DNA from: Myxococcales bacterium
GTDB lineage: Bacteria; UBA10199; 2-02-FULL-44-16; JAAZCA01
Assembly (NCBI GenBank): GCA_012513515.1
Contig: JAAZCA010000029.1
Span: 105,812 to 169,811, forward strand
Direction: 5' to 3'
DNA: 64,000 nt
Of this stretch, positions 1 through 64,000 are shown in pieces. How positions within the stretch are numbered: the stretch's first letter is position 1; the number at the start of each line of letters is the position of its first letter. The notes beneath the pieces were generated by a model. It had not been told where the DNA came from and ran no database searches. It saw nothing but the letters and a program-made list of their open reading frames with translations. Both the position numbers and the translations under genes were made by a program.

Positions 1-343
1 CCGAACCATCGAGGTATCCGCCCTTAAGGATCAAATTCGCATGATCCTTAGCGAAGGCCATTACTATCTTCGCCGGGCTCACCGGATCGGACTCGGAAGA
101 AATAAGCGCTGTGGGGCCGGTGAAATAGGTGGAAAGATTTTCCAGACCATGCGCCTTGAGAACCAGCTTCATCAATCTATTCTTCACAACCTTGAGAGAA
201 GATTTCTCTTTGCGGAGTTTGGAACGGAGCTCGTTGAGCTCGGAGACTTTCATCCCGCGGTAGTCCGTAAATATCATAGCCTTGGCGGCTTCCATGCGCT
301 TGGTAAGAGCGTCTATCTCTTTCACTTTCTGTTCACGTCTCAC
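1..343 (-). CDS. rplJ: 50S ribosomal protein L10, N-terminal part; the gene runs off the window edge
   Basis: Reverse-strand translation from the GTG at 341-343 gives VRREQKVKEIDALTKRMEAAKAMIFTDYRGMKVSELNELRSKLRK, typical of L10. AAGGAGGA sits 7 nt upstream. L10 is the expected neighbour upstream of rplA. The gene is absent from the ORF track. Confidence 0.7.
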   Translation of the reverse strand, partial: MRREQKVKEIDALTKRMEAAKAMIFTDYRGMKVSELNELRSKLRKEKSSLKVVKNRLMKLVLKAHGLENLSTYFTGPTALISSESDPVSPAKIVMAFAKDHANLILKGGYLDGS

Positions 344-378
344 AATATCCTCCTTGAGGCAAAAGCCTTAATTTTCAA

Positions 379-1068
379 TTAAAGAGAATTCACATCAACC
401 CGTAAACCAGGGGACATCGTCGATGAAATGGCCAACCCTAAAATATAGGTGCCCTTTGACGCCGGTGGTTTCGCCTTGTTTATGGAGTCGATTATGGCGA
501 GAATATTGTCCTTGAGTTTCTGCGCTCCAAAACTGCGTTTTCCTACGGGAGCGTGCACGATGGCAGCTTTGTCGATCCTGAATTCCACCTTGCCCGCCTT
601 CTGTTCAGCAACTGCCTTGGTCACATCCATAGTGACTGTGCCAAGCTTCGGGTTGGGCATGAGCCCTCTGGGTCCCAAGACCTTGCCCAGCTTGCCAACA
701 ACGCCCATCATATCCGGAGTCGCTATGACCTTGTCAAAATCCATAAAGCCGCCTTGGATCTTCTCAGCAAGATCATCGCCACCCACAACATCAGCGCCGG
801 CCTGCGTGGCCTCTGCGACTTTATCGCCCTTAGCAAAGACGGCGACCCTGACTTTTTTTCCGATCCCATGGGGAAGTCCGCATGAACCGCGAACGGTCTG
901 GTCGGTTTGCTTGGCATCGATGCCGAGTTTCACTGCGATATCGACCGTCTCGTCAAATTTGGCCTTGGCAAAGCTATCCAAAATAGCGAGAGCCTCTTCG
1001 AGCGTATACTTCTTGTTGGAATCCACTTTCTCTCGATTAGCCTTGTACTTTTTTCCTTGCCCCTTCAT
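379..1068 (-). CDS. rplA: 50S ribosomal protein L1
   Basis: 229 aa. Contains the L1 motifs [12 protein letters not shown] and [10 protein letters not shown]. Confidence 0.95.
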
Positions 1069-1128
1069 TTCGCACCTCCGTTGTGCCAGCGTGGGAACCG
1101 ACTATCGGGGCCCACTCCAACAGTGATA

Positions 1129-1554
1129 TCAACCAACAACCTCGATCCCCATGTTCAGCGCTGTGCCTTCTATGGTGCGCACGGCAGCCTCAAGGGTCTC
1201 ACAATTCAGATCGGGTAGTTTCGTTTTCGCAATCTCTTCTATCTGTTGTCTGGTCACCTTCCCAACCTTCTGCTTGTTGGGAACCCCAGAACCCTTCTCT
1301 ATTCCAGCCGCTTTTTTAAGAAGGACAGGGGCAGGGGGCGTCTTCAATATGAAAGAAAATGATCTGTCCTGATAGACGGTTATTATGACAGGGATTATCA
1401 GACCAGCCTGCTTCTGTGTCTTAGCGTTGAACTGTTTGCAAAACTCCATGATGTTCACGCCGTGCTGACCCAGCGCCGGGCCCACCGGAGGAGCCGGATT
1501 GGCCGCACCGGCCGGACATTGCAACTTTATCTGAGCCGTAACTTTCTTTGCCAT
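1129..1554 (-). CDS. rplK: 50S ribosomal protein L11
   Basis: [43 protein letters not shown] is a canonical L11 N-terminus. The start was taken at MAKKV, inside the longer ORF. Confidence 0.92.
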
Positions 1555-1581
1555 GAGCACACCTCAAATCTCTCTTATGGT

Positions 1582-2127
1582 TTAGTTAACTTTTTCAACC
1601 TGCACAAAATCCAGCTCGATTGGAGTCGATCTGCCGAATATGCTGACAAGGACTCGAAGCTTGCCCTTGCCTTCGTGGACTTCGTCCACAATACCGGCGA
1701 ACGTGGCAAACGGTCCGCTCACGACCCTCACGTTTTCGCCTTTTTCAAACTCGATCTTAGGAGTCGGCTGCATCGTGCCGTCCTTGATTCGATTTGTAAT
1801 TCTATCGACCTCTTCATCCGGCACACTCGGAGGATTCAAAGAGCCTCCGACAAAACCGGTGATCTTCGGGGTGCCCTTGACTATATGCCAAGTCGTATCG
1901 TTGAGCTCCATCCTAACCAAGATGTACCCTGGAAAGAATTGCCTTTTGCTGTTTTTCTTAACGCCCTTCTTAACCTCAACCACATTTTCCTGAGGGACTA
2001 AAACTTCTTCAACAAGATGTTCAAGAGAGTGCTGCCTTATCCTCTCCTCAAGAGCCTTTTTTGCTTTCTGCTCATATCCTGAGTATGTGTGGACTACATA
2101 CCATTGTTTTGCCATCTTAAACTCCAA
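1582..2127 (-). CDS. nusG: transcription termination/antitermination factor NusG
   Basis: KQWYVVHTYSGYE NGN domain and a C-terminal KOW (VRVVSGPFATFAGIVDEV). The true start may be the internal MAKQW near 2115. Confidence 0.9.
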   Translation of the reverse strand: MEFKMAKQWYVVHTYSGYEQKAKKALEERIRQHSLEHLVEEVLVPQENVVEVKKGVKKNSKRQFFPGYILVRMELNDTTWHIVKGTPKITGFVGGSLNPPSVPDEEVDRITNRIKDGTMQPTPKIEFEKGENVRVVSGPFATFAGIVDEVHEGKGKLRVLVSIFGRSTPIELDFVQVEKVN

Positions 2128-2130
2128 TGA

Positions 2131-2505
2131 CTACTGATAGAATATCTTGACCAATGCGCCCCAAAGCATATCGAAACCGAAAAGTATCATGGCGCATATC
2201 ATGACGAGCACGGTCACAACTACGGTGGACAGGGCTGTTTCTTTTCTATTCGGCCAGACAACTCGAGACAATTCCGCTATCACCTCGCCGGTGAACTCGG
2301 TGACTTTCGAGTTCGTGTACATTATAATGAAGACAGCAGCGCCCGAAAGTACAGCCAGCATCTCGGAGGGAGAAAGCACCCATCCGGCAGGGGATGGAAG
2401 CTTGGCGACAACCCAGATGGACTCAAACAACTCCCTGAGAATCATCCAAGCTATCGCCCCGCAGGCTAAAAATATAAGACTGAGAATTTTTCTGTCACTC
2501 CGCAT
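2131..2505 (-). CDS. secE: preprotein translocase subunit SecE
   Basis: 124 aa membrane protein in the conserved position between tRNA-Trp/rpmG and nusG. Has three predicted TM helices. Confidence 0.8.
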   Translation of the reverse strand: MRSDRKILSLIFLACGAIAWMILRELFESIWVVAKLPSPAGWVLSPSEMLAVLSGAAVFIIMYTNSKVTEFTGEVIAELSRVVWPNRKETALSTVVVTVLVMICAMILFGFDMLWGALVKIFYQ

Positions 2506-2588
2506 CTAAACCTCTCTATCTGCCTCAAGTGTCGGGCAGAAAAACATTCCCAAACCGGCCGACTGATATAACTTGCATCGGCAACTTG

Positions 2589-2661
2589 CAGGGGAGACAG
2601 GAATCGAACCTGCAACCCCCGGTTTTGGAGACCGGTGCTCTGCCAATTGAGCTACTCCCCT
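2589..2661 (-). tRNA. tRNA-Trp (anticodon CCA)
   Basis: The reverse complement folds as a cloverleaf. Acceptor stem is AGGGGAG/CTCCCCT, anticodon loop CTCCAAA, T-loop GGTTCGATTCC. Closely matches E. coli tRNA-Trp. Confidence 0.9.
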
Positions 2662-2734
2662 TCAAAAGATTTGTAAAAGACCGGCAGAAAATACGTCCCG
2701 AAGCATCAGCCGCAAGACCTGACAAATCTTTTGC

Positions 2735-2884
2735 CTACTTCGTCTCCCTGTGAGGAGTGTGCTTTTTGCAAAATCTGCAATACTTTTTAAATTCCAGGCG
2801 ATCGGGCGTCTTCTGCTTGTTCTTCGTTGTAGAGTAGTTGCGCCTCTTACATTCCTGGCATGCTAGCTGAATGATAGTTCTCAT
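2735..2884 (-). CDS. rpmG: 50S ribosomal protein L33
   Basis: Reverse-strand ORF encodes [49 protein letters not shown] (49 aa). This is the Cys4 zinc-ribbon L33. Below the ORF-track size cutoff. Confidence 0.85.
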
Positions 2885-2899
2885 GTTTCATTTCCATTC

Positions 2900-2942
2900 T
2901 AAAAACTGCAGCGGGGCGCCGGGCATCAACCGGTACCCCGCC
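2900..2942 (-). terminator. putative rho-independent terminator downstream of tuf
   Basis: GC-rich hairpin, GCGGGGCGCCGGG...CCGGTACCCCGC, followed on the minus strand by a T run. Confidence 0.4.
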
Positions 2943-2955
2943 GATGTAAGTTTTG

Positions 2956-4161
2956 TTACTCTATTATTTCCGCGACCACTCCGGCACCGACTGTGCGTCC
3001 ACCCTCGCGAACTGCGAAGCGGAGCTCTTTCTCCATGGCGATCGGCGTAATGAGCTCTATCTCTGCCGTGACGTTATCGCCGGGCATGACCATCTCTACG
3101 CTTTCCGGGAGCTGAAGAACGCCGGTCACGTCGGTCGTCCTGAAGTAGAACTGTGGACGATACCCTTTAAAGAACGGGGTGTGTCTTCCACCCTCTTCCT
3201 TCGTGAGGACGTAGATCTCTGCTTTAAATTTTTTGTGCGGGGTGATTGAACCCGGCTTTGATATGACCTGGCCTCTTTCAACTTCGTCCCTCTTCGTTCC
3301 GCGGAGGAGGAGACCGACGTTGTCACCTGCCCTTCCTTCGTCGAGAATTTTCCTGAACATTTCGACGCCAGTGACGATCGTCTTCTGCGTGTCGCGCAAA
3401 CCGACGATTTCGATTTCTTCGCCAGTCTTGACCATACCTCTTTCGACCCTGCCGGTGACGACTGTTCCGCGCCCGGAGATGCTGAAGACATCTTCGATAG
3501 GCATGAGGAACGGCTTGTCGATGGCCCTCTGCGGTTCCGGAATATAGCTGTCGAGAGCAGCGAGGAGCTTCAAGATGGATTCAGAACCGGTCTCAGATGT
3601 GTCGCCTTTCAGGGCATTGATCGCGCTGCCGCGGATTATCGGAGTGTCATCCCCTGGAAAGTTGTACTTGGTAAGGAGTTCTCTGACTTCGAGTTCGACC
3701 AAGTCGAGGAGCTCCGGATCATCAACCACGTCCACCTTGTTGAGGAAGACGACGATATAAGGGACGCCGACCTGCCTGGCTAGGAGGATATGCTCGCGGG
3801 TCTGAGGCATCGGACCGTCCGCTGCGCTGACGACGAGAATCGCGCCGTCCATCTGCGCTGCACCGGTGATCATGTTCTTGACGTAATCAGCATGGCCTGG
3901 GCAATCGACGTGCGCATAGTGGCGGTTTTCACTCTGATACTCCACGTGCGATGTCGCGATCGTGAGAATCTTGGTATCGTCGCGGCGGCCCTGGGATTCA
4001 GATGCCTTTGCAACTTCGTCATACGGGACGTAGGTCGAAAGACCTTTGTCTGCGCAGACCTTCGTGATCGCGGCTGTAAGAGTCGTCTTGCCGTGATCGA
4101 TGTGACCAATCGTTCCTACGTTAACGTGCGGTTTAGTTCTCTCAAATTTCTCCTTCGACAT
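2956..4161 (-). CDS. tuf: elongation factor Tu
   Basis: 401 aa. [33 protein letters not shown], with the DCPGHADY and NKVD motifs. Confidence 0.98.
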
Positions 4162-4334
4162 ATTCCCTCCCGTATGAAGTATTTTTATCGTTTCAAAAAA
4201 ACAGATTCTATATCTGAACGATGTCTGCGCATCGATTGACTAGCTCAAGCCGAGAATCCACACCATCGAAAATTCCGGAACGAAGGATGTGAACCTCCAG
4301 GCGACCATTCGCCCGAGCTCGATCTCGAATCCTG

Positions 4335-4407
4335 AGCCGAGAGCGGGAATCGAACCCGCGACCTCATGCTTACCATGCATGTGCTCTACCGACTGAGCTA
4401 TCTCGGC
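4335..4407 (-). tRNA. tRNA-Thr (anticodon GGT)
   Basis: Reverse complement GCCGAGATAGCTCAGTCGGTAGAGCACATGCATGGTAAGCATGAGGTCGCGGGTTCGATTCCCGCTCTCGGCT. Anticodon loop is ATGGTAA. Confidence 0.88.
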
Positions 4408-4416
4408 AACTTGAGT

Positions 4417-4455
4417 GGGATGCGGGCTCCTAACCCGCGACCCTCAGCTTGCCCC
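4417..4455 (-). pseudogene. tRNA-Gly 3-prime-half remnant
   Basis: Reverse complement CAAGCTGAGGGTCGCGGGTTAGGAGCCCGCATCCCAC matches the intact tRNA-Gly from anticodon position 36 onward. The T-loop is degenerate (TTAGGAG) and the acceptor stem is imperfect. No 5-prime half is present. Confidence 0.55.
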
Positions 4456-4543
4456 GATTCGAGATGATTTTTCATTTTTAAAAAAAATCATCTGTCGAAC
4501 CGAGAATCCCGCCCAGCCTTTCACCCGCCATCGGAAGAATCGG

Positions 4544-4615
4544 AGCGGGAGACGGGTTTCGAACCCGCGACCCTCAGCTTGGAAGGCTGATGCTCTACCG
4601 CTGAGCTACTCCCGC
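4544..4615 (-). tRNA. tRNA-Gly (anticodon TCC)
   Basis: Reverse complement GCGGGAGTAGCTCAGCGGTAGAGCATCAGCCTTCCAAGCTGAGGGTCGCGGGTTCGAAACCCGTCTCCCGCT. Anticodon loop is CTTCCAA. Confidence 0.88.
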
Positions 4616-4677
4616 TCAGGTTCCTCCAACTTCGGGGTCCTCGACGCGACAGACATTTTTCATTCTGGAAACCGTGC

Positions 4678-4720
4678 CGCGTCGGGGGAAGGCTGACGTT
4701 CTACCGCTGAGCTACTCCCG
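4678..4720 (-). pseudogene. tRNA-Gly 5-prime-half remnant
   Basis: Reverse complement GCGGGAGTAGCTCAGCGGTAGAACGTCAGCCTTCC matches the intact tRNA-Gly from position 1 through the anticodon TCC, then diverges. No T-arm follows. Confidence 0.55.
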
Positions 4721-4801
4721 CGACAATTCTTCAAAGAAAAATTGTCTTCCCGTTTTTGTTCTTCATTTTCCCAAAGAACTGAAAAACGAACATGCAACAT
4801 G

Positions 4802-4884
4802 TGGAGAGGGGAGGATTCGAACCTCCGAAGGCTAATGCCGGCAGATTTACAGTCTGCTCCCTTTGACCGCTCGGGAACCCCTCC
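4802..4884 (-). tRNA. tRNA-Tyr (anticodon GTA), long variable arm
   Basis: Reverse complement GGAGGGGTTCCCGAGCGGTCAAAGGGAGCAGACTGTAAATCTGCCGGCATTAGCCTTCGGAGGTTCGAATCCTCCCCTCTCCA. Near-identical architecture to E. coli tyrT. Confidence 0.85.
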
Positions 4885-4896
4885 CCCGTGACTTTG

Positions 4897-4969
4897 AGCC
4901 GACGGCCGGACTTGAACCGGCGACCTGCTGATTACAAATCAGCAGCTCTACCAACTGAGCTACGTCGGC
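4897..4969 (-). tRNA. tRNA-Thr (anticodon TGT)
   Basis: Reverse complement GCCGACGTAGCTCAGTTGGTAGAGCTGCTGATTTGTAATCAGCAGGTCGCCGGTTCAAGTCCGGCCGTCGGCT. Confidence 0.88.
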
Positions 4970-5245
4970 AAAACCTCAAGCTCGCCGATTCCGCCGATAA
5001 AAACCGTTCGGAATTTTGATAAACCCGTCATAAAAAAGCCAAGACATAGATTAACAAAGAGCAAAACTCCAAATACAGATGCAGAAAAACATGAAACAAA
5101 CCCATCAAAAACGAATACAAAAATCCGTTTCCGATGCATCATCAAACGTATCACTGGAATCTTGCGAACAGCAAGCCGCCGCAAAAGTCGGGGCTTTCTA
5201 GGTGAGATCCCCAGTTTTGTCAAGGGGTTTTGCCCCTTTGGAACG

Positions 5246-6007
5246 CTATTTGCTAGGGCCCTCCAAGAGACGCTGTCTTGATATTTCTGACATTATTATA
5301 GCAGCAGCGGCAGAGGCGTTGAATGAGTCGATTTTCCCCCTCATGGGTATCGCAATCAGGTGGTCACAGCTCTCCCTGACCAGCCTCCTCATCCCTCTCC
5401 CCTCACTTCCCATAACAAATGCCAAGTTTTCACCTCTAAAATCAAGCGAGTATAGGTTTTGCCCCGCGTCCCCCTCGGCCCCGAATACCCAAAAACCTTT
5501 ATCCTTTAAATTTTTAATTTCCCTAACAAGATTAGTAACTTGTGCTATTTTAGAATGCTCAGTAGCCCCAGCCGATGCCTTGACCACGGAAGCAGTTACG
5601 GCCGCCGAATTGTCCTTGGGAATTATAACCCCGGAGAGACCGAGGAGATGCGCGCTCCTTACTATCGATCCAAGATTCTGGGGGTCGGTTATGCCATCGA
5701 GAATCGCTAACAATGAACAGCGATCGCTGACCTCCTCGCAGGCCAAGAGCTCGGAGATATCGACATAGGGATAGGGGCTAACCTTGGCTATGATCCCCTG
5801 ATGTTTTTTCCCTTCAGCCATGGAATCGATTTCATCACTTTGCGCAGTACGCAGCTTTATGTGGCTTCCAGATATAATCCCCTCAAGGCGCGTCAGAGAA
5901 GAATCTTTCTTCCCAGCGGCGATTATGACCTCGCGCACCTCCCTCCTCCCGGCTTTGATAAGTTCGCAGACGGGATTACATCCGTATATAATTTCATCCT
6001 TGCTCAT
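5246..6007 (-). CDS. rlmB: 23S rRNA (guanosine-2-prime-O)-methyltransferase, SpoU/TrmH family (RlmB-like)
   Basis: SpoU motifs LLAILDGITDPQNLGSIVRSA and AFVMGSEGRGM. Start taken at the internal MSKDEIIYG. Confidence 0.75.
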   Translation of the reverse strand: MSKDEIIYGCNPVCELIKAGRREVREVIIAAGKKDSSLTRLEGIISGSHIKLRTAQSDEIDSMAEGKKHQGIIAKVSPYPYVDISELLACEEVSDRCSLLAILDGITDPQNLGSIVRSAHLLGLSGVIIPKDNSAAVTASVVKASAGATEHSKIAQVTNLVREIKNLKDKGFWVFGAEGDAGQNLYSLDFRGENLAFVMGSEGRGMRRLVRESCDHLIAIPMRGKIDSFNASAAAAIIMSEISRQRLLEGPSK

Positions 6008-6083
6008 CGCCACGCTCTCCGGACCCAATAAAGAAATGGGGATCATGCAAAGATGACCCCCATTTTAAAATTCTCAAGCCACA

Positions 6084-8153
6084 CTATTTCTTTTCCTCTT
6101 TTTCCCTCTTAGCCTCATCGATCACCTTCTGCGCGATGTGCGACGGAACAACATCATAGTGCGAGAAGGACATCGAATAAGTTCCTGCGCCGCTGGTTAT
6201 CGATTTGAGACTGGCTGAATACTGATAGAGTTCGGCCATCGGCACCTTCGCCTTTATAATTCCGTTGTCCATCCCTGAAACGCGCCCGCGCCTCTGGCTG
6301 ATATCGCTCGACAGATCGCCCATATTTTCCTGCGGAGCATAGACCTCAAGATCCACCACCGGTTCGAGAAGTTGCGGCGCAGAATCCTGCATAGCGAGTT
6401 TGAAGGCAAGGGAACCGGCGATCTGGAAGGACATATCCGAGGAGTCGACATCGTGATAGGAGCCGTCGAAGACGGTCACCTTCAAATCTACCACCGGGTA
6501 ACCGGCCAGCACTCCCTTCTGCATAGACTCGCGAACACCCTTCTCGATGGCTGGGATGTATTTCCCAGGTATGGAACCACCGACGATCGCATCGACGAAT
6601 TCAAACCCTCCACCCGGAGGGAGGGGTTCGAGCTTAAGCCAGCAATCGCCGTATTGACCATGACCGCCGCTCTGCTTTTTGTGTTTGCCCTGCTTCTCGG
6701 ACTTCTTCGTAATTTTCTCCCTGTATGGAATATGTGGCTTCTGAATCTCCACATCGACCCCGTACCTCTCTTGTAATCTTTTGATCATCACATCGATCTG
6801 GACCTCCCCCATCCCGGTTACTATCGTCTCAGAAAATTCCTTGTCCACGTGATAGGTAAATGTGGGATCTATTTCGGTCAGCTTGGAAAGGCCGATGCCT
6901 AGCTTGTCCTGATCCTTCTTGCTTTTCGGCACAACCGCCAGAGGAACCACCGGAGTCGGGAATACCACCTGCCTCGCTGTCAGCGGATGAGCCTTCGATG
7001 TAAATGTGTCGTTGATGTGCGTATTCTTCAACTTGGCAACCGCCGCGATATCTCCGGCGCTGACAGAGGAGAGCTCTATCCTTTCTTTGCCGCGCATCGT
7101 TATAAGGTGACCCAGCCTCTCCCCGCTGGACTGGTTTACGTTAAAAACATCGTCACCGGCGTTGATCGAGCCTGAATAGACGCGGAAGAAGAATATATCT
7201 CCTATTCCTGGATCTGAAGTGGTTTTGAAGACATGAGCGACCAAGGGGCCCTTTGGATCGGCAGTGACATCCGTCTCGCTCTTGCCGTCCTTGTCCAAGA
7301 CCCTGATGGCTGGCATATCCGCAGGCGAAGGAAAATATTTTATTACGGCGTTGAGAAGAGCATCGACGCCGATGTTGTTGTAGCCGCTGGCGATAAATAT
7401 CGGGTTGAGGTTTCCGGAAGCGATACCCTTTGCACAACCGCGTATGATTTCCTCGTCGGACAACTCGCCCGATTCCAGATATTTTTCAAGAAGCGACTCA
7501 TCGTTCTCAGCTACAGCCTCGATAAGCACTGTTCTCTTCGATTTGGCCTCCTCGACCATGTCGGCGGGGATATCGGCCTCCTTCAAAGAACCTCCCTCAT
7601 TTATATAAGCCTTCATGCCGAGCAGATCCACCACGCCCTTGAATTGCGCCTTCCCGCCGATAGCAATCTGAAACTCCGGGGCGGAAGATTCGAGGTTCTC
7701 GCGAATCGAAGCAACCGCTGCGGCCACATCGGCATGTTCCCCGTCGGCCTTGTTGATGAGAAATGCCCGACCGCGGCCCGTCTCTTTCATGTAATTGTAG
7801 AGTCTGATCGCAGGAATTTCCACTCCACTTGACGCATCGACAACGAACAAGGATACATCGCACACGCTCATGGCGCCGACCGCCTCGCCTATGAAATCTG
7901 AGTAGCCTGGGGTATCGAGGAGATTTATTTTGAACTGCTTCCACTCAATCGGAGTGATCTTTGAAATTATGGTCTGGTGACGTTCAACTTCTATTGGATC
8001 GTAATCTATAACAGAGTTTCCTTCCACAACCCTTCCCATCCTACCTGTAGCGCCTGATGAAAAAAGCGCCGCTTCCACGAAAGAGGTCTTGCCAACCCCC
8101 TTCGCACCGATCAACGCGATATTTCTGATGTTCGAAGTCCCGTAAGTCTTCAC
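6084..8153 (-). CDS. elongation factor G family GTPase (EF-G paralog)
   Basis: 689 aa. G1 is GAKGVGKT, G3 is DTPGY, G4 is NKAD. It has EF-G domain II-V-like length. The switch-II His of DxxGH is Tyr here. Confidence 0.8.
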   Translation of the reverse strand: MKTYGTSNIRNIALIGAKGVGKTSFVEAALFSSGATGRMGRVVEGNSVIDYDPIEVERHQTIISKITPIEWKQFKINLLDTPGYSDFIGEAVGAMSVCDVSLFVVDASSGVEIPAIRLYNYMKETGRGRAFLINKADGEHADVAAAVASIRENLESSAPEFQIAIGGKAQFKGVVDLLGMKAYINEGGSLKEADIPADMVEEAKSKRTVLIEAVAENDESLLEKYLESGELSDEEIIRGCAKGIASGNLNPIFIASGYNNIGVDALLNAVIKYFPSPADMPAIRVLDKDGKSETDVTADPKGPLVAHVFKTTSDPGIGDIFFFRVYSGSINAGDDVFNVNQSSGERLGHLITMRGKERIELSSVSAGDIAAVAKLKNTHINDTFTSKAHPLTARQVVFPTPVVPLAVVPKSKKDQDKLGIGLSKLTEIDPTFTYHVDKEFSETIVTGMGEVQIDVMIKRLQERYGVDVEIQKPHIPYREKITKKSEKQGKHKKQSGGHGQYGDCWLKLEPLPPGGGFEFVDAIVGGSIPGKYIPAIEKGVRESMQKGVLAGYPVVDLKVTVFDGSYHDVDSSDMSFQIAGSLAFKLAMQDSAPQLLEPVVDLEVYAPQENMGDLSSDISQRRGRVSGMDNGIIKAKVPMAELYQYSASLKSITSGAGTYSMSFSHYDVVPSHIAQKVIDEAKREKEEKK

Positions 8154-8287
8154 CGTCTCCTCCTTTTAGCCAGAGCGGCCATGGAAAAAAGATAGAACAG
8201 AATCTTCAAAGGCTGAGTTCTTTAGCCATCATAGGATGCAAAAGCAACCCTGAAATTATGCTGCTGCAGCTTATCTTCTTTTTTTGC

Positions 8288-8334
8288 GAAGAAATAAAAA
8301 AGGACAGGGGAGCCATCTCACGACGGTTCCCCTG
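8288..8334 (-). terminator. rho-independent terminator of the 8372..8713 gene
   Basis: Hairpin CAGGGGAGCC...GGTTCCCCTG, followed on the minus strand by TTTTTTTATTT. Confidence 0.55.
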
Positions 8335-8371
8335 CTTAAGAAAGGAGGGTTAGGGATCTTGTTTTCTATTT

Positions 8372-8713
8372 TCACACGTTATAATGCGTGATCGTGCTCT
8401 GTTTCTGTCTCAGGAGGTCCGCCTCAAAGTCCGCCAGCGCATAGGGGTCGTGCCTCTCAAGGGAAGTACGAGCCTCCATGTACTGCACCCTGCAATCCTC
8501 CATAAAATCCAGCAACTCTTCGCGCCTTTCACGGGAGCTGGTATCATCATATTCTATGCGGGCGTATTCATGGTTGATCGAGCTGGTCGCCATCTTAAGC
8601 TGCATCTCAAGGATGGTTCCCTGGGTTGAGCCTTCCTCGATCTCTACATCCTCGGGGATCAACGCAACCCGTTTTTCCAGCATCTGATTTTCCATCTTCT
8701 CTCGCCTCGCCAT
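8372..8713 (-). CDS. hypothetical acidic protein (113 aa)
   Basis: AGGAGG RBS 6 nt before the ATG and its own terminator. No recognisable motifs. Confidence 0.5.
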   Translation of the reverse strand: MARREKMENQMLEKRVALIPEDVEIEEGSTQGTILEMQLKMATSSINHEYARIEYDDTSSRERREELLDFMEDCRVQYMEARTSLERHDPYALADFEADLLRQKQSTITHYNV

Positions 8714-8840
8714 AACCCCTCCTGTATTTCGCCTTCGGCAAGGTAGAATGCACTTATGATGCCAAGTCGGATATTGACTATAACTATTTGAATTATAAGA
8801 CTTTAATGGCTTTGAAGATCATTGGATAGGAGGAATTCAG

Positions 8841-8954
8841 ATGTTCTCAAGCCCCTATTTTGGGGTGTTAAAACCCCATTTTAGAAGCAGAGTAATTTAC
8901 GGAAGTTTAAAAAAAGAAAGGGAGCGAGGATTCTTTAACTCTTTAAGGAACCTC
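8841..8954 (+). CDS. possible small ORF (37 aa, MFSSPYFGVLKPHFRSRVIYGSLKKERERGFFNSLRNL)
   Basis: TAGGAGGAATTCAG precedes the ATG (strong SD). Lies in a 486 nt intergenic region and is below the track cutoff. Confidence 0.2.
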
Positions 8955-8971
8955 TGAAAAGCTAGCTGCAA

Positions 8972-9050
8972 CAATAACTTCGACCATGAACAATTGACCA
9001 TCGACCAAAACCACCGATCGCAGCTGTTCAATGGTCAATGGTCCATTGTC
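8972..9050. repeat. dispersed palindromic repeat, copy 1
   Basis: GACCATGAACAATTGACCATCGACCAAAACCACCGATCGCAGCTG...ATGGTCCATTGTC, with imperfect 13 bp terminal inverted repeats. Two more copies are at 32380 and 53105. Confidence 0.7.
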
Positions 9051-9104
9051 GCTGATCTTTGATCAGCCTTTTGTAAGATTAGCTTATATCCGCAAATAAT
9101 CGTT

Positions 9105-9190
9105 ATTAAGATCAAGATCAGAATCAGGATTAAGATGAAGATTGAGAATCAAGATTAAGATTAAGATTAAGATTAAGATATCGGATTAAA
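9105..9190. repeat. hexanucleotide microsatellite (AAGATT/ATYARG)n, about 14 units
   Basis: ATTAAGATCAAGATCAGAATCAGGATTAAGATGAAGATTGAGAATCAAGATTAAGATTAAGATTAAGATTAAGATA. The last four units are perfect. Confidence 0.8.
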
Positions 9191-9199
9191 GGACCGTAA

Positions 9200-9916
9200 C
9201 TATTCAATTTCCTTTAAAATTTGTTTTACAACCGCCTTCGGATCCTTGGACTGATAAACCGGACGCCCTATCACTATATAGTTGGCGCCGGCAGCTATCG
9301 CCATTATCGGGGATGAAATCCTCCTTTGATCCTGAGCCGCGGAACCTATCGGACGCACCCCGGAGGTCATGACCAAAAATTTCTCACCGCATGCCTTTCT
9401 GATCGGCTTTATCTCAAGAGGGGATGCGAGTACACCGTGCAAACCGCTCTCCTTTGCCATTTTGGCAAAACGAACTACCTGCTCCCTGACCTCGAACTGA
9501 ACTCCTATATCCCCGAGGGACTCCATGCTCGTCAAAACGGTCACTGCAAAAAGAAGGGGCATCTTCGATTTGCTGCCGGCAGCGAACTGGGCTGCTTCCA
9601 CCGTCCTCACCAGCATGTCATGACCGCCTGCAGCGTGAACATCGAGCATCGAAACGCCCAACTTGGTGGCAGCTCCCACCGCCTTAGCGACGGTAGAGGG
9701 AATATCGTGATACTTCAAATCCAGATAGACCTTGCAGCCGTTATCATGGATCATTTTAATGACATCCGGGCCGAGCGATGTGTAGGTAGGAGCACCGACC
9801 TCAAAGGTCTTCACGTCATCTCTTAAAAGCTTTACCATCTTTTCAGCATCTTTCATCGACTCGGCCAAAAGAGCTACGATAAGTTTGTCTTTATTGCTAC
9901 CCGCCTTTTCTGCCAT
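9200..9916 (-). CDS. pyrF: orotidine 5-prime-phosphate decarboxylase
   Basis: Motifs DLKYHDIP and IVIGRPV. 238 aa. Confidence 0.9.
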   Translation of the reverse strand: MAEKAGSNKDKLIVALLAESMKDAEKMVKLLRDDVKTFEVGAPTYTSLGPDVIKMIHDNGCKVYLDLKYHDIPSTVAKAVGAATKLGVSMLDVHAAGGHDMLVRTVEAAQFAAGSKSKMPLLFAVTVLTSMESLGDIGVQFEVREQVVRFAKMAKESGLHGVLASPLEIKPIRKACGEKFLVMTSGVRPIGSAAQDQRRISSPIMAIAAGANYIVIGRPVYQSKDPKAVVKQILKEIE

Positions 9917-9940
9917 ATAAGCCTCCCATGCAACCGGTCC

Positions 9941-11638
9941 TTATCCCTTTTTGACTATGCCGGCAATCCTTTCAACCACATCCGCCGGACTGAGGCTCTC
10001 GACGAGATCCCCTCTCCTGCTTTTTAACTCCACCTTCCCCGAGGCGAGCCCCTTTTTTCCTACGATTATCCGATATGGAACTCCTATGAGATCCGCATCA
10101 GCGAATTTGACTCCCGCCCTTTCATCCCTATCATCGAGGAGAGCCTCGACACCAACGGAAGAGAGGCTGGAATATATTTCAGCGGCAACCCTTTCCTCAT
10201 CCCCTCCGATCCCCAGGGGTATTATCTCCACGTGAAAAGGCGCTATGGGAAGAGGCCATATGATTCCGTTTTCGTCATGATTCTGTTCTATCGCAGCAGC
10301 GGCAGTTCGACCTATACCGATCCCGTAGCATCCCATATAGATCGTTCTGCTCTCACCGTTTTCATCCAAATAGGAGGCATTCATAGGAGAGGAATACTTC
10401 ATGCCAAGATAAAAGACCTGCCCGACCTCGATCCCACGATATTCCTCAAGATGCCCTCGGCATCTGGGGCATCCATCGCCGGCGACCGCCCTTCTTATGT
10501 CCGCAAATTTTGTGATATGAATATCGGCGCAGTTGACCCCCACTAGGTGCTGGTCGTCTTCGTTAGCACCTACCACAAAATCGGAAAGAGAGGCTATTTC
10601 GTTATCTGCATAAACCGGAATTTTCAACCCGACAGGACCGGAGAATCCAGACGAAGCGCCTGTGACCTTGCGAACGGTATCTTCATCGGCCAGATGACAC
10701 CACTCGCAGCCTATGGCCTCTTTGAGCTTCGATTCTTTCAGCGATCTGTCGCCGCGAACAAGCCCGGCAACAGGACCAAGATCCGTATCAAAAATAAGAG
10801 TCTTCACCAGAGCGCCTTCATCGCATTTGAGAAAAGCTGAAACATCCTCGACGCTCTTGTGGCCCGGGGTATGAACTTTCTCGAACGAACCTGATTTTTT
10901 AGAGGACTTGCCGGAGGAATTACGTACCTCGGCCTTTTCCACGTTCGCCGCATATTCGCACGAATCGCATGATACGATTTCATCCTCGCCCGACTCAGCG
11001 AGCACCTGAAACTCGTGCGAACGCGAACCGCCTATCGTCCCAGTAGTGGCTTCAACTGGGCGATACCTCAACCCACACCTGGTGAAGATCCTCTTGTACG
11101 CATCGTACATAACATCGTATGTTCTGTGTGCTTCCTCCTCGGTCCTGTCGAAGGAATAGCCGTCCTTCATGATGAACTCCCTGCCGCGCATCAGGCCGAA
11201 TCGCGGACGCACCTCGTCACGAAATTTGGTCTGGATCTGAAAGCAGTTCTTGGGAAGATCACGATAGGAGCGAACGTAGTTTCTCATAAGATCGGTGATA
11301 GCCTCTTCGTGCGTGGGTCCGATGCAAAATTCGCGATCATGCCGGTCTTTGAATCTGAGCAACTCCTTACCATACATCTGCCATCTTCCGGTTTCCTGCC
11401 ATATCTCGGCTGGCATGACTATAGGCAGAAGCAGCTCCTGCGCGCCGCCCGCCGCCATCTCCTCCCGCACAATCTGTTCAATCTTTCGAAGGACGCGAAG
11501 GCAGAGAGGCAGGTAGGTATAAACGCCTGACGCCATCTTCCTTATGTATCCTGCGCGCAGCATGAAGCTGTGGCTTTTGACCTCGGCATCGGCGGGGGTC
11601 TCTTTCATCGTTGGAATGAGCAAATTCGAATATTTCAT
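9941..11638 (-). CDS. proS: prolyl-tRNA synthetase
   Basis: 565 aa. Class II motifs FRDEVRPRFGLMRGREFIMKDGYSF plus an editing-domain insertion. Confidence 0.93.
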   Translation of the reverse strand: MKYSNLLIPTMKETPADAEVKSHSFMLRAGYIRKMASGVYTYLPLCLRVLRKIEQIVREEMAAGGAQELLLPIVMPAEIWQETGRWQMYGKELLRFKDRHDREFCIGPTHEEAITDLMRNYVRSYRDLPKNCFQIQTKFRDEVRPRFGLMRGREFIMKDGYSFDRTEEEAHRTYDVMYDAYKRIFTRCGLRYRPVEATTGTIGGSRSHEFQVLAESGEDEIVSCDSCEYAANVEKAEVRNSSGKSSKKSGSFEKVHTPGHKSVEDVSAFLKCDEGALVKTLIFDTDLGPVAGLVRGDRSLKESKLKEAIGCEWCHLADEDTVRKVTGASSGFSGPVGLKIPVYADNEIASLSDFVVGANEDDQHLVGVNCADIHITKFADIRRAVAGDGCPRCRGHLEEYRGIEVGQVFYLGMKYSSPMNASYLDENGESRTIYMGCYGIGIGRTAAAAIEQNHDENGIIWPLPIAPFHVEIIPLGIGGDEERVAAEIYSSLSSVGVEALLDDRDERAGVKFADADLIGVPYRIIVGKKGLASGKVELKSRRGDLVESLSPADVVERIAGIVKKG

Positions 11639-11659
11639 ATCAAAAAACCTCTCGATAAA

Positions 11660-12742
11660 TTATTTTTTATCCATCTCCTCAGCGATCTTTTCGACCTCCG
11701 AAACAAGAATTTTTTCTATGTCGGCCTCATCGCAGGTGGTCAAAATCTTTCCCGCCTTGAATATGACGCCCTTGCCATCCCCTCCGGCGACGCCGATATC
11801 GGCTTCCTTTGCTTCGCCTGGGCCGTTAACCACGCAACCCATCACAGCGACCTTTATCGGCGCCCTGATACCTATGAGACGATCCTCTATCCTGCGTGCA
11901 AGCCCCTCCAAATCTATTTGGGCGCGTCCGCAGGTGGGACAAGAAACAACTTCGGGGAAGGGCCTTTGCCTTATCCCGGCGTCTGCAAGTATCTCGTAGG
12001 CAGCGCGAACCTCCTGCACGACGTCCGCGGTGAGGGAGACCCTGAGAGTATCGCCTATTCCATCCAGGAGTAGTGTCCCTATTCCAAGCGCGGATTTAAT
12101 AGCGCCGGCGAGCAGGCTGCCCGCTTCGGTGACTCCCAGATGCAGAGGATAATCCACCTTGTCGGAAAGCATCCTGTAGGATTCTATTGTATCGAGAACG
12201 TTGGAAGCCTTCACCGAAATCTTTATATCGTGAAAATCCATCCCCTCCAAAATCCTCACATGGTGAAGCGCCGACTCCACCATAGCCTCAGGAGTGGGCT
12301 TGCCGAATTTTTTCAGGAGATGTGGCTCCACCGAACCTGAGTTCACACCTATCCTGATAGGCACTCCCCTACTCTTCGCCGCCTCTATCACCGTTCTCAA
12401 CTTTTCATCGGAACCTATATTGCCTGGGTTGATGCGAACGCAATCCACACCGGAATCTATCGCCTTGATTGCGAAGTCGTGACGAAAGTGTATGTCAGCA
12501 ACAAGAGGTATCGATATTCTGAACTTTATCTCTTTCAAGCTGTCGGCCGCCCCCTCGTCTGGAACAGCGACTCTCACGATTTCACACCCGGCCCTGGTAA
12601 GCCTATCTATCTGCGCCACTGTGGCATCGACATCCGATGTCCTGGTGTTGGTCATGGACTGAACTGATATCTGCGCACCGCCGCCGACCTCGACATCGCC
12701 GACCTTTATTTTTCTTGTGATACGCCTAGACATTCTTTTCAT
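11660..12742 (-). CDS. ispG: 4-hydroxy-3-methylbut-2-enyl diphosphate synthase IspG (GcpE)
   Basis: GcpE TIM-barrel motifs VRVAVPDEGAA and RINPGNIG, and the C-terminal CPTCGR cluster ligands. The start is ambiguous between 12757, 12742 and 12733. Confidence 0.9.
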   Translation of the reverse strand: MKRMSRRITRKIKVGDVEVGGGAQISVQSMTNTRTSDVDATVAQIDRLTRAGCEIVRVAVPDEGAADSLKEIKFRISIPLVADIHFRHDFAIKAIDSGVDCVRINPGNIGSDEKLRTVIEAAKSRGVPIRIGVNSGSVEPHLLKKFGKPTPEAMVESALHHVRILEGMDFHDIKISVKASNVLDTIESYRMLSDKVDYPLHLGVTEAGSLLAGAIKSALGIGTLLLDGIGDTLRVSLTADVVQEVRAAYEILADAGIRQRPFPEVVSCPTCGRAQIDLEGLARRIEDRLIGIRAPIKVAVMGCVVNGPGEAKEADIGVAGGDGKGVIFKAGKILTTCDEADIEKILVSEVEKIAEEMDKK

Positions 12743-14084
12743 GCCTCCTTCTAACAAGATCCGAGGCCAGGACTGAAGTTATTATCGAGAGAAAGAGAAA
12801 AGCAGCGGTCCCTACCGCGCCGCCTGCTGTGGTGAATGAACATGAGGCCGACGATTCTGCATCACCGTTGGAGCCATCATCTTCAGAGGCGCAGGGATTT
12901 GGTGTATCGATCGTAGCGGATGCCATCTCTATGGTATCACCGCCCTTGCTGCACTTCACTGTGGAAGCACCGGAGGATGAAGTAATTATGCCTGTCTCAA
13001 AACCTCTCGGCTTGATGATGTTGGGTTCGAAACCCGAGGCCCCTGTGTACGCGGAATTAAGAGGCTCATATGAAACCTGATAAGGGACGCCGGGAAGAAT
13101 TCCATACAGGTAATATTTTGCCCCCCCTTTGCACCCGGAATGAAGAACCCCGGAAACGAACGACCTAGAATCCGTTCTTGCAATATCTTCTTCGACATCC
13201 GCACGCGACGCTATTACGTTTACGCCTTTGAGAGGCTTACCGTCGGCATCGAAAATCTCTCCGGTTATGAGGCAAAAATCGCTCTGAAATTCTGTGCTCG
13301 GATATATCCAAGAAACCGTGACTCTGTCATCCATGCTCAGAGCTCCCTGCGTGAAAGTAAGGAGCTCCGGATACATCGTCGGTATATACTTACCCTTCTC
13401 ACCACATTCACCACCCCTCGTATAGAGAGTTCCCTCTCTACCGCACTCTTGAGCTATCGAGTCATTCACCTGGCTGTGATCAAGATTGATCATGTGCCCT
13501 ATCTCGTGGAGTATGGTCGCCTTAAAAAGTTTTTCCGCCACATCACTTTCTGGGGCGAGTTTTCCATCATCCAGCACATATCCGTTGAAGAGAGCAAAAC
13601 CCTTCGTGATATAGAGTCCGGAGTAATCAGAAAGCAGCGGAGCTGATAGACCAACTACAGTCGCCCTGTTAGAAGCCCCGAGGAGCTTAGCGGTTATATC
13701 CCCATCTTCGTCGAAGATGATGGAGCTCACCCCGGAAGATGCACTGAGATATGGATGAGAATTTTGAGAAGTCACATCCGCCGGCAGATTCCCTTCGTAG
13801 TGCGATTTGAAGGTCGAGGTTTTGACAGGCTCACCTTCGGCATTAGGTATAGTAATATCCCTCCATGTATCCAAAGCCTCATTGACCCAATCCTTACCTG
13901 TGGAATTTTCAACGCTATTTGAAACCCGGCCAGGATCTAAATACCAATTCATGGTGTCGTTCTTCCATCTAAGAGCGACCCCGCTGTCGTTGATCACATC
14001 TACAGCAAATGGCCCTCCTGCATAGGAATGGGTTTGAAGAAAAAAGATGAAAAGGGAAAAACCCGCCGCGAGAATTTTTTTCAC
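12726..14084 (-). CDS. secreted metzincin-type zinc metalloprotease with a C-terminal TM plus Arg-rich tail
   Basis: N-terminal signal peptide. HEIGHMINLDH (HExxHxxxxxH) around residue 193. A Met-turn-like IPTMYP follows. The C-terminus is ...TAGGAVGTAAFLFLSIITSVLASDLVRRRHEKNV. Confidence 0.65.
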   Translation of the reverse strand: MKKILAAGFSLFIFFLQTHSYAGGPFAVDVINDSGVALRWKNDTMNWYLDPGRVSNSVENSTGKDWVNEALDTWRDITIPNAEGEPVKTSTFKSHYEGNLPADVTSQNSHPYLSASSGVSSIIFDEDGDITAKLLGASNRATVVGLSAPLLSDYSGLYITKGFALFNGYVLDDGKLAPESDVAEKLFKATILHEIGHMINLDHSQVNDSIAQECGREGTLYTRGGECGEKGKYIPTMYPELLTFTQGALSMDDRVTVSWIYPSTEFQSDFCLITGEIFDADGKPLKGVNVIASRADVEEDIARTDSRSFVSGVLHSGCKGGAKYYLYGILPGVPYQVSYEPLNSAYTGASGFEPNIIKPRGFETGIITSSSGASTVKCSKGGDTIEMASATIDTPNPCASEDDGSNGDAESSASCSFTTAGGAVGTAAFLFLSIITSVLASDLVRRRHEKNV

Positions 14085-14683
14085 AGCCCCTCCCCATTCT
14101 CTATTCTCCTGACCAGATCGGAGAGCAGGCTGTAGTCTATAGGGCCCGAAGTCGGAGCCGAAGCACCGGAGAACTCGATCGATTTGGCGAGGGATGTGCC
14201 AACCGCGCCCGTGAGTAAATTTTTGTTTCCTCTGCCGTTTAATACTTTGACCGAGCCATCGGCAGCGATTGAAACCTTGAACGCACCCTGCTCCAGCCCG
14301 ACGGGGGCGCGCAAGCCCATGGATGTCTCCTCGGATAGAAAGACCAGGTAATCCGAACCAACCTTGTAGAGCGGCAATCCGTAGATATAAGGGGCGTTGA
14401 ATTTTTTAGAATTAGAAAGGCTTCCGCCTACCTGCGTAAACTCTAATTCTTCCCTGATATCCCCCTTTAGAACTTCACTAATCTCAAAAGTATATTTCGT
14501 CGCAAAAATTCCATTCGGCAATCTTTTCGGAGCCACCCCCAAACACCTTCCCCGAAAGACTACATCCGAACCGGCGACCATTTCTTCAAGATTGACCGGC
14601 AAGATAGTCGCAGCATCCGCAACGAAAATTGCGAACAGGGAGATGCAGAGGAAAGCGGCACAGGCACTCGTTTTGATTTTCAT
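14081..14683 (-). CDS. secreted hypothetical protein (200 aa), co-operonic with the metalloprotease
   Basis: Signal peptide MKIKTSACAAFLCISLFAIFVADA. Overlaps the protease gene by 4 nt. Confidence 0.55.
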   Translation of the reverse strand: MKIKTSACAAFLCISLFAIFVADAATILPVNLEEMVAGSDVVFRGRCLGVAPKRLPNGIFATKYTFEISEVLKGDIREELEFTQVGGSLSNSKKFNAPYIYGLPLYKVGSDYLVFLSEETSMGLRAPVGLEQGAFKVSIAADGSVKVLNGRGNKNLLTGAVGTSLAKSIEFSGASAPTSGPIDYSLLSDLVRRIENGEGL

Positions 14684-14817
14684 CGGAATCTCCGAGGTAA
14701 CTTAGGGCAAGCTAATTGGAAGAGCAAATAAAGTCAATAAGATCAGGGGTTTTGGAAATAAAAAAGGGCCCGACGCGCATATGTCGGACCCTTCGGCTAA
14801 TTCAATCAAGAACAAAC

Positions 14818-15354
14818 TTATATAGCATCCTCATCGACAGGAACCGAGGCATCCGCCGGGGGCTCCTCGCCTCTCATCAACTCGATGGTATAGGTAGCGC
14901 AGCTCTCACCAAACTCACCCGCATCGTCGGCCTCCATAACTTCACAGCTTCCTTCGATGCCGCCTTCGACGAAGGTCAGATAGTACACCCGCTGAACGCC
15001 CATGATAACTGACATGAGAACTATCGATCTATCTTTTAGCCTGGAGGAAAAGAGACGTGAGTAACCTTCGAAGGTAGCATTCACAAACGAGCCACCCTCC
15101 TCGTCCTCTATCTTCACCGCCAGCTTGTTCTCCACGCCGGCCTCATCGGATATAGATTCACAGCTGTTGTTATCGAGAGTCATGGTGCCGACATAGTAGC
15201 CGGAGTTCGGCCCGAAGCGCTTGCCCTCACTGGGCTGACCCGGCCTGTCTATACCACGGCCAAAACCTTCGATGGCATCGGTGTCCCTATCGAACGCCGC
15301 GCATGACGAAATGAGCAAAAGAGAAAGAATCGCCAGAAACAGCCTGAATCCCAT
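14818..15354 (-). CDS. hypothetical lipoprotein
   Basis: The internal start MGFRLFLAILSLLLISSC gives a signal peptide plus lipobox. The longer upstream extension in the track would overlap the next gene. Confidence 0.5.
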   Translation of the reverse strand: MGFRLFLAILSLLLISSCAAFDRDTDAIEGFGRGIDRPGQPSEGKRFGPNSGYYVGTMTLDNNSCESISDEAGVENKLAVKIEDEEGGSFVNATFEGYSRLFSSRLKDRSIVLMSVIMGVQRVYYLTFVEGGIEGSCEVMEADDAGEFGESCATYTIELMRGEEPPADASVPVDEDAI

Positions 15355-15491
15355 ATACCCTCCCAGGTAACTTGAGTGTGCACGCCGCACACTGCGATGG
15401 TTAGTGAAGTTCTCCCATATGATGTATCGTCTCTCCCCCGAGAAAGTTGCTACTTTTTTTAATACTTTTAAAGTGCTTATTTTACAAGTAG

Positions 15492-16295
15492 TTATGAGCG
15501 TAGAGAGCCTATGATAAAGCGCCCGCAGCGTTCGCACACATAAACGGAGTTGGGATTTCTCTTCATCTCGTAGGCAAGCCCGCTCGACAGCTGCATATTG
15601 CATCCGTGGCATATGCCATCGTTGGCCTCGACCAGAGCCTCGCCGTAATGGCTGATAAGCCTGTCAAACCTCGAGAGCATGCTCCCTGAGAGCTCATCCC
15701 TTGCAAGCTCTATCTTTCTCGCCAGCCCTTTTGCACCGGATGACTTTTTTGCCTCCAGGAGTTGAAGCGTAACAAGGATATCGGCCTCCCATTTGGTGGC
15801 GCGCCCTGCGAGCATATCCACCTTCACATCGGCAAAAAGCGCAGCAATCTCCTTGGCATCTTTCGCCTTCATGATGTGATCGCGGAAATCGGGATCTGCG
15901 AGTTTGGAAACGAGTCCGGCAAAGAGCCTGTTGAAAAGACCCGGCTGTTCCGGCTGCCACAGGATCAGGACTATGATATGAACATCGCCGCGGTCAGGAG
16001 CACCAAAATCTATTCCCTGTTTATGCCTTCCAATCGCTATAACGGGCTTCGGACCGACTTCCAAACGGGCATGGGGAATGGCGATGCCATCGCCAAGCGC
16101 TGTCACTGCAAGATCTTCCCTCTCGAGAACTCTTTTCAACGCCTCCGCCTTCTGCGGGATGAGATCCTTCCGGTAAAGGAGATCGATGATATCCTCAATT
16201 GCCGCCTTCTTGCTTTTATTCGTCATATCTTCGATCACATGTCCGGCGTCGAGAAGTTCCCCGAGCGGCACAACTTTCACATACTCGCTGACCAT
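15492..16295 (-). CDS. PTS EIIA type-2 (PtsN/EIIA-Ntr-like) domain fused to a C-terminal C4 zinc ribbon
   Basis: N-terminal 150 aa carry the EIIA-2 phospho-His motif ALGDGIAIPHAR. A coiled-coil-like linker follows. The C-terminus is ICHGCNMQL...YVCERCGRFI, a CxxC...CxxC ribbon. Confidence 0.6.
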   Translation of the reverse strand: MVSEYVKVVPLGELLDAGHVIEDMTNKSKKAAIEDIIDLLYRKDLIPQKAEALKRVLEREDLAVTALGDGIAIPHARLEVGPKPVIAIGRHKQGIDFGAPDRGDVHIIVLILWQPEQPGLFNRLFAGLVSKLADPDFRDHIMKAKDAKEIAALFADVKVDMLAGRATKWEADILVTLQLLEAKKSSGAKGLARKIELARDELSGSMLSRFDRLISHYGEALVEANDGICHGCNMQLSSGLAYEMKRNPNSVYVCERCGRFIIGSLRS

Positions 16296-16406
16296 ATATC
16301 TCTGCTCCTTTTCATGCTGATGGTTTAATGCTTTGTTGAAACAAAAACGCCAGCTAGGAAAGAAAATCCATACGCCTGTATCGTTTTACAGTCAAGAAAT
16401 TCTGGG

Positions 16407-16910
16407 TCAAAAAGGAAGTCGCCCTATGAAATTTAGCGCCTTGTTATCATCCGGAATCCAAAGGATATTACACTTCCACAAGACCTTGCTGCACTCGGAA
16501 ATCAGCCGATCCGGATGTATTTTCAGCAGCTCTTTCTCCGGATCGATCCTGCAAAGGATATTGTGGGCGGTCGCCGAAAGAACGACCCTGTCGTTCCCCC
16601 TGATTCTATGCGTCTTATGAACTATATCCTTTTTATCCGCTTCATCCTCGGAAAAAGTAACACAGTTGTATCTCTCCATGTGTTCTTCAAGCCTTATGAG
16701 AACCAAATCCTCAGCAATCTCAAAGCAGCCGTCAGGATAGTCGTCCGGACAGGAGTCGCGCTCAACCCACTCTATCGCGGATATCGATCCCATCGAGCCG
16801 TGGTATGATGAAATAGCGTGAGCGCATTCAGCATTTGAAGCGGCAAATGAAAATACGCAGAGCGACAAGGCGCTCGCAAATAGGGATCTCAAGATTCTCC
16901 CGACAGCCAT
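16407..16910 (-). CDS. secreted Cys-rich hypothetical protein
   Basis: Signal peptide MAVGRILRSLFASALSLCVFSFAASNA. 8 Cys in the mature part. Confidence 0.45.
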   Translation of the reverse strand: MAVGRILRSLFASALSLCVFSFAASNAECAHAISSYHGSMGSISAIEWVERDSCPDDYPDGCFEIAEDLVLIRLEEHMERYNCVTFSEDEADKKDIVHKTHRIRGNDRVVLSATAHNILCRIDPEKELLKIHPDRLISECSKVLWKCNILWIPDDNKALNFIGRLPF

Positions 16911-17101
16911 GACACACACTCCTCCCAGATATATTTTCGGCAATTTTCAATTTTTGTTGCTCAGTCATTTCCCTCCCTCCAACCTTTATTTAAGGGCATT
17001 GGGGGAAAATAGGCAGACTCGTCCGGGCTCTGTCTTCCGGATTTTTCTCTGAGGATTGAAGGTTGACATATGTAATTCATGCCGATACTCGAATCCGAAC
17101 G

Positions 17102-17698
17102 ATGAAAATTGGAATCCCCATACCATCCCTTCTTCTGCTTATCACGGCGCTGATCTTTCCCTGCGACATGGCCAATTCGGAGCCATCCCAGGAACATCCC
17201 CTTGGAAACGGAATAGTGACTCTATACAGGCCGGACAAGGATGAGAGAGCCACATTCGCTTATCGGGATAAAAACGGCGCATACGACAGGGATGCCCTTG
17301 TCGAGATCGCCCATTTCTTTCGTTGCCGCCTCACAGATGAAGAACACGAGATATCCCCCAAATTGATTGAGTTGCTGGACGCCATGGAAGATCATTTCGA
17401 CGCCCCTGAGATACAGCTGATCTCGGGATACCGCAGCCCTCTCAGGAATTCCATCATGAGCGCTAGAAGCAGGCGCGTGGCAAAAAAGAGCCTCCATACC
17501 GAAGGTATGGCCGCGGATATAAAAATAGCGGGCATCTCCAACAGACGCATCAGAAGCTTCGCTTACCGATTGGGCCGCGGGGGCGTAGGATACTACGGCC
17601 AAAAATCCTTCGTCCATGTGGATACCGGACCGGTCAGAACATGGGGCTGGATGCCGCCCGCACTTGCCGGCAGGCGCTTGGCAGGTACACAGAAGTAA
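17102..17698 (+). CDS. DUF882/peptidase M15A family protein (YcbK-like)
   Basis: Signal peptide, then the ISGYRSP...HTEGMAADI...GGVGYY motifs typical of the YcbK/DUF882 family. Confidence 0.55.
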   Translation: MKIGIPIPSLLLLITALIFPCDMANSEPSQEHPLGNGIVTLYRPDKDERATFAYRDKNGAYDRDALVEIAHFFRCRLTDEEHEISPKLIELLDAMEDHFDAPEIQLISGYRSPLRNSIMSARSRRVAKKSLHTEGMAADIKIAGISNRRIRSFAYRLGRGGVGYYGQKSFVHVDTGPVRTWGWMPPALAGRRLAGTQK

Positions 17699-17706
17699 GC
17701 CCGGCT

Positions 17707-18222
17707 TCAGGATAAACGTTTGAGTATGTCAGGAATCGGTCTGAAAAATTCTACTCCACATTCCGCGTCACCGCCTTCAAGCTCTTTCACCCACCTTGCA
17801 TAAGCCTCCGCCGCATCGCTGGCCGACCCTCCGAAGGCAACGGAGAGGTGATCGCCTATTTCGACATCCACATCTGTAACGATCTTGATTCCAAGGGCGC
17901 TGGCGTCGAGGACGCGTGCCCTCTCCCATTTCCCCGAACCCTGCGGGAGAATCCAAACCTGTGCATCGACCTGAAAACGGGGAGCGCGGCGCACGTCAGC
18001 CCTTCCCTTATACAGATTCCTATAAGAGGAATCATAACGGGCGCGCTTGCCCGGATCCTTCAAGACCTCATAGGCCTCGTTTATATCCTTGGCGCACTCC
18101 TCATCACCTCCGAGATCAGGATGCATTTTAAGGGCATACATCCAGGTCTTATACACCGCGTTGATTATTTCGAGCGGAGCATCCGGCGCAACGCCAAGCA
18201 ATCTGTAATAATCTTTTTTCAT
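17707..18222 (-). CDS. J-domain (DnaJ N-terminus) fused to a PilZ-like c-di-GMP-binding domain
   Basis: DYYRLLGV...HPDLGGDE is a J domain with an HPD motif. Then VRRAPRF (RxxxR) and DASALGIKI (DxSxxG) are PilZ signature motifs. Confidence 0.6.
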   Translation of the reverse strand: MKKDYYRLLGVAPDAPLEIINAVYKTWMYALKMHPDLGGDEECAKDINEAYEVLKDPGKRARYDSSYRNLYKGRADVRRAPRFQVDAQVWILPQGSGKWERARVLDASALGIKIVTDVDVEIGDHLSVAFGGSASDAAEAYARWVKELEGGDAECGVEFFRPIPDILKRLS

Positions 18223-18268
18223 TCCTTTGAATCGCCTCGATACACAGCTGTAAAAAATTCCACTGCTC

Positions 18269-19249
18269 TCAAATTAAAAAATTCAGAAAACTCTTCTTCT
18301 CTACAGGAGAGACGAGTTCACTCCAGGTCCTTCCGCCATAGCGAATTTTTATGGGAACCTCCGAGCCTCCGTGGTCAGCGTAGGTCGCGCATATGGACGC
18401 CACAAGGTTGACATCCCTTATGGACTTCGGAGAGAGCACTATCGCAGCGGGGCCAGGGAGAACATCGGAGATTAAAAGCGCCCCCAGAGATTCGGGAAGC
18501 GCCTCGATCTTCTGATTATTTTTTTCATTCCTTCCGACGATAGCCTTTACCCCGTTCTCGAAGCGAAAAAACCTTCCGAGTTTCAGCAGCTCCACGTCAT
18601 CGCACCCTGCTTCCGGCAAATCATGAAGTAAAACCTCGAGCCTCTTCGAAAAAGCCGGATCCGTAAGAAGGCAGCCCCCCGCAGGCTGAATGTAATGAAC
18701 AATTCCATATTTCTTCGCGAGTTCCATCTGAGGCTTTCGCGAACGCCCGCTTATCGCACCAAGGCGCGATCTGTCGATCAACCCCTCCCTCTCCGGTTTC
18801 GTGGAATCGAGGAGCCTCGCTGATAGAGGCCTAAGAAGTATTTCGGAGCAGCCGGAATTTTTCGCCACCGTATCGAGAGACCGCCTATTCTGGGACATCG
18901 GCCTTTCGTTTAAAACCTCGCCGGTCGCAACTATATCGAAGCCCTCGGTTACCGCTATCTCCCCCGCCTTGCGAACCATCATGGCATGGCAGTCTATGCA
19001 GGGATTCATATTCTTGCCGCGGCCATGTGGAGGATTTTTGACCATCGCAAGATGCTCATCGGAAATATCCACGATCCTTATGGGAATTTTCATCTCTTTG
19101 GCTGCATCCTCGGCATTTTCAGATCCAAAAAAGGGGGTGGTGAAGGTAAGTCCGACCACCTCGATCCCCTGTTCCTCGAGCATACGTACTGCCAAAAGGC
19201 TGTCTAAGCCGCCGGAAAGAAGTGAAAGCGCCCTTATTTTTTTACCCAC
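18269..19249 (-). CDS. PP-loop superfamily ATPase (probable tRNA/thio-cofactor sulfurtransferase, ThiI/LarE-like)
   Basis: SLLSGGLDS is a PP-loop, followed by MNPCIDCH Cys motifs. Start taken at the GTG (VGKKIRAL) with a GGAGA RBS. The longer track ORF to 19408 runs into the divergent promoter. Confidence 0.55.
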   Translation of the reverse strand: MGKKIRALSLLSGGLDSLLAVRMLEEQGIEVVGLTFTTPFFGSENAEDAAKEMKIPIRIVDISDEHLAMVKNPPHGRGKNMNPCIDCHAMMVRKAGEIAVTEGFDIVATGEVLNERPMSQNRRSLDTVAKNSGCSEILLRPLSARLLDSTKPEREGLIDRSRLGAISGRSRKPQMELAKKYGIVHYIQPAGGCLLTDPAFSKRLEVLLHDLPEAGCDDVELLKLGRFFRFENGVKAIVGRNEKNNQKIEALPESLGALLISDVLPGPAAIVLSPKSIRDVNLVASICATYADHGGSEVPIKIRYGGRTWSELVSPVEKKSFLNFLI

Positions 19250-19399
19250 GCGATGTCTCCCTATTCCTGTTCGCCTGTAGCTATTCAATGGTGAGGCATA
19301 ATTTAAGAGAGAGACAAAGGCAATAGAAAGGGTTGAAACTATTGATACAAAATAGAACCGATAATCGTCATTTTTCACATTTTGTAGATAAAGCCGCGA

Positions 19400-19428
19400 T
19401 TGACGCAAGCGTAAATCTGCTCTAGATA
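19400..19428 (+). promoter_or_regulatory. putative sigma70 promoter giving a leaderless mRNA for the HD-GYP response regulator
   Basis: TTGACG, 17 nt spacer, TAGATA. The -10 ends 7 nt before the ATG at 19436, and there is no SD. Confidence 0.35.
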
Positions 19429-19435
19429 TATTAGC

Positions 19436-20431
19436 ATGGAAAAACTCAACATACCGAAGTTCGACCCCCCGCTGAATGTTCTGGCGGTGGACGATGACGC
19501 CACCAATCTCCTGATAATCGAAAAGATGCTCAAGCCCTATGGTTGCATCGTGGAAAAAGCTGCTTCCGGCCAGGACGCGCTAAACAAGGTCTGGAAAAAA
19601 CTCCCGGATATCATCCTCCTCGACGTTATGATGCCGGGGATGGATGGCTTCGAGGTCTGCAGGAACCTGAAGGGAAAGGAAAGCACGAGACTCGTTCCGA
19701 TAATCATCGTCACAGCGCTTCATCAGAAGGAAGACCGAATAAAAGGAATCCAAGCCGGCTGCGATGATTTCATAAGCAAACCGATCGAACGCCTAGAGTT
19801 AATAGCCAGGGTTCACGCATTGGGACAGGTCAAGCGCCTCAACGACGATCTCGACCATGCCGAAGCGGTCGTCCTTAGCCTCGCGCGCGCAGTCGAGGCA
19901 AAGGACCACACCACTGGCAACCACTGCGACAGACTGATGCGCCTCAGCAGGGCATTCGGCGAATATCTTGGGCTGGATGAGCCCGACATCCGCACTCTAG
20001 AGCGGGTAAGCATACTTCACGACGTGGGCAAGATAGGAATCCCAGATTCGATCCTGCTCAAGCCCGGGAAGCTCACCGAGGATGAATGGGAGATGATGAG
20101 ACAGCATCCCATACTGGGGGAGGAGATATGCCACCCACTGCGCTCTCTTTCCGACGTTTGCCCGGTGATCAGGCACCATCATGAAAAATGGAGCGGTATC
20201 GGATATCCCGACGGACTTATGGGGGAATCAATCCCTTATCTGGCTCGCGTTTTTCAGATACTCGACGCCTTCGACGCGCTGACCAGCGAACGCCCGTACA
20301 AAAGGGCGTTTTCAGCTCAGGACGCCCTGAAAACCATAGAGGATGAATCCTCGATGGGATACTGGGATCCAACGCTTGTAAAAAAATTCCGGGAGTTTTT
20401 AAATTCACGGGACGCCTCGAAGCCGTTGTGA
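19436..20431 (+). CDS. response regulator with receiver domain plus HD-GYP phosphodiesterase domain
   Basis: Receiver VLAVDDD...LLDVMMPGMDG with the phospho-accepting Asp. HD-GYP motifs are HDVGKIGIP and HHEKWSGIGYPDG. Confidence 0.85.
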   Translation: MEKLNIPKFDPPLNVLAVDDDATNLLIIEKMLKPYGCIVEKAASGQDALNKVWKKLPDIILLDVMMPGMDGFEVCRNLKGKESTRLVPIIIVTALHQKEDRIKGIQAGCDDFISKPIERLELIARVHALGQVKRLNDDLDHAEAVVLSLARAVEAKDHTTGNHCDRLMRLSRAFGEYLGLDEPDIRTLERVSILHDVGKIGIPDSILLKPGKLTEDEWEMMRQHPILGEEICHPLRSLSDVCPVIRHHHEKWSGIGYPDGLMGESIPYLARVFQILDAFDALTSERPYKRAFSAQDALKTIEDESSMGYWDPTLVKKFREFLNSRDASKPL

Positions 20432-20461
20432 AGAAGATGTCACGAACGAGAGGGATCTAGA

Positions 20462-21904
20462 TTGAAAAAAAACTTCTTCTGTTATCCTTTCATTATCAAA
20501 CGACCCAAAAAAAACAGCAACTACCGTCTCATATCTCTAGCGGTTGTGGCTGCCGTCATTTCCATCGCCTTCGCATCCTGTTCGAAAAAAAACGACCCCG
20601 AGCCGATAAAATCACTGGCGACATCCGTCACGCTGGAAGTAAACCCATCAAAACCCTCGATCAATTTTATCACCTGGAATGAGGACTATCTGCATGCCAT
20701 GCGTGAAAAAATCCCAGCCTTCGAAAAGGAAAACGGCATAGAGGTAACTTGGAGGCTTCTGAGCGAAGATGTGGTGCGCGAAAAGGTTTTAATTGATCTG
20801 GCATCCGGCGCAGGAGAATACGATCTAGTCCTTACCGACGTCTGGATACTTCCGGAACACGTACATTTCGGATATCTGGAGCCGCTTGATGAATTCGCAA
20901 AATCGGATCCGGCTTTTAAGAAGGATTTCTGGTATCCGGAATTTCTCGACGCACTCACCTACGAAGACCACCTTTATGCCCTTCCAACGGAGAGCTTCGG
21001 CGCCGCGATGATGATCAGAAAAGACCTGCTCGAGAAAAAAGGAATTTCTATTCCCAAGACTACCGACGAACTCGAGGCCGCTGCAAGAATGCTGACGCTT
21101 GATTTAAGCGGCGACGGCAAGATCGACCTCTTCGGCGCGGTTTCCAGGGGAAAGGCCGGAGAGGAACCGACCATAGTGGTCTCCGGATTCGCCTGGGCAT
21201 ATGGGGGAAGTTGGTTTGAAGGGGGAGCTTCAACAGCTTCAGAGATACGCACCAAGCAGGCCAAGCCGTCATTCAACTCACCTGAATTCATAGCGGGATT
21301 TAAAAAATACTGCGACCTGCTGCGCAAATTCGGCCCTCCGGGAATTAAGGACTACAGCTGGTACGAAATAATAGAGCATGGCAAAAAGGGGACCGCCGCA
21401 ATAATACTCAACTCGGATTTCAACGTAGGCGCTCTCGACAGACCATCTATCGGGATGAGGGAGAAATACATAGCCGCCCTTCCCGTCAAAGGACCGGCAA
21501 GGTATACTCAGGAAGCCTTCGCAATGGGTTACGGAATAAACAAGCACTCCCGCAATAAAAAAGCAGCATGGCAATTTTTGAAGTTTTTGACCGGCACGGA
21601 TTTCATGGAGGACGTGGTAAAAAATCACGCCACATCCATCGCAATACGATCCCTGCGCGAGGGAGACCTCTACAGGGAGATGCACCCATACAAGACCGAT
21701 GATGACAAGTTCGTTTTGGAGGAAAGCATACGCTTGATAGACTGGGATTACATGCCGAAGATTCCGGAGTACTCCGTAATTTCCAACATGTTGGGCACCG
21801 CCACCTCCGAAGTAATAGCCGGAAAGAAAAACCCTAAGGAGGCGATGGATCATTTGAACAACTCCGTATTTAAACTTATGAAGCAGTCGGGCTATTATAA
21901 CTGA
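20462..21904 (+). CDS. ABC-type extracellular solute-binding lipoprotein (family 1, sugar-type)
   Basis: Lipobox IAFASC. 480 aa with SBP_bac_1-like features. No permease or ATPase genes are adjacent. Confidence 0.65.
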   Translation: MKKNFFCYPFIIKRPKKNSNYRLISLAVVAAVISIAFASCSKKNDPEPIKSLATSVTLEVNPSKPSINFITWNEDYLHAMREKIPAFEKENGIEVTWRLLSEDVVREKVLIDLASGAGEYDLVLTDVWILPEHVHFGYLEPLDEFAKSDPAFKKDFWYPEFLDALTYEDHLYALPTESFGAAMMIRKDLLEKKGISIPKTTDELEAAARMLTLDLSGDGKIDLFGAVSRGKAGEEPTIVVSGFAWAYGGSWFEGGASTASEIRTKQAKPSFNSPEFIAGFKKYCDLLRKFGPPGIKDYSWYEIIEHGKKGTAAIILNSDFNVGALDRPSIGMREKYIAALPVKGPARYTQEAFAMGYGINKHSRNKKAAWQFLKFLTGTDFMEDVVKNHATSIAIRSLREGDLYREMHPYKTDDDKFVLEESIRLIDWDYMPKIPEYSVISNMLGTATSEVIAGKKNPKEAMDHLNNSVFKLMKQSGYYN

Positions 21905-21926
21905 CGGGAGCAAACGAGGCTCACCA

Positions 21927-23873
21927 ATGTTTAAAAAGATAAAAATTAAATTTTTGATTCCAATACTCCTCCTCCAGCTGGTCGCCCTCGGCGTACTTGG
22001 CTTCATAGCCCACCGATTCAGCAGCGATCTCTTGACCACCTTGGCCGAACGCGAGTTCAATCTCACAATAGAATCAACCAGACAGCACATAGAATCTGCA
22101 ATCAAGGACAGGCTGGACAAATCCAAGGCATTGCTGAACAACGCGGTGTTCATAAAGTTCAATGCGGCACAGTTTTATAAAAGCGACGCCGACGTGGCTG
22201 TTTTCAATTTCCAGAAAGGAAACGGACTAATCTTCTCCGAACCCGAGGTCGGGGGCCTCGTCAACTACCCAATCGGACTTCTCGCCAATGAAGGCAACAG
22301 GGGCATATCGAGCATGGGTCTCTTTCCATCACAGGAATACGTCGGCAGTGACGGGATGGTTCGCCAGCACGTCTATCTCGGCGGATCGAACGATATCGAC
22401 TTTGAAATCGCATCCCCTGAGAAGCTCGACAGATCACAAGCCGAGTGGTTCAAGGCTGCCATGGCTGGCAACATCTTCGTGGGACGCCCCCAGGAGATGC
22501 CGCTGTATCTGAGAAAATACGATCCGGTCGAAATAGAGTCGGAAGAAGTGGAGAAAAAAGAAAACCTGATAGTCATAGCTATGCCTCATAAAATCGGCGA
22601 CGCTACCGTAGGGGTTCTGATGGTGACCACTCCCCCTGATTTCATATACAATGCCCTGCCGGACCATGAAAGCTCAGCGCTGATAATGCTCGTCGATTCC
22701 AATGGAAACATGATCGCAGAGAGCGGCAACCTCTCTCTTGAAAAATCGATTCCATCTTTCGATCCGGCCAGAGTTACGGCCAGCGGAGCCGACTCGATAC
22801 ACGAAGAAGAGGATCTTCTGGTCTTGCACGAGCCGATCGACGAATCCGGATGGACTCTTTCGATGTTCGCAAAGAAAAGCGATATCTACGGCGCCGTATA
22901 TAAACTCAGAAATAATATTCTGTTCATAGTAGCGATCTCAGTCACCATAATGGCACTCTGCGTATTCTTCATCATAGGCAAATTGCTCCGGCCGATCATA
23001 AAACTGACAAACGCCTCCGACAGGATGGCCGGTGGCGAACTCGGGCTGCAAATCGACAAGAGTTCCGACGATGAAATAGGAAGGCTGACTGAATCATTCA
23101 ACAAGATGAGCACCTCAACCAAAAAGATGCATGACAGGCTCGCCCGCATAAACTTCGTCAGGAAGCAGATGCTGCAAATAATCAGCCACGAGCTTAAAAC
23201 CCCCCTCAACGGAATCATAGGATTCTACGAGCTGATGAAGGATGAAATCATGAAAGGTTCCTCCTCCAGCATGGAGGAGTTTCAGGAATGTTTCGATGGC
23301 TTGGGCGGAAGCATCGAAAAATACAGAATGCTCGTCGAAAGGCTCACTAAAACCACGAGTGTGATGACGGGCGAAATGAAGGGGATCGATGAGGTGGATG
23401 AACCATCGTCGCTTATGGAATCTCTGCAAGCCGCTGTCGATGAAGCCAAAAGGCACCGCAGCTCGATCGAACTCAAATTCGACATGGAAGATTTTGCCGC
23501 AACCAGGGTCGCGGCTCCATTTGGGGCGGTGAAGCTGATCTTCGAAGAGGCCCTCTCCAACGCGATAAAATACTCTCCAGCTGATAGCCCGATAGAGATA
23601 TTCCTATCCAGAGGTGACTCAGAGGCAATAATAGAAGTACACGACAACGGAACAGGTATCCCTCAAAAATATCTGGATGAGGTCATAGAACCTTTCTTCG
23701 AAGTCGCCGATTCTCTCTACCACTCCAGCGGAAAATACAAAGAAGGAGGAGGCGGACTCGGCCTTGGTCTTACAATCATAGGAAATGTTCTCAGGAGATG
23801 CGGCGGCAAGATGAGAATCGAATCGAAGGAAGGAAAAGGCACCTCCCTCATCATCTCCCTTCCGTTGGCATAG
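21927..23873 (+). CDS. sensor histidine kinase with a large periplasmic sensing domain, HAMP, HisKA and HATPase
   Basis: N-terminal TM, then a ~300 aa periplasmic region and a second TM. HAMP (GRLTESFNKM). H-box ISHELKTPLNGIIG. N, G1 and G2 boxes (GGGLGLGL). Confidence 0.85.
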   Translation: MFKKIKIKFLIPILLLQLVALGVLGFIAHRFSSDLLTTLAEREFNLTIESTRQHIESAIKDRLDKSKALLNNAVFIKFNAAQFYKSDADVAVFNFQKGNGLIFSEPEVGGLVNYPIGLLANEGNRGISSMGLFPSQEYVGSDGMVRQHVYLGGSNDIDFEIASPEKLDRSQAEWFKAAMAGNIFVGRPQEMPLYLRKYDPVEIESEEVEKKENLIVIAMPHKIGDATVGVLMVTTPPDFIYNALPDHESSALIMLVDSNGNMIAESGNLSLEKSIPSFDPARVTASGADSIHEEEDLLVLHEPIDESGWTLSMFAKKSDIYGAVYKLRNNILFIVAISVTIMALCVFFIIGKLLRPIIKLTNASDRMAGGELGLQIDKSSDDEIGRLTESFNKMSTSTKKMHDRLARINFVRKQMLQIISHELKTPLNGIIGFYELMKDEIMKGSSSSMEEFQECFDGLGGSIEKYRMLVERLTKTTSVMTGEMKGIDEVDEPSSLMESLQAAVDEAKRHRSSIELKFDMEDFAATRVAAPFGAVKLIFEEALSNAIKYSPADSPIEIFLSRGDSEAIIEVHDNGTGIPQKYLDEVIEPFFEVADSLYHSSGKYKEGGGGLGLGLTIIGNVLRRCGGKMRIESKEGKGTSLIISLPLA

Positions 23874-23926
23874 ATAAAATTATTACAAAGAAATGTGCCC
23901 TGCCCAGCCAATCGCACGCCGATAAA

Positions 23927-24112
23927 TCATTTTTTCCTATTGTGAATATCGAGCCCCGCTTTGGCCAGAAGCTCTAGGACCTCGCTCTTGGAACGACCGG
24001 TCTCCTTGGCTATGCGACTGATATCATCAACCAGCCCTCTAGATAGATAGAAGGCGTAGCTCTGTTTGCGACTCTTGCTATCCGGTTTCTGTTTTTTCTC
24101 GATCAAAGGCAT
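23927..24112 (-). CDS. ribbon-helix-helix (CopG/Arc/MetJ-like) DNA-binding protein
   Basis: KQSYAFYLSRGLVDDISRIAKETGRSKSEVLELLAKAGL fits a beta-strand plus two helices. The track ORF starts at a TTG further upstream (24160). Confidence 0.5.
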   Translation of the reverse strand: MPLIEKKQKPDSKSRKQSYAFYLSRGLVDDISRIAKETGRSKSEVLELLAKAGLDIHNRKK

Positions 24113-24173
24113 CTGGGCCTCCTCTCCATCTGAGCTTATATATTGTAACAGGCATTGCAAATTGAATTCAATC

Positions 24174-24202
24174 TTTGACTTATATTTTAGAATATATTAG
24201 AA
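24174..24202 (+). promoter_or_regulatory. near-consensus sigma70 promoter (TTGACT-17 nt-TAGAAT)
   Basis: Read directly from the sequence. Local coordinates may be off by 1 nt. Confidence 0.45.
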
Positions 24203-24219
24203 TTTATATAGGAGAACAG

Positions 24220-24384
24220 ATGAAATATAATAATTTCAGGGAGTTAGAAAAGAAAGTGAGTCTTCTCAAGAAAAGGTGCCCGTGGGTGGCTATGCTGCTT
24301 CTTCATTGCTTAAAAACACGCGACCCCAGGGCATTCCGTGCCATGCGCGTCATGCTAGCCCGCCTGAGCCTCAACGAGGCATGA
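24220..24384 (+). CDS. small hypothetical protein (54 aa, MKYNNFRELEKKVSLLKKRCPWVAMLLLHCLKTRDPRAFRAMRVMLARLSLNEA)
   Basis: AGGAGAACAG SD before the ATG. Lies downstream of the strong promoter and divergent from the RHH gene. Confidence 0.35.
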   Translation: MKYNNFRELEKKVSLLKKRCPWVAMLLLHCLKTRDPRAFRAMRVMLARLSLNEA

Positions 24385-24393
24385 GCAGTTCAG

Positions 24394-25476
24394 TCAAGCG
24401 TCATTCAATGTCTTTATGGTGAAGTAAAAGGAGCTGCCTCGCCCGACCTCGCTTTCAACCCAGAGCTCCCCGCCCATTAATGAGACCAGCCCCACCGATA
24501 TTGGGAGACCAAGGCCGGTCCCCTCCTCTCCCTGCTTCGAATTAATCTCGGATGAAATCGATATGCCGCGAACGATGTCATTGATCCTCTCGCTGGAAAT
24601 TCCAGAGCCGCTGTCCTTGACTGAGAATATTATATCACCGCGTTTCGAGCTTCTATTGGAGGCTGCCTCCAAGAGTATGCTGCCGCGCTCCGTGCATTTC
24701 TGAGCATTGCTGAGCAGGTTTATCAGAACCCTGGAGAGTTTATGACCGTCGGCGTTTACCACCTTGCGCAGATCATCCGAAATCACCACCTTGAGCTCCA
24801 CGCCCTTCTCAGCACACTGCGTCCTCACTGTTGCGGCGGCCTCCTCCACGATATCTGCGATGTTGACGTGGGATGGGTGAAGAACCATTCGCCCGGATTC
24901 CAGCCTGAAGAGATCCAGGACCTCGTTTACCAGATGAAGCATGTTCTGGCCGCTCTTTCTGATTATCCCGAGGCTGTGTTTTCTCTCCTCATTGCTTTCC
25001 GAAGATTCCAGTTCCTCGGAAAGACCGATTATGCCCGCAAGCGGAGTTTTCATTTCGTGGCTCATATTCGTAAAAAATTCGCTTTTCATGCGCCCCAGTC
25101 CGCCAACGCTCCAGCTTCCCGGACGCCTGAAGCGGAAAGCGCCAGCGATGACCGCAAACAGGAGCACAGCAGCGATGACTTGGGCTATGACCATTGCGCA
25201 GATCGTGTAAAAAAAACGGGCTTGCTCCGCATGGGCAACCTTATTTTCAAGAGATGAAACGGATGGAAGATTCAGGGGAATATTCCCCAAAAACATTTTG
25301 AGAATCGGGCCAAGGCTCTCGGCGGAAAAAAACCTTAGTTGTTCCACTATAGCCGCGACTGAATACCTTGAAATGAGATGCAAAATTGCGACATTCATAA
25401 GCGCAGATAAGGCTAGCGCGAGGAGCACGAAAAAAAACGAGCGCCTGGATAATTTATCCCTCAATATTGGTGACAT
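24394..25476 (-). CDS. membrane sensor histidine kinase (orphan)
   Basis: H-box MSHEMKTPLAGIIGLSE. HATPase N, G1 and G2 (GTGLGLPISVGLV). No response regulator is adjacent. Confidence 0.85.
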   Translation of the reverse strand: MSPILRDKLSRRSFFFVLLALALSALMNVAILHLISRYSVAAIVEQLRFFSAESLGPILKMFLGNIPLNLPSVSSLENKVAHAEQARFFYTICAMVIAQVIAAVLLFAVIAGAFRFRRPGSWSVGGLGRMKSEFFTNMSHEMKTPLAGIIGLSEELESSESNEERKHSLGIIRKSGQNMLHLVNEVLDLFRLESGRMVLHPSHVNIADIVEEAAATVRTQCAEKGVELKVVISDDLRKVVNADGHKLSRVLINLLSNAQKCTERGSILLEAASNRSSKRGDIIFSVKDSGSGISSERINDIVRGISISSEINSKQGEEGTGLGLPISVGLVSLMGGELWVESEVGRGSSFYFTIKTLNDA

Positions 25477-25627
25477 AGGGGCTCAGATATAAGTTTTTTC
25501 ATCACCGCTGAAAAGTTTTTTCTGGCGCAAAAACACCCAGCCCACCGATCGAAATCCGCGAGAGCTCTACAACTAACCAATATATAAGACTTTTATAGCA
25601 ACTTGCAGAGCGTTTGAGAGCGGAGAA

Positions 25628-26554
25628 ATGCCCCTTGAAGTCGAATGGCAAATTTCATACAAGCCGCGGATGGTCGTAAACCCATTCAAAGAAAGAAAAC
25701 CCCTGTCCGGCTTCACGACATTTCGCATCGGGGGCCCCGCCCCAATAGCCGAGGTCTCTTCGCCAGAAGAGCTGCTCGACGCAATTGGAGATGCAAACTC
25801 GCGCGGCCTTGACTGGATCGTAATAGGGCATGGCTCAAACATACTCGCGCACGATGAAGGAGTCGATAAGGGAGTTATAGTTTTTTCCGACGATTCGGAA
25901 CCGAAGCTTAAAGATTGCATCATAGAGGCTTCAGCTGGAATCCCGCTCGCGACTCTGATAGATTTTTCGCAGCTGCACTCCCTATCCGGCTTGGAAAACC
26001 TAGCGGGAATTCCGGGGAGTCTCGGCGGGGCCATAGCGGGCAACGCTGGCGCTTATGGATCATCCATATCGGACTGCATATACGAGATTGAAATCGCCAC
26101 GAGAAAAGGAAATCCGCTTAGAATTCCCAAGGAAAAACTCTCATTCTCATATCGCAACAGCGCAATAAAAAGGGAGCGGATCCCGATTCTTCGGGCCATT
26201 CTTAGGCTCACCGTGGGAGAAAGATCCGAGATATCGGAAAGAATTGCGGAACGCATCGAGGATAGAAAAACCAAACACCCGGATTACAGAGTCGTGCCCA
26301 CCGCGGGCAGCTTTTTCAAAAATCCGCTGAATTCGGACGGCGACAGAGTCGCCGCAGGAAAACTTCTGGATGAGTGTGGATGTAGAGGGATGAGGATAGG
26401 AAAAGCCACTACATGGCACAGGCACGCCAACATCATAGTCACCGACGGAAAATCCTCCTACGCCGAAGTCCGAGCACTCGCCACCATGATGGCTGAAAGA
26501 GTTCGCGAAAAATTCGGGATATCGCTCGAAAACGAAGTTCTTTTCCTGATCTGA
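25628..26554 (+). CDS. murB: UDP-N-acetylenolpyruvoylglucosamine reductase
   Basis: FAD-binding FTTFRIGGPA and a MurB C-terminal domain. 308 aa. Alternative start at 25667. Confidence 0.85.
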   Translation: MPLEVEWQISYKPRMVVNPFKERKPLSGFTTFRIGGPAPIAEVSSPEELLDAIGDANSRGLDWIVIGHGSNILAHDEGVDKGVIVFSDDSEPKLKDCIIEASAGIPLATLIDFSQLHSLSGLENLAGIPGSLGGAIAGNAGAYGSSISDCIYEIEIATRKGNPLRIPKEKLSFSYRNSAIKRERIPILRAILRLTVGERSEISERIAERIEDRKTKHPDYRVVPTAGSFFKNPLNSDGDRVAAGKLLDECGCRGMRIGKATTWHRHANIIVTDGKSSYAEVRALATMMAERVREKFGISLENEVLFLI

Positions 26555-26625
26555 TGATCTCAGCAAGGATGTGTTCCGCAGGAAAAAACAATATCTGCGC
26601 AAGAGGAATTAATTTCAGAATTAAA

Positions 26626-27345
26626 TCACGATCCCTTGCTCATCGCCATCAGGCTTTTGATCTCAGCGGAACGAAGGTCGCGCCACTTGCCTACGGCGAG
26701 CCTTCCGAGCTTGACCGGTCCTATCGCAATACGCTTTAACTCCCTCACCTGACAGCCGATATGCTCGAGCATCCGACGGACCTGGCGGTTTTTCCCTTCG
26801 CGGATGCTTATTTCCAAAAGGGTATTATCTCTTTCGCGTTTCTTGAGCGTCACGCGAGCCGGAAGAGTTTTCCCATCTTTAAGAGAGATCCCACTCCGCA
26901 GCTTTTCCAGATCCGCATCCGTAGGAGTCCCCTTCACCCATACGCGGTAGGTCTTCCATATCTCGTGACGGGGGTGCGTGAGCAGATTTATGAAATCCCC
27001 ATCGTCAGTGAGAAGCAAAAGCCCTTCCGATTCGAAATCCAGCCGTCCGACTGAGTTCAGCTTGTCCTTGAAATGCCTGAGCGTGGTCCATATCGTCTCG
27101 CGCCCCTCGGGGTCGGACTTCGTAACCATCTGAAATTTCGGTTTGTGAAAGGCGAAGTACTTCCTCTCTGCCTTGACGATGAGCTGTTTATCCTTCAAAA
27201 AAACTTTGTCATTAAAGATATCGACCACGGTGCCAAGCTTATTCACAACTACGCCGTTGACCTGCACATCGCCATTTAGGATGGCCTCTTCAGCAGCGCG
27301 TCGGGAAAGATCACTCGACAGAGCGATCATCCTCTGCAGGCGCAT
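26626..27345 (-). CDS. pseudouridine synthase, RsuA/RluB family (S4 domain plus catalytic domain)
   Basis: S4 domain (ALSSDLSRRAAEEAILNGDVQVNG) and the catalytic VGRLDFESEGLLLLTDDG motif. The start is ambiguous between 27345 and 27363. Confidence 0.8.
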   Translation of the reverse strand: MRLQRMIALSSDLSRRAAEEAILNGDVQVNGVVVNKLGTVVDIFNDKVFLKDKQLIVKAERKYFAFHKPKFQMVTKSDPEGRETIWTTLRHFKDKLNSVGRLDFESEGLLLLTDDGDFINLLTHPRHEIWKTYRVWVKGTPTDADLEKLRSGISLKDGKTLPARVTLKKRERDNTLLEISIREGKNRQVRRMLEHIGCQVRELKRIAIGPVKLGRLAVGKWRDLRSAEIKSLMAMSKGS

Positions 27346-28285
27346 CTTCTGCGGCAGATCCATCTTGTGCGGAGAAGAATGGATTCTCTTCCCCGGTAGG
27401 AATTTCCGATTCGGCCTCCCCTTGTGCCCCGAATGTCTCTGCTGCATCTGATCCCCCCGGAATTAGATCTGCAAGCTGCGGCGCCTCTTTCGGGAAAATG
27501 TCCTTTTCGATGCGCCTCAAGCTCTTCAAACTCTGTTCCAAATCATCCAGCGCTTCCATATCCTTGCATTCCGCCTCTTTGTCGGCCTCAAGGGGATAGG
27601 CGCGGATGAGCTCGGCAGATTCTTCTGGCTCACCTTCAGGCAAAGCTTCGTCATCGACGATGACCTCGGTTGGTTCATCGCCGTCATCGACCACGCTATC
27701 ATCCAAAGCTGCAGGAACCGGTTCCCTGGAATCGGTCTGGGTGCGACGCTCGCGCAAAAGATCGTCGACATCTTTCAAGGTCGGAAGTTCTCGCAAGGTG
27801 TTCATGTTAAATATTTCCAGAAACTCCTTTGTCGTTCCGTACAAAAGAGGTTGCCCAGGTTCATCCTTGCGACCGACTATGCGAAGGAGCCTTCTGTCGA
27901 GCAATGTCTTTAAAACGCCGCCGCTGTCTACGCCACGGACCTTTTCTATCTCGCTTCTAACGATGGGTTGTTTGTAGGCGACTATCGCCAAAGTTTCCAG
28001 AGAAGGCGCGGAGAGGCGCATCGGTTTTGGAACGTTGATCTTGCGAAGCCATTCGGAGCAGGAGGGCTTGGTTCTGAACTGATAGCCTCCGGCCACAGTT
28101 GCAAGATGCACCCCGCGCTCTGCGGATTCATTCCAATCCTTCTCTATAGAGGCTATACATTCGCGAACAGCGTTTTTCTCAACACCTGTTTCCTGAAGCG
28201 CAAGAAGAATCCCGTTCTCGGTTATCGGTTCATCGGCTACGAATATCATCGCCTCGATTATCGGTTTCAGCTCGGACGTTTCCAT
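27311..28285 (-). CDS. scpB: segregation and condensation protein B
   Basis: Winged-helix ScpB core (IIEAMIFVADEPI...LRIVGRKDEPGQPLLYGTTKEFL) plus a long acidic C-terminal tail. Start at METSEL; an alternative start is at 28300. Confidence 0.8.
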   Translation of the reverse strand: METSELKPIIEAMIFVADEPITENGILLALQETGVEKNAVRECIASIEKDWNESAERGVHLATVAGGYQFRTKPSCSEWLRKINVPKPMRLSAPSLETLAIVAYKQPIVRSEIEKVRGVDSGGVLKTLLDRRLLRIVGRKDEPGQPLLYGTTKEFLEIFNMNTLRELPTLKDVDDLLRERRTQTDSREPVPAALDDSVVDDGDEPTEVIVDDEALPEGEPEESAELIRAYPLEADKEAECKDMEALDDLEQSLKSLRRIEKDIFPKEAPQLADLIPGGSDAAETFGAQGEAESEIPTGEENPFFSAQDGSAAEDAPAEDDRSVE

Positions 28286-28304
28286 TATGCTCCTCCCCAT
28301 ATTC

Positions 28305-29138
28305 TCATTCCATCGAAGGATTATAGCCACTTTCTGATTTTGACTCGGACGAGGAAGCGTTCGACTCCGTGTCGAGCCTGACCAACTTATCTATCTCCTC
28401 ATCCCCAACCTCTTCCATCACACACTGAAGATGTATCGGGCCGTGGGCCGAGGATTGATATATGCGTATCATCTTGAGTTTGCTCATCTCTAGCAGCGCC
28501 AGAAAAGTAACGACTATAAAAGCACGGCTGTAGTCGCCGGCGAGCATGTCATCTATCGTCTTGGTCATTCCTTTTTTTAGCTGCGAGATGATCTGATAGA
28601 TTCTCTCGTTCACAGAAACCGTATCCATCGCGACGTTGTGAAAATTCTCGGGCGGAATTTTTTTCAGAATATTCGAAAAGGCTGAAATTAAATCGTAGAT
28701 GTTCCCCTCTATCGGCCCCTCTTCGAGGGACTCGATCTTCTCCGGCGACTGCTGAACGAAGACGTCCCTGTCTAAGAGTTGTCGCTTCATGAGAGCCTCA
28801 GAAGCCTCCTTGAACTGCTGATATTCCAGAAGCCTTCTGACGAGATCGGACCTCGGGTCCTCCTCCTCAACCTCGCCGTCATCAGACTCGTCCGGAAGAA
28901 GCAATCTCGATTTTATATGGGCGAGTTCGGCGGCCATGAGAAGAAACTCGCCAGCCAGATCGATATCGAGCTCTTTCAGGGTATCGAGGTATCTCATGTA
29001 CTCCTCAAGAACGAACGAGATCGGAATGTCACAGATATCCAGATCGTTTTTCCTGATCAGGTGCATGAGCAGATCCAGCGGCCCCTCGAATATCTCGAGA
29101 TTTACCCTGTAATCTCCAGCTGCGATATTAAGAGTCAT
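28305..29138 (-). CDS. scpA: segregation and condensation protein A
   Basis: LEIFEGPLDLLMHLIRKNDLDICDIPI is the ScpA N-terminus. Adjacent to scpB. Confidence 0.85.
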   Translation of the reverse strand: MTLNIAAGDYRVNLEIFEGPLDLLMHLIRKNDLDICDIPISFVLEEYMRYLDTLKELDIDLAGEFLLMAAELAHIKSRLLLPDESDDGEVEEEDPRSDLVRRLLEYQQFKEASEALMKRQLLDRDVFVQQSPEKIESLEEGPIEGNIYDLISAFSNILKKIPPENFHNVAMDTVSVNERIYQIISQLKKGMTKTIDDMLAGDYSRAFIVVTFLALLEMSKLKMIRIYQSSAHGPIHLQCVMEEVGDEEIDKLVRLDTESNASSSESKSESGYNPSME

Positions 29139-29172
29139 ATACCATCCACGCGGCCGCACCGATACAACGCGA

Positions 29173-30171
29173 CTATTTGTAGTTTATCTTTATGGCCTCT
29201 CGAACCTGCTGCATTACCTCGCAGGCCACCTTCCTGGCTCGAGCGGAGCCCTCTCTTGCTAGATTCAAAAGTTCCCCTTCCCTTCCGCTCCAGGAATCGC
29301 GCCTCTCCCTTATAGGTTTCCAGAACTTATGCGCATTCTCGATGCACATCTTTTTGCAATCGACACACCCTATCTCAGCCCCTCTGCATTTGGAAGCAAC
29401 CCCACCAACCGCATCGGCATCGGTGAATAATTTATGATAAGCGAAGATGTTGCAAACAGAAGGATCGCCCGGATCGTCGCGTCGTTTCCTCGCAGGATCG
29501 GTTATCGCCTGCATCATCTTCTTCCTGATCTCATCCTCGTCGTCGGAAATGTAGATAGCGTTGCCGAAACTCTTGCTCATCTTGCGACCGTCTATCCCAG
29601 GGACGCGCGCAGACTCGGTCAGCAGAGGCTTTGGCTCGATGAAGACCTCCCGCTTCATTATGAAATGGAAGCGCCTCACCAGTTCTCTCGCAAATTCAAG
29701 ATGCGCAATCTGGTCCTCTCCCACCGGAACGAAATGCGCCTTGTAGATGAGTATGTCGGCAGCCTGCAGGAGCGGATAGCCCAAAAAACCGTATGTGCTT
29801 AGATCTTTGTCGGAGAGCTGCTGCTGCATGTCCTTGAATGACGGAACCCTCTCGAGCCAGCCGAGGGGGGTTATCATCGACAGCAGAAGGTGAAGCTCAG
29901 CATGCTCCGGCACCCACGACTGTACGAAGATGGTGGATTTTTTGGGATCGAGACCGCAGGCGATCCAATCTTTCAGAATCTCCTCCATCAATGGAAAAAT
30001 TTCCCCGCTCTCCTCGTAACCAGTAGTAAGCGAATGCCAATCGGCTATGAAATAGAAACACTCGTAATCGTCCTGTATATCCACCCAGTTTTTAAGGGCA
30101 CCAAAATAATTCCCCCAGTGTAATTTCCCGGTGGGGCGGTTTCCGCTCAGAACTCTTCTCTGGCTCTGCAT
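29173..30171 (-). CDS. trpS: tryptophanyl-tRNA synthetase
   Basis: Class I motifs GNRPTGKLHWGNY (HIGH-like) and KMSKSFGN (KMSKS). Start at MQSQRRV. Confidence 0.88.
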   Translation of the reverse strand: MQSQRRVLSGNRPTGKLHWGNYFGALKNWVDIQDDYECFYFIADWHSLTTGYEESGEIFPLMEEILKDWIACGLDPKKSTIFVQSWVPEHAELHLLLSMITPLGWLERVPSFKDMQQQLSDKDLSTYGFLGYPLLQAADILIYKAHFVPVGEDQIAHLEFARELVRRFHFIMKREVFIEPKPLLTESARVPGIDGRKMSKSFGNAIYISDDEDEIRKKMMQAITDPARKRRDDPGDPSVCNIFAYHKLFTDADAVGGVASKCRGAEIGCVDCKKMCIENAHKFWKPIRERRDSWSGREGELLNLAREGSARARKVACEVMQQVREAIKINYK

Positions 30172-30217
30172 CTGAAATTTTCTCCTTAAACTAAAATCCG
30201 CCCGCAGGCGCTTCCGG

Positions 30218-30883
30218 TCACGGCAGAAGGTAGTTAGCCACAAAAAACACGGGAATAAGCATGTACCTTAACAACCCGCTCACGAACAGGGCAAGTAAAA
30301 TAAAGAAGCTGTACCTCGAGAATTTGTCGTATCCACGAAGGCTTGCTACCGGAAGAATACCTCGGAGAACCGTTCCCCCGTCCAGAGGGGGAAGTGGGAT
30401 CATGTTGAATATTCCAAGGACCAGATTCAGAATTACGCCCATCTCGAAAATAGATAGCGATATGCCGATTACTGAAGAAAGTACCCCGCCCGGCACTAAG
30501 TTTGGAAGGATGTAAGGAACCGCAGCATATGTAAGCCGCACGAGGATGGCAAAGACTACCGCCAGAAAGAAATTGCTCAGTGGGCCGAAGGCGGCGACCC
30601 AAAGGCTCGACCTCCTTACGTCGCCGCGAAACTCGCTGGGATCGACCGGAACTGGCTTGCCCCATCCTATGACCGGAGCGCCGGTGAGAATCCCAAATAT
30701 CGGAAGCATCACTGTGCCGACAATATCCATGTGGGCAAGCGGATTCAACGTGATACGGCCGAAGATCCTTGCGGTCCTGTCGCCAAACTTCTCCGCCATA
30801 AAGCCATGCGCCGCTTCGTGAAAGGAGAGCGAAAAAAGAAAGAGCGGATAAAAGAGCAAAAGCTCCATCAGTCGATTTTGCAT
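30218..30883 (-). CDS. M50 family (site-2 protease-like) membrane zinc metalloprotease
   Basis: HEAAHG in the first TM helix. Multi-pass membrane protein of 221 aa. Confidence 0.75.
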   Translation of the reverse strand: MQNRLMELLLFYPLFLFSLSFHEAAHGFMAEKFGDRTARIFGRITLNPLAHMDIVGTVMLPIFGILTGAPVIGWGKPVPVDPSEFRGDVRRSSLWVAAFGPLSNFFLAVVFAILVRLTYAAVPYILPNLVPGGVLSSVIGISLSIFEMGVILNLVLGIFNMIPLPPLDGGTVLRGILPVASLRGYDKFSRYSFFILLALFVSGLLRYMLIPVFFVANYLLP

Positions 30884-30937
30884 ATCCGCTGCAAGTATTT
30901 GTATTCCCTCATTTTGTCAACGCAAAGGATAAGTAAA

Positions 30938-32260
30938 TCAACCATTTTGGGGCAGCAGCGCCGCACGCAGGTTGAGAGGATCGAGTTGCCAGATATTTTC
31001 GATATCCGACATGGTTTTCCCATATTTGTAAAATACAGGGCTATAGTATGGATCCGTCGCAGGGTCGCCGCTGGGGCGGATTAATCTGAACAGCTCATCC
31101 TGATTGAGTCCATGCCCCAGATCGAGCCCCAGCCCGCCTCCCAGCGAAATCCATTCGGCCCTCAAATCCATAGGCGTCATATCGCCGGAATATTTTGGAT
31201 ACGGAGGGGCAACTCCGAGAAAGGCTTCCATCGTCTGCAGATCATTTCTCGCCAGCGGTTCCCGCTCGTAAAACTGCGTCCATCTTGCGGCCAGCTCCGC
31301 GCACTTTTTAGCCGAAAATATCTTCGAGGGTACAGGGGCTGTCTCTGGAGCGAGTATGTCGTAAAGCTCGGGATTGTTCCTCCTCCATTTCGCAAGGATT
31401 TTCTTGCAGGACTGGGCGGACATTTTATATTCAGCGAGATACATCGAACCCAAATCCTTCATAGCCCGAGGTAAAACAGCTTCGATAAAACCTGCGAGAA
31501 GTTCCTCGCCCTGATTTTCCCCACCGGCCATCACCCTGGCTATCAACCTGCCATATTTATCCGAGTAGTCCAGGGAGCCCTGAATTCCCTTGTCCACTCC
31601 TAGTATGGTATAAGCCGGGGCAAGGCTGATACCCGTTTCAGCAAAATGGTGACCAAAGGCCGTCGTAACGACGTTTGCGATCTTGCCGCTATACACAATT
31701 CTCAGCCCTATCAATACCTCCAGAGCTTTTCTGTCCGCAGAGGAAAGGCCGTATGTATCGCTCAAATACATGGCTATCGCCCTCTTCTGGCGATTGAGCT
31801 TTTCACTGGGATTGGACTCCGCCGTATCGATTCCATCCATCCTGATGTTGATTCTGGTATCAAACCACTCCCCATCTTTCAAAAATGCTTCGACGCGCGC
31901 GGTATCCCCATCGGCAAATGGTTTATCCGCAGAGAGGCGAACCTCGACGGGAGCGAATCTTCCCTCCTCCATGTAGAGGGGCATCCCTCCAAAAAAGTTG
32001 CGATTGATAGATCCCCATGTTTTACGCGCCAGGTCGGTATCGGTCTTTCTGCCAAACAGCATCTCTCGGCCGACTCGAAAGGCGAGCAGCGAGGTAACCT
32101 GGCCGTTCCTATATTTTAGTTTAGCCTGCGGAAGTGTCCTGCTCACATTGATGAAAAAGGACTCCGCAGCGGAAGGAAGCCCGAGCTGTGAGAACGGCAT
32201 CGTAACTGGTACTGGAAATCTTGCTGCAGTGGCTGGAATTGCGGAAACGGGGGAAATCAT
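30938..32260 (-). CDS. hypothetical protein with a thermonuclease (SNase)-like core
   Basis: ADGDTARVE...TRINIRMDGIDTAES...DKYGRLIARV parallels SNase DGDTVKL...FRLLLVDTPE...DKYGRGLAYIY. About 150 extra C-terminal residues are unassigned. Confidence 0.45.
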   Translation of the reverse strand: MISPVSAIPATAARFPVPVTMPFSQLGLPSAAESFFINVSRTLPQAKLKYRNGQVTSLLAFRVGREMLFGRKTDTDLARKTWGSINRNFFGGMPLYMEEGRFAPVEVRLSADKPFADGDTARVEAFLKDGEWFDTRINIRMDGIDTAESNPSEKLNRQKRAIAMYLSDTYGLSSADRKALEVLIGLRIVYSGKIANVVTTAFGHHFAETGISLAPAYTILGVDKGIQGSLDYSDKYGRLIARVMAGGENQGEELLAGFIEAVLPRAMKDLGSMYLAEYKMSAQSCKKILAKWRRNNPELYDILAPETAPVPSKIFSAKKCAELAARWTQFYEREPLARNDLQTMEAFLGVAPPYPKYSGDMTPMDLRAEWISLGGGLGLDLGHGLNQDELFRLIRPSGDPATDPYYSPVFYKYGKTMSDIENIWQLDPLNLRAALLPQNG

Positions 32261-32379
32261 AGCTGCCTCCTTAAAGTCTGTTGTGGCCGTCCCCCGGCGA
32301 CGAGTCGGATAATACCACTACGCCCCCAACTGTCAATTAATATTCCAATTTTTCTTCCTTTTCCGGGGGGATCATCGCT

Positions 32380-32448
32380 GACCATGGACCATGGACAATT
32401 GACCATCGACCAAAACCACCGATCGCAGCTGGTCTATGGTCCATTGTC
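32380..32448. repeat. dispersed palindromic repeat, copy 2
   Basis: GACCATGGACCATGGACAATTGACCATCGACCAAAACCACCGATCGCAGCTGGTCTATGGTCCATTGTC. Has a 46 nt identical core with copy 1. Confidence 0.7.
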
Positions 32449-32475
32449 AATCGTCACCAGTCACGGTGGTTACGG

Positions 32476-33375
32476 CTAGGCCCTAGGATGAAATTTCTTA
32501 TAGAGCTCCTGTAGGTGCCTTCTGGAAAGATGGGTGTAAATCTGCGTTGTCGCGATATCGACATGCCCCAGCATCATCTGTACGACGCGCAGGTCGGCGC
32601 CGCGTTCGATTAGATGGGTCGCAAATGAATGGCGAAGCATATGCGGGGTAACGTTTATCTTTATCCCCGCCTTTCTCGCATAAAATTTGATGATCTCCCA
32701 TAGGCGCTGCCTGGATATCCTGCCGCCGCGCCGCGAAAGAAAGAGTTCGTCAACAACCATCCCGCGGGCCAGCTTGCCTCTCCCCTCTTCCAAGTATAAC
32801 GCAATCGCCGCAATTGCCTCCCCCCCCATCGGGACCACCCTCTCCTTCGAACCCTTGCCGAAGGGCATGCAGTATCCCTGCTGAAGATTGATCCTGTCGG
32901 TGGTAAGCCCCGACATTTCGGAGATCCGAAGCCCGGAGGCATAGAAAAGTTCTAAAATCGCGTGATCGCGAACTCCGAGCGTCGTCTTCACATCGGGCTG
33001 GCGAAGCATCAGGTCCACCTGCTCGATTGAAAGAAACTTCGGAAGCTTCTTCCACCTGCCGGGAAATTCGATCTGCGCGGTAGGATCGGTGGATATTATT
33101 TTTTCACGGGTCATGAAGGAAAAGAAACCACGCAAAACAACTAGGTACCTGGTGATGCTTCTGGTGCCGATTCCACCCTCGGCAAGGGAGGCGAGAAAGG
33201 AGAGCGCCAAATCCTCTCCAATCTCTGCGACCTCACCTATTTTCCGTTTCTCAGCGTATTCGGCGAAGGATCTCAAATCATGCGAGTAGGCCTCGACCGA
33301 ATTTTTTGCGAGCTGCCTCTCCACCCTGAGATGGTTGAGATAAAAATCGATTCTTGAATAGAGATCGGACTGCAT
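32476..33375 (-). CDS. xerD: tyrosine site-specific recombinase XerD/XerC
   Basis: N-terminal SAM-like core-binding domain. Catalytic RHSFATHLIE...LGHVDIATTQIYTH (R, H, R, Y). Confidence 0.85.
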   Translation of the reverse strand: MQSDLYSRIDFYLNHLRVERQLAKNSVEAYSHDLRSFAEYAEKRKIGEVAEIGEDLALSFLASLAEGGIGTRSITRYLVVLRGFFSFMTREKIISTDPTAQIEFPGRWKKLPKFLSIEQVDLMLRQPDVKTTLGVRDHAILELFYASGLRISEMSGLTTDRINLQQGYCMPFGKGSKERVVPMGGEAIAAIALYLEEGRGKLARGMVVDELFLSRRGGRISRQRLWEIIKFYARKAGIKINVTPHMLRHSFATHLIERGADLRVVQMMLGHVDIATTQIYTHLSRRHLQELYKKFHPRA

Positions 33376-33428
33376 TTGTCCTCTATTTCCCCTTGTACGC
33401 AACATGATCTTAATTTATCCTGCTCCGC

Positions 33429-34217
33429 ATGTCCAGAATACAACAGTTCAGGGAAGGATTTCACTTCATTTCAAAGGGATTTAAATTCATACTTGCGAAT
33501 AGATCGACATGGCTTCTGGCGGCCCTGCCCATGCTGATCAACCTGATTATTCTCATCGCCATGATAGCGCTGCTCATAAACTACTACGGCGATATATATT
33601 CATTCATAACTTCCCATCTGTGGGAAATAAGTTTCGATCCATCCGGCAGATGGTATCTTTACCCATTGGCAGCCCTCCTCTGGATCGTCAGGCTTATCCT
33701 CAGAATCGTAATAGGACTAATAAGCCTCATATTGATACTGGTAGTCTCCTATTGCATGAGCTTCATAATCGCAGCGCCATTTAACGATGCGCTCTCCGAA
33801 AAGGTGGAGAGGATAGCGACCGGAAAAGATCCGGAGAAGTTCACCTTCGCGAAGTTCGTGCGCGATCTGGCAAGGACGGTGAAGGTCGAGTTGATAAAAG
33901 CGGCGGTACTGATATCCATCCCCATCGTGCTTTTCGTCGTCAGCTTCATACCGATCGCAGGCCCTGCGTTGTACATGGCCCTCACCACGATCTTCGGCGC
34001 ATGCGACCTCGGATTTTCATTCGCAGAACTCCCCATGGGAAGACGCACCGCCCCTTTCAGAGAAAGACTTTCATTCGCCAGAAAAAACTTCTGGATGTTG
34101 ACCGGATTTGGCATTCCATTCGCAATCCCATTTTTTGCCATAATCTTTGCACCAGCCATGGTGGCGGGCGGGACGCTGATCTACATATCCTTGACATCTC
34201 CCCCTCTCGATAGCTAG
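33429..34217 (+). CDS. CysZ/EI24-family inner membrane protein
   Basis: 262 aa with 4-6 TM helices. Family-like N-terminus FREGFHFISKGFKFILANRSTWLLAALPMLINLII. Confidence 0.5.
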   Translation: MSRIQQFREGFHFISKGFKFILANRSTWLLAALPMLINLIILIAMIALLINYYGDIYSFITSHLWEISFDPSGRWYLYPLAALLWIVRLILRIVIGLISLILILVVSYCMSFIIAAPFNDALSEKVERIATGKDPEKFTFAKFVRDLARTVKVELIKAAVLISIPIVLFVVSFIPIAGPALYMALTTIFGACDLGFSFAELPMGRRTAPFRERLSFARKNFWMLTGFGIPFAIPFFAIIFAPAMVAGGTLIYISLTSPPLDS

Positions 34218-34229
34218 AGATGCCCGGCA

Positions 34230-34829
34230 ATGCCAGTGCCAATAAAAAAGAAGACTTCCTCCCCTCCTGAGATAGCGAGAACGCCCTTTTTCTATCCGGC
34301 ACGCATCTCTCTGCGGGATTACGACCGCATAATACTGGAGATAGGCCCCGGACGCGGCGATTTTCTATTTCACCTTGCGGAAAAAAATCCTGAGGCGGTG
34401 ATCGTCGGAATAGAGATAAAGGAAAAGCGCGTCGCCAAACTGATCAGACGCGTCGAAAACCGCGGGTTGAAAAATGTGGTCATCATTTTAAGCGATGCCA
34501 AGGACGTTATTGAAAAGATTTTCGAAAATTCATCAGTGGAAGAAATTCATATAAATTTTCCAGACCCGTGGCCAAAGAACAGGCATTCAAAAAATCGTTT
34601 GATCACTGAGCTCTTCTTGGAGAAATGCGCGCTAATATTAAAAGATGGTGGGGCGATAAACTTTGCCACCGACGATTTTACTTATGCGCAGGCGGCTGAA
34701 AAATCAGCCCTCTGCGTTAAGCGGATCAAGCTTGCCCCTCCCTCCGAGGACCAGTTCCCCACCTATTTTGCGATGAAATGGAAAATGAGTGGAAGAAAAT
34801 TGAACTATTTTAGGTTTGTAAAAACCTGA
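34230..34829 (+). CDS. trmB: tRNA (guanine46-N7)-methyltransferase
   Basis: LEIGPGRGDF SAM motif. FPDPWPKNRH hallmark. Confidence 0.88.
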   Translation: MPVPIKKKTSSPPEIARTPFFYPARISLRDYDRIILEIGPGRGDFLFHLAEKNPEAVIVGIEIKEKRVAKLIRRVENRGLKNVVIILSDAKDVIEKIFENSSVEEIHINFPDPWPKNRHSKNRLITELFLEKCALILKDGGAINFATDDFTYAQAAEKSALCVKRIKLAPPSEDQFPTYFAMKWKMSGRKLNYFRFVKT

Positions 34830-34856
34830 CTTCAGCACAAAAACGGATCCCTAATT

Positions 34857-35939
34857 TCACTTGTCAACTTTTCGTCTGTTTCCAATCGCGGAGCCGGGGC
34901 CCTGTGCAACCGTGCGGTTTATCGATTCGATTCGCCTTCTCATACAGCCGTGACAGTCATCAGCCGACTCATTTATGCATGCCTTGTCAGGATATATCTC
35001 GTAATGAACCCTGTACTTCACAGGTGTGATATTTGGCATCAGGACATTTGCCCCCCTCTGAAGCCCGAGCTCGCGCCCCTTGGCCAGATTGAGCGTAGCC
35101 AGCGCCGTGGTACTGGGGATATTCGCTCGCGGACATACTATTCTGGAAAGCGCCAGGACCTTGTAGGTCATCAATTCACTATTTGGAACCTGTTCATCCT
35201 CTGAAATATTTTTATCAGCGACGGTTTTTGCAAGAGGAGTTTCCGGGTGAAGGATAAATGGGCCAACTCCGATCATGTCGAGATCGAGGGAACGAAACAG
35301 CTCGAGATCGCTTGCAAGATCCTCATAACTCTGACCCGGTATCCCAACCATGACGCCGCTGCCTATCTCATAGCCTAGACCTCTCAGATCGTTCAGAATT
35401 GAAATTCTATCGACCTCATCTCTCCCATCACAGGGAGGGTGTATCGAACGAAAGAGATCCGGATTGGAGGTCTCGAAGCGGATGAGGTAGCGATCTGCGC
35501 CGGCATCGCGCCACGCAGAAAGTTCTTCGACAGAACGCTCACCCAAGCTCAAGGTGATAGCAAGCCCGGTTTCGCCCTTGATCCTTTCGATGAGATCGGA
35601 CATCCATACTTTCTTGATTCCGGGATCTTCTCCAGCCTGCATAACGAGGGTCCCGTAGCCAAATTCGGAGGCCTTTTTTGCACAATCCAGAATTTCATCT
35701 GCGGTCATCCTGTAGCGCTTGACTGAATGATTGCCAACCCTGAGCCCACAATATAAGCATCGTCTCACGCAATAATTGGAAATTTCGACCAGCCCGCGCA
35801 GATGGACACCATCCCCAACTGAAGTCTTTCTAATTTCATCAGCCTTAGCCCAAAGCTCTTCGAGCCTCACCTCATCGTATTCACGCAGCCAACCGAGTAT
35901 TTCTTTTCTGTTCACAGCTCGCCTCTTCTTGCCGGTCAC
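34857..35939 (-). CDS. radical SAM protein, HydE/BioB-like ([FeFe]-hydrogenase maturase HydE-like)
   Basis: VEISNYCVRRCLYCGLRVGN is a CxxxCxxC with a HydE-style context. LVMQAGEDP. 360 aa. Confidence 0.65.
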   Translation of the reverse strand: MTGKKRRAVNRKEILGWLREYDEVRLEELWAKADEIRKTSVGDGVHLRGLVEISNYCVRRCLYCGLRVGNHSVKRYRMTADEILDCAKKASEFGYGTLVMQAGEDPGIKKVWMSDLIERIKGETGLAITLSLGERSVEELSAWRDAGADRYLIRFETSNPDLFRSIHPPCDGRDEVDRISILNDLRGLGYEIGSGVMVGIPGQSYEDLASDLELFRSLDLDMIGVGPFILHPETPLAKTVADKNISEDEQVPNSELMTYKVLALSRIVCPRANIPSTTALATLNLAKGRELGLQRGANVLMPNITPVKYRVHYEIYPDKACINESADDCHGCMRRRIESINRTVAQGPGSAIGNRRKVDK

Positions 35940-35965
35940 GGCAGTTACGGGATGAGACTATCGAA

Positions 35966-36505
35966 TTATTTAATCAAATTCATGAACTCGGATCTCGTCT
36001 CGGGACGCCTGCGGAATGCTCCGTGCATGGCGCTCGTGATCACCGAGGTGCCGCGTTTCTGCACTCCACGCATCTGCATGCAGAGATGCTCGGCCTCAAC
36101 GACGACAGCCACCCCTTTTGGTTGGAGGACATCCATCAAAGTATCGGCAATCTGATTTGTAAGACGCTCCTGAAGCTGCAGCCTGCGCGCGAAGAGATCC
36201 ACCATTCGCGCTATTTTCGATATGCCAACTATCTTATCGTTTGGAAGATAGCCTACATGGGCATGACCAAAAAACGGCAGCAAATGATGTTCGCACATGC
36301 TGTAGAGGGGGATATTCTTTACGAGAATCATCTCCTCATGCTTATCGGAAAAAACCGAGTTCATTATGAGCGAACGCGGGTCCTGCAAATACCCCTCCAT
36401 CAGAAAAGCCAGCGAATGCTTCACCCTGCCGGGAGTTTTCAAAAGCCCCTCCCTGTCGGGATCCTCTCCAATAGCAATCAAAAGATCCCTAATTATCTTT
36501 TCCAT
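35966..36505 (-). CDS. folE: GTP cyclohydrolase I
   Basis: [12 protein letters not shown] and [12 protein letters not shown] motifs. Start at MEKIIRD. Confidence 0.9.
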
Positions 36506-38144
36506 GGGTATCCCCTTCAGTCCTGCCGATGACATCGATCAGGGCGCTCCTAATCGAGTCCTTGCCATAATCGGCGATATCTATATCCGCATAGATCCTG
36601 CCGTCCGGATCCGTAAAAATTATCGAGGGCATTCCTATGACTCCATAACGGTCCATTATAGCCTTTATATCCGGCGTCTCCACCGTGGTATCTATCTTCA
36701 GAGGCACCAACCGATATGTAAGCCTAGCTAGTTCTTCATCCCAAAAAAGACAATCCAGTTTTCTGCATGGAGGGCACCACTTGGCCGAAAAATAGACCAT
36801 CATCGGACGCCTCTCCCGCGATGCCAAGGCGGATGCTACGTTGACGTCAGTAAGCCACTCCACGTCCGGAACCGCTTGGTGGAAGATCCTGCACGAACCG
36901 CTTATAAGCGCGGACCCATAGAACAAAGCCGGAATAAGAATCAAGACCCCAAGCATCCTCCTGATCCATACGGTCCACTTTCCCCCTCGTAATTTTCCGG
37001 TAAGTTCACCAAATCCGGCGCCAAGGGCTATGAACAAAAGCCCCATCCCCATCGAGAACAGCATAAGTACGGCGAAGCCAAGGAGGTAATCCCTCTGGAG
37101 CGCAACATATCCAAGCATGGACATGAGCACCGGTCCGGCACACGGAGATGCTATGAGACCCAGCCCCATTCCCGCAAAGAAGGAGCCGAGATAGCCATCC
37201 CCCCCCAACGCATGAAGTTTTACATGCCATCTGCAAGGGAGCCTCACTTCAAAGAGGCCGAACATCGAAAGGCTCATCGCTACAAAAAAGAGAACTACAG
37301 CGGCCAAAAATATTCTACTCTGGAACAGGAAACCCAGGTTCTTGCCCAACCCTACAGCGAGGAGCCCCAGCACTGAATAGACTATGGAAATTCCCAGAGT
37401 CAGGCAGAAGGACAAGAGCATATTTTCCAAGAACTTCTTATGGGGATGAACTCCGACAAATACCAGGACCGTAGGAATGATCGGCCAGACGCATGGAGTA
37501 AGAGATGTGAGAATGCCCGCCAAAAATACGAGCAGAAGTGTCAGCGCGATTCCCCCACCCGCAAGCCTACCCGCGGAGATATCCTCATGAATGCTCTTCA
37601 ACCTTGAAAGCTGGCTCTTAGCGCTTTTTAACGCATCTGACGACTGTCGCCCGCTTTCCTTCTCAGCGACGGGGGCCTGTTTTATCACATCGACCAGAAA
37701 GGTAACAACTCGCATCTCCGGCCTGAAGCAAATTTTGTCGGAGCACCCCTGAAAGGATACGTTGGCCACGACCTCCCGTTCACCGATGGAAAGCTCATCC
37801 GGGACCCTCCCTGTTATCTTGAGATGGACATCCGAATCGTACGCCTTGACGAGCCTGTTAAAAAACGGGTCCCTTTTCCTGACAGTTTGCGGATAGTGAA
37901 CATCGGTAACTATCAGTCCCTCGAAACTCGAAAAGTCTATATCCGTCTCCTCTGCGTAGAGGTAATGCCCCTCCGGGACGCGTATCTCTACCGACAGGGT
38001 AAAAGACTCTCCCTGTCTGACCCGTTTGGATTCGTCGTTCCAATGGACGGAAAAGGGCCCACCGGTCGAGATGGAGGAATAAGCGACCGCGCTGAAAATC
38101 TGCGTAAGGAGGATAGTTAAAACGGCAAAGATCGTTCTCTTCAT
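36489..38144 (-). CDS. dsbD: thiol:disulfide interchange protein DsbD
   Basis: Signal peptide. DsbD-alpha-like N-terminal domain. 8-TM core with LTPCVWP and SPCAGP. C-terminal thioredoxin WCPPC. Confidence 0.85.
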
Positions 38145-38234
38145 AGGCGGCTCAACCTACATTATAGAAAAGTTGTGGTCAAACACCTCCTTTGCCCTTG
38201 AAGTAAAGAGGATAATTCGATATTCTGCCGTCGT

Positions 38235-39134
38235 ATGAAGCCCGAAGATATCCTAATTTTGAAGCACGCCTTTGCAGTAGCCGGAAAAGTCGGAGCGAAA
38301 GCCGTCTTGCTTCATACCGATCCGATTGGAGATCTCTACTGTAACGAAAAGATCCCGAAGAAGATAAAGCTAATCCTGCTCTCAAAAAAGAAAAAAATCG
38401 AAGAACCTGAGGGAAAAGAAAAAAGTCTGGCATCGATAGCCACCGGCGTAGTCGCTATCCCGAAGATCCAGCTGATGAGAAATGCCCTTATAAAGATTTC
38501 CACCACCCTCGCCCTCTCCATGGACATGATATCTCCTGGCGACAAGCTGGTGTTCGCCGTTGGAGGATCGGATACGGGTTGTCTGGATCAGATCCAGATC
38601 GTGGATACGTCCAAGGAATCGGAGTTCATAGCTGCGAAGGGGGCAGCCAAGATATCCGAAAGCGTTCCCCCGGAACTCTTCCAGACTGTCCTCAACCTCG
38701 CCGTCGAGCTCGCCGACAAGGGACGCGAGGGAAAACCGGTAGGAACGATCTTCGTAGTCGGCGATCATGAAAAGGTGATGCAGCTCTCCAAGCAGATGAT
38801 AATGAACCCCTTCAAAGGTTACGAAGAGGAGGAGAGGAACATACTCTCCCCCTCGCTGAAGGAAACCATACGGGAGCTATCAGCCATGGATGGTGCCTTC
38901 GTCGTCGCCGACGACGGAACGGTTCTAGCCGCCGGGCGATATCTGGGGGCTGCGAGCGATGAGTCGACACTTCCAAGAGGGCTGGGCAGCCGGCATATAG
39001 CGGCTGCCGGAATCACCGGCTTGACTCAGTCCCTCGCCTTTGTTATCTCGGAGTCCTCTGGTGATGTCAGAATTTTCAAGGGCGGCAAGATCATCATGCA
39101 CATCGAGAAGGCCCCCAATAGAAACAACCGCTAA
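38235..39134 (+). CDS. diadenylate cyclase (DAC/DisA_N domain) protein with an uncharacterised Lys-rich N-terminal domain
   Basis: C-terminal half carries GTIFVVGD...MDGAFVVADDGTVLAAGRYL...GSRHIAAAGITGLTQSLAFVISESSGDVRIF. This parallels GALIV...HDGAVII...GTRHRAA...VSEETG. Confidence 0.7.
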   Translation: MKPEDILILKHAFAVAGKVGAKAVLLHTDPIGDLYCNEKIPKKIKLILLSKKKKIEEPEGKEKSLASIATGVVAIPKIQLMRNALIKISTTLALSMDMISPGDKLVFAVGGSDTGCLDQIQIVDTSKESEFIAAKGAAKISESVPPELFQTVLNLAVELADKGREGKPVGTIFVVGDHEKVMQLSKQMIMNPFKGYEEEERNILSPSLKETIRELSAMDGAFVVADDGTVLAAGRYLGAASDESTLPRGLGSRHIAAAGITGLTQSLAFVISESSGDVRIFKGGKIIMHIEKAPNRNNR

Positions 39135-39154
39135 CGGAGGTTTGAAAGACAGCT

Positions 39155-39382
39155 ATGAACAACAACCGAAGAGGAATCACAGAAAAAATGAAGTTCGATG
39201 TCAGGGTGAGTGAAAAGCTGCTCCAGGACGGAACGCTCGATACCAAGGATTATGAAAAGTATCTGAAAGAGCTTCCGGATGAATCCGCAAATATGTCATA
39301 CATATCGGTCTTCGACGAAGAAACCGAGCAGGACGCGGAAACCACCGAACCAATTGAGGGGTTGACCTTCATTTCAGGCTGA
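39155..39382 (+). CDS. small acidic hypothetical protein (75 aa) downstream of the DAC gene
   Basis: GGAGG RBS. Followed directly by a strong terminator. Confidence 0.4.
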   Translation: MNNNRRGITEKMKFDVRVSEKLLQDGTLDTKDYEKYLKELPDESANMSYISVFDEETEQDAETTEPIEGLTFISG

Positions 39383-39405
39383 CGGGCAGTTCAATTCAAA
39401 AAAAA

Positions 39406-39450
39406 GGCGTCCCGGAATTTTGCTGCAGGTCCGGGACGTTTTTGTTTTTT
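39406..39450. terminator. bidirectional rho-independent terminator
   Basis: AAAAAAAA, then GGCGTCCCGGA, 13 nt loop, TCCGGGACG, then TTTTTGTTTTTT. Serves the plus-strand DAC operon and the minus-strand pgsA. Confidence 0.8.
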
Positions 39451-39463
39451 ATACGTTTGAGAT

Positions 39464-40036
39464 TCAGGACCTTCGCACCACGCCCCGCCTCAGCAATTCG
39501 AGGCCCATTCTGACGTATTGATAACCGCTGACGACTATGAACAGGGCTGCTAGATACATAAAAAGGTACTGAGCGGTTTCAAGCGGCGAACGGAGCGCCT
39601 GCCCCGCATGAAGCCATCCCCTCAAAAGCCCGAGGCTGGCTGTCATCATCTGCATCAGAGTCGCCAGCTTGGAAGGCCAAATCGCTCTGTACGGAAGCTC
39701 TATCTTTTTGTTCTCGAGATAGAAAATTCCGCTTACTATCATCAGATCGCGTATCAGCGCTATCGCGAAAAACCATAAGGGTATAAAACCACCGATGAGC
39801 AGGAGTACAAAGCAACTCTGCATGAGCAGTTTGTCGGCAAGGGGGTCTATGAGTCCGCCCAGCTTGGACTGTTGTCCGTACATGCGCGCAACGGTGCCGT
39901 CTATGAGGTCGGTGAAAGCCGCAAAGCAAAAGACGATGAAGGCCAGCATCCGCGCCTCAGCTATATACAGATAGATAAAGACGGGCGTTAGGAATAGGCG
40001 GGAAAATGTCAGAATATTGGCGAGATTGGCGCTCAT
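39464..40036 (-). CDS. pgsA: CDP-diacylglycerol-glycerol-3-phosphate 3-phosphatidyltransferase
   Basis: CDP-alcohol phosphatidyltransferase motif DLIDGTVAR...GGLIDPLADK. Confidence 0.85.
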   Translation of the reverse strand: MSANLANILTFSRLFLTPVFIYLYIAEARMLAFIVFCFAAFTDLIDGTVARMYGQQSKLGGLIDPLADKLLMQSCFVLLLIGGFIPLWFFAIALIRDLMIVSGIFYLENKKIELPYRAIWPSKLATLMQMMTASLGLLRGWLHAGQALRSPLETAQYLFMYLAALFIVVSGYQYVRMGLELLRRGVVRRS

Positions 40037-40257
40037 TTGCTCCCTCCGTTCCTTTGAATCTTTAAAGTATCATTAAAATATCCTTCGCAATCCTTACTTC
40101 AAGAGTTCGACAGACTCCTCTGATCGAATTTAAGAACGCATCTCCCTCATCGGAAGAAGTGGAACAAGCTGAGCCTGCCGCCGCAATACTGCGATTCTTC
40201 GTAACGGAAACGATTCACAATATCCAGCAAAAACATCCCGGAGTTTCCAAAAGCGGA

Positions 40258-41520
40258 TCAGAAGTTGACCGCGTAGCGCCTGTACTTCTGATAATACTTC
40301 TGATGGAGCTCGCACTCGACGAGGATGCAGTCCCCTTCGTAGATGCTTTTGAAGACGTGCCCGGTGGAATAAAGCTTAGAGAGAATATCCCCTCTCTCCA
40401 TCGGCAGCCTCAAGGTGGTCCTGCGAAACTCAATCCTGAGAACCCTTTCGATTTCTCCCAGAAGTTCTTCGACGCCGGCCCCGGTACGAGCCGATACGCT
40501 GATCGACGATTTTTCTCCCCTGTATGCCGACGGCAGGTCGGACTTGTTAACGACCTCTATGAGGGGCTTCTGAGACATTTCGAGCTCAGAGAGCACATCG
40601 CGCACGACCTGAAGCTGAGCCGGCGCCTCCTCGTCACTGCCATCGACGACGGCCAACAGCAGATAAGAATTTTCCACTTCCTCGAAGGTCGCCTTGAATG
40701 ATTCCACCAGTTCATGCGGAAGTCTCCTTATAAAGCCGACTGTGTCGGCCAGAAGCACTATTCTTCCCGAGGGAAGCCTCAATTTCCTCACCGTAGGATC
40801 TAGCGTGGCAAAGAGTTTATCCTCCACAAAAACGCCAGCACCTGTTAGGGCGTTCATGAGGGTCGATTTCCCCGCGTTGGTGTATCCAACGAGGGAAACC
40901 AGAGGAATCGGAACCGACTCGCGTTTCATCCTGTGTATTCTGCGATGTTTTCTGACGCCTTCCAGCTGGCCTCGAAGATGTGAAATTCTGTTGCGAACGC
41001 TTCTCCTGTCGTATTCGAGCGCCGTTTCACCGGGGCCTCTCGTTCCGATCCTCCCCACCTGCTGTGAAAAGAGCTCTCCCCGCCCCACCAGCCTCGGAGC
41101 GAGATATTCCATCTGGGCGAGTTCAACCTGAAGCCTGCCCTCCTTCGTTTGCGCACGCATCGCGAATATGTCGAGTATGACCGCCGTTCGGTCTATGACG
41201 AAAAGGCCGATCTCCTTCTCCAGGTTCCTGTTCTGAACCGGGGAAATTTCATCGTCTATAACTATAGTGTCAGCGCCGACAGCTTCAGCAAGTTCCCTTA
41301 CCTCCAGAACCTTTCCACTGCCTATAAAGGTGACAGGATCTATCCGCTTAATTTCCTGGCTGATCTTGGCAACCACCTCACCACCTGCCGTGTCTATAAG
41401 CCTCGTAAGTTCGGCAAGCGATAGTTCCATCTGACGACGACTGCTGCCAGCTCTTCTGACCCCCACGATCAGCGCCTTATCTATTTCGCGTTTTTTTTCA
41501 GAGCTGAGCCTCTTTGGCAT
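40258..41520 (-). CDS. hflX: GTPase HflX
   Basis: HflX N-terminal domain, then G domain GYTNAGKSTLMNALT, DTVGF, NKSD. Confidence 0.9.
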   Translation of the reverse strand: MPKRLSSEKKREIDKALIVGVRRAGSSRRQMELSLAELTRLIDTAGGEVVAKISQEIKRIDPVTFIGSGKVLEVRELAEAVGADTIVIDDEISPVQNRNLEKEIGLFVIDRTAVILDIFAMRAQTKEGRLQVELAQMEYLAPRLVGRGELFSQQVGRIGTRGPGETALEYDRRSVRNRISHLRGQLEGVRKHRRIHRMKRESVPIPLVSLVGYTNAGKSTLMNALTGAGVFVEDKLFATLDPTVRKLRLPSGRIVLLADTVGFIRRLPHELVESFKATFEEVENSYLLLAVVDGSDEEAPAQLQVVRDVLSELEMSQKPLIEVVNKSDLPSAYRGEKSSISVSARTGAGVEELLGEIERVLRIEFRRTTLRLPMERGDILSKLYSTGHVFKSIYEGDCILVECELHQKYYQKYRRYAVNF

Positions 41521-41524
41521 GTTT

Positions 41525-44500
41525 TTATGAAATGAACTTGGTCACATTACGACCGAAGAGTTTGTTAACCGCAGTCACGAGTTGCGGAGATGGAGTTAAC
41601 TTCAAATCATCGGGCAGGGCCAGGATCGTCTCGGTCTTGCTCGGAACAACGAGATGAACAAAGCCCGGGCATTGCCCTGGATATCTCGACAGGACATTTT
41701 TGAGCTGCGCCAGATGCTGGGGGGCAACCTCCGGCTGGCTCAAAAAGAAATGAACGCTCTTGGTCATTTTTTCAGAAACCTCGTCGATAGGCATTATCTG
41801 CGTCGCGATGATCTTGACATTTTCACTATCGACATCGGCAGTCCCCATGACAAATACCGGCTGATCGCTTTTGATCAGCAGATGAACATCGGCATAGAGG
41901 TCTGAAAAGATAACCGCCTCGGCGGAACCTTTTAGATCCTCTATCGTGGCAAAGCCCATCCTATTTCCCTGTTTTGTGGTTATCTCGCGAAGCTTCGATA
42001 CAACCCCGCCGAGTTTAACCTCCTGTTTGTCATTGCAGGATGCCAACTCGACGGTATCGGTATTGGCATACTGCGAGAGCAGTTCCTCGTACTGGGCCAG
42101 GGGATGCCCCGTGATATAGAATCCGAGAGATTCCTTCTCATACGCAAGAAGCTGCCGCTCGCCCCATTCGGAAACATCGGGAAGTTTTGGATCGGAGGAA
42201 AAACCATCGGATGAACCGAGCAGATCGAACAACCTCGCCTGCCCTGAAATTCTGTCCCTCTGCCTGGAGGCAGCCATCTCCATCGCAGTATCGAGGGATG
42301 CTAGAAGAGCCGCCCTGGGAGCCTTAGTAAAATCGAAGGCGCCGCATTTTATTAAGCTCTCGATCACCCTCTTGTTTACCCTTCTAGAATCTATGCGATC
42401 GCAGAAATCGAAAAGCGTCCTAAAAACTCCACCATCATTTCTCGCCGAAACGATGTTCTCTATCGCCCCTTCGCCCACATTTTTTACAGCGCCAAGGCCG
42501 AATCGTATCGTCCCATCGCCAACAACAGAAAAGTCCATCATACTCTCGTTGACATCCGGAGGAAGCATCCTGATTCCAGCAGTCTTGCAATCATTGATGT
42601 AAAAGAGAACCTTGTCGGTGTTGTCCTTTTCAGCGGTAAGGAGCGCCGCCATGAATTCGGTAGGGTGATGAAATTTAAGGTAAGCGGTCTGATACGCAAC
42701 AAGGGCATAGGCAGCGCTGTGGGATTTGTTGAAGCCGTACTCGGCAAACTTCGCCATCAGTTCAAAGAGGCGCTCAGCTTTCGCCTCCGGAATCTTGTTC
42801 TCGAGCGCCCCCTTCACGAACCTCTCGTGCTGCTTGGCCATCTCCTCCGGTTTTTTCTTGCCCATGGCACGGCGAAGAAGGTCCGCTTCTCCAAGGGAAT
42901 AATTGGCAAGGACGTTGGCAATTCGCATCACCTGTTCCTGATAAACTATGACGCCGTAGGTCTCTTTGAGAATTTCCTCTAGCTGCGGCAGTTCATATTT
43001 TATCGGAGTCCTGCCATGCTTCCTGTTGATGAAGTCATCGACCATCCCCGATCCGAGCGGACCAGGACGAAAGAGGGCCACGAGAGCGACGATTTCAGAA
43101 AAAGCACCGGGTTTCAACTTCATGACAAGGTCGGTCATCCCCGAACTTTCCAGTTGGAATATCCCCGCCGTGTCCCCCTGCGAAAGTTTTTTGTAAACGA
43201 GAGGATCGTTCAAAGAAATGGATTCGATATCTATCTTCTCCCCGCTCCCCTTCTCTATCAGCTTGACGCAGTCATCTATGACGGTGAGCGTCTTGAGACC
43301 GAGAAAATCGAACTTGATGAGACCGACCTTCTCCACACACTTCATATCGAATTGAGTTACAATTTCATCCTTCTGCCCCTTGTAGAGCGGCACCAACTCC
43401 GACAGAGGACGATCGGATATCACGACTCCTGCAGCGTGTGTTGAAGCGTGGCGCGGAAAACCCTCAAGCACCTTCGCCACTTCCAGAAGCCTTGCGATTT
43501 CATCCTGCTTTTTAGCGATCTCCTTGAGCTTCGGTTCGATCTTTATCGCATCGGCCAGAGTCATCCCGAGCGTCGCCGGGATCAGCTTCGCGATTCTGTC
43601 TACATCGCCATACGGAATCCCCATCACCCTGCCGACGTCGCGCACCACAGCGCGGGCCTTCATCGTTCCAAAGGTGATGATCTGGCTGACATTGCCGTAT
43701 TTTTTCGAAACGTATGATATAACCTCGTCGCGCCTGCGCATGCAGAAATCGATATCCACATCGGGCATGCTTATTCTTTCCGGATTAAGAAAACGCTCGA
43801 AGAGAAGGCCGTGCTCTATCGGATCGATGTTCGTGATCTCCAGGCAGTACGCAACAAGCGAACCTGCAGCCGATCCACGCCCGGGACCGACGGGGAGTTC
43901 GATCCCCTTGGCGTAGCGTATAAAATCGGCGACGATCAAAAAGTAGCCTGCAAAACCCATCTTGATGATCGTTTCAAGCTCGGTGCGAAGCCTCTCCTGA
44001 TAAACTTTTTTGAGATCATCGAGGTGATCCCTGCCGCGCGAGATGAGCGTCCACCTTTTCTCAAGCCCCTTGATGACTTCCTCACGAAGATGGCTCTGAA
44101 GGTCCATGCCATCCGGAGGGGAATACTTGGGAAAATAGTATGTATTGAAATCGAAATCCATGTTTAGCCTGGCGGCTATTTCAACGGTATTGGAGATCGC
44201 TTCGGGGAAATCAGCAAAAAGTTCGCTCATCTCATCGGGGGATTTAAGGTAGAACTGATCGCTGTCTAACCGCATCCTCTTTTCATCGTCCAGGGTTTTG
44301 CCGGTCTGGATGCAAAGCAGGGCATCATGGGCGGCCGCATCGGACCTGTCTATATAGTGGACATCGTTGGTTGCAACTAGGCCGATCCCTTTCCTCTTGG
44401 CAAGTTCGCACAGCCCTTCACGGATCTTAAGCTGACCTTCGATTCCGTGGTCCATGAGCTCTATAAAGAAATTGTTATTGTCGAAAAGGGAGGCATAAAA

Positions 44501-44989
44501 ATCGACCGCCTTTTCCGCCTCATCCATCCTACCATCTGAGATGAGTTGAGGAATTTCCCCCTTGAGGCATCCGGAAAGGGCTATAAGCCCCTTGCTATGC
44601 TGTCGCAAAATTTCCTTATCTATTCTAGGTTTATAATAGAAACCTTCTAAATAACTTGAACTTACAAGATGGCAGAGATTGCGGTACCCCTCCCTGTTTT
44701 TGACCAGCAGTGTGAGGTGGGTAAGCGCCCCCTTCTGGTTTAAGTCCCTTATCAGCCTGCTCCCCTCGCTGAGGAGATAGACCTCGCAGCCGATGCAGGG
44801 CTTGACGCCGTGCTTGGATATCTTGTCGTAGAAATCTATGGCGCCAAAAAGGTTTCCATGGTCGGTGATCGCCAAAGCCGGCATCTTGAGCTCAGCTGCC
44901 CTTAAGGCGAGCTCGGAGGTGGGCGCCGCCCCGTCGAGCAGGCTGTAATACGAATGGACGTGTAGATGTACGAAGTTTGAGTGGATCAT
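41525..44989 (-). CDS. dnaE: DNA polymerase III subunit alpha
   Basis: 1154 aa. PHP domain HLHVHSYYSLLDGA, polymerase core and OB fold. Confidence 0.97.
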   Translation of the reverse strand: MIHSNFVHLHVHSYYSLLDGAAPTSELALRAAELKMPALAITDHGNLFGAIDFYDKISKHGVKPCIGCEVYLLSEGSRLIRDLNQKGALTHLTLLVKNREGYRNLCHLVSSSYLEGFYYKPRIDKEILRQHSKGLIALSGCLKGEIPQLISDGRMDEAEKAVDFYASLFDNNNFFIELMDHGIEGQLKIREGLCELAKRKGIGLVATNDVHYIDRSDAAAHDALLCIQTGKTLDDEKRMRLDSDQFYLKSPDEMSELFADFPEAISNTVEIAARLNMDFDFNTYYFPKYSPPDGMDLQSHLREEVIKGLEKRWTLISRGRDHLDDLKKVYQERLRTELETIIKMGFAGYFLIVADFIRYAKGIELPVGPGRGSAAGSLVAYCLEITNIDPIEHGLLFERFLNPERISMPDVDIDFCMRRRDEVISYVSKKYGNVSQIITFGTMKARAVVRDVGRVMGIPYGDVDRIAKLIPATLGMTLADAIKIEPKLKEIAKKQDEIARLLEVAKVLEGFPRHASTHAAGVVISDRPLSELVPLYKGQKDEIVTQFDMKCVEKVGLIKFDFLGLKTLTVIDDCVKLIEKGSGEKIDIESISLNDPLVYKKLSQGDTAGIFQLESSGMTDLVMKLKPGAFSEIVALVALFRPGPLGSGMVDDFINRKHGRTPIKYELPQLEEILKETYGVIVYQEQVMRIANVLANYSLGEADLLRRAMGKKKPEEMAKQHERFVKGALENKIPEAKAERLFELMAKFAEYGFNKSHSAAYALVAYQTAYLKFHHPTEFMAALLTAEKDNTDKVLFYINDCKTAGIRMLPPDVNESMMDFSVVGDGTIRFGLGAVKNVGEGAIENIVSARNDGGVFRTLFDFCDRIDSRRVNKRVIESLIKCGAFDFTKAPRAALLASLDTAMEMAASRQRDRISGQARLFDLLGSSDGFSSDPKLPDVSEWGERQLLAYEKESLGFYITGHPLAQYEELLSQYANTDTVELASCNDKQEVKLGGVVSKLREITTKQGNRMGFATIEDLKGSAEAVIFSDLYADVHLLIKSDQPVFVMGTADVDSENVKIIATQIMPIDEVSEKMTKSVHFFLSQPEVAPQHLAQLKNVLSRYPGQCPGFVHLVVPSKTETILALPDDLKLTPSPQLVTAVNKLFGRNVTKFIS

Positions 44990-45075
44990 ATTTTAAACAG
45001 GACCATCCTTATTGCACATGGGGCAAAAATGTCTGCTATTTTTTTCGCTATTTTTGCGATGAAAAACAGGCGAAA

Positions 45076-45837
45076 CTACCTTACTCGGCCAAGAAGGCGC
45101 AAGAACCCATCGAGAACAGTGATTGGATGCGGGGGACAACCCGGAATATAGAGGTCTACTGGTATCAATTTATCCACCCCGCCCTTTACATCCAAATGAC
45201 CGATGAAGGGGCCGCCGGATATGGCACAGGCGCCCGATGCGATTACTATTTTTGGCGAAGGAATCGCGGCATATGTCTTTTCAAGCGCCAGCGCCATGTT
45301 GTTTGAAATTGGGCCGGTGACTAAAATCCCGTCGGCATGCCTTGGCGAAGCTACAAACTGAATTCCAAAGCGCCCGAGGTCGAATACTATCGTCGAAAGA
45401 ACGTTGATATCCGCCTCGCAGGCGTTGCATCCACCGGCGCTAACCTGCCTGAGCTTCAGCGAACGCCCGAAAAGACGAAGCATCTCTTTTTTCAATTTCT
45501 CCGCTAGGCGAAATTCCGCTTCACCGACGATAAGCCCCTCCCGCACACAGGAGGCCAACCGATAATCGCGAGTGAATTTTATCACTCCCTCGCCGCATTC
45601 CCTCTCGCAGTTTCCGCAGAAGATACATTTGCCAAGATCTATGGAAATTCGTCCTTCTCCGCTGCAGCTAAGCGCACCAACAGGACAGCTCTTGACGCAG
45701 AGGCCACAATCTTTTCCGCAGGCCGAATCATCTATCGAAGGCATGCCCCTGAATTTAGCGGGCAAATTCGGTTCAGCATCGGGAAATGCGACGGTCCAGC
45801 TTTTTTGCTGCAATCTGCTTCGAATTATCTTTAACAT
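45076..45837 (-). CDS. group-4 hydrogenase-like complex: 2x[4Fe-4S] ferredoxin (HycF/NuoI-like) fused to small subunit (HycG/NuoB-like)
   Basis: CGLCVKSCP and CIFCGNCERECG, then GGCNACE...GACAISGG...GCPPHP. Confidence 0.8.
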   Translation of the reverse strand: MLKIIRSRLQQKSWTVAFPDAEPNLPAKFRGMPSIDDSACGKDCGLCVKSCPVGALSCSGEGRISIDLGKCIFCGNCERECGEGVIKFTRDYRLASCVREGLIVGEAEFRLAEKLKKEMLRLFGRSLKLRQVSAGGCNACEADINVLSTIVFDLGRFGIQFVASPRHADGILVTGPISNNMALALEKTYAAIPSPKIVIASGACAISGGPFIGHLDVKGGVDKLIPVDLYIPGCPPHPITVLDGFLRLLGRVR

Positions 45838-45847
45838 ATCGCAAACC

Positions 45848-47299
45848 TCATAGATCGTATCCGCAGTATGAGAGGTTAAAGCTCTTATTGATCAGCGGAA
45901 AATCGGATATCTGTCCGTTGCGAAGCGCCATCTCAAGCCCGCTCCAGTTATGGAACGAGGGATCGACGATCTTATAAAAAGCGATCTTTCCATCTTTTCC
46001 GGTCCCGGCCACGTGGCAGATTTCGCCGCGCCACCCCTCGACCATCGAAACAACGAATGAATCCGGAATCAGAGGCCCAAGGTCGGATTTTACATCCCCT
46101 TCCGCCAGCGACTCGAGCTGATTTCTGATGAACTGCGCCGATTTCACAATCTCCAACCACCTGACGTAGGCGCGGGCGAAGACATCCCCCCTGTGCCATG
46201 TCGAAAGAGGGAGATGGGCGAATCTAAATATCCCCACTGGAAAATCGCTTCGCACGTCCATGGCAATACCTGCTGCACGCGCCGCAGGGCCGACTATCCC
46301 CAAAGCGCGGCATAATTCCTTAGGGAGATGACCTGTATCATCAAAGCGCGCAAGCACCGATGGGGAATCCCACAGAAGTTGCGCCGCCGACTCTAAGTCA
46401 CGCATATGGGCGTCGAGACTTTTAAGGATCGCGGAAATTTCGGAAGAACTCAGATCGAAAAGCACACCTCCAGGACGCAGGAGCCCCCTGCCAAAACGGC
46501 TTCCGCATATTCGGGCCTGCAGATTAAGGAAATCGCCGCGCAGCCTCCCGCAGTAGGATGAGGTCGGAAGGTATCCAACATCGCCCGCAAGAGCGCCGAG
46601 GTCGCCCGCATGGTTGGCGATGCGTTCGAGTTCAAGGGCAACCCCCCTGATCATCTGCGCTCTAAGGGGAACCCGGCAGTTAGCAAGCGACTCCACAGCG
46701 TGACAGTACGCCGTAGAATGCCCTATGCTCGTATCCCCCGCTACGGTCTCCATATAATGAATAGTTCTTCTATCAGGTCCGCCGACTATTCCCTTCTCGA
46801 CGCCGCGATGCTGATAGCCTAGATGGATTTCAAGATTGAATACCTCCTCTCCGTGGCATTGAAACCTGAAGTGCCCCGGCTCTATGACGCCGGCATGAAC
46901 AGGACCCACCGCAACCTCATGTACCCCTTCGCCTGAAAGTTCGTAATACTTATACCCTTCGCGCTTGCGCACGGGCTTGAGCCACGGATGCCCCTTTGGC
47001 TCGGCACCGGTCTGTTCGAAAATTTCGCGCTCGAATATATGCGCCTGTGAACATTTTGGAGTGATGGAATCGTACGAACCCTTGACCGACGTGCCGAATG
47101 CGGAGAGGATCCCCGTCTTGTCTTCCGACAGAACGGCGTAGATCATCACCGAACCGCCGGAGGACGGAAGACCAAACATCGCACTGATTCGGAGCCCTGA
47201 ATCCGTTTCCTTTATTACCACCCTCTCGAAATCTTCATTGGAGATTATCGGCAAATCAGATTTCTTTATTACTTCGCAGTTTCTCAAATCGGATCTCAT
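45848..47299 (-). CDS. group-4 hydrogenase-like large subunit (NuoC-NuoD/HycE-like fusion) lacking the NiFe-binding cysteines (Ehr-type)
   Basis: NuoC-like FEREIFEQTGAEPKGHP, then HycE-like GPVHAGVIEPGHFRF. The position of the RxCGxCxxxH motif reads VAGDTSIGH. The C-terminus is NLSYCGYDL instead of DPCxxCxxH. Confidence 0.75.
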   Translation of the reverse strand: MRSDLRNCEVIKKSDLPIISNEDFERVVIKETDSGLRISAMFGLPSSGGSVMIYAVLSEDKTGILSAFGTSVKGSYDSITPKCSQAHIFEREIFEQTGAEPKGHPWLKPVRKREGYKYYELSGEGVHEVAVGPVHAGVIEPGHFRFQCHGEEVFNLEIHLGYQHRGVEKGIVGGPDRRTIHYMETVAGDTSIGHSTAYCHAVESLANCRVPLRAQMIRGVALELERIANHAGDLGALAGDVGYLPTSSYCGRLRGDFLNLQARICGSRFGRGLLRPGGVLFDLSSSEISAILKSLDAHMRDLESAAQLLWDSPSVLARFDDTGHLPKELCRALGIVGPAARAAGIAMDVRSDFPVGIFRFAHLPLSTWHRGDVFARAYVRWLEIVKSAQFIRNQLESLAEGDVKSDLGPLIPDSFVVSMVEGWRGEICHVAGTGKDGKIAFYKIVDPSFHNWSGLEMALRNGQISDFPLINKSFNLSYCGYDL

Positions 47300-48786
47300 C
47301 GTAAGCCTCCGAGTTCTCCGGCAGCCTCAAGAATAAGCGAAGTCAACGCATCGGGAATGCACAGACCCAAAATGAGCACAGCCAGCATCATCACAACCGG
47401 AGGGATGAATGAAAGGATAGGCTCGCGGTTCACACGCTCGGCAGGCAGCTGGTCCATGTTCCCATATGCCATCTTGAAAAAGGGCCCTACCATTCCCACG
47501 AAGACAACGGCCAGAAGCGCAAGATAGGCAACGGCGATGAAAATCCGATCCTGATCGACCATCCCCTTCAGTATCGAAAACTCGCTGAAGAAGGTGCCGA
47601 AGGGAGGAGAACCGGTGATCGCAAAAAAACCTGCCACCCATACCACACCGGAAACAGGCAAAAACCTCAGCACCCCTCTCACTTCAAGTGATGATTTTGA
47701 CCTGTAGAAGGTGAGGATGTTTCCAGCAGTGAAAAACAGGGCAGCCTTGGCAAGGGAATGGTTAACCGCATGCAGCATGCTTCCGTAAACAGCTATCCCC
47801 CCGATGCCCACACCTACCGCCAGTATCCCCATGTGTTCGACGCTGGAATACGCAAGCATCCTCTTGTAATCGTTTTGCCCGAGGATAAAGATCGCGGCGA
47901 TCGCCATCGAGAAGATGCCGAAGATTATCAACAGATCGCGTCCTAACTGTCCCGCCCCCGCTGCATTGAGAAGCTGCTGCGCCCTGATAATCCCCAAAAA
48001 TGAGCAATTGAGAAGCGCGCCGGACAGAAGGGCCGATACGGCGGATGGAGACTCGCTATGAGCATCCGGTAGCCAGGTGTGCATCGGAGCAAGTCCCATC
48101 TTCGTTCCATATCCAACGATGAAAAGCAAAAAGGCCCCCTTCAGCCAGAAAATATTGATATGGCCAAGTGATGCCCTGTTCATGAGCGATGATAAAACAA
48201 GTGAGCTGTGAAGACCCCCTTCCGACACAGCAACTGCAAGAAAAAAGTTGCCCAGCAAGGCGATCACGATTCCCACGGAGCAGATGAGCAAATATTTCCA
48301 CGCGGCTTCCAGCGATCTCTTGTGCATATGATAATAGATAAGCGGCGCGCTAGCCAAAGTTGTCGCCTCCACACCCACCCAGATCATGCCAAACTGGAGA
48401 CTGACGCAGACGAGCGTCATCGTGGAAAGAAAAAGCATCATGCATCCGCAATAGACCGACTCGCTGAAATCGATAAAGGTGGAGGATCCTTCGAAATCCC
48501 GCTTCTTTACAAGAGCTCCGGCGTTGCCGGATCCGACCCTGTATATCGTCGAAAAAAAGAAAAGAAAGCTGGCTACGCTCAAAAAGAGTAGCCCCAATGA
48601 ATCGAGGGCAAACCACCCCTGATAGAATGGCGCGGGTCTCGTGTGCCAGCACCACACCACAAGAGAGAGATGAGCAAAGGCCGTCGATATCATCAGCGCG
48701 CGGGCGGCATAGGCCTTCCTCATGAAGAAGGAAATGATTCCGGCCAAAGCTGGTAGAAGCACGAGTGCGAGTATCATATTCATCAA
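47296..48786 (-). CDS. NuoN/NuoM/MrpD-like antiporter-type membrane subunit
   Basis: 496 aa with about 14 TM helices. Overlaps the large-subunit gene by 4 nt. Confidence 0.75.
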   Translation of the reverse strand: MMNMILALVLLPALAGIISFFMRKAYAARALMISTAFAHLSLVVWCWHTRPAPFYQGWFALDSLGLLFLSVASFLFFFSTIYRVGSGNAGALVKKRDFEGSSTFIDFSESVYCGCMMLFLSTMTLVCVSLQFGMIWVGVEATTLASAPLIYYHMHKRSLEAAWKYLLICSVGIVIALLGNFFLAVAVSEGGLHSSLVLSSLMNRASLGHINIFWLKGAFLLFIVGYGTKMGLAPMHTWLPDAHSESPSAVSALLSGALLNCSFLGIIRAQQLLNAAGAGQLGRDLLIIFGIFSMAIAAIFILGQNDYKRMLAYSSVEHMGILAVGVGIGGIAVYGSMLHAVNHSLAKAALFFTAGNILTFYRSKSSLEVRGVLRFLPVSGVVWVAGFFAITGSPPFGTFFSEFSILKGMVDQDRIFIAVAYLALLAVVFVGMVGPFFKMAYGNMDQLPAERVNREPILSFIPPVVMMLAVLILGLCIPDALTSLILEAAGELGGLR

Positions 48787-49427
48787 TCCTTGAGAGCCGA
48801 CAGAAGAGAGGTGTCGGTTCCATCATACTCCCTGTGTATGTGATAGACGGCAAGCCCCATAACGCTTACCGCAAGCAGCGCATCAATGAGGATTCCAAGC
48901 TCGACGATCATCCCCGCTTCTATATCCAGCGCAAATCCGAAGGCGAAAATACCGTTCTCGAGAATTATATAACCCAGAATCTGGTTTATTGCTTTTCTTC
49001 TGGCTACTATGAAGAATAGTCCGATCAGCATGGTGGAAAGTGCAACTGCGAGGGCGAGAACCGAATGCATATGCCCCACGGCCGGAACCCTAGAGGCGAG
49101 CCAGAGGGATATTATGAATAGAGCAACACCGATGAGAACGGAAACCGTATACCCGACTATAGGCTCTATCTCCCTTCTAAGATTCGTGCTGGAGAGCACC
49201 CTGTTTAGCAAGAAGGGAAAGAGAAAACCCTTAAGCGCTATACTGACAAATGATATGAGATAGGCTCTGAAGAGCTCCCCCTCCGAATGGGCAAAAATAG
49301 GAATCAACCCCAAGAGAATTCCCTGCACGGCCACAACTCGTATCGACGAACGAATTCTGGATGTCACCAGCAGATAAAGATTTGCCAGAACCAAAAGTAT
49401 GAGTATGGAATCTATCGCGCTCTTCAC
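48783..49427 (-). CDS. HyfE-like small membrane subunit
   Basis: 214 aa polytopic membrane protein in the HyfE position. 4 nt overlap upstream. Confidence 0.55.
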   Translation of the reverse strand: MKSAIDSILILLVLANLYLLVTSRIRSSIRVVAVQGILLGLIPIFAHSEGELFRAYLISFVSIALKGFLFPFLLNRVLSSTNLRREIEPIVGYTVSVLIGVALFIISLWLASRVPAVGHMHSVLALAVALSTMLIGLFFIVARRKAINQILGYIILENGIFAFGFALDIEAGMIVELGILIDALLAVSVMGLAVYHIHREYDGTDTSLLSALKD

Positions 49428-49431
49428 AAAT

Positions 49432-50349
49432 TCACCCCAATAAAAAAGAAATGAGAAAAGCCAGCATTGCCACAGAAGCAGCTCCGCTCAAAAGCTGCGG
49501 CACGCGCATCATCTTCAACCTCGCCATCGTGGATTCAACAACGCCTACGGCTATCGCCGTGATGAATATAATAGATATACTCGATAGCAGGGAAAGTGCA
49601 CAACTGGAGGAACTGGAAGGAAATATCACGCCGCCGAAGAGCGATGAGAAGATCCACAATTTCAAAGCCGCACCATAAGTTATAAAGGCGAGATCAGGTC
49701 CGCCCAAATCCAACACCATAACCTCATGGATCATGGTCAGCTCGAGATGGGTATTTGGATCGTCAATCGGTATCCTGGAATTTTCAGCCAGAAGCACTAT
49801 GAACAGAACCACGGCCGCAAGGAATATCGCCATACCATGCCCTCCCCAGGAAGAGGCCAGTCCGGAATATATTCCGGAGAGGGAAAAAGAATCGGATACC
49901 CTCGCAAGAGTGAGCAGTGATATCATAAGCGTCGGCTCGGCCAGCGCTGAAAACATGACATCGCGTGAAGCCCCCATCCCTTCAAAACTTGAACCGGCAT
50001 CGAGAGCGCTTAGCACTACGAAGAATCTGGCTACTCCGAGAAGATAAGCAAAGAGTATCAGATCGCCTGAAAAGGAGAGGAATGATGCGCCTCCTCCCAG
50101 AGGGAGCAGCGATAGAGAGATCATCACCGCAACGAGTGAAATCGCAGGCCCTATTTTGGAGATCCAGGTGGCGCTCCAGCTGATCACCGCACCTTTCCTG
50201 AGAAGTTTTATTATGTCATAGTAATTCTGGAGCAAGGGAGCCCCCTTGCGACCAGCAAACTTCGCCTTGGTTCTGTTGATGATGCCGGGCACAAGAGGTG
50301 CCAGGACAAGAGCTGCTGCAATATTTATCAAACCAATCATATTCATCAT
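49432..50349 (-). CDS. NuoH/HycD-like membrane subunit
   Basis: Internal start MMNMIGL gives a 4 nt overlap with the upstream gene. The longer track ORF to 50436 would overlap it by 91 nt. Confidence 0.7.
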   Translation of the reverse strand: MMNMIGLINIAAALVLAPLVPGIINRTKAKFAGRKGAPLLQNYYDIIKLLRKGAVISWSATWISKIGPAISLVAVMISLSLLPLGGGASFLSFSGDLILFAYLLGVARFFVVLSALDAGSSFEGMGASRDVMFSALAEPTLMISLLTLARVSDSFSLSGIYSGLASSWGGHGMAIFLAAVVLFIVLLAENSRIPIDDPNTHLELTMIHEVMVLDLGGPDLAFITYGAALKLWIFSSLFGGVIFPSSSSSCALSLLSSISIIFITAIAVGVVESTMARLKMMRVPQLLSGAASVAMLAFLISFLLG

Positions 50350-52358
50350 AGTCCACCAAGCTTCCATAGAAGCAAAGCGAGCAAAGTGAATGCTATATAA
50401 AGGATGTACAGATGCACGCTCCCATTTTGCAGCCACCTGAACGCGAATGCAGTTTTTTGGATAAACTTAAAGAGTGGAGCAAAGATCCCCTCTCTGAAGA
50501 TGTCAGCAGGATGCGCCTCGTAGGATCCGCCATCCGGAAAAAAATCCTTCAGGACCGGAGGCGAAGTCCTGATTCTCACCAGCGATTTAAAAAGGCCGAC
50601 GAGCGGAGCGGCGAATGACGATGCCGTGTACTGCATTTTAGGAGATGGTAGCTCATATCCGCAATCCCACGTCGGAGAAGTTGTCACCTCTCGCCTGCGG
50701 AGCAACCGCTTTCTCAAATACATCACCGCACCTGTAAGAAATATCAGCACAGTGGCAGCAGAAGCGACAACTATCATCGGCCATCGTGCAAATGAAAGAG
50801 CGCTGCCAGCAGATTCACCATCCAGGGATATGGAAGAAACAAGGACGGGAATCATCAAACCCAAAATTAGAGGACCGCAGAGTCCTATGAAAGCACAAGC
50901 GCCGGACAGGACGATCATAGGCAGACGCATGGCCATCGGGACTTCGGAGGACTTCGATGCCCCCTCTTCGCGTGGCTCACCTAAAAACACAACGCCAAAG
51001 GCCTTTGCAAAACACGCCGATGCCAGCCCTCCTATTAACGCCAAGCCTGCGATGGTTATTAAAGCCGGAACAAAACTCCAGATCCCTGCAAGGTTTGAGG
51101 CTGAAAGATGTGAAATGTACAATATCGCTGAAAGATAGATCAGCAACTCACTTACAAAACCATTGAGCGGAGGAAGCCCTGCAATAGCAACCGAGCCAAC
51201 AAGGAAGGAAGCCCCGGTGACCGGCATGCGTTTCAGGAGACCGCCGAGACGATCTATCGAGGTCGTTCGGGTCGAGTACAAAACCGAGCCGGCGCCAAGA
51301 AAGAGCAAGCCCTTGAAAAGGGCGTGATTAAGAACGTGCAGAAGAGCTCCGGCAAAACCAAGCGCAGCGACGACATTCGCCCCACTGGCCACACCAACAG
51401 TACCGATTCCGATTCCAAGAAATATGATCCCGATATTTTCAACACTGTGATAAGCAAGAAGCGACTTCAGATCGTGCTGCGCAAGCGCGTACAAAACGCC
51501 AAGAACGCCGGAGGTCAAGCCGATGAAAATAAGCAGGTACCCCAACCAGATATGATCGAACCCAAAAAATATCATCATTCTAAGCAGGCCGTATATACCG
51601 GTCTTTATCATCACCCCCGACATTATCGCGGATATATGCGAGGGCGCGGCGGGATGGGCTTCCGGAAGCCATACGTGAAGCGGTATGACACCGGCCTTGC
51701 TGCCAAACCCCACCACCGCCAGAAGGAACATCCCAAAAAGTTCCGGGCTAGCGAGCGAGGACAACGTGCCCCATTCGGAAAAATTGAAGCTGCCAGCCCT
51801 GACTCCCGCGATCGCAAAAAACAGGAACAAAAATGCCGTCCCTATGTGCGTAGCCACGAGATAGGTCCATCCAGCTGACCTGACATTTTTCCTTTCACTG
51901 TTGAAACAGACCAGAAAAAATGAGGAAAGTGCCATTATTTCCCACGCAAAGAGAAATAAAATTGCGTTGCGCGCGATGATGACTGCGACCATGCTAACGA
52001 TCAGAAGCGACAGATAAAACCATGAGGAGCCGGTCGATTTCCTACCCGCAAGCTCAGGCAGATATCTGGCCCCATAGAGGGCTGAAAGAGCCGACAGTAT
52101 AAAAACGGGGATCAGAAATAAGGCCGAAAGAGAATCGATTCCGACATCGAAAGATCCGTAAGGGACGCTCCATTCGGCAGAAAAACTCAACGGGACTGAA
52201 GCAAAGAGCGCAGCAAAAACCTGAAAAAGACCCAAGATAGCGCCCAAAGAAATACCAAGCGAGGAAAAGAGAGCGGCTTTTCTGGAAGAATTACCCAGCA
52301 GAAGTGAAAGCACTCCCCCCAATAGGATGGCGACGATGGAAAATCCTGTCAGGATCAT
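50346..52358 (-). CDS. NuoL/HyfB-like antiporter-type membrane subunit
   Basis: 670 aa with NuoL-like TM topology. Confidence 0.75.
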   Translation of the reverse strand: MILTGFSIVAILLGGVLSLLLGNSSRKAALFSSLGISLGAILGLFQVFAALFASVPLSFSAEWSVPYGSFDVGIDSLSALFLIPVFILSALSALYGARYLPELAGRKSTGSSWFYLSLLIVSMVAVIIARNAILFLFAWEIMALSSFFLVCFNSERKNVRSAGWTYLVATHIGTAFLFLFFAIAGVRAGSFNFSEWGTLSSLASPELFGMFLLAVVGFGSKAGVIPLHVWLPEAHPAAPSHISAIMSGVMIKTGIYGLLRMMIFFGFDHIWLGYLLIFIGLTSGVLGVLYALAQHDLKSLLAYHSVENIGIIFLGIGIGTVGVASGANVVAALGFAGALLHVLNHALFKGLLFLGAGSVLYSTRTTSIDRLGGLLKRMPVTGASFLVGSVAIAGLPPLNGFVSELLIYLSAILYISHLSASNLAGIWSFVPALITIAGLALIGGLASACFAKAFGVVFLGEPREEGASKSSEVPMAMRLPMIVLSGACAFIGLCGPLILGLMIPVLVSSISLDGESAGSALSFARWPMIVVASAATVLIFLTGAVMYLRKRLLRRREVTTSPTWDCGYELPSPKMQYTASSFAAPLVGLFKSLVRIRTSPPVLKDFFPDGGSYEAHPADIFREGIFAPLFKFIQKTAFAFRWLQNGSVHLYILYIAFTLLALLLWKLGGL

Positions 52359-53056
52359 AGCGCCACCTCATCTTTCTTTATCTTGCAGGGGAAGGATTCT
52401 ATTCTTTCCAGATCTCCGAACAAAAGCTCTGGAGAGGCGCGGTCGATGAGAAGCTTTCTGAATGAATCGTCATGAATAGCAAGGCTAATCATGGAAAGAA
52501 GATGCAGATGCTCCCTTATAGTGTTGCTGATTATAAGGAAAAAGATATCCACGGGCTTTTTGTCGGCAGCACCGAAGTCAATCGGATGTTCCATGAAACA
52601 AAGGGATACGCTGGAATCGGAGCGACCAAGCACTATGGGCTTTCTAGGGTGCGGAATAGCTATCCCATAGCCAACTCCGGTAGAACCCAACCCTTCCCTG
52701 GATAGAAGAAGCTGATACAGAAATTCTTCATCCACGTCATTTGGAATGCGCAAAGAGGAGACTATCGAACGAAGTGCAGACTCCCTATCGGTTCCCTTGA
52801 GGCCGTAGTGAATTCCACCGAGACGCAATGCCTTTGAAAATGACGAAAAATCGAAACCGATATCATCCGAAGATCTGAGAGCAGCCCTTGAAAGGCGGAG
52901 CCCTCTCACCGATGCCCAGTCAAGCACCTCGGATTTTATAAATCTGTTTTGCCCCTTCACACTATAGCAAGGCAGACCGTCACTCTTCACCCATCTGGAA
53001 ACGGTGCCCTCGGAAACATCGAACATATCGGCAATATCACTAATTGTGAGTCTCAT
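52355..53056 (-). CDS. HTH (MerR/excisionase-type) plus PTS EIIA type-2 domain regulator
   Basis: ISDIADMFDVSEGTVSRWVK is an HTH. GVGYGIAIPHPR is the EIIA-2 phospho-His motif. Overlaps the first Ehr gene by 4 nt (ATGA). Confidence 0.65.
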   Translation of the reverse strand: MRLTISDIADMFDVSEGTVSRWVKSDGLPCYSVKGQNRFIKSEVLDWASVRGLRLSRAALRSSDDIGFDFSSFSKALRLGGIHYGLKGTDRESALRSIVSSLRIPNDVDEEFLYQLLLSREGLGSTGVGYGIAIPHPRKPIVLGRSDSSVSLCFMEHPIDFGAADKKPVDIFFLIISNTIREHLHLLSMISLAIHDDSFRKLLIDRASPELLFGDLERIESFPCKIKKDEVAL

Positions 53057-53104
53057 GGTTGCGCATAGCTACACTATCGCAGTGATAAAATCAACATGCT
53101 CGCC

Positions 53105-53145
53105 CAATAACTTCGACCATGGACAATTGACCATCGACAAAAACA
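53105..53145. repeat. dispersed palindromic repeat, copy 3 (left half only)
   Basis: CAATAACTTCGACCATGGACAATTGACCATCGACAAAAACA. Shares 35 nt, including the left flank, with copy 1. Confidence 0.6.
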
Positions 53146-53148
53146 TCA

Positions 53149-53242
53149 AGAAGCTAGAATCTAGAAGTGAGAAGCGAGATTTCTACAAGCGAGGTTTTTC
53201 TAGCTTCTAGCCTCTCGCTTCTAGCTTCTAGCTTCTGTTTTT
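53149..53242. repeat. CTAG-dense imperfect hairpin with an (AGCTTCT)3 tandem, followed by a T run
   Basis: GAAGCTAGAATCTAGAAGTGAGAAGCGAG...CTCGCTTCTAGCTTCTAGCTTCTGTTTTT. 7 CTAG in about 90 nt. Confidence 0.6.
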
Positions 53243-53291
53243 CCCCGGTCACGGTCGTTGCGGGGATGATAGCCTTCACAAACCACGGCAG

Positions 53292-54833
53292 TTATTCCCA
53301 CTCTATGGTGGCGGGAGGTTTCGATGAGATATCGTACACGACGCGGTTGATCCCCTTCACCTCGTTGATGATTCGATTTGATATCGCACCGAGAACTTCG
53401 TACGGGATATGCGCCCAATCGGCGGTCATACCATCGATCGAGGTCACCGCTCGCACAGCAACCACGTTCTCGTAAGTTCGTTCGTCCCCCATGACGCCTA
53501 CAGACTTCACCGGAAGAAGAACGCAAAAGCACTGCCAGATTTTATTATAGAGCCCCGCCGCCTTTATCTCCTGCATCAGGATATCGTCGGCATCGCGCAG
53601 AAGGTCGAGACGATCCCTGGTTATATTACCTACCACCCTGACCGCAAGCCCAGGGCCGGGAAAGGGCTGTCTGGCTACGATCTCCTCAGGCATACCGAGT
53701 TTTCTGCCAACCTCGCGAACCTCATCTTTGAAGAGCTCCCTGAAAGGCTCCACGAGGCTAAGCCCCATCTTTTCAGGCAATCCTCCGACGTTATGGTGAC
53801 TTTTTATCATAGCCGACGGCCCCCTGAAGGAGACCGACTCGATGACATCCGGATAGAGCGTTCCCTGTGCAAGATATTTCACATCTCCAAGTCTTTTAGC
53901 CCTCTCCTCAAACACCTCTATGAATACTCGTCCTATTATCTTACGCTTTTTTTCCGGATCCTCGACGCCGGAAAGCTCGGAAAGAAATTTCTGTGAGGCA
54001 TCGACGACTTCGAGATTGATGTGAAAATTATCGCGAAAAATTTTCTCGACCTTGGCGGCCTCGGATTTCCTCAAAAGGCCGTTATCGACGAATATGCAGG
54101 TGAGCTTCTCTCCTATTGCGCTGTGCAAAAGCATGGCGGCGACCGAGGAATCCACCCCTCCGGAGAGACCCAGTATCACCCTTTCCTCCCCAACCCTGTT
54201 CCTAATCTCATCTCTCTGAATCTCGATGAATGAATCCATCGTCCAGTCGGCCTTGCATTCGCATATCTTAAAAAGAAAATTGGAAATAAGAGCGCCTCCC
54301 TCCGGAGTATGCGTAACCTCAGGATGGAACTGGACGCCAATCACCGTGTTGGCAGCGTTGGAAATGATCGCACACGAGGAGTTGTCGCTACGCGCGATCA
54401 CGCGAAATCCGTCGGGAATTCTTTCGACCTTGTCGCCGTGGCTCATCCATACCGGCATCGGCCATGACTTGATCCCCGAAAATACCGGATGCGATTCGTC
54501 GGCTGTGAGCATGGCGCGCCCGTATTCCCGTTTGCCGGCACGCACCACCTCTCCTCCGAGCAACTTCGATATCGACTGCATCCCGTAACAGATCCCCAGA
54601 ACGGGAAGACCTAGAGAAAGCAGCTTCGGATTCAGGACCGGGGAGCCCTCTTCGGTGACAGATGCTGGAGAACCGGAAAGGATTACTCCTTTTGCTCCAA
54701 ATTTTTCCACCTCCGAGAGGGGCCAATTGAACGGATGAATTTCGCAATAGACATTGGCCTCTCGAACGCGCCTGGCTATCAGCTGGGTATACTGCGAACC
54801 GAAATCCAAAATTAGAATTTTACTGTAGTCCAT
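53292..54833 (-). CDS. guaA: GMP synthase (glutamine-hydrolysing)
   Basis: GATase [12 protein letters not shown]-loop SGGVDSSV. 513 aa. Confidence 0.95.
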
Positions 54834-54840
54834 TGAAAGT

Positions 54841-56346
<1,506 letters not shown>

Positions 56347-56364
56347 TTAGCTTGTTTTTGAAGA

Positions 56365-58332
56365 TCAATCCAGCCATCTGGACGGAGGAGAGGCTGAACT
56401 GCCGCCGCCTGGCACCACAGGCTCGGTTTCCTTCTCGGCAGGAACTACGACAGCCGATGCAGGCATGCCGTTTTCGGGAGGTTTGTAGTTCATGTATCTG
56501 TTGGTAGAAACATGAAAGATAACCCTGCGGTTCTTGGCACGACCCTCCTCGGTCTCATTGGAGGCGGCCGGCTTCACATCACCATGCCCATAAGGCAATA
56601 GATCGACTCCGGGGCGAAGCCCATGACTCCTCATATAAGATATGACTACGTTGGCCCTCTTTTCGGAGACGATCTTGTTAGCCGCCGGAGTTCCCATGGA
56701 ATCTGCATGCCCCTCGATGCTTATTCGGCTGATCCAGTTGGTAGCATTGATGGTAGCAATCACCTGATCCAGAGCTTGGGCAGCCTGAGAATCAAGAGTG
56801 GAACTGTTGAAGGCAAAATAAACCGGTTTCAGACTCTTCACCTCTCCGCCGCTGACCCCTGCTCTTTCAGCATCCAATTTAGCGTACTTGACCATCGTAT
56901 CCCACTGGTCCTCGCCGTAATCCTGACGCAGCATATAGAACTTCGGACAGGATGGGTCGTCTATCCCGTAGCGAAAATCCGCCGGATTCGCAGGGCACTG
57001 ACCGGATATATCTACCGCATCCTTGAGGGTATAGAATTTTGGACACGCGCTATCGTGAACGCCGTGCTTAAAATCAGCCGGGTCATCGGGACACTTGAGC
57101 CTCATTTCTGAGACGCTCAGGGAGTAGATGCTCCTAATCTCGTCCTGCGAATAGGTATCAGAAAGCACGAAGATTTTAGGACAAGAAGGATCGTGCTGGT
57201 TCGGGTTATAGAGATCGGGGCTTGCGGGACACCTTACGACGAGGTCTGCCAACTCCCTCAGCTCGTAATATTTCGGACACTGCTCGCTATGAACGCCGCT
57301 CTGAAACTGCGCTGGATTATCCGGACAGTTCATCTTGAGGGCATACAGTTCGTCAGCGGAAAGCTGTTTCTTGAAGAGCGCGTTGTATTTTATCCACTCA
57401 TCACTATCGAGCTGGCGATATTTCTGTGTATTTAGCCGGTATTTCACGGAAAGGATTCCCCTGCCCCTAGCACCAGTCACACCGCAGACCAGACAAGTGC
57501 CGCCACCGGCCTGCAACGTAACACCAGTATCCTTGATATCCCACCTCGCACCCAGATAGGCTTCGGCAGGAGTGGTATCTCTGTCCTTGAAAAAATTATC
57601 TATCGAAGTCTGGGCATTGACCTCGCCGAATAGCCATACATCCGGAATCGGTATGAAGGAGGCCCCTCCGCCGACCAGAAATCTGTGCCGATAATCCACG
57701 TTGCGGAAATCGACCTTTTTACCCCCCTGATAGCCAAGGTTCATGGCAAGGGCGACCTTTGGATGGAGCCTCGCATCCAAGGCGACCTTTATCCCCCCGG
57801 TGAGACCGTCATCTCCGACATAGCGCTCCGATTTTCCAGTAGGAGCTGTTATGAACGGAATGAAGGCGAGGCCGATATATTTGTCATAGGGTGTGAGCAC
57901 CCTGGCCTTGAATTCGGCACGAACGTCCCCGATGTTGAAATAGTTTTTCAGAGGATCGGCGGAGGGATCGTTCGGAGCCTTGAACTTGTTGATGACTACC
58001 AGCGGAAAATCGACGCCTATCTGCAGCCATTCAAGTATTCCAAAGGCAGCGACGAAATCCTCGACCAAAAGCTGATCTATTATTCCGCGAACTCGCTGCG
58101 TTCCTTGTCTGAGCTCCATCGGATGGTAAGCGTAAGAACTAACGACACCGACATCGAACTGCAGCTTATGAAGCGTCTCAGAACTGTGAAGCATGAAATA
58201 TGGATTCCTGCCGATGGCGGGCTTGAAAAACTGGGCATTGAAATGCTCGGTGGAGGCATTGGAAACGGATGCCATGGATAGAAAAAGCGCAATGACGAGA
58301 GCAGAGCCAAAATAGCGCGAAAACCTTCCCAT
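56365..58332 (-). CDS. OmpA-family outer-membrane protein with four internal Cys-pair repeats
   Basis: Signal peptide. Beta-rich N-terminal region. Four CPxxPAxFxxGxxDxxCPK[FY]Y repeats. C-terminal OmpA_C peptidoglycan-binding domain (FNSSTLDSQA...GHADSMGT...NRRV). Confidence 0.7.
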   Translation of the reverse strand: MGRFSRYFGSALVIALFLSMASVSNASTEHFNAQFFKPAIGRNPYFMLHSSETLHKLQFDVGVVSSYAYHPMELRQGTQRVRGIIDQLLVEDFVAAFGILEWLQIGVDFPLVVINKFKAPNDPSADPLKNYFNIGDVRAEFKARVLTPYDKYIGLAFIPFITAPTGKSERYVGDDGLTGGIKVALDARLHPKVALAMNLGYQGGKKVDFRNVDYRHRFLVGGGASFIPIPDVWLFGEVNAQTSIDNFFKDRDTTPAEAYLGARWDIKDTGVTLQAGGGTCLVCGVTGARGRGILSVKYRLNTQKYRQLDSDEWIKYNALFKKQLSADELYALKMNCPDNPAQFQSGVHSEQCPKYYELRELADLVVRCPASPDLYNPNQHDPSCPKIFVLSDTYSQDEIRSIYSLSVSEMRLKCPDDPADFKHGVHDSACPKFYTLKDAVDISGQCPANPADFRYGIDDPSCPKFYMLRQDYGEDQWDTMVKYAKLDAERAGVSGGEVKSLKPVYFAFNSSTLDSQAAQALDQVIATINATNWISRISIEGHADSMGTPAANKIVSEKRANVVISYMRSHGLRPGVDLLPYGHGDVKPAASNETEEGRAKNRRVIFHVSTNRYMNYKPPENGMPASAVVVPAEKETEPVVPGGGSSASPPSRWLD

Positions 58333-58450
58333 CTCCCCCCCCATTCCTGATAATGCCGCACTAAACCATCAAGATTATCGAGAAGTTAGCAGATAGATCA
58401 GGCAGTTGCAACGCGTTTTTCCGATATCCTCTAAAGCCCCTCGCCTGCCC

Positions 58451-59674
58451 TCAGCTCTTCTTCGATCGTTTGCGCGGCGAGTGTTCCTTGACTTCGAAGG
58501 TGAAGATGCGGCCGCTGTTGGAAAGTATATAGAGCATATCGTCCGCAACGACGAGGTCGCCGTAGCTCCCCCCCCTTATGTACCGCTGAAAAAGTATGTC
58601 ACCGGTATCGCTGTCGATGAGATAGAGGCGCTGCTTGGTCGAAGCGACCGCGACATAATCCTTCCCGGCGGCGGGTGAAGAGAGCCCTGCTTCCTCAAGA
58701 TCCTGCTGCCAGATAAAATTTCCCTCTATGGGATCGAGCGCGGCAACCCCTCCACCGCCCGAGACGTACATCCTCTCTCCGTACAGTATGGGATCACTCG
58801 AGCCTCCGGCGTTGGCATCCCAGTCTATTCGCCCGGTAACCGTATCGATACAGAAAAGGGAATTGTCGGCGGTCGTAACATAGACTTTGTCGCCGACGAA
58901 GAGCGGCCTGCTGTCCACGTCAAAAACCTGAGATCTTCTGTCGCCAAGCTGCCTTGTCCAGACGATCCTGCCATCGCTTTCCCTGTAAGCGATCAAAAGT
59001 CCGGAGGACGAACCGAGGTATATCAGGCCGTCCCTAAGAACGGGGGCTGCTGCCCTCCGAACGGAAAATCCGAAATCGTCATCGAAGGCTTCGGTATGCC
59101 AGAGCTCGACGCCGCTCCCCCTGTCCAGCGCGAAGAGCCTGCCGGACATCGTGGCGATATAAACGCGATCGCCGGTAACAAGAGGTTGGGCTAGAACGGA
59201 GGTGTCAACCTTGCTCTTCCACCTCTCCGCGCCGGTCTCGACATCGAGAGCATAAACGTTCGCCTTGCAGTCCCCGAAGAAAACATCTCCGCCGGAAACT
59301 GTCGCTTCAGCCTGTATCGCACCATCGGCTTTGTAGGACCAAATCTTGTTTTTGAGTTTGGTGTCTATCGAATAGAAATACCCAGCATCGACCCCTACGA
59401 ATATCTTTCCGTCGCTGAGAAGCGGCGTGGAAAACTGGTACGGTCTGCTGTTCCAGAATGAGGATTTCTTGAGGCTCACCACCTTGCGTCTGGAAAGTTC
59501 GATCCTCCTGTCCGACTTGATGTACGAACTGAGTCTCCTGTATTGTTCCGGCCTTCTCAGAGATTCGTGGCTCAAAAAATGGCGCTTTGGCGGAGGCCGA
59601 TACCTTGCCGACGCATCAGAACAGATACTGAAGATGACGACCACCGCAATGGCGGCAACAAAAAACCTCATCAC
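58451..59674 (-). CDS. bamB: outer-membrane assembly lipoprotein BamB (PQQ-like beta-propeller)
   Basis: Lipobox IFSICS. Repeated GxLxALDxxTGxxxW PQQ-like blades. Confidence 0.7.
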   Translation of the reverse strand: MMRFFVAAIAVVVIFSICSDASARYRPPPKRHFLSHESLRRPEQYRRLSSYIKSDRRIELSRRKVVSLKKSSFWNSRPYQFSTPLLSDGKIFVGVDAGYFYSIDTKLKNKIWSYKADGAIQAEATVSGGDVFFGDCKANVYALDVETGAERWKSKVDTSVLAQPLVTGDRVYIATMSGRLFALDRGSGVELWHTEAFDDDFGFSVRRAAAPVLRDGLIYLGSSSGLLIAYRESDGRIVWTRQLGDRRSQVFDVDSRPLFVGDKVYVTTADNSLFCIDTVTGRIDWDANAGGSSDPILYGERMYVSGGGGVAALDPIEGNFIWQQDLEEAGLSSPAAGKDYVAVASTKQRLYLIDSDTGDILFQRYIRGGSYGDLVVADDMLYILSNSGRIFTFEVKEHSPRKRSKKS

Positions 59675-60402
59675 TTGTTATCCCCTTTCAGCGCCAGCCA
59701 TATCAAACGTTCCTCGCTCTTGGCCTTGGCTTCAGCATCGTACTCCTCCGCTTCATCGACCACCTGTCGGTAGAGCTTCAGGGCCTCATCGAGGTTGCCT
59801 GAATTTTCCAGGATGAGAGCGGCCCTATAACGGCTATCCGCGCTCATGATATTGGATGGATCGGCTGCAACTTTGAGATAAGTCTCGGCAGCTCCCGCCG
59901 GATCCCCCGAGGCCAGTTCGGCATCGGCAGCTCGATACATGGCGGCGACAAAGAGCATTGGGTTATTGCGCGACTTGCCCGCCAATTTGCGAAAGCCTTC
60001 GATCGCCTCCTCAAATCGCCCCCTTTCGATATAGATCTCACCGAGCTGCATGAGGGCCTGTTTTCCGGCGGCGGTACCGAGATATGAATCCACCACAGAT
60101 TCAAGTGCTTCCATCTGATCTTCGGAATGGTGGGACATTTGCTGCGCGGCATAAAGTGCGTCCGCAGCCTTGTTCGAACGCCATTTCCAATATCCGCTGG
60201 CCCCTATTACTATTGAGAAGAGAAGCCCTGCTACAACGACTATCTCGAGGGCGCTCTTCCAGTGTTCCTTCAACCACAGGACGACGCGAACGGTCCAGTT
60301 GACGAAGTCATCATGCGGTTTCGATTTTTCACGCGGCAATCTCTTATAGGTACCTATGGCACACCTCCCCGGCGCTCTATGCGCCCCAACCGCGCCGCCC
60401 AC
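59671..60402 (-). CDS. YfgM-like TPR membrane protein
   Basis: Single N-terminal TM plus a TPR-like helical domain. Lies immediately upstream of bamB with a 4 nt overlap, as yfgM does in E. coli. Confidence 0.5.
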   Translation of the reverse strand: MGGAVGAHRAPGRCAIGTYKRLPREKSKPHDDFVNWTVRVVLWLKEHWKSALEIVVVAGLLFSIVIGASGYWKWRSNKAADALYAAQQMSHHSEDQMEALESVVDSYLGTAAGKQALMQLGEIYIERGRFEEAIEGFRKLAGKSRNNPMLFVAAMYRAADAELASGDPAGAAETYLKVAADPSNIMSADSRYRAALILENSGNLDEALKLYRQVVDEAEEYDAEAKAKSEERLIWLALKGDNK

Positions 60403-60412
60403 AGCGGCAATT

Positions 60413-60724
60413 TTATGTTTCGGATATCAGCCCTTTTTCCCATCTGCGCCCAACCAAAATTACCGAAGCGACAGTCAGAATGAAGAGCCAGCCCACGCCT
60501 GTTATCATGGCGATCCTACCGGGATATCCTCCGTAGGGACTATCGAGGCTATCAAATAGCGCGCCCGCCAATAGAATCAAGAGGATAACTGGGGCGACGT
60601 ATTTCAGCGAACGAACCCATATTCGCGGGCGACCGCCTGTCTTTCCACTGACATAATCCGAAATCCTCGGCGCAACGGAGAGCCGTCCAAACACCGAAAA
60701 CTCAGCAAACCCCGCAAACAGCAT
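60413..60724 (-). CDS. possible small membrane protein (2 TM)
   Basis: Fills the 357 nt gap between yihY and yfgM. Only the region downstream of the internal Met is non-overlapping. Confidence 0.2.
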   Translation of the reverse strand: MLFAGFAEFSVFGRLSVAPRISDYVSGKTGGRPRIWVRSLKYVAPVILLILLAGALFDSLDSPYGGYPGRIAMITGVGWLFILTVASVILVGRRWEKGLISET

Positions 60725-60759
60725 GCCGATCCGGCATTCCCTGTTCCGCGCATACCAGT

Positions 60760-61575
60760 TCACGGAGCTATCCTCCTGCGGTGCAATACCCCTTTGAACT
60801 GAAGGGCTGCAACGAGCTCCGCGCTGAATAAAAACACGAGCGAGAGATAATAAATCCACATGATCATAAGCACCACCGCCGTAAGAGAGCCGTAGATGAG
60901 ATTATATCTCTCTATCGCTGTCACCAGATACCAGCGGAATGCGAATCTGGCAGCGGCCAAGCCGAGGGAAAAAATCACTCCCCCAACAAAGGCGTAGCGC
61001 ACATAGACCTTCTGGTTCGGCACGACGACGACCGTTATCACGTAGGCCAGAAAGGAAACCATTATGAAATAGCTCTTTCCGGTCATCAGCCATGACAAGG
61101 GCAGATGAAACCCCGCCTGCGCGAATATCCCCTCGAAGATCCTCGCCGCGGTTGGAAGAGAAAAAAGAAGTGTAATTCCGACTATGATGACCACCCCAAG
61201 CAATCTCGAGTGAAGGAAAATCCTGCGCTTCTCCGCGTTGAAAACTACGTTCAGCGCCCTCTCGATGGAGGCGAGCACCAGCGTCGATACGAAGACGAGA
61301 AAGATAGTGCCATACAAGCTGAACGAGGACCTCTGCTTGAGCAACAGTTGAAGGTTGTTCACAAACTGCTCCCGCCCAAACGGTATAGCGTTGGTTACAA
61401 TTTCTACAACCCCGCGAAGGGCATCATCGGACCCTCCTATGAAATAACCGAGAAGCGATACAATTATCATGCCCATCGGTATCATCGCCAGCATCGAGCA
61501 GAAGGCGATATTTTCGGCCATCGCGTGACAGTCATTATTGAAAAAGGATTTCACAACTGAAACTATAAATTTCAT
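60760..61575 (-). CDS. YihY/BrkB family membrane protein
   Basis: Six TM helices with a YihY-like N-terminus. The track's long ORF overlaps the der stop; start taken at MKFIVSVV. Confidence 0.65.
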   Translation of the reverse strand: MKFIVSVVKSFFNNDCHAMAENIAFCSMLAMIPMGMIIVSLLGYFIGGSDDALRGVVEIVTNAIPFGREQFVNNLQLLLKQRSSFSLYGTIFLVFVSTLVLASIERALNVVFNAEKRRIFLHSRLLGVVIIVGITLLFSLPTAARIFEGIFAQAGFHLPLSWLMTGKSYFIMVSFLAYVITVVVVPNQKVYVRYAFVGGVIFSLGLAAARFAFRWYLVTAIERYNLIYGSLTAVVLMIMWIYYLSLVFLFSAELVAALQFKGVLHRRRIAP

Positions 61576-61589
61576 CTGCCAGTCCCTTC

Positions 61590-62891
61590 TCACTTTTTCC
61601 TACACACTATCTTAACAGGAATTCCCTCAACGCCCAGCGCAGCCATGATCTTCTTTGTGAGGTATCTCCTGTAGGAATATGGAACAGCCGCGGGATAATT
61701 GGAAAATAGGGCAAAAGTCGGAGGATTCTTACCCGTCTGTGTGGCGTAGTATATTCTAACCTGTTTTCCACGAAAGACGGGGAGATGGTGGTTGTCCAGC
61801 GCCTCCTGGATGATATCGTTCAGCTTCGACGTGGAAATTTCCGTTGAAAGGGCCTCCTGGATCTCGTCGATTTTTCTGAATAGCTTGAGGCAATTCGTTC
61901 CGCTCATCGCAGAGATGGGGAGTATAGAAAGATCATGCATGTCCCCCAGTCCCTTCCTGAGCCTCTCCTCATAAAGCTTCCATTCAACCTCGGCCAGATC
62001 CCACTTATTGACCAGAAGCACACATCCCTTTCCCTCTTCGCGCACAAATCCGGTAAGGTTTATATCCTGTTTGGTCAGGCCGTCGGCCGCATCGATGAGC
62101 TGCAATACGATGTCGGCCCTGTTCACCGTACGAAGGCTGCGCATCGCGGTAAACTTTTCGAGGCGGTCGGAAACTCCCCAGCGCCTTTTTACGCCGGCCG
62201 TATCTATAAAGACGTATTTTTTTCCGTCGAACTCTATCTCGACATCTATCGCATCTCGAGTCGTTCCCGCCATTTCATGGGCCACTACGCGCTCTTCCCC
62301 CGCCAGCCTGTTGATCAGAGTTGATTTGCCTACGTTGGGCTTACCAACTACCGCGATGGTAAGGGCATCCCCCTTTTCGCGTTCCTGCCAGTTGTCGGGA
62401 GATAGTTTTTCAAAGACCCTGTCGAGAAGATCGTCCACGCCAATTCCATGCTCAGCGGAAATCGCGGCGATCTCATCGACGCCAAGTTCGTAGTAAGCCA
62501 TTCCAAGGTCGCGATCCTCCGGTTCGTCCACCTTATTGACGGCAAAAAGCACGGGTTTTTCAGACTGCCTCAGTTTTTCCACCACGCTTCTATCCGCCGC
62601 CGTCGGATCGTTCCTCGCATCGAAAAGGCAGATTATCAGATCCGCTTCGCTTACGGCTATCAGACTCTGTTTTGTGATATGCCTGCCGAGATCGGCGTCG
62701 GGATCGAGATCGAGGCCGCCAGTATCGACGACGATGAACTTTTTCCCGCACCACTCCCCTTCCGCATAATGACGGTCGCGCGTGACCCCGGGGATATCGG
62801 CAACGATCGCCTTGCCGCGACCGACGAGGCGGTTGAAGAGGCGGGATTTCCCTACGTTGGGCCGCCCGACTATTGCGATAATTGGAAGCAT
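61590..62891 (-). CDS. der: ribosome-biogenesis GTPase Der (EngA)
   Basis: Two tandem G domains (GRPNVGKSRLFNRL and GKPNVGKSTLINRL) plus a KH-like C-terminus. Start at MLPIIAIVG. Confidence 0.9.
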   Translation of the reverse strand: MLPIIAIVGRPNVGKSRLFNRLVGRGKAIVADIPGVTRDRHYAEGEWCGKKFIVVDTGGLDLDPDADLGRHITKQSLIAVSEADLIICLFDARNDPTAADRSVVEKLRQSEKPVLFAVNKVDEPEDRDLGMAYYELGVDEIAAISAEHGIGVDDLLDRVFEKLSPDNWQEREKGDALTIAVVGKPNVGKSTLINRLAGEERVVAHEMAGTTRDAIDVEIEFDGKKYVFIDTAGVKRRWGVSDRLEKFTAMRSLRTVNRADIVLQLIDAADGLTKQDINLTGFVREEGKGCVLLVNKWDLAEVEWKLYEERLRKGLGDMHDLSILPISAMSGTNCLKLFRKIDEIQEALSTEISTSKLNDIIQEALDNHHLPVFRGKQVRIYYATQTGKNPPTFALFSNYPAAVPYSYRRYLTKKIMAALGVEGIPVKIVCRKK

Positions 62892-63059
62892 TAAACTCTC
62901 CGGATGCACAACTCCCCCCGCAGCGGCGGGAGGTTCGCGGTGATTAGACGATTTTCTTAGACAATTCAAGGAGATATTGCGCAGATTCGAAGAGGGATAA
63001 CCAGGCAAAGGTTGAGGTTCCGCCTACGCCATCGCACATAGTCCGTACAAATCAGAAGA

Positions 63060-64000
63060 TCAGAAGCTCACCTTATTCAAAGTTTCCCTGATCATCTTCT
63101 CTTTGTCGGCGATGAGCTTCGCCATCCCTTCCTCACGTTCCGAAAGCAGTTTTTTCACACGACTGAAGGGCTGACACCCCTTGCCGCGGGCATCTATGCG
63201 AAAGAACTCTACCTGCGAATTTCTGTATCCGTAGGCTCCGCATGATTTCCCCTTCGCCTTGGAGTCGAGGACGGTCGCCCTCATCTCTTCGCATATTCTC
63301 CTGTTTATTTCCTCGAGATAACTCTCTGCGGAGAGGTCGAAGGATCGCAAGAGGTCGCATTCGGCCTTCTCACCTTTATAAAAATCCAGACCGATGTTGA
63401 ACTTGCAGGAACCGCTTCTGGAGTATGATGCCGAATCCAAAACGGTTCCAAAAAAATCAGCATGTGGGACGAGCTGATCACATCCCTCCGTCGATGGAGT
63501 CACCCCGTCGCGCAACGGGTCTATGGTGGTGATCTCTACAAGACCATCATCACCCTCCTCCTCGCCATCAGTGGCAAGTTTACGCATGGGTTTTTCCCCA
63601 AGGAGCGCAGGAGCCATTTGGAGCTCCACCACCCCGTCCCCGATATCGGCTTCAGAAATTTCAGGAGACTCCACCAAAAGATTCGCATCAGGTTTAGTTT
63701 TTGATCCTTGCGACAAAACGCCTGAGGCGGAACCCGGTGAAGATATCGTTGAGGCAGTCTTGACGAAGGCGATGCAGCGATCAAAGCTCGGGAAGGGTCC
63801 AAACTTTTTATCACCTTCGCCGAAAAGTAAAAACTCGCCGGCCCTTTTTTCGTTTTGATCCACGCACTGCGTAACATATCCCTCACAGCGATCGGGATAC
63901 TTGGAGCCCTGGCATTTTTGTTTCGCGTAATCATCGGGGTCCGGTGAGGAATCAGCCGCCCGGAGGTCAACCTTCGGTTCTGGCTTTGGTTGAGGTTGAG
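63060..64000 (-). CDS. hypothetical protein; the 5-prime end lies beyond the window
   Basis: The reading frame stays open upstream of the track's GTG at 63863, through ...PDPDDYAKQKCQGSKYPDRCEGYVTQC..., to the window end. Confidence 0.4.
   Translation of the reverse strand, partial: QPQPKPEPKVDLRAADSSPDPDDYAKQKCQGSKYPDRCEGYVTQCVDQNEKRAGEFLLFGEGDKKFGPFPSFDRCIAFVKTASTISSPGSASGVLSQGSKTKPDANLLVESPEISEADIGDGVVELQMAPALLGEKPMRKLATDGEEEGDDGLVEITTIDPLRDGVTPSTEGCDQLVPHADFFGTVLDSASYSRSGSCKFNIGLDFYKGEKAECDLLRSFDLSAESYLEEINRRICEEMRATVLDSKAKGKSCGAYGYRNSQVEFFRIDARGKGCQPFSRVKKLLSEREEGMAKLIADKEKMIRETLNKVSF

Follow-up and report, generated by a model that had tools for sequence, protein, structure and literature searches.

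An intact tRNA-Gly gene nested between complementary halves of a broken tRNA-Gly gene, and a hairpin family at the breaks, in a Myxococcales bacterium

The tRNA-tufB cluster and the broken glyT gene

We analyzed a stretch of 64,000 nucleotides of DNA from a Myxococcales bacterium, which is called the window at its full length throughout. On its minus strand, upstream of tufB, thrU and tyrU are followed by the 5' half of a glyT gene, 235 nt of DNA, the 3' half of a glyT gene, and thrT, and an intact tRNA-Gly(UCC) gene lies inside the 235 nt separating both halves (Table 1). The EF-Tu gene is followed by tRNA-Trp, secE, nusG, and rplKAJ, and a tRNA cluster upstream of tufB is widely conserved. 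Directly upstream of the tRNA cluster lie genes for a SpoU/TrmH-type RNA methyltransferase (5246-6046) and a second EF-G-like GTPase (689 aa; 6084-8153). This arrangement is kept in the sister species L091, and the methylase is also present in L093 and L096.

Table 1. Features of the tRNA-tufB cluster in the window
Feature	Position	Strand	Basis and remarks
thrU, tRNA-Thr(TGT)	4896..4969	-	ARAGORN; Rfam tRNA, 74.4 bits; first gene of the tRNA-tufB cluster
tyrU, tRNA-Tyr(GTA)	4801..4884	-	ARAGORN, Rfam
glyT 5' half, canonical 1-36, ending with anticodon TCC	4687..4721	-	33/35 identity to the intact gene; pseudogene fragment
Junction hairpin U1, CCCGACGCG...CGCGTCG-A-GGA	4638..4686	-	Covariance model R1, 53.3 bits, E=3e-11; family alignment
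x1, 22-nt 5' flank of intact glyT	4616..4637	-	MFE fold; 4.5% divergence from L091
glyT, intact tRNA-Gly(TCC), functional-looking	4542..4615	-	ARAGORN; Rfam, 72.7 bits; same sequence in L091
x2, 3' flank of intact glyT, partner strand of x1	4507..4541	-	MFE fold; 8.3% divergence from L091
Junction hairpin U3, TTCTCGGTTCGACAGATGATTTTTT...AAAAATCATCTCGAATCGGGG	4452..4506	-	Model R1, 60.5 bits, E=4e-13
glyT 3' half, canonical 36-73, degenerate T-loop	4414..4451	-	Direct comparison; pseudogene fragment
thrT, tRNA-Thr(GGT)	4334..4407	-	ARAGORN, Rfam; starts 6 nt past the glyT 3' half
tufB (EF-Tu)	2956..4161	-	Downstream gene of the cluster

An initial annotation of this DNA had described an intact tRNA-Gly(TCC) between a 5' half and a 3' half that are both broken at the anticodon, and direct comparison bore this out. 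The 5' piece (4721..4687) agrees with positions 1 to 35 of the linear tRNA sequence (canonical 1-36) at 33 of 35 sites. The 3' piece (4451..4414), which runs from the last anticodon base to the discriminator, agrees at 33 of 40, without a mismatch in its first 20 nt. With an overlap of one C, the two are complementary pieces of a former tRNA-Gly. Although the description given earlier was right, its coordinates (4678-4720 and 4417-4455) were off by a few bases and are corrected here to 4687-4721 and 4414-4451. The degenerate T-loop that it had reported in the 3' half is likewise present, reading TTAGGAG instead of TTCGAAA.

tRNA-finding software had been proposed as a check on these fragments. 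ARAGORN and Rfam found one intact tRNA-Gly(TCC) at 4542-4615 and did not call the fragments separately; the halves joined in silico, however, folded as a Gly(TCC) cloverleaf in ARAGORN at a relaxed threshold, with two acceptor mismatches, one D-stem mismatch, and a noncanonical T-loop. In BLAST within the 1-kb flank, the fragments gave E-values of 4e-12 and 6e-8, which makes a chance resemblance untenable. As a background control for partial copies, we used 167 tRNAs from 136 sources, covering all fetched loci, and among these, flanking partial copies occurred only in the group of loci linked by the hairpins described below and at one unrelated locus.

The fragments resemble the intact gene exactly up to the mature tRNA ends, beyond which their flanks are unrelated to its own; co-duplicated flanks, the mark of a decayed tandem tRNA array, are absent in the window. 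We rejected the idea that decayed remains of the missing halves are hidden in the spacers, which hold no residue of them (local alignment against 2000 shuffles, p=0.27-0.97). Thus, the halves are without partners, as had been noted, and simple decay of a tandem array is inadequate as an explanation, as had also been argued.

The sister species L091 (GCA_040767565.1), whose EF-Tu is 99% identical to that of the window, has the same layout, which allowed the parts to be compared. The intact gene differs at 0 of 73 positions, and divergence rises from 4.5% in x1 and 8.3% in x2 to 14% in U1 and 14.5% in U3, and then to 16.7% in the 5' half and 21% in the 3' half. In L091, the outer anticodon is mutated to CCT, the 3' half retains the canonical TTCGAAA loop, and the halves do not overlap. 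Because the intact gene is unchanged while the halves have diverged by 17 to 21%, the halves are nonfunctional, unconstrained pseudogene pieces, and the shared layout indicates that they predate the split of the two lineages and were present in their common ancestor. Comparison with related genomes had been suggested as a further check. In L093 and L094 (EF-Tu identity of 85%) and in L096, one Gly gene lies 7 to 14 nt after tRNA-Tyr and there are no fragments; since these more distant relatives have a single Gly gene, the nested structure is derived.

Some further variation was seen around this cluster. An 8-nt indel follows tRNA-Tyr: the window carries a tandem CATGTTG-CATGTTCG repeat at 4786-4800, and L091 has a single copy (L091:1366-1372). 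At the same site L093 reads CATTTTGT, with the Gly gene directly after. Two EF-Tu genes that are only about 90% identical are kept in the group, as seen in L090 and L092 (both GCA_964626525.1), L088, and L089; tufA (399 aa) lies in a fusA-tufA-rpsJ context, and tufB (401 aa) lies behind the tRNA cluster. In the well-studied enterobacteria, gene conversion holds both EF-Tu copies nearly identical. Five EF-Tu relatives proved to be the tufA paralogue in the fusA-tufA-rpsJ context, without the tRNA cluster. Two apparently close EF-Tu relatives (P0010 and P0028) were uninformative owing to internal duplications: these proteins of 461 to 491 aa contain an internal tandem repeat of about 60 to 90 residues of domain 1/2, and the repeats are probably artefacts of assembly or strain merging rather than real variants. 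The EF-Tu scan of genome contigs also listed at least 80 unrelated loci with identities of 79% or less, which served as a background control.

A hairpin family at tRNA breakpoints

Long spacer hairpins had been reported at CGACGCG...CGCGTCG and GATGATTTTT...AAAAATCATC, and we confirmed both, within 4686-4638 and 4506-4452, respectively. These two hairpins, U1 and U3, sit exactly at the two glyT breaks. The foot of U1 pairs additionally with the CC of the broken anticodon, and in the MFE fold an imperfect x1/x2 pairing encloses the intact tRNA. Eight hairpins from the window, L091, and two metagenomic loci (L097 and L116) can be aligned as a single family with a length of about 53 nt and the consensus TCC-CGAYYCGRC-AYGATTTTTT-loop-AAAAAATCRT-GYCGRRTCG-A-GGA. 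The family stem comprises 22 pairs, with 90% of cells paired and 6 pairs changed on both sides, whereas pairing was 57% or less in register-shift controls in which the 3' partner was slid by 1 to 3 columns. U1 of L116 is 88% identical to U3 of L091 over 51 nt, and a hairpin arm of L097 matches the L091 hairpin at 22 of 23 positions.

We searched for further members in several ways. In the 64-kb window, the covariance model R1 recovered U3 (60.5 bits) and U1 (53.3 bits) alone, the next-ranked candidate scoring 12.9 bits, and it had no matches in 620 kb of unrelated loci. A pattern derived from the arm similarity of L097 and L091 was used to scan a metagenome collection. Of its 27 matches, 25 were coding-sequence coincidences. 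The remaining two were real hairpins; one of these, L123, is once more the L097 contig, so that L116 was the single new locus. Two hairpin patterns gave none or only chance matches in viral contigs, and BLAST against phages and plasmids matched only the tRNA part, leaving the hairpins without a match. Permissive Rfam searches (E<=10) over 4200-5100 returned only tRNAs and chance hairpin matches, and the same was true for L116 and L097. The hairpins are conserved junction modules of one previously undescribed family, which is tied to broken tRNA copies in at least three lineages and was seen exclusively at their breakpoints.

In Rfam, Y RNA-like (YrlA) matches stayed below threshold, with E-values of 1.8 and 8.3 and with 16.7 and 14.4 bits against a gathering score of 69. 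A derivation of the hairpin arm from a T-arm was suggested by its resemblance to GGTTCGA, but only the window copy shows this and the family consensus does not, and we regard it as chance. The protein matches to a spurious ORF spanning the locus were all ORFs antisense to tRNA clusters.

The two metagenomic loci differ in design. In L097 (EF-Tu identity of 87%), a tRNA-Thr(GGU) copy is broken between positions 30 and 31 by a 106-nt insert consisting of two hairpins without cargo. The interrupted copy is partial (positions 1-44): after the insert come Thr positions 31-44, 15 nt, and then an intact Thr(GGU) gene. The insert is absent from L093, the sister lineage of L097 (tuf identity of 90%). 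L116 repeats the nested design around an intact tRNA-Gly(CCC) with an insert of roughly 380 nt, in the order Gly 1-17, U hairpin, GC hairpins, Gly 18-38, a 29-bp stem enclosing the intact Gly(CCC), further GC hairpins, U hairpin, and Gly 55-72 (the final 18 nt of the 72-nt gene). Positions 39-54 of its outer tRNA are missing, and the extra piece 18-38 lies inside. Across the loci, the breaks fall at 17/18, 30/31, 36/37, and 38/39, and these sites share no target sequence, apart from a weak TC^CA at two of them. The ends of the inserted units read YCCCGA...TCGGGR, like inverted repeats, in the window, L097, and L116; those of the window are CCCCGA...TCGGGG, and those of the L097 insert are TCCCG...CGGGA.

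Two side observations concern these loci. In the L097 lineage, the inter-tRNA spacers are repeated and highly structured: those upstream of tRNA-Gly and of the interrupted tRNA-Thr (L097:335-608) are paralogous modules of about 100 nt, each with a GATTT..AAATC hairpin, a CCTCNATTNTC...GAGAATNGAGG hairpin, and a GAAnATTTGC..GCAAnnTTTC motif. In L116, a gene for an intein-containing RtcB RNA ligase of the tRNA-splicing ligase family (909 aa; Pfam RtcB, 7.6e-151; Intein_splicing) lies directly upstream of the nested tRNA-Gly(CCC), at L116:39-2768. A tblastn search for RtcB in the window was negative, and the position of the ligase gene next to a split tRNA in L116 may be a coincidence.

A metagenome-assembled genome of Dokdonella sp. 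(L010:1462-1999; NZ_JADJQH010000002.1) contains an intact tRNA-Tyr(GTA) between two interrupted Tyr copies, both of which have the same structured insert of 74 to 80 nt between T-loop positions 58 and 59. In the first of these copies, which is made up of 1-68, the insert, and 69-79, the anticodon is GAA, and about 50 nt of the spacer upstream are shared with the intact copy. The locus shows the same theme as a tandem array, with an unrelated insert.

Origin of the nested structure

Nested insertion, which the initial annotation had given as an alternative, fits these data best. We tentatively propose that a nonautonomous, hairpin-ended cassette carrying its own glyT inserted into the anticodon of the resident glyT. 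A single insertion would have split the resident glyT(UCC) of a thrU-tyrU-glyT-thrT-tufB cluster between canonical positions 36 and 37. The inserted cassette, now 235 bp, would have consisted of U1, the imperfect x1/x2 stem holding the complete glyT, and U3. The inner glyT would then have taken over the function (break-and-replace), and the outer halves would have turned neutral and decayed. The enzyme involved might have been an abutted-end transposase, a serine recombinase, or a hairpin-recognizing enzyme acting in trans, all of which are compatible with the junctions. One such event would be the simplest account of the structure, and the cassette would be, or have been, mobile. The inverted-repeat ends, together with the cargo-less L097 insert and the larger, reworked L116 insert, make these small units look like elements rather than leftovers; judged from its sequence, the L097 insert looks like the same ends without cargo, and L116 looks like a larger, more reworked version.

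Several observations speak against this proposal. It is based on only three independent loci, all of them metagenomic, and no autonomous copy, transposase, or pair of empty and filled alleles was found. The intact tRNA of L097 lies beside the interrupted copy and not inside it, which, with the missing and extra pieces of L116, means that extra events are needed in both. Break positions differ, without a common target apart from the weak TC^CA, and no target-site duplication was present at any junction in the window, L097, or L116. Besides, the interrupted copies of L010 flank an intact tRNA in an apparent tandem array with a co-duplicated spacer, and further copies, as would be usual for a MITE or REP family, are absent from the 64 kb of the window. 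A bolder proposal is conceivable but doubtful: the hairpin modules may be still-active miniature mobile cassettes that target tRNA loops, survive because one version brings a replacement tRNA gene within the loop of one of its hairpins, as a gene-free and addiction-like break-and-replace element, and are mobilized in trans. If they are, the near identity of the L097 and L116 fragments to the intact genes would reflect recent and recurrent events.

Integrase crossover in the anticodon loop was the specific cause named in the initial annotation, which saw the locus as a scar of mobile-element traffic at glyT. This interpretation holds only in part, and its integrase component is not supported. 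A tyrosine-integrase event leaves a shared core at both junctions. An identical core is absent here, as the left junction reads CTTCC/CCCGA and the right junction reads TCGGGG/CAAG, where the window has an overlap of 1 nt or less and L091 has none; with neither a target duplication nor a shared core, the junctions speak against a tyrosine integrase. Nor was the tRNA rebuilt at one junction with a single displaced fragment: both halves are displaced, and the intact gene has no part in either junction. The statement that no integrase or cargo is left holds, since only 235 nt separate the halves and Pfam searches of all 51 ORFs of at least 120 aa and the neighbors identified only housekeeping genes, without any gene of an integrase, a phage, or an island. 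Within the 64 kb, tyrosine recombinases are represented by a single Phage_integrase protein at 32476-33405, 28 kb from glyT, which is a XerD equivalog (TIGR02225; 349.6 bits against a cut-off of 329.6) beside scpA/scpB and trpS. Its position amid housekeeping genes indicates that it is a chromosome-maintenance gene and not an island integrase.

It is thus unlikely that the locus is a decayed integrase-borne island, which would have integrated into the anticodon loop without rebuilding the gene, supplied its own tRNA-Gly, and lost everything except this tRNA and its ends. The same hairpin ends bound a cargo-less insert of 106 nt and another insert of about 380 nt in other lineages and other tRNAs, so that three independent decays, in three tRNA genes, to the same hairpin ends would be needed, and viral contigs, phages, and plasmids match the tRNA only. 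Such an origin would nevertheless have precedents: an order of 5' half, element with a same-isotype tRNA, and 3' half is known to be produced by this mechanism (PMC10865867), integrated elements commonly leave tRNA gene fragments, as reviewed previously (PMC9897764), and the inner tRNA would be held by selection.

We consider it improbable that the structure arose by a tandem glyT triplication, in which both flanking copies, or their ancestor before duplication, received the hairpin at one and the same anticodon position and the flanking copies later lost their inner halves by deletion. This would demand two deletions that each start at the hairpin boundary and leave exactly complementary halves, and the same again in L116; the window itself has neither a co-duplicated spacer nor a trace of the missing halves. 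However, the tRNA-Tyr array of Dokdonella (interrupted, intact, interrupted, with the same 74- to 80-nt insert and a duplicated spacer) indicates that tandem duplication can give rise to mixed arrays of this kind, and L097, in which the interrupted Thr copy stands beside the intact one and not around it, fits this as well.

A role as a functional RNA scaffold seems more improbable still. The halves and hairpins would be kept to aid the processing of the inner pre-tRNA, for example, as RNase III sites, or to regulate the tRNA-tufB operon. The loci do reach much more stable folds than shuffled sequences (z=-6.1 for the window, -16.8 for L116, and -7.3 for L097), but palindromes of mobile origin fold well for trivial reasons. 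Compensatory changes maintain the hairpin stems, and on the sense strand there is a mild surplus of G-U cells (11) over A-C cells (5). The outer stems would be made by the tRNA halves, however, and these change fastest (17 to 21%) and are losing their pairing. A promoter and terminator scan found that the hairpins are no intrinsic terminators and have no sigma-70-like promoter, so that the unit is uninterrupted, but no Rfam family matches it and sister lineages do without the structure.

An assembly artefact, that is, repeated tRNA k-mers mis-joined in a metagenome-assembled genome, is hardly credible, since six long contigs, which come from different samples and assemblers, are 100% identical over the 1084-nt SpoU-tuf spacer and the diverged L091 shares the layout, although several short contigs end within the repeated tRNA-Gly segments, as expected for a true repeat, and the 5' end of one of them differs. 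In this short contig (L003:1-76; ENA ERZ27257450 k141_637486), the 5' half, U1, and x1 are replaced by a tRNA-Tyr end and, after a spacer of 27 nt, the 5' part of a tRNA-Gly whose D-loop differs (AGTTGGCTA), beyond which it is the same as the window through U3 and the 3' half. This end, which is not found in the six long contigs, is either a chimeric contig end or a rare recombinant strain.

Comparison with known elements and implications

We compared the insertion relic with several kinds of known elements. Canonical tRNA-targeting integrative elements were reportedly treated by Williams in 2002; on canonical integration the tRNA gene is rebuilt, one fragment is displaced, and an identity block is repeated at both ends. 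As at such att sites, a partial copy adjoins an intact tRNA here, and the anticodon loop, where the gene is broken, is a classical sublocation for integrases, but both halves are displaced and nothing is repeated.

Among palindromic elements, MITEs, REP/BIME clusters, Rickettsia palindromic elements, and CIMEs have many dispersed copies, mostly in intergenic positions. The modules resemble them in being short and gene-less, with long hairpins (a 22-bp stem with 90% of cells paired and 6 compensatory pairs) and inverted-repeat-like ends, in tandem clusters and sometimes inside genes. They differ in that they were seen only at breakpoints of tRNA copies, lack a target duplication, and include one module with a tRNA gene; within the 64 kb, there are only the two junction copies. 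For an IS200/IS605-derived hairpin element (PATE), the conserved left target of 4 to 5 nt is absent, the left flanks being CTTC(C), CATC, AATG, and CAAG.

Interrupted tRNA genes offer another comparison. Fujishima, Sugahara, Randau, and colleagues reportedly described archaeal tRNA introns at noncanonical positions, with a proposed transposition among tRNA genes, as well as split tRNAs. The mark of archaeal-type tRNA introns is a 3-nt bulge, a 4-bp helix, and a 3-nt bulge at the exon-intron junctions, together with a splicing endonuclease in the host. As in archaea, related short structured inserts occur here at varied positions (D-loop, anticodon stem and loop) of different tRNAs, cleanly between two bases. 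In contrast, the host is a bacterium, the interrupted copies are incomplete or decaying, and the intact copy appears to be the working one; in the predicted folds, the stems are continuous except for one bulged A at the hairpin foot, and they show no bulge-helix-bulge motif. Bacterial group I introns occur in the anticodon loops of tRNA-Leu, fMet, Arg, and Ile. They too interrupt a tRNA at or next to the anticodon by 200 to 250 nt, but the insert in the window contains a complete tRNA and AT-tipped palindromes and has no P1-P9 fold, and the group I intron model had no match at E<=10 in Rfam over 4200-5100, or in L116 and L097.

The closest parallel in arrangement is the tRNA-dependent lysogeny of actinobacteriophages (Guerrero-Bustamante and Hatfull 2024), in which an essential tRNA gene is not rebuilt and the phage must carry the same tRNA; this break-and-replace has been proven experimentally in mycobacteriophages and involves a prophage of 40 to 60 kb, a tyrosine integrase, and a common core of about 10 bp (PMC10865867). 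The same arrangement is found here: host tRNA halves stand on either side of the element, covering 1-36 and 36-73, and the inner gene likewise has the anticodon TCC. The window departs from it in having 235 bp, no integrase, no core repeat, and palindromic hairpin ends. In our view, the insertion relic combines features of known kinds, namely, tRNA-targeting insertion, break-and-replace, and a palindromic nonautonomous element, in a small sample of three loci.

If the structure were merely a scar of tandem duplication or of a lost island, it would be an ordinary pseudogene remnant of local interest. In any case, split and nested tRNA copies confuse tRNA annotation and break metagenome assemblies at a highly conserved locus. 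The locus is also a bacterial counterpart of the still unexplained way in which short structured inserts have spread through the tRNA genes of archaea. If the cassette insertion proposed above is right, the recently described strategy of disrupting an essential tRNA gene and bringing one's own would extend from 50-kb prophages to a gene-free insert of a few hundred base pairs, and the new hairpin family would mark such insertions.

Follow-up and report, generated by a model that had tools for sequence, protein, structure and literature searches.

An Ehr-type complex without [NiFe] ligands and its HTH–EIIA regulator, a conserved member of Ehr gene clusters across many bacterial phyla

At this locus of a Myxococcales bacterium, a membrane complex built like a group 4 hydrogenase is encoded with a large subunit that has lost its [NiFe] ligands, behind a gene for a regulator of phosphotransferase type, which raises the question of what such a complex does and how it is controlled. 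Within the 64-kb window (the whole stretch of DNA analysed), seven tightly spaced genes occupy positions 45076-53056 of the minus strand, with ORF coordinates exactly as first noted. Pfam and NCBIfam confirmed all domain assignments of these ORFs and bear out the gene order and content given in the preliminary description (regulator, NuoL-, NuoH-, HyfE- and NuoN-like subunits, large subunit, HycF-HycG fusion):

52355..53056, minus strand: ehrR-like regulator, HTH_17 + PTS_EIIA_2, 233 aa (Pfam, PtsN match, AlphaFold2)
50346..52358, minus strand: EhrA, HyfB/HycC/NuoL-like antiporter-type membrane subunit, 670 aa (Pfam, NCBIfam, HycC match)
49432..50349, minus strand: EhrB, NuoH/HycD-like membrane subunit, 305 aa from ATG 50349 (Pfam, homologue starts)
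48783..49427, minus strand: EhrC, HyfE-like (NuoK/J-type) membrane subunit, 214 aa, GTG start (NCBIfam, Pfam)
47296..48786, minus strand: EhrD, HyfF/NuoN/M-like antiporter-type membrane subunit, 496 aa from TTG 48786 (Pfam, NCBIfam)
45848..47299, minus strand: EhrL, NuoC-NuoD/HycE-like large subunit without [NiFe] ligands, 483 aa (Pfam, HycE alignment)
45076..45837, minus strand: EhrS, HycF/NuoI-like + HycG/NuoB-like fusion, 253 aa (Pfam, HycG/HycF matches)

Judged from its sequence, the operon belongs to the widespread Ehr family and is typical of it: EhrL is 52-56% identical to Geobacter and Geomonas Ehr large subunits and has invariant motifs in common with them, so that the initial Ehr-type assignment holds. 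The family was reportedly described by Coppi in 2005 and by Marreiros et al. in 2013; it and its ligand loss are already in the literature and hence not a discovery. The subunit names in PMC7894505 agree with the gene set of the window, and the function of Ehr was still termed unknown in 2025. Our analysis confirms that the observation is real and supports its reading as an Ehr complex.

EhrL matches PF00346 (9.5e-35) and PF00329 (5e-5), and the HycE fold signature GPVHAGVIEPGHFRF, kept as claimed, lies at residues 132-146. In a residue-by-residue alignment with E. coli HycE (7z0s_E; E=7.5e-44), DRVCGICGFAH of HycE pairs with ETVAGDTSIGH in the L1 region of EhrL (VAGDTSIGH, residues 186-194, nt 46744-46718), and DPCYSC with NLSYCG in the L2 region (NLSYCGYDL, C-terminal residues 475-483, nt 45877-45851). 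Cysteine occupies none of the four [NiFe] ligand positions; the sole nearby cysteine, C479, lies one residue ahead of the second L2 ligand position, and the L1 segment is free of cysteine in all 79 homologues examined, which upholds the described loss of both ligand motifs. No alternative metal site is apparent in EhrL, since 8 of these 79 homologues have Ala or Ser in place of C479, and position 481 can be H, F or Y. Lacking [NiFe] ligands, the complex is not a conventional hydrogenase. The broader statement that it cannot be a hydrogenase stands for [NiFe] chemistry but calls for a caveat, as Hyq, a Cys-less relative, is genetically linked to H2 recycling.

We consider it distinctly unlikely that Ehr acts as a non-[NiFe] 'endo-hydrogenase', i.e. 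a cytoplasm-facing H2:quinone oxidoreductase as claimed for Hyq of Azorhizobium caulinodans. The gene order hyqRBCEFGI (regulator, B, C, E, F, G, I) does match, HyqG is devoid of both CxxC motifs (PMC3357923), H2 evolution is about tenfold higher in Δhyq mutants under N2 fixation (PMC3357923, PMC2650096), and a Rhizobium Hyq large subunit aligns full-length with EhrL, with the invariant GD and a C-terminal NKSFN.SY.G.DL in common. However, the link between Hyq and H2 is genetic, not biochemical, and comes without a cell-free hydrogenase assay (PMC3357923, PMC2650096), and the Hyq authors themselves term the Ni,Fe site 'uncertain, if not unlikely' (PMC3357923). By our own reasoning the phenotype could be indirect, because less electron flux to nitrogenase would leave a larger electron share to be lost as H2. 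Moreover, Hyq is just 32-35% identical and has an unrelated XRE-type regulator and a NuoB-only small subunit, hyp genes are absent from the 64-kb window, and H2 did not raise Ehr expression in Nitrospira moscoviensis (PMC12342949).

A complex I-type quinone site is likewise not evident in EhrL, given that Tyr87 of Nqo4, the complex I quinone ligand, aligns with Gly188. Across homologues of about 60% identity, the most invariant parts of EhrL are ETxAGDTxxGH and NKSFNLSYCG.DL, the former active-site segments, and this invariance argues for a working site. EhrS keeps all three [4Fe-4S] sites: it has a HycF/NuoI-like 2x[4Fe-4S] domain with the ferredoxin-type Cys motifs C40-C51 and C71-C81, and its HycG/NuoB-like domain carries the proximal-cluster cysteines in GGCNAC, GACA and GCPP. 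It matches PF01058 (8.5e-27) and Fer4 families as well as HycG (7z0s_G; E=4.6e-33, all four cysteines aligned) and HycF (3e-11), and 52 of 67 homologues match every FeS Cys motif pattern searched.

Among the membrane subunits, EhrA matches PF00361 (5e-54), NCBIfam hydrogenase 4 subunit B (4.7e-177) and HycC (7z0s_C; E=1.6e-74) and retains the motifs WEIMA, GSKAGVIPLHVWLPEAH and HALFK, while EhrD matches PF00361 (5.8e-49) and hydrogenase 4 subunit F (2e-100), its translation showing VEATT, GTKMGLAPMHTWLPDAH and SLAKAALF; antiporter-type charged residues are retained in both. EhrC was recognised as a hydrogenase 4 membrane subunit (NCBIfam, 1.6e-27; PF00420, 2.7e-6) and EhrB by PF00146 (3.3e-29); a longer GTG ORF of EhrB extends to 50436, and homologue alignments start at residue 1 of the ATG-50349 version. 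Having two Mrp/antiporter-like subunits whose charged residues are intact, next to an EhrL without an identifiable substrate site, would also suit a complex with a vestigial redox arm that serves as an Mrp-like cation transporter independent of redox chemistry. With the Cys sets of all three FeS clusters conserved and the former active-site segments so invariant, we regard this as highly improbable.

Within 10 kb on either side, the operon is surrounded by housekeeping genes only (dnaE, hflX, guaA, guaB, OmpA-family, BamB-like and others). That no electron-input module lies adjacent, as first remarked, proved true of the whole 64-kb window, in which no FDH or CODH gene was found. When the flanks of 83 loci were clustered all-against-all, no conserved redox partner emerged and the only recurrent same-strand families were the Ehr subunits and EhrR, so that no accessory gene other than EhrR is conserved in Ehr clusters. 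These results bear on the idea that a larger enzyme uses Ehr as its membrane-coupling module and has its electron-input partner encoded elsewhere in the genome, such as the 'FDH-Ehr' complex proposed for Margulisbacteria and Saganbacteria (PMC6349859). Geobacter sulfurreducens grown on formate indeed has more of all Ehr subunits (PMC7894505). The best solved Ehr relative is E. coli formate hydrogenlyase. We nevertheless judge such an arrangement unlikely: neither FDH nor any other redox gene accompanies the operon here, none recurs in the 83 flanks, and EhrS already has a ferredoxin-type entry domain like Ech and Mbh, which use free ferredoxin.

Taken as a whole, the explanation that we find reasonably probable is a ferredoxin-linked, ion-translocating Ehr oxidoreductase with quinone as candidate acceptor, encoded by a single operon that EhrR autoregulates. 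The membrane arm comprises the antiporter-like EhrA and EhrD, the NuoH-like EhrB and the HyfE-like EhrC, and the minimal cytoplasmic arm EhrL (a NuoC-NuoD fusion) and EhrS. We propose a hypothetical scheme in which (i) a soluble low-potential carrier, most likely ferredoxin, would exchange electrons with the two outer EhrS clusters; (ii) electrons would travel via the proximal cluster to a site without metal where EhrL, EhrS and EhrB meet; (iii) the acceptor would most likely be a membrane quinone; (iv) the redox reaction would be reversibly coupled to H+ or Na+ translocation via EhrA and EhrD; (v) EhrR would bind tandem TGTCC boxes abutting the -10 element and act as an autorepressor; and (vi) NPr/HPr~P would phosphorylate EhrR, reporting carbon or nitrogen status and changing its DNA binding. 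Ehr-carrying Riflemargulisbacteria reportedly lack quinone biosynthesis (PMC6349859), which counts against the quinone acceptor; the TGTCC operator shows up at only about one third of the loci, which counts against the operator part; and no NPr/HPr or EI gene was found in the 64-kb window, which counts against the phosphorelay part.

EhrR consists of an HTH_17 winged helix (residues 3-48; PF12728, 3e-10, 40.7 bits against a cut-off of 27), a linker and an EIIA-Ntr-like PTS_EIIA_2 domain (about 73-221; PF00359, 1.5e-21). Weaker NCBIfam matches to an anti-phage-system HTH (MADS1), excisionase and BldC all fall below curated cut-offs. The protein matches PtsN 1a6j (E=4e-13, GIAIPH aligned), and PtsN 3urr is the top fold match (TM 0.78-0.80) of its AlphaFold2 model (pLDDT 84.9). 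Its predicted phospho-acceptor is His136 in GIAIPH (nt 52651-52649), which never varies among 32 homologues and reaches at least 90% conservation in a set of 49. The gene is present at 40 of the 52 Ehr loci with enough upstream DNA, in many phyla, and all seven regulator homologues with sufficient downstream DNA precede EhrA; linkage is not universal, as 12 of the 52 loci lack it. We thus report the HTH-EIIA gene as a conserved member of Ehr clusters across many bacterial phyla, which offers a handle for studying the complex. Together with the retained PtsN-type phospho-histidine, this conservation strengthens the earlier suggestion that a phosphorelay may control the complex.

Upstream of the regulator gene, three features stand out:

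53138..53236, minus strand: long imperfect palindrome of GCTAGAAG repeats, then UUGAUGUUUUUG (RNA fold, conservation)
53113..53140, minus strand: direct repeat with 14-bp period, TTGTCGATGGTCAA / TTGTCCATGGTCGA, TGTC(G/C) cores (read from sequence)
53066..53094, minus strand: candidate promoter TTGATT-N17-TAGCTA, 9 nt 5' of the regulator ATG (L166 pairwise alignment)

The palindrome folds as RNA with -48.6 kcal/mol (z=-4.8; none of 200 shuffles folds as well), is conserved in the syntenic relative L166, and is probably an intrinsic guaA terminator insulating the ehr operon. TTGATT-N17-TAGCTA is the only gene-adjacent intergenic part conserved in L166, the closest relative; its role as ehr promoter is tentative, as a consensus promoter scan did not report it. 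The best explanation is that ehrR-ABCDLS forms a single transcription unit with its own promoter 3' of the guaA terminator, because neighbouring genes overlap by 4 nt or are at most 10 nt apart, consensus scanning found no excess of internal promoter- or terminator-like sites, and a strong hairpin with a U-tract follows guaA. The same hairpin, with the overlap of the regulator stop and EhrA start codons, agrees with the regulator being the first cistron. Three of the four ATGA overlaps originally listed are present (regulator/EhrA 52358-52355, EhrA/EhrB 50349-50346, EhrD/EhrL 47299-47296); the EhrC/EhrD junction instead reads TTGATG, with either a TTG start and a 4-nt overlap or an ATG start (48783) and a 1-nt overlap.

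In about one third of orthologous loci, tandem TGTCC boxes lie at a fixed distance of about 50 nt 5' of the regulator start codon, adjoining a TTGACA promoter. The strict pattern TGTC[CT]N4-6TGTC[CT] has 31 matches in 2.8 Mb, 16 of them on the EhrR strand and no more than 200 nt upstream of that gene (expected 0.11, about 150-fold enrichment), mostly at -49 to -51, and two further ones between EhrR and EhrA; a PWM of the boxes recovers loci outside its building set (L023, L161, L026, L030). The window itself carries no TGTCC operator of 10-bp period. The 14-bp-period repeat could be a degenerate operator, a candidate that does not match the PWM built from other loci (score -1.8) and lacks conservation in L166. 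EIIA(Ntr) proteins mostly exert their effect through contact with target proteins, and EhrR might likewise be chiefly a regulator of protein-protein type or a loosely attached subunit, acting as PtsN does on TrkA or KdpD, and not a transcription factor. The missing recognisable operator in the window would fit, as would the variable position of the gene (it can precede A or L, separate two A copies or follow S), which is more component-like than promoter-proximal. Such a role appears improbable against the conserved HTH_17 domain (W22, P29 and W47 invariant) and the enriched, fixed-distance TGTCC boxes, and the two seeming fusions of EhrR with Ehr subunits (L037, P0360) are likely products of artefactual frameshifts.

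Among known systems, the G. sulfurreducens Ehr (EhrA-1/A-2, B, C, D, L, S; GSU0739-0745) has the same six subunit types and order, a large subunit without [NiFe] cysteines and a small subunit that keeps the proximal-cluster ligands, and Geobacter and Geomonas large subunits have the AGDT and NKSFNLSYCG.DL motifs in common with EhrL. Geobacterales possess two EhrA paralogues, whereas the window has one, and in some of them (L031, L051) the HTH-EIIA gene is divergent together with one EhrA, in contrast to the strictly co-linear regulator described here. Hyq of A. caulinodans and rhizobia resembles Ehr in its seven regulator-headed genes and in the GD and C-terminal motifs of its Cys-less large subunit (PMC3357923), but HyqR is a 104-aa XRE-type HTH_3 protein, HyqI is without the ferredoxin-type domain of EhrS, and expression requires NifA and sigma-54 (PMC2650096). 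For EhrA, EhrL and EhrS, the best solved homologue is E. coli formate hydrogenlyase/hydrogenase 4 (Hyc/Hyf, group 4a [NiFe], 7z0s), and the operon has a hyf-like gene order; it differs in the replacement of all four Ni-Fe cysteines, in EhrL having no C-terminal maturation extension, in the absence of hyp, hycI, FdhF and HycB, and in the fusion of HycF and HycG. Complex I/NDH-1 (NuoB, C, D, H, I, K/J, L, M/N) is similar in module architecture, antiporter-like subunits and a Cys-less former NiFe site, whereas Ehr has neither the NuoEFG input module nor NuoA or a NuoJ/K set, carries Gly at the quinone-binding tyrosine position, and has an EhrL less similar to NuoD (1e-33) than to HycE. EhrR shares with PtsN (EIIA-Ntr) the EIIA-2 fold (TM about 0.8 to 3urr/2a0j), the GIAIPH motif and a second conserved His, but PtsN is a single-domain protein acting through protein-protein contact, whereas EhrR has an N-terminal HTH_17 domain and its gene is part of a respiratory-type operon. 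That domain links it to BldC/Xis/RdfS-type winged-helix (HTH_17, MerR-like) proteins; multimers of BldC-type proteins assemble head to tail on direct repeats (PMC5859096), a binding mode that resembles the candidate EhrR targets, tandem direct repeats with a 10-bp period. In contrast to these single-domain proteins without a sensor, EhrR adds a putatively phosphorylatable EIIA domain.

The seven close-packed minus-strand open reading frames that lie between dnaE (41525-44989) and guaA (53292-54833), at 45076-53056 of the window, had been read in the preliminary description as an Ehr-type membrane complex with a cysteine-less large subunit, headed by a coupled HTH-EIIA regulator. This observation and its interpretation proved essentially right: the genes form an ehr operon that lacks the NiFe site and in which the FeS ligands and antiporter motifs are intact. 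The six-subunit set on which the Ehr-type assignment rests (NuoL-like A, NuoH-like B, HyfE-like C, NuoN/M-like D, L and S) lies in one cluster and is also present in 80 related loci.

Genes of the ehr operon, from the regulator onwards
EhrR: 52355-53056, minus strand, 233 aa; regulator with the Pfam domains HTH_17 (PF12728, 3e-10) and PTS_EIIA_2 (PF00359, 1.5e-21)
EhrA: minus strand, 670 aa; Proton_antipo_M, nearest NCBIfam family hydrogenase-4 subunit B (4.7e-177)
EhrB: minus strand; NuoH-like (PF00146, 3.3e-29)
EhrC: minus strand; HyfE-like membrane protein (1.6e-27)
EhrD: minus strand, 496 aa; Proton_antipo_M, nearest family hydrogenase-4 subunit F (2e-100)
EhrL: minus strand, 483 aa; Complex1_30kDa and Complex1_49kDa
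EhrS: minus strand, 253 aa; two ferredoxin-type motifs, then a NuoB/Oxidored_q6 domain

The claimed 4-nt ATGA overlaps were recovered at EhrR/EhrA, EhrA/EhrB and EhrD/EhrL, but not at EhrC/EhrD, where the junction reads TTGATG and EhrD starts either at TTG, overlapping by 4 nt, or at ATG, overlapping by 1 nt. Gaps of 4 nt and 10 nt separate EhrB from EhrC and EhrL from EhrS, and the start of EhrB is placed at the ATG at 50349 rather than at an upstream GTG, since homologue alignments open at residue 1 of the ATG version. The spacer between guaA and ehrR contains a long, imperfect palindrome (53138-53236, minus strand) composed of GCTAGAAG repeated in tandem (-48.6 kcal/mol, z = -4.8), which is followed by a U-rich tract and is probably the terminator of guaA, though far longer than usual. 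It is kept in the closest relative, the syntenic locus L166 (GCA_040767565.1, JAXGOG010000014.1), whose regulator is 88% identical and which shares the order guaB-guaA-ehr-dnaE. In a consensus scan of 44900-53400, promoter- and terminator-like sites within the operon were at or below shuffle expectation, and an Rfam search of the region gave zero matches at E ≤ 0.1. The stop/start overlaps, the lack of excess internal sites and the upstream palindrome together support co-transcription of ehrR with ehrABCDLS. The 86-nt gap between EhrS and dnaE showed no terminator-like site, so transcription could conceivably run on into dnaE. The gene calls of L166 break guaB, guaA, ehrD, ehrL and ehrS into fragments, which most likely reflect assembly indels and not true pseudogenes.

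Among solved structures, EhrL ranks closest to HycE (7z0s_E, 7.5e-44 by phmmer against the PDB), followed by Pyrococcus furiosus MbhL (2.3e-36) and Thermus thermophilus Nqo4 (1e-33). Alignment to HycE and MbhL confirmed the predicted ligand loss, with all four NiFe ligand positions occupied by residues other than cysteine: DRVCGICGFAH of HycE and ERMCGICSFSH of MbhL stand over ETVAGDTSIGH, and DPCYSC of HycE over NLSYCG. Where group 4 [NiFe] hydrogenases have RxCGxCxxxH (L1) and DPCxxCxxH/R (L2), EhrL thus reads ETVAGDTSIGH and NLSYCGYDL. The versions ETxAGDTxxGH and NKSFNLSYCGxDL are nearly invariant in 25 homologues that are about 60% identical, and among 79 EhrL homologues from many phyla none has a cysteine in the L1 segment, which reads [A/S/G]GD[T/S/A/V]. 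Because L1 is free of cysteine, C479 is replaced by alanine or serine in eight of these 79 proteins and position 481 may be H, F or Y, no substitute metal site is evident from the alignments, yet the former ligand region is strongly constrained. In the family alignment EhrL stops at the conserved GYDL and has no C-terminal maturation extension; neither hyp nor maturation-protease genes occur within the 64-kb window.

The remaining parts of the complex are preserved. EhrS (4.6e-33 to HycG) keeps all four cysteines of the proximal [4Fe-4S] cluster, with GGCNAC, GACA and GCPP over the HycG/MbhJ ligands, and its HycF-like N-terminus (3e-11) carries two four-cysteine motifs. EhrA, related to HycC (1.6e-74) and to MbhH, retains the canonical antiporter-type glutamate, lysine and histidine motifs, which are also found in the translation of EhrD. 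From the ligand loss in EhrL, the cysteines of EhrS and the motifs of EhrA and EhrD, the Ehr complex is judged to retain an electron wire of three clusters as well as an ion-translocation apparatus, without hydrogenase chemistry.

The operon of the window is one ordinary member of a family described since 2005. EhrL is 52-56% identical over its full length to large subunits of Geobacter sp., Geomonas limicola and Pelobacter in syntenic clusters, orthology to Geobacter being judged on these loci and not on the G. sulfurreducens PCA sequence itself, and the gene set corresponds to the 'Ech-hydrogenase-related complex' of G. sulfurreducens (EhrA-1, C, L, S; GSU0739-0745) (PMC7894505, PMC8691401). 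At least 8000 proteins match at E ≤ 1e-10, the best non-identical ones among the matches listed being about 60% identical, and relatives occur in at least 600 species-representative genomes, all 600 stretches listed being confirmed. These relatives belong to Planctomycetota, Verrucomicrobiota, Desulfobacterota, Acidobacteriota, Spirochaetota, Gemmatimonadota and other phyla. The 80 loci kept for comparison cover Planctomycetota, Verrucomicrobiota, Spirochaetota, Thermoanaerobaculia, Geobacterales, Desulfovibrionales, Gemmatimonadota, Elusimicrobiota, Hydrogenedentota, Fibrobacterota, Chlamydiota, Omnitrophota, Riflebacteria and an alphaproteobacterium. Ehr complexes are known to lack Ni/Fe ligands and are of unknown function (PMC6349859, PMC10284858, PMC12342949); the family's name dates from 2005, and a 2025 survey still gives its reaction as 'unknown' (PMC12342949). 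Ehr reaches higher abundance in Geobacter grown on formate (PMC7894505), and in Nitrospira it is not induced by H2 (PMC12342949). Many clusters contain two EhrA (NuoL-like) paralogues (loci L013, L017, L029, L042, L046, L066 and L161, and loci L044, L047, L052, L053, L070 and L079); the window has a single EhrA. A Variovorax sp. PBL-E5 plasmid (L164, plasmid 3, NZ_LR594673.1, 3860-19383) carries two Ehr/Hyf-like clusters about 3.4 kb apart, the first with a large subunit 42% identical to that of the window, a fused small subunit and a CopG-family gene upstream; an HTH-EIIA gene occurs in neither.

The claim of a coupled regulator was borne out well beyond the window, as EhrR is a PtsN-like HTH protein that overlaps EhrA by ATGA, is co-linear with the operon and is a conserved partner across phyla. 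When the seven window proteins were searched by tblastn against the 80 loci, a full-length HTH-EIIA homologue (25-49% identity) was found in 40 of the 52 informative loci, i.e. those reaching 6.5 kb or more upstream of EhrL. It lies within the cluster or at its head, usually directly before EhrA. Elsewhere it stands ahead of two EhrA paralogues, between two EhrA copies (Opitutales-type Verrucomicrobia and a Desulfomicrobium), directly before EhrL with a 4-nt overlap (Planctomycetaceae locus L010), divergently (Geobacter) or after EhrS (L077). EhrA is the next gene after the regulator in all seven homologues with downstream DNA (three long contigs and four short metagenome contigs). At full sensitivity, a search of 1.84 billion representative proteins with EhrR yielded 222 at E ≤ 1e-30, almost all of them two-domain proteins of 215-260 aa. 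The pattern GYGIAIPH was rejected as a regulator-only metagenome probe, since it recovered mostly generic PtsN genes; the true two-domain relatives in that scan were confined to L081-L088, on short contigs, with EhrA next in all four that have downstream DNA, the four metagenome contigs already counted above.

All-against-all clustering of the open reading frames in 83 loci recovered only the Ehr subunits and EhrR as recurrent same-strand families, and no linked electron-input module recurred in the flanks. On this basis EhrR is the one accessory gene conserved in Ehr clusters. No alternative regulator was evident upstream of EhrA in the loci without EhrR. Apparent fusions of the regulator to an Ehr subunit (a 780-aa open reading frame in L037, in which arginine replaces the phospho-histidine, and the 836-aa protein P0360) contain stretches that look out of frame and of low complexity; they were dismissed as frameshift artefacts and left out as Rosetta-stone evidence. 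Some genomes have a second, more divergent HTH-EIIA paralogue (26-43% identity) near the Ehr cluster:

Second HTH-EIIA paralogues
L004: 19478-20092, minus strand
L065: 9261-9896, plus strand
L066: 1299-1955, minus strand

The best solved relative of EhrR is Escherichia coli PtsN (1a6j, 4e-13), with GIAIPH aligned over the phospho-histidine motif. His136, H183, R120 and R138, as well as W22, P29 and W47 of the HTH domain, are invariant in 32 homologues, and in 49 cluster-encoded copies the conservation of His136 is 90% or more. The EIIA domain scores 77.3 bits against PF00359 (cut-off 27), but the protein reaches only 60 against the NCBIfam PtsN equivalog (cut-off 138.7), so that EhrR is classified as EIIA-Ntr-like and not as PtsN itself. 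DNA binding is predicted from the HTH_17 match (PF12728, 40.7 bits, cut-off 27). In an AlphaFold2 model (pLDDT 84.9), a beta-alpha-alpha-beta-beta-alpha N-terminal domain is joined by a disordered linker to the EIIA domain, which superimposes on EIIA-Ntr structures with a TM score of about 0.8. The 64-kb window contains no HPr/NPr-type motif. Other genes of signalling type lie in the window; one encodes a second EIIA(Ntr)-type protein fused to a zinc ribbon, and the organism seems to have several EIIA-domain output proteins.

Other signalling genes in the window
15492-16295, minus strand: EIIA(Ntr)-type protein, 267 aa (PTS_EIIA_2, 1.2e-26), phospho-histidine motif GDGIAIPHARL, C-terminal C4 zinc ribbon (Zn_ribbon_9)
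19436-23873, plus strand: small signalling cluster of a response-regulator/HD-domain protein, a solute-binding protein and a dCache-HAMP histidine kinase
38235-39134, plus strand: diadenylate cyclase whose DAC domain is preceded by an N-terminal sensor domain of DacZ_P type; the ehr operon is about 6 kb away

The upstream regions of EhrR orthologues have tandem boxes in common, with the consensus TGTCCAnAnnTGTCCAA. The pattern TGTC[CT]N4-6TGTC[CT] has 31 matches on both strands of 2.8 Mb; 16 of these, in 13 loci, are on the same strand and at most 200 nt upstream of the regulator start (0.11 expected), most of them at -49 to -51, and two further matches lie between the regulator and EhrA. A position weight matrix trained on these sites also detected the element in loci outside the training set (L023, 20.7 bits; L161, 16.2; L026, 9.0; L030, 7.8), the 99th percentile of the background being 6.5 bits. 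In most such loci TTGACA precedes the first box by about 23 nt, and the boxes abut a -10-like hexamer, a placement that would fit promoter occlusion. Tandem direct repeats are bound by BldC, an HTH_17/MerR-like protein (PMC5859096). Several ehrR promoters also have an inverted box within the spacer between -35 and -10, lying 20-25 nt ahead of the direct repeats (GGACA in L003, L004 and L015; GGGCA in L002, L006 and L009), and the operator may comprise three boxes, one in the opposite orientation. The tandem element is not evident in the window, where the best matrix score is -1.8. A repeat of 14-bp period with TGTC(G/C) cores (53113-53140) was discarded as a candidate operator, as it has this same score and is absent from L166, whose spacer keeps only TTGATT-N17-TAGCTA beside the ATG and the upstream palindrome. 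In the searchable literature, which left out Coppi 2005 and Marreiros 2013, we found neither a link between Ehr and a PTS EIIA protein nor an operator of ehrR.

We propose the following hypothetical scheme, in which (i) ferredoxin would be the electron partner of Ehr, because Ech and Mbh have this minimal cytoplasmic arm too and a linked input module is missing; (ii) a quinone would tentatively be the likeliest acceptor, a choice weakened because the complex I tyrosine is missing in EhrL; (iii) ion translocation would be reversible; and (iv) EhrR would act as a phosphorylation-controlled autorepressor. Compared with complex I, the quinone ligand Tyr87 (T. thermophilus Nqo4 numbering) aligns with Gly188 of EhrL, and His38 with Ile139 in an ungapped HMMER alignment that is ambiguous at the beta1-beta2 loop; the NADH module NuoE/NuoF/NuoG is absent from the ehr cluster. 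It is possible, though in our judgement rather unlikely, that EhrR is a dedicated PTS-Ntr switch which in many phyla couples carbon and nitrogen status to expression of Ehr, a minimal machine of complex I type, via the conserved TGTCC operator, with Ehr as a reversible ferredoxin:quinone oxidoreductase. If so, Ehr could spend an ion gradient to make low-potential ferredoxin.

A parallel in gene-type order is hyqRBCEFGI of Azorhizobium, whose HyqG lacks both CxxC motifs (PMC2650096, PMC3357923). Deletion of hyq led to about tenfold more H2 evolution in diazotrophy, and cell-free activity was not demonstrated (PMC2650096, PMC3357923). The Hyq large subunit, including a Rhizobium plasmid copy (L165), is 32-35% identical to EhrL. 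In contrast to the window operon, the L165 cluster has a NuoB-only small subunit in place of the fused EhrS and begins with a 104-aa XRE-type HTH_3 protein instead of the HTH_17 protein EhrR; homology between Rhizobium HyqR and EhrR was rejected (BLASTP E = 16). Hyq is marked by an XRE-type HyqR, a NuoB-only HyqI and NifA/sigma-54 control; the window operon differs from it in regulator and small subunit, the gene order is only analogous, and Hyq is classified by sequence as a separate sub-type. In L165 (Rhizobium ruizarguesonis pTA1_4, 3415-10893), the XRE-type gene heads the hyq operon and overlaps hyfB by 4 nt. That an unrelated small DNA-binding protein holds the first-cistron place of EhrR suggests independent recruitment of the autoregulators of Ehr and Hyq. 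The EIIA-Ntr-type regulator of Ehr and NifA in Hyq both hint at control by nitrogen or carbon status. Were EhrR the PTS-Ntr switch and Ehr the reversible ferredoxin:quinone oxidoreductase considered here, nitrogen-linked control of both systems would be explained together with the H2 phenotype of hyq mutants, which would arise indirectly, through the supply of electrons to nitrogenase. Beyond what is known of the Ehr family, our comparison adds the family-wide link to EhrR and a candidate operator: EhrR is the sole conserved companion, its phospho-histidine is conserved and a fixed direct-repeat element occurs in many orthologous promoters. This link offers an experimental handle on an abundant complex, through the signal that phosphorylates EhrR and the switching-on of the operon.
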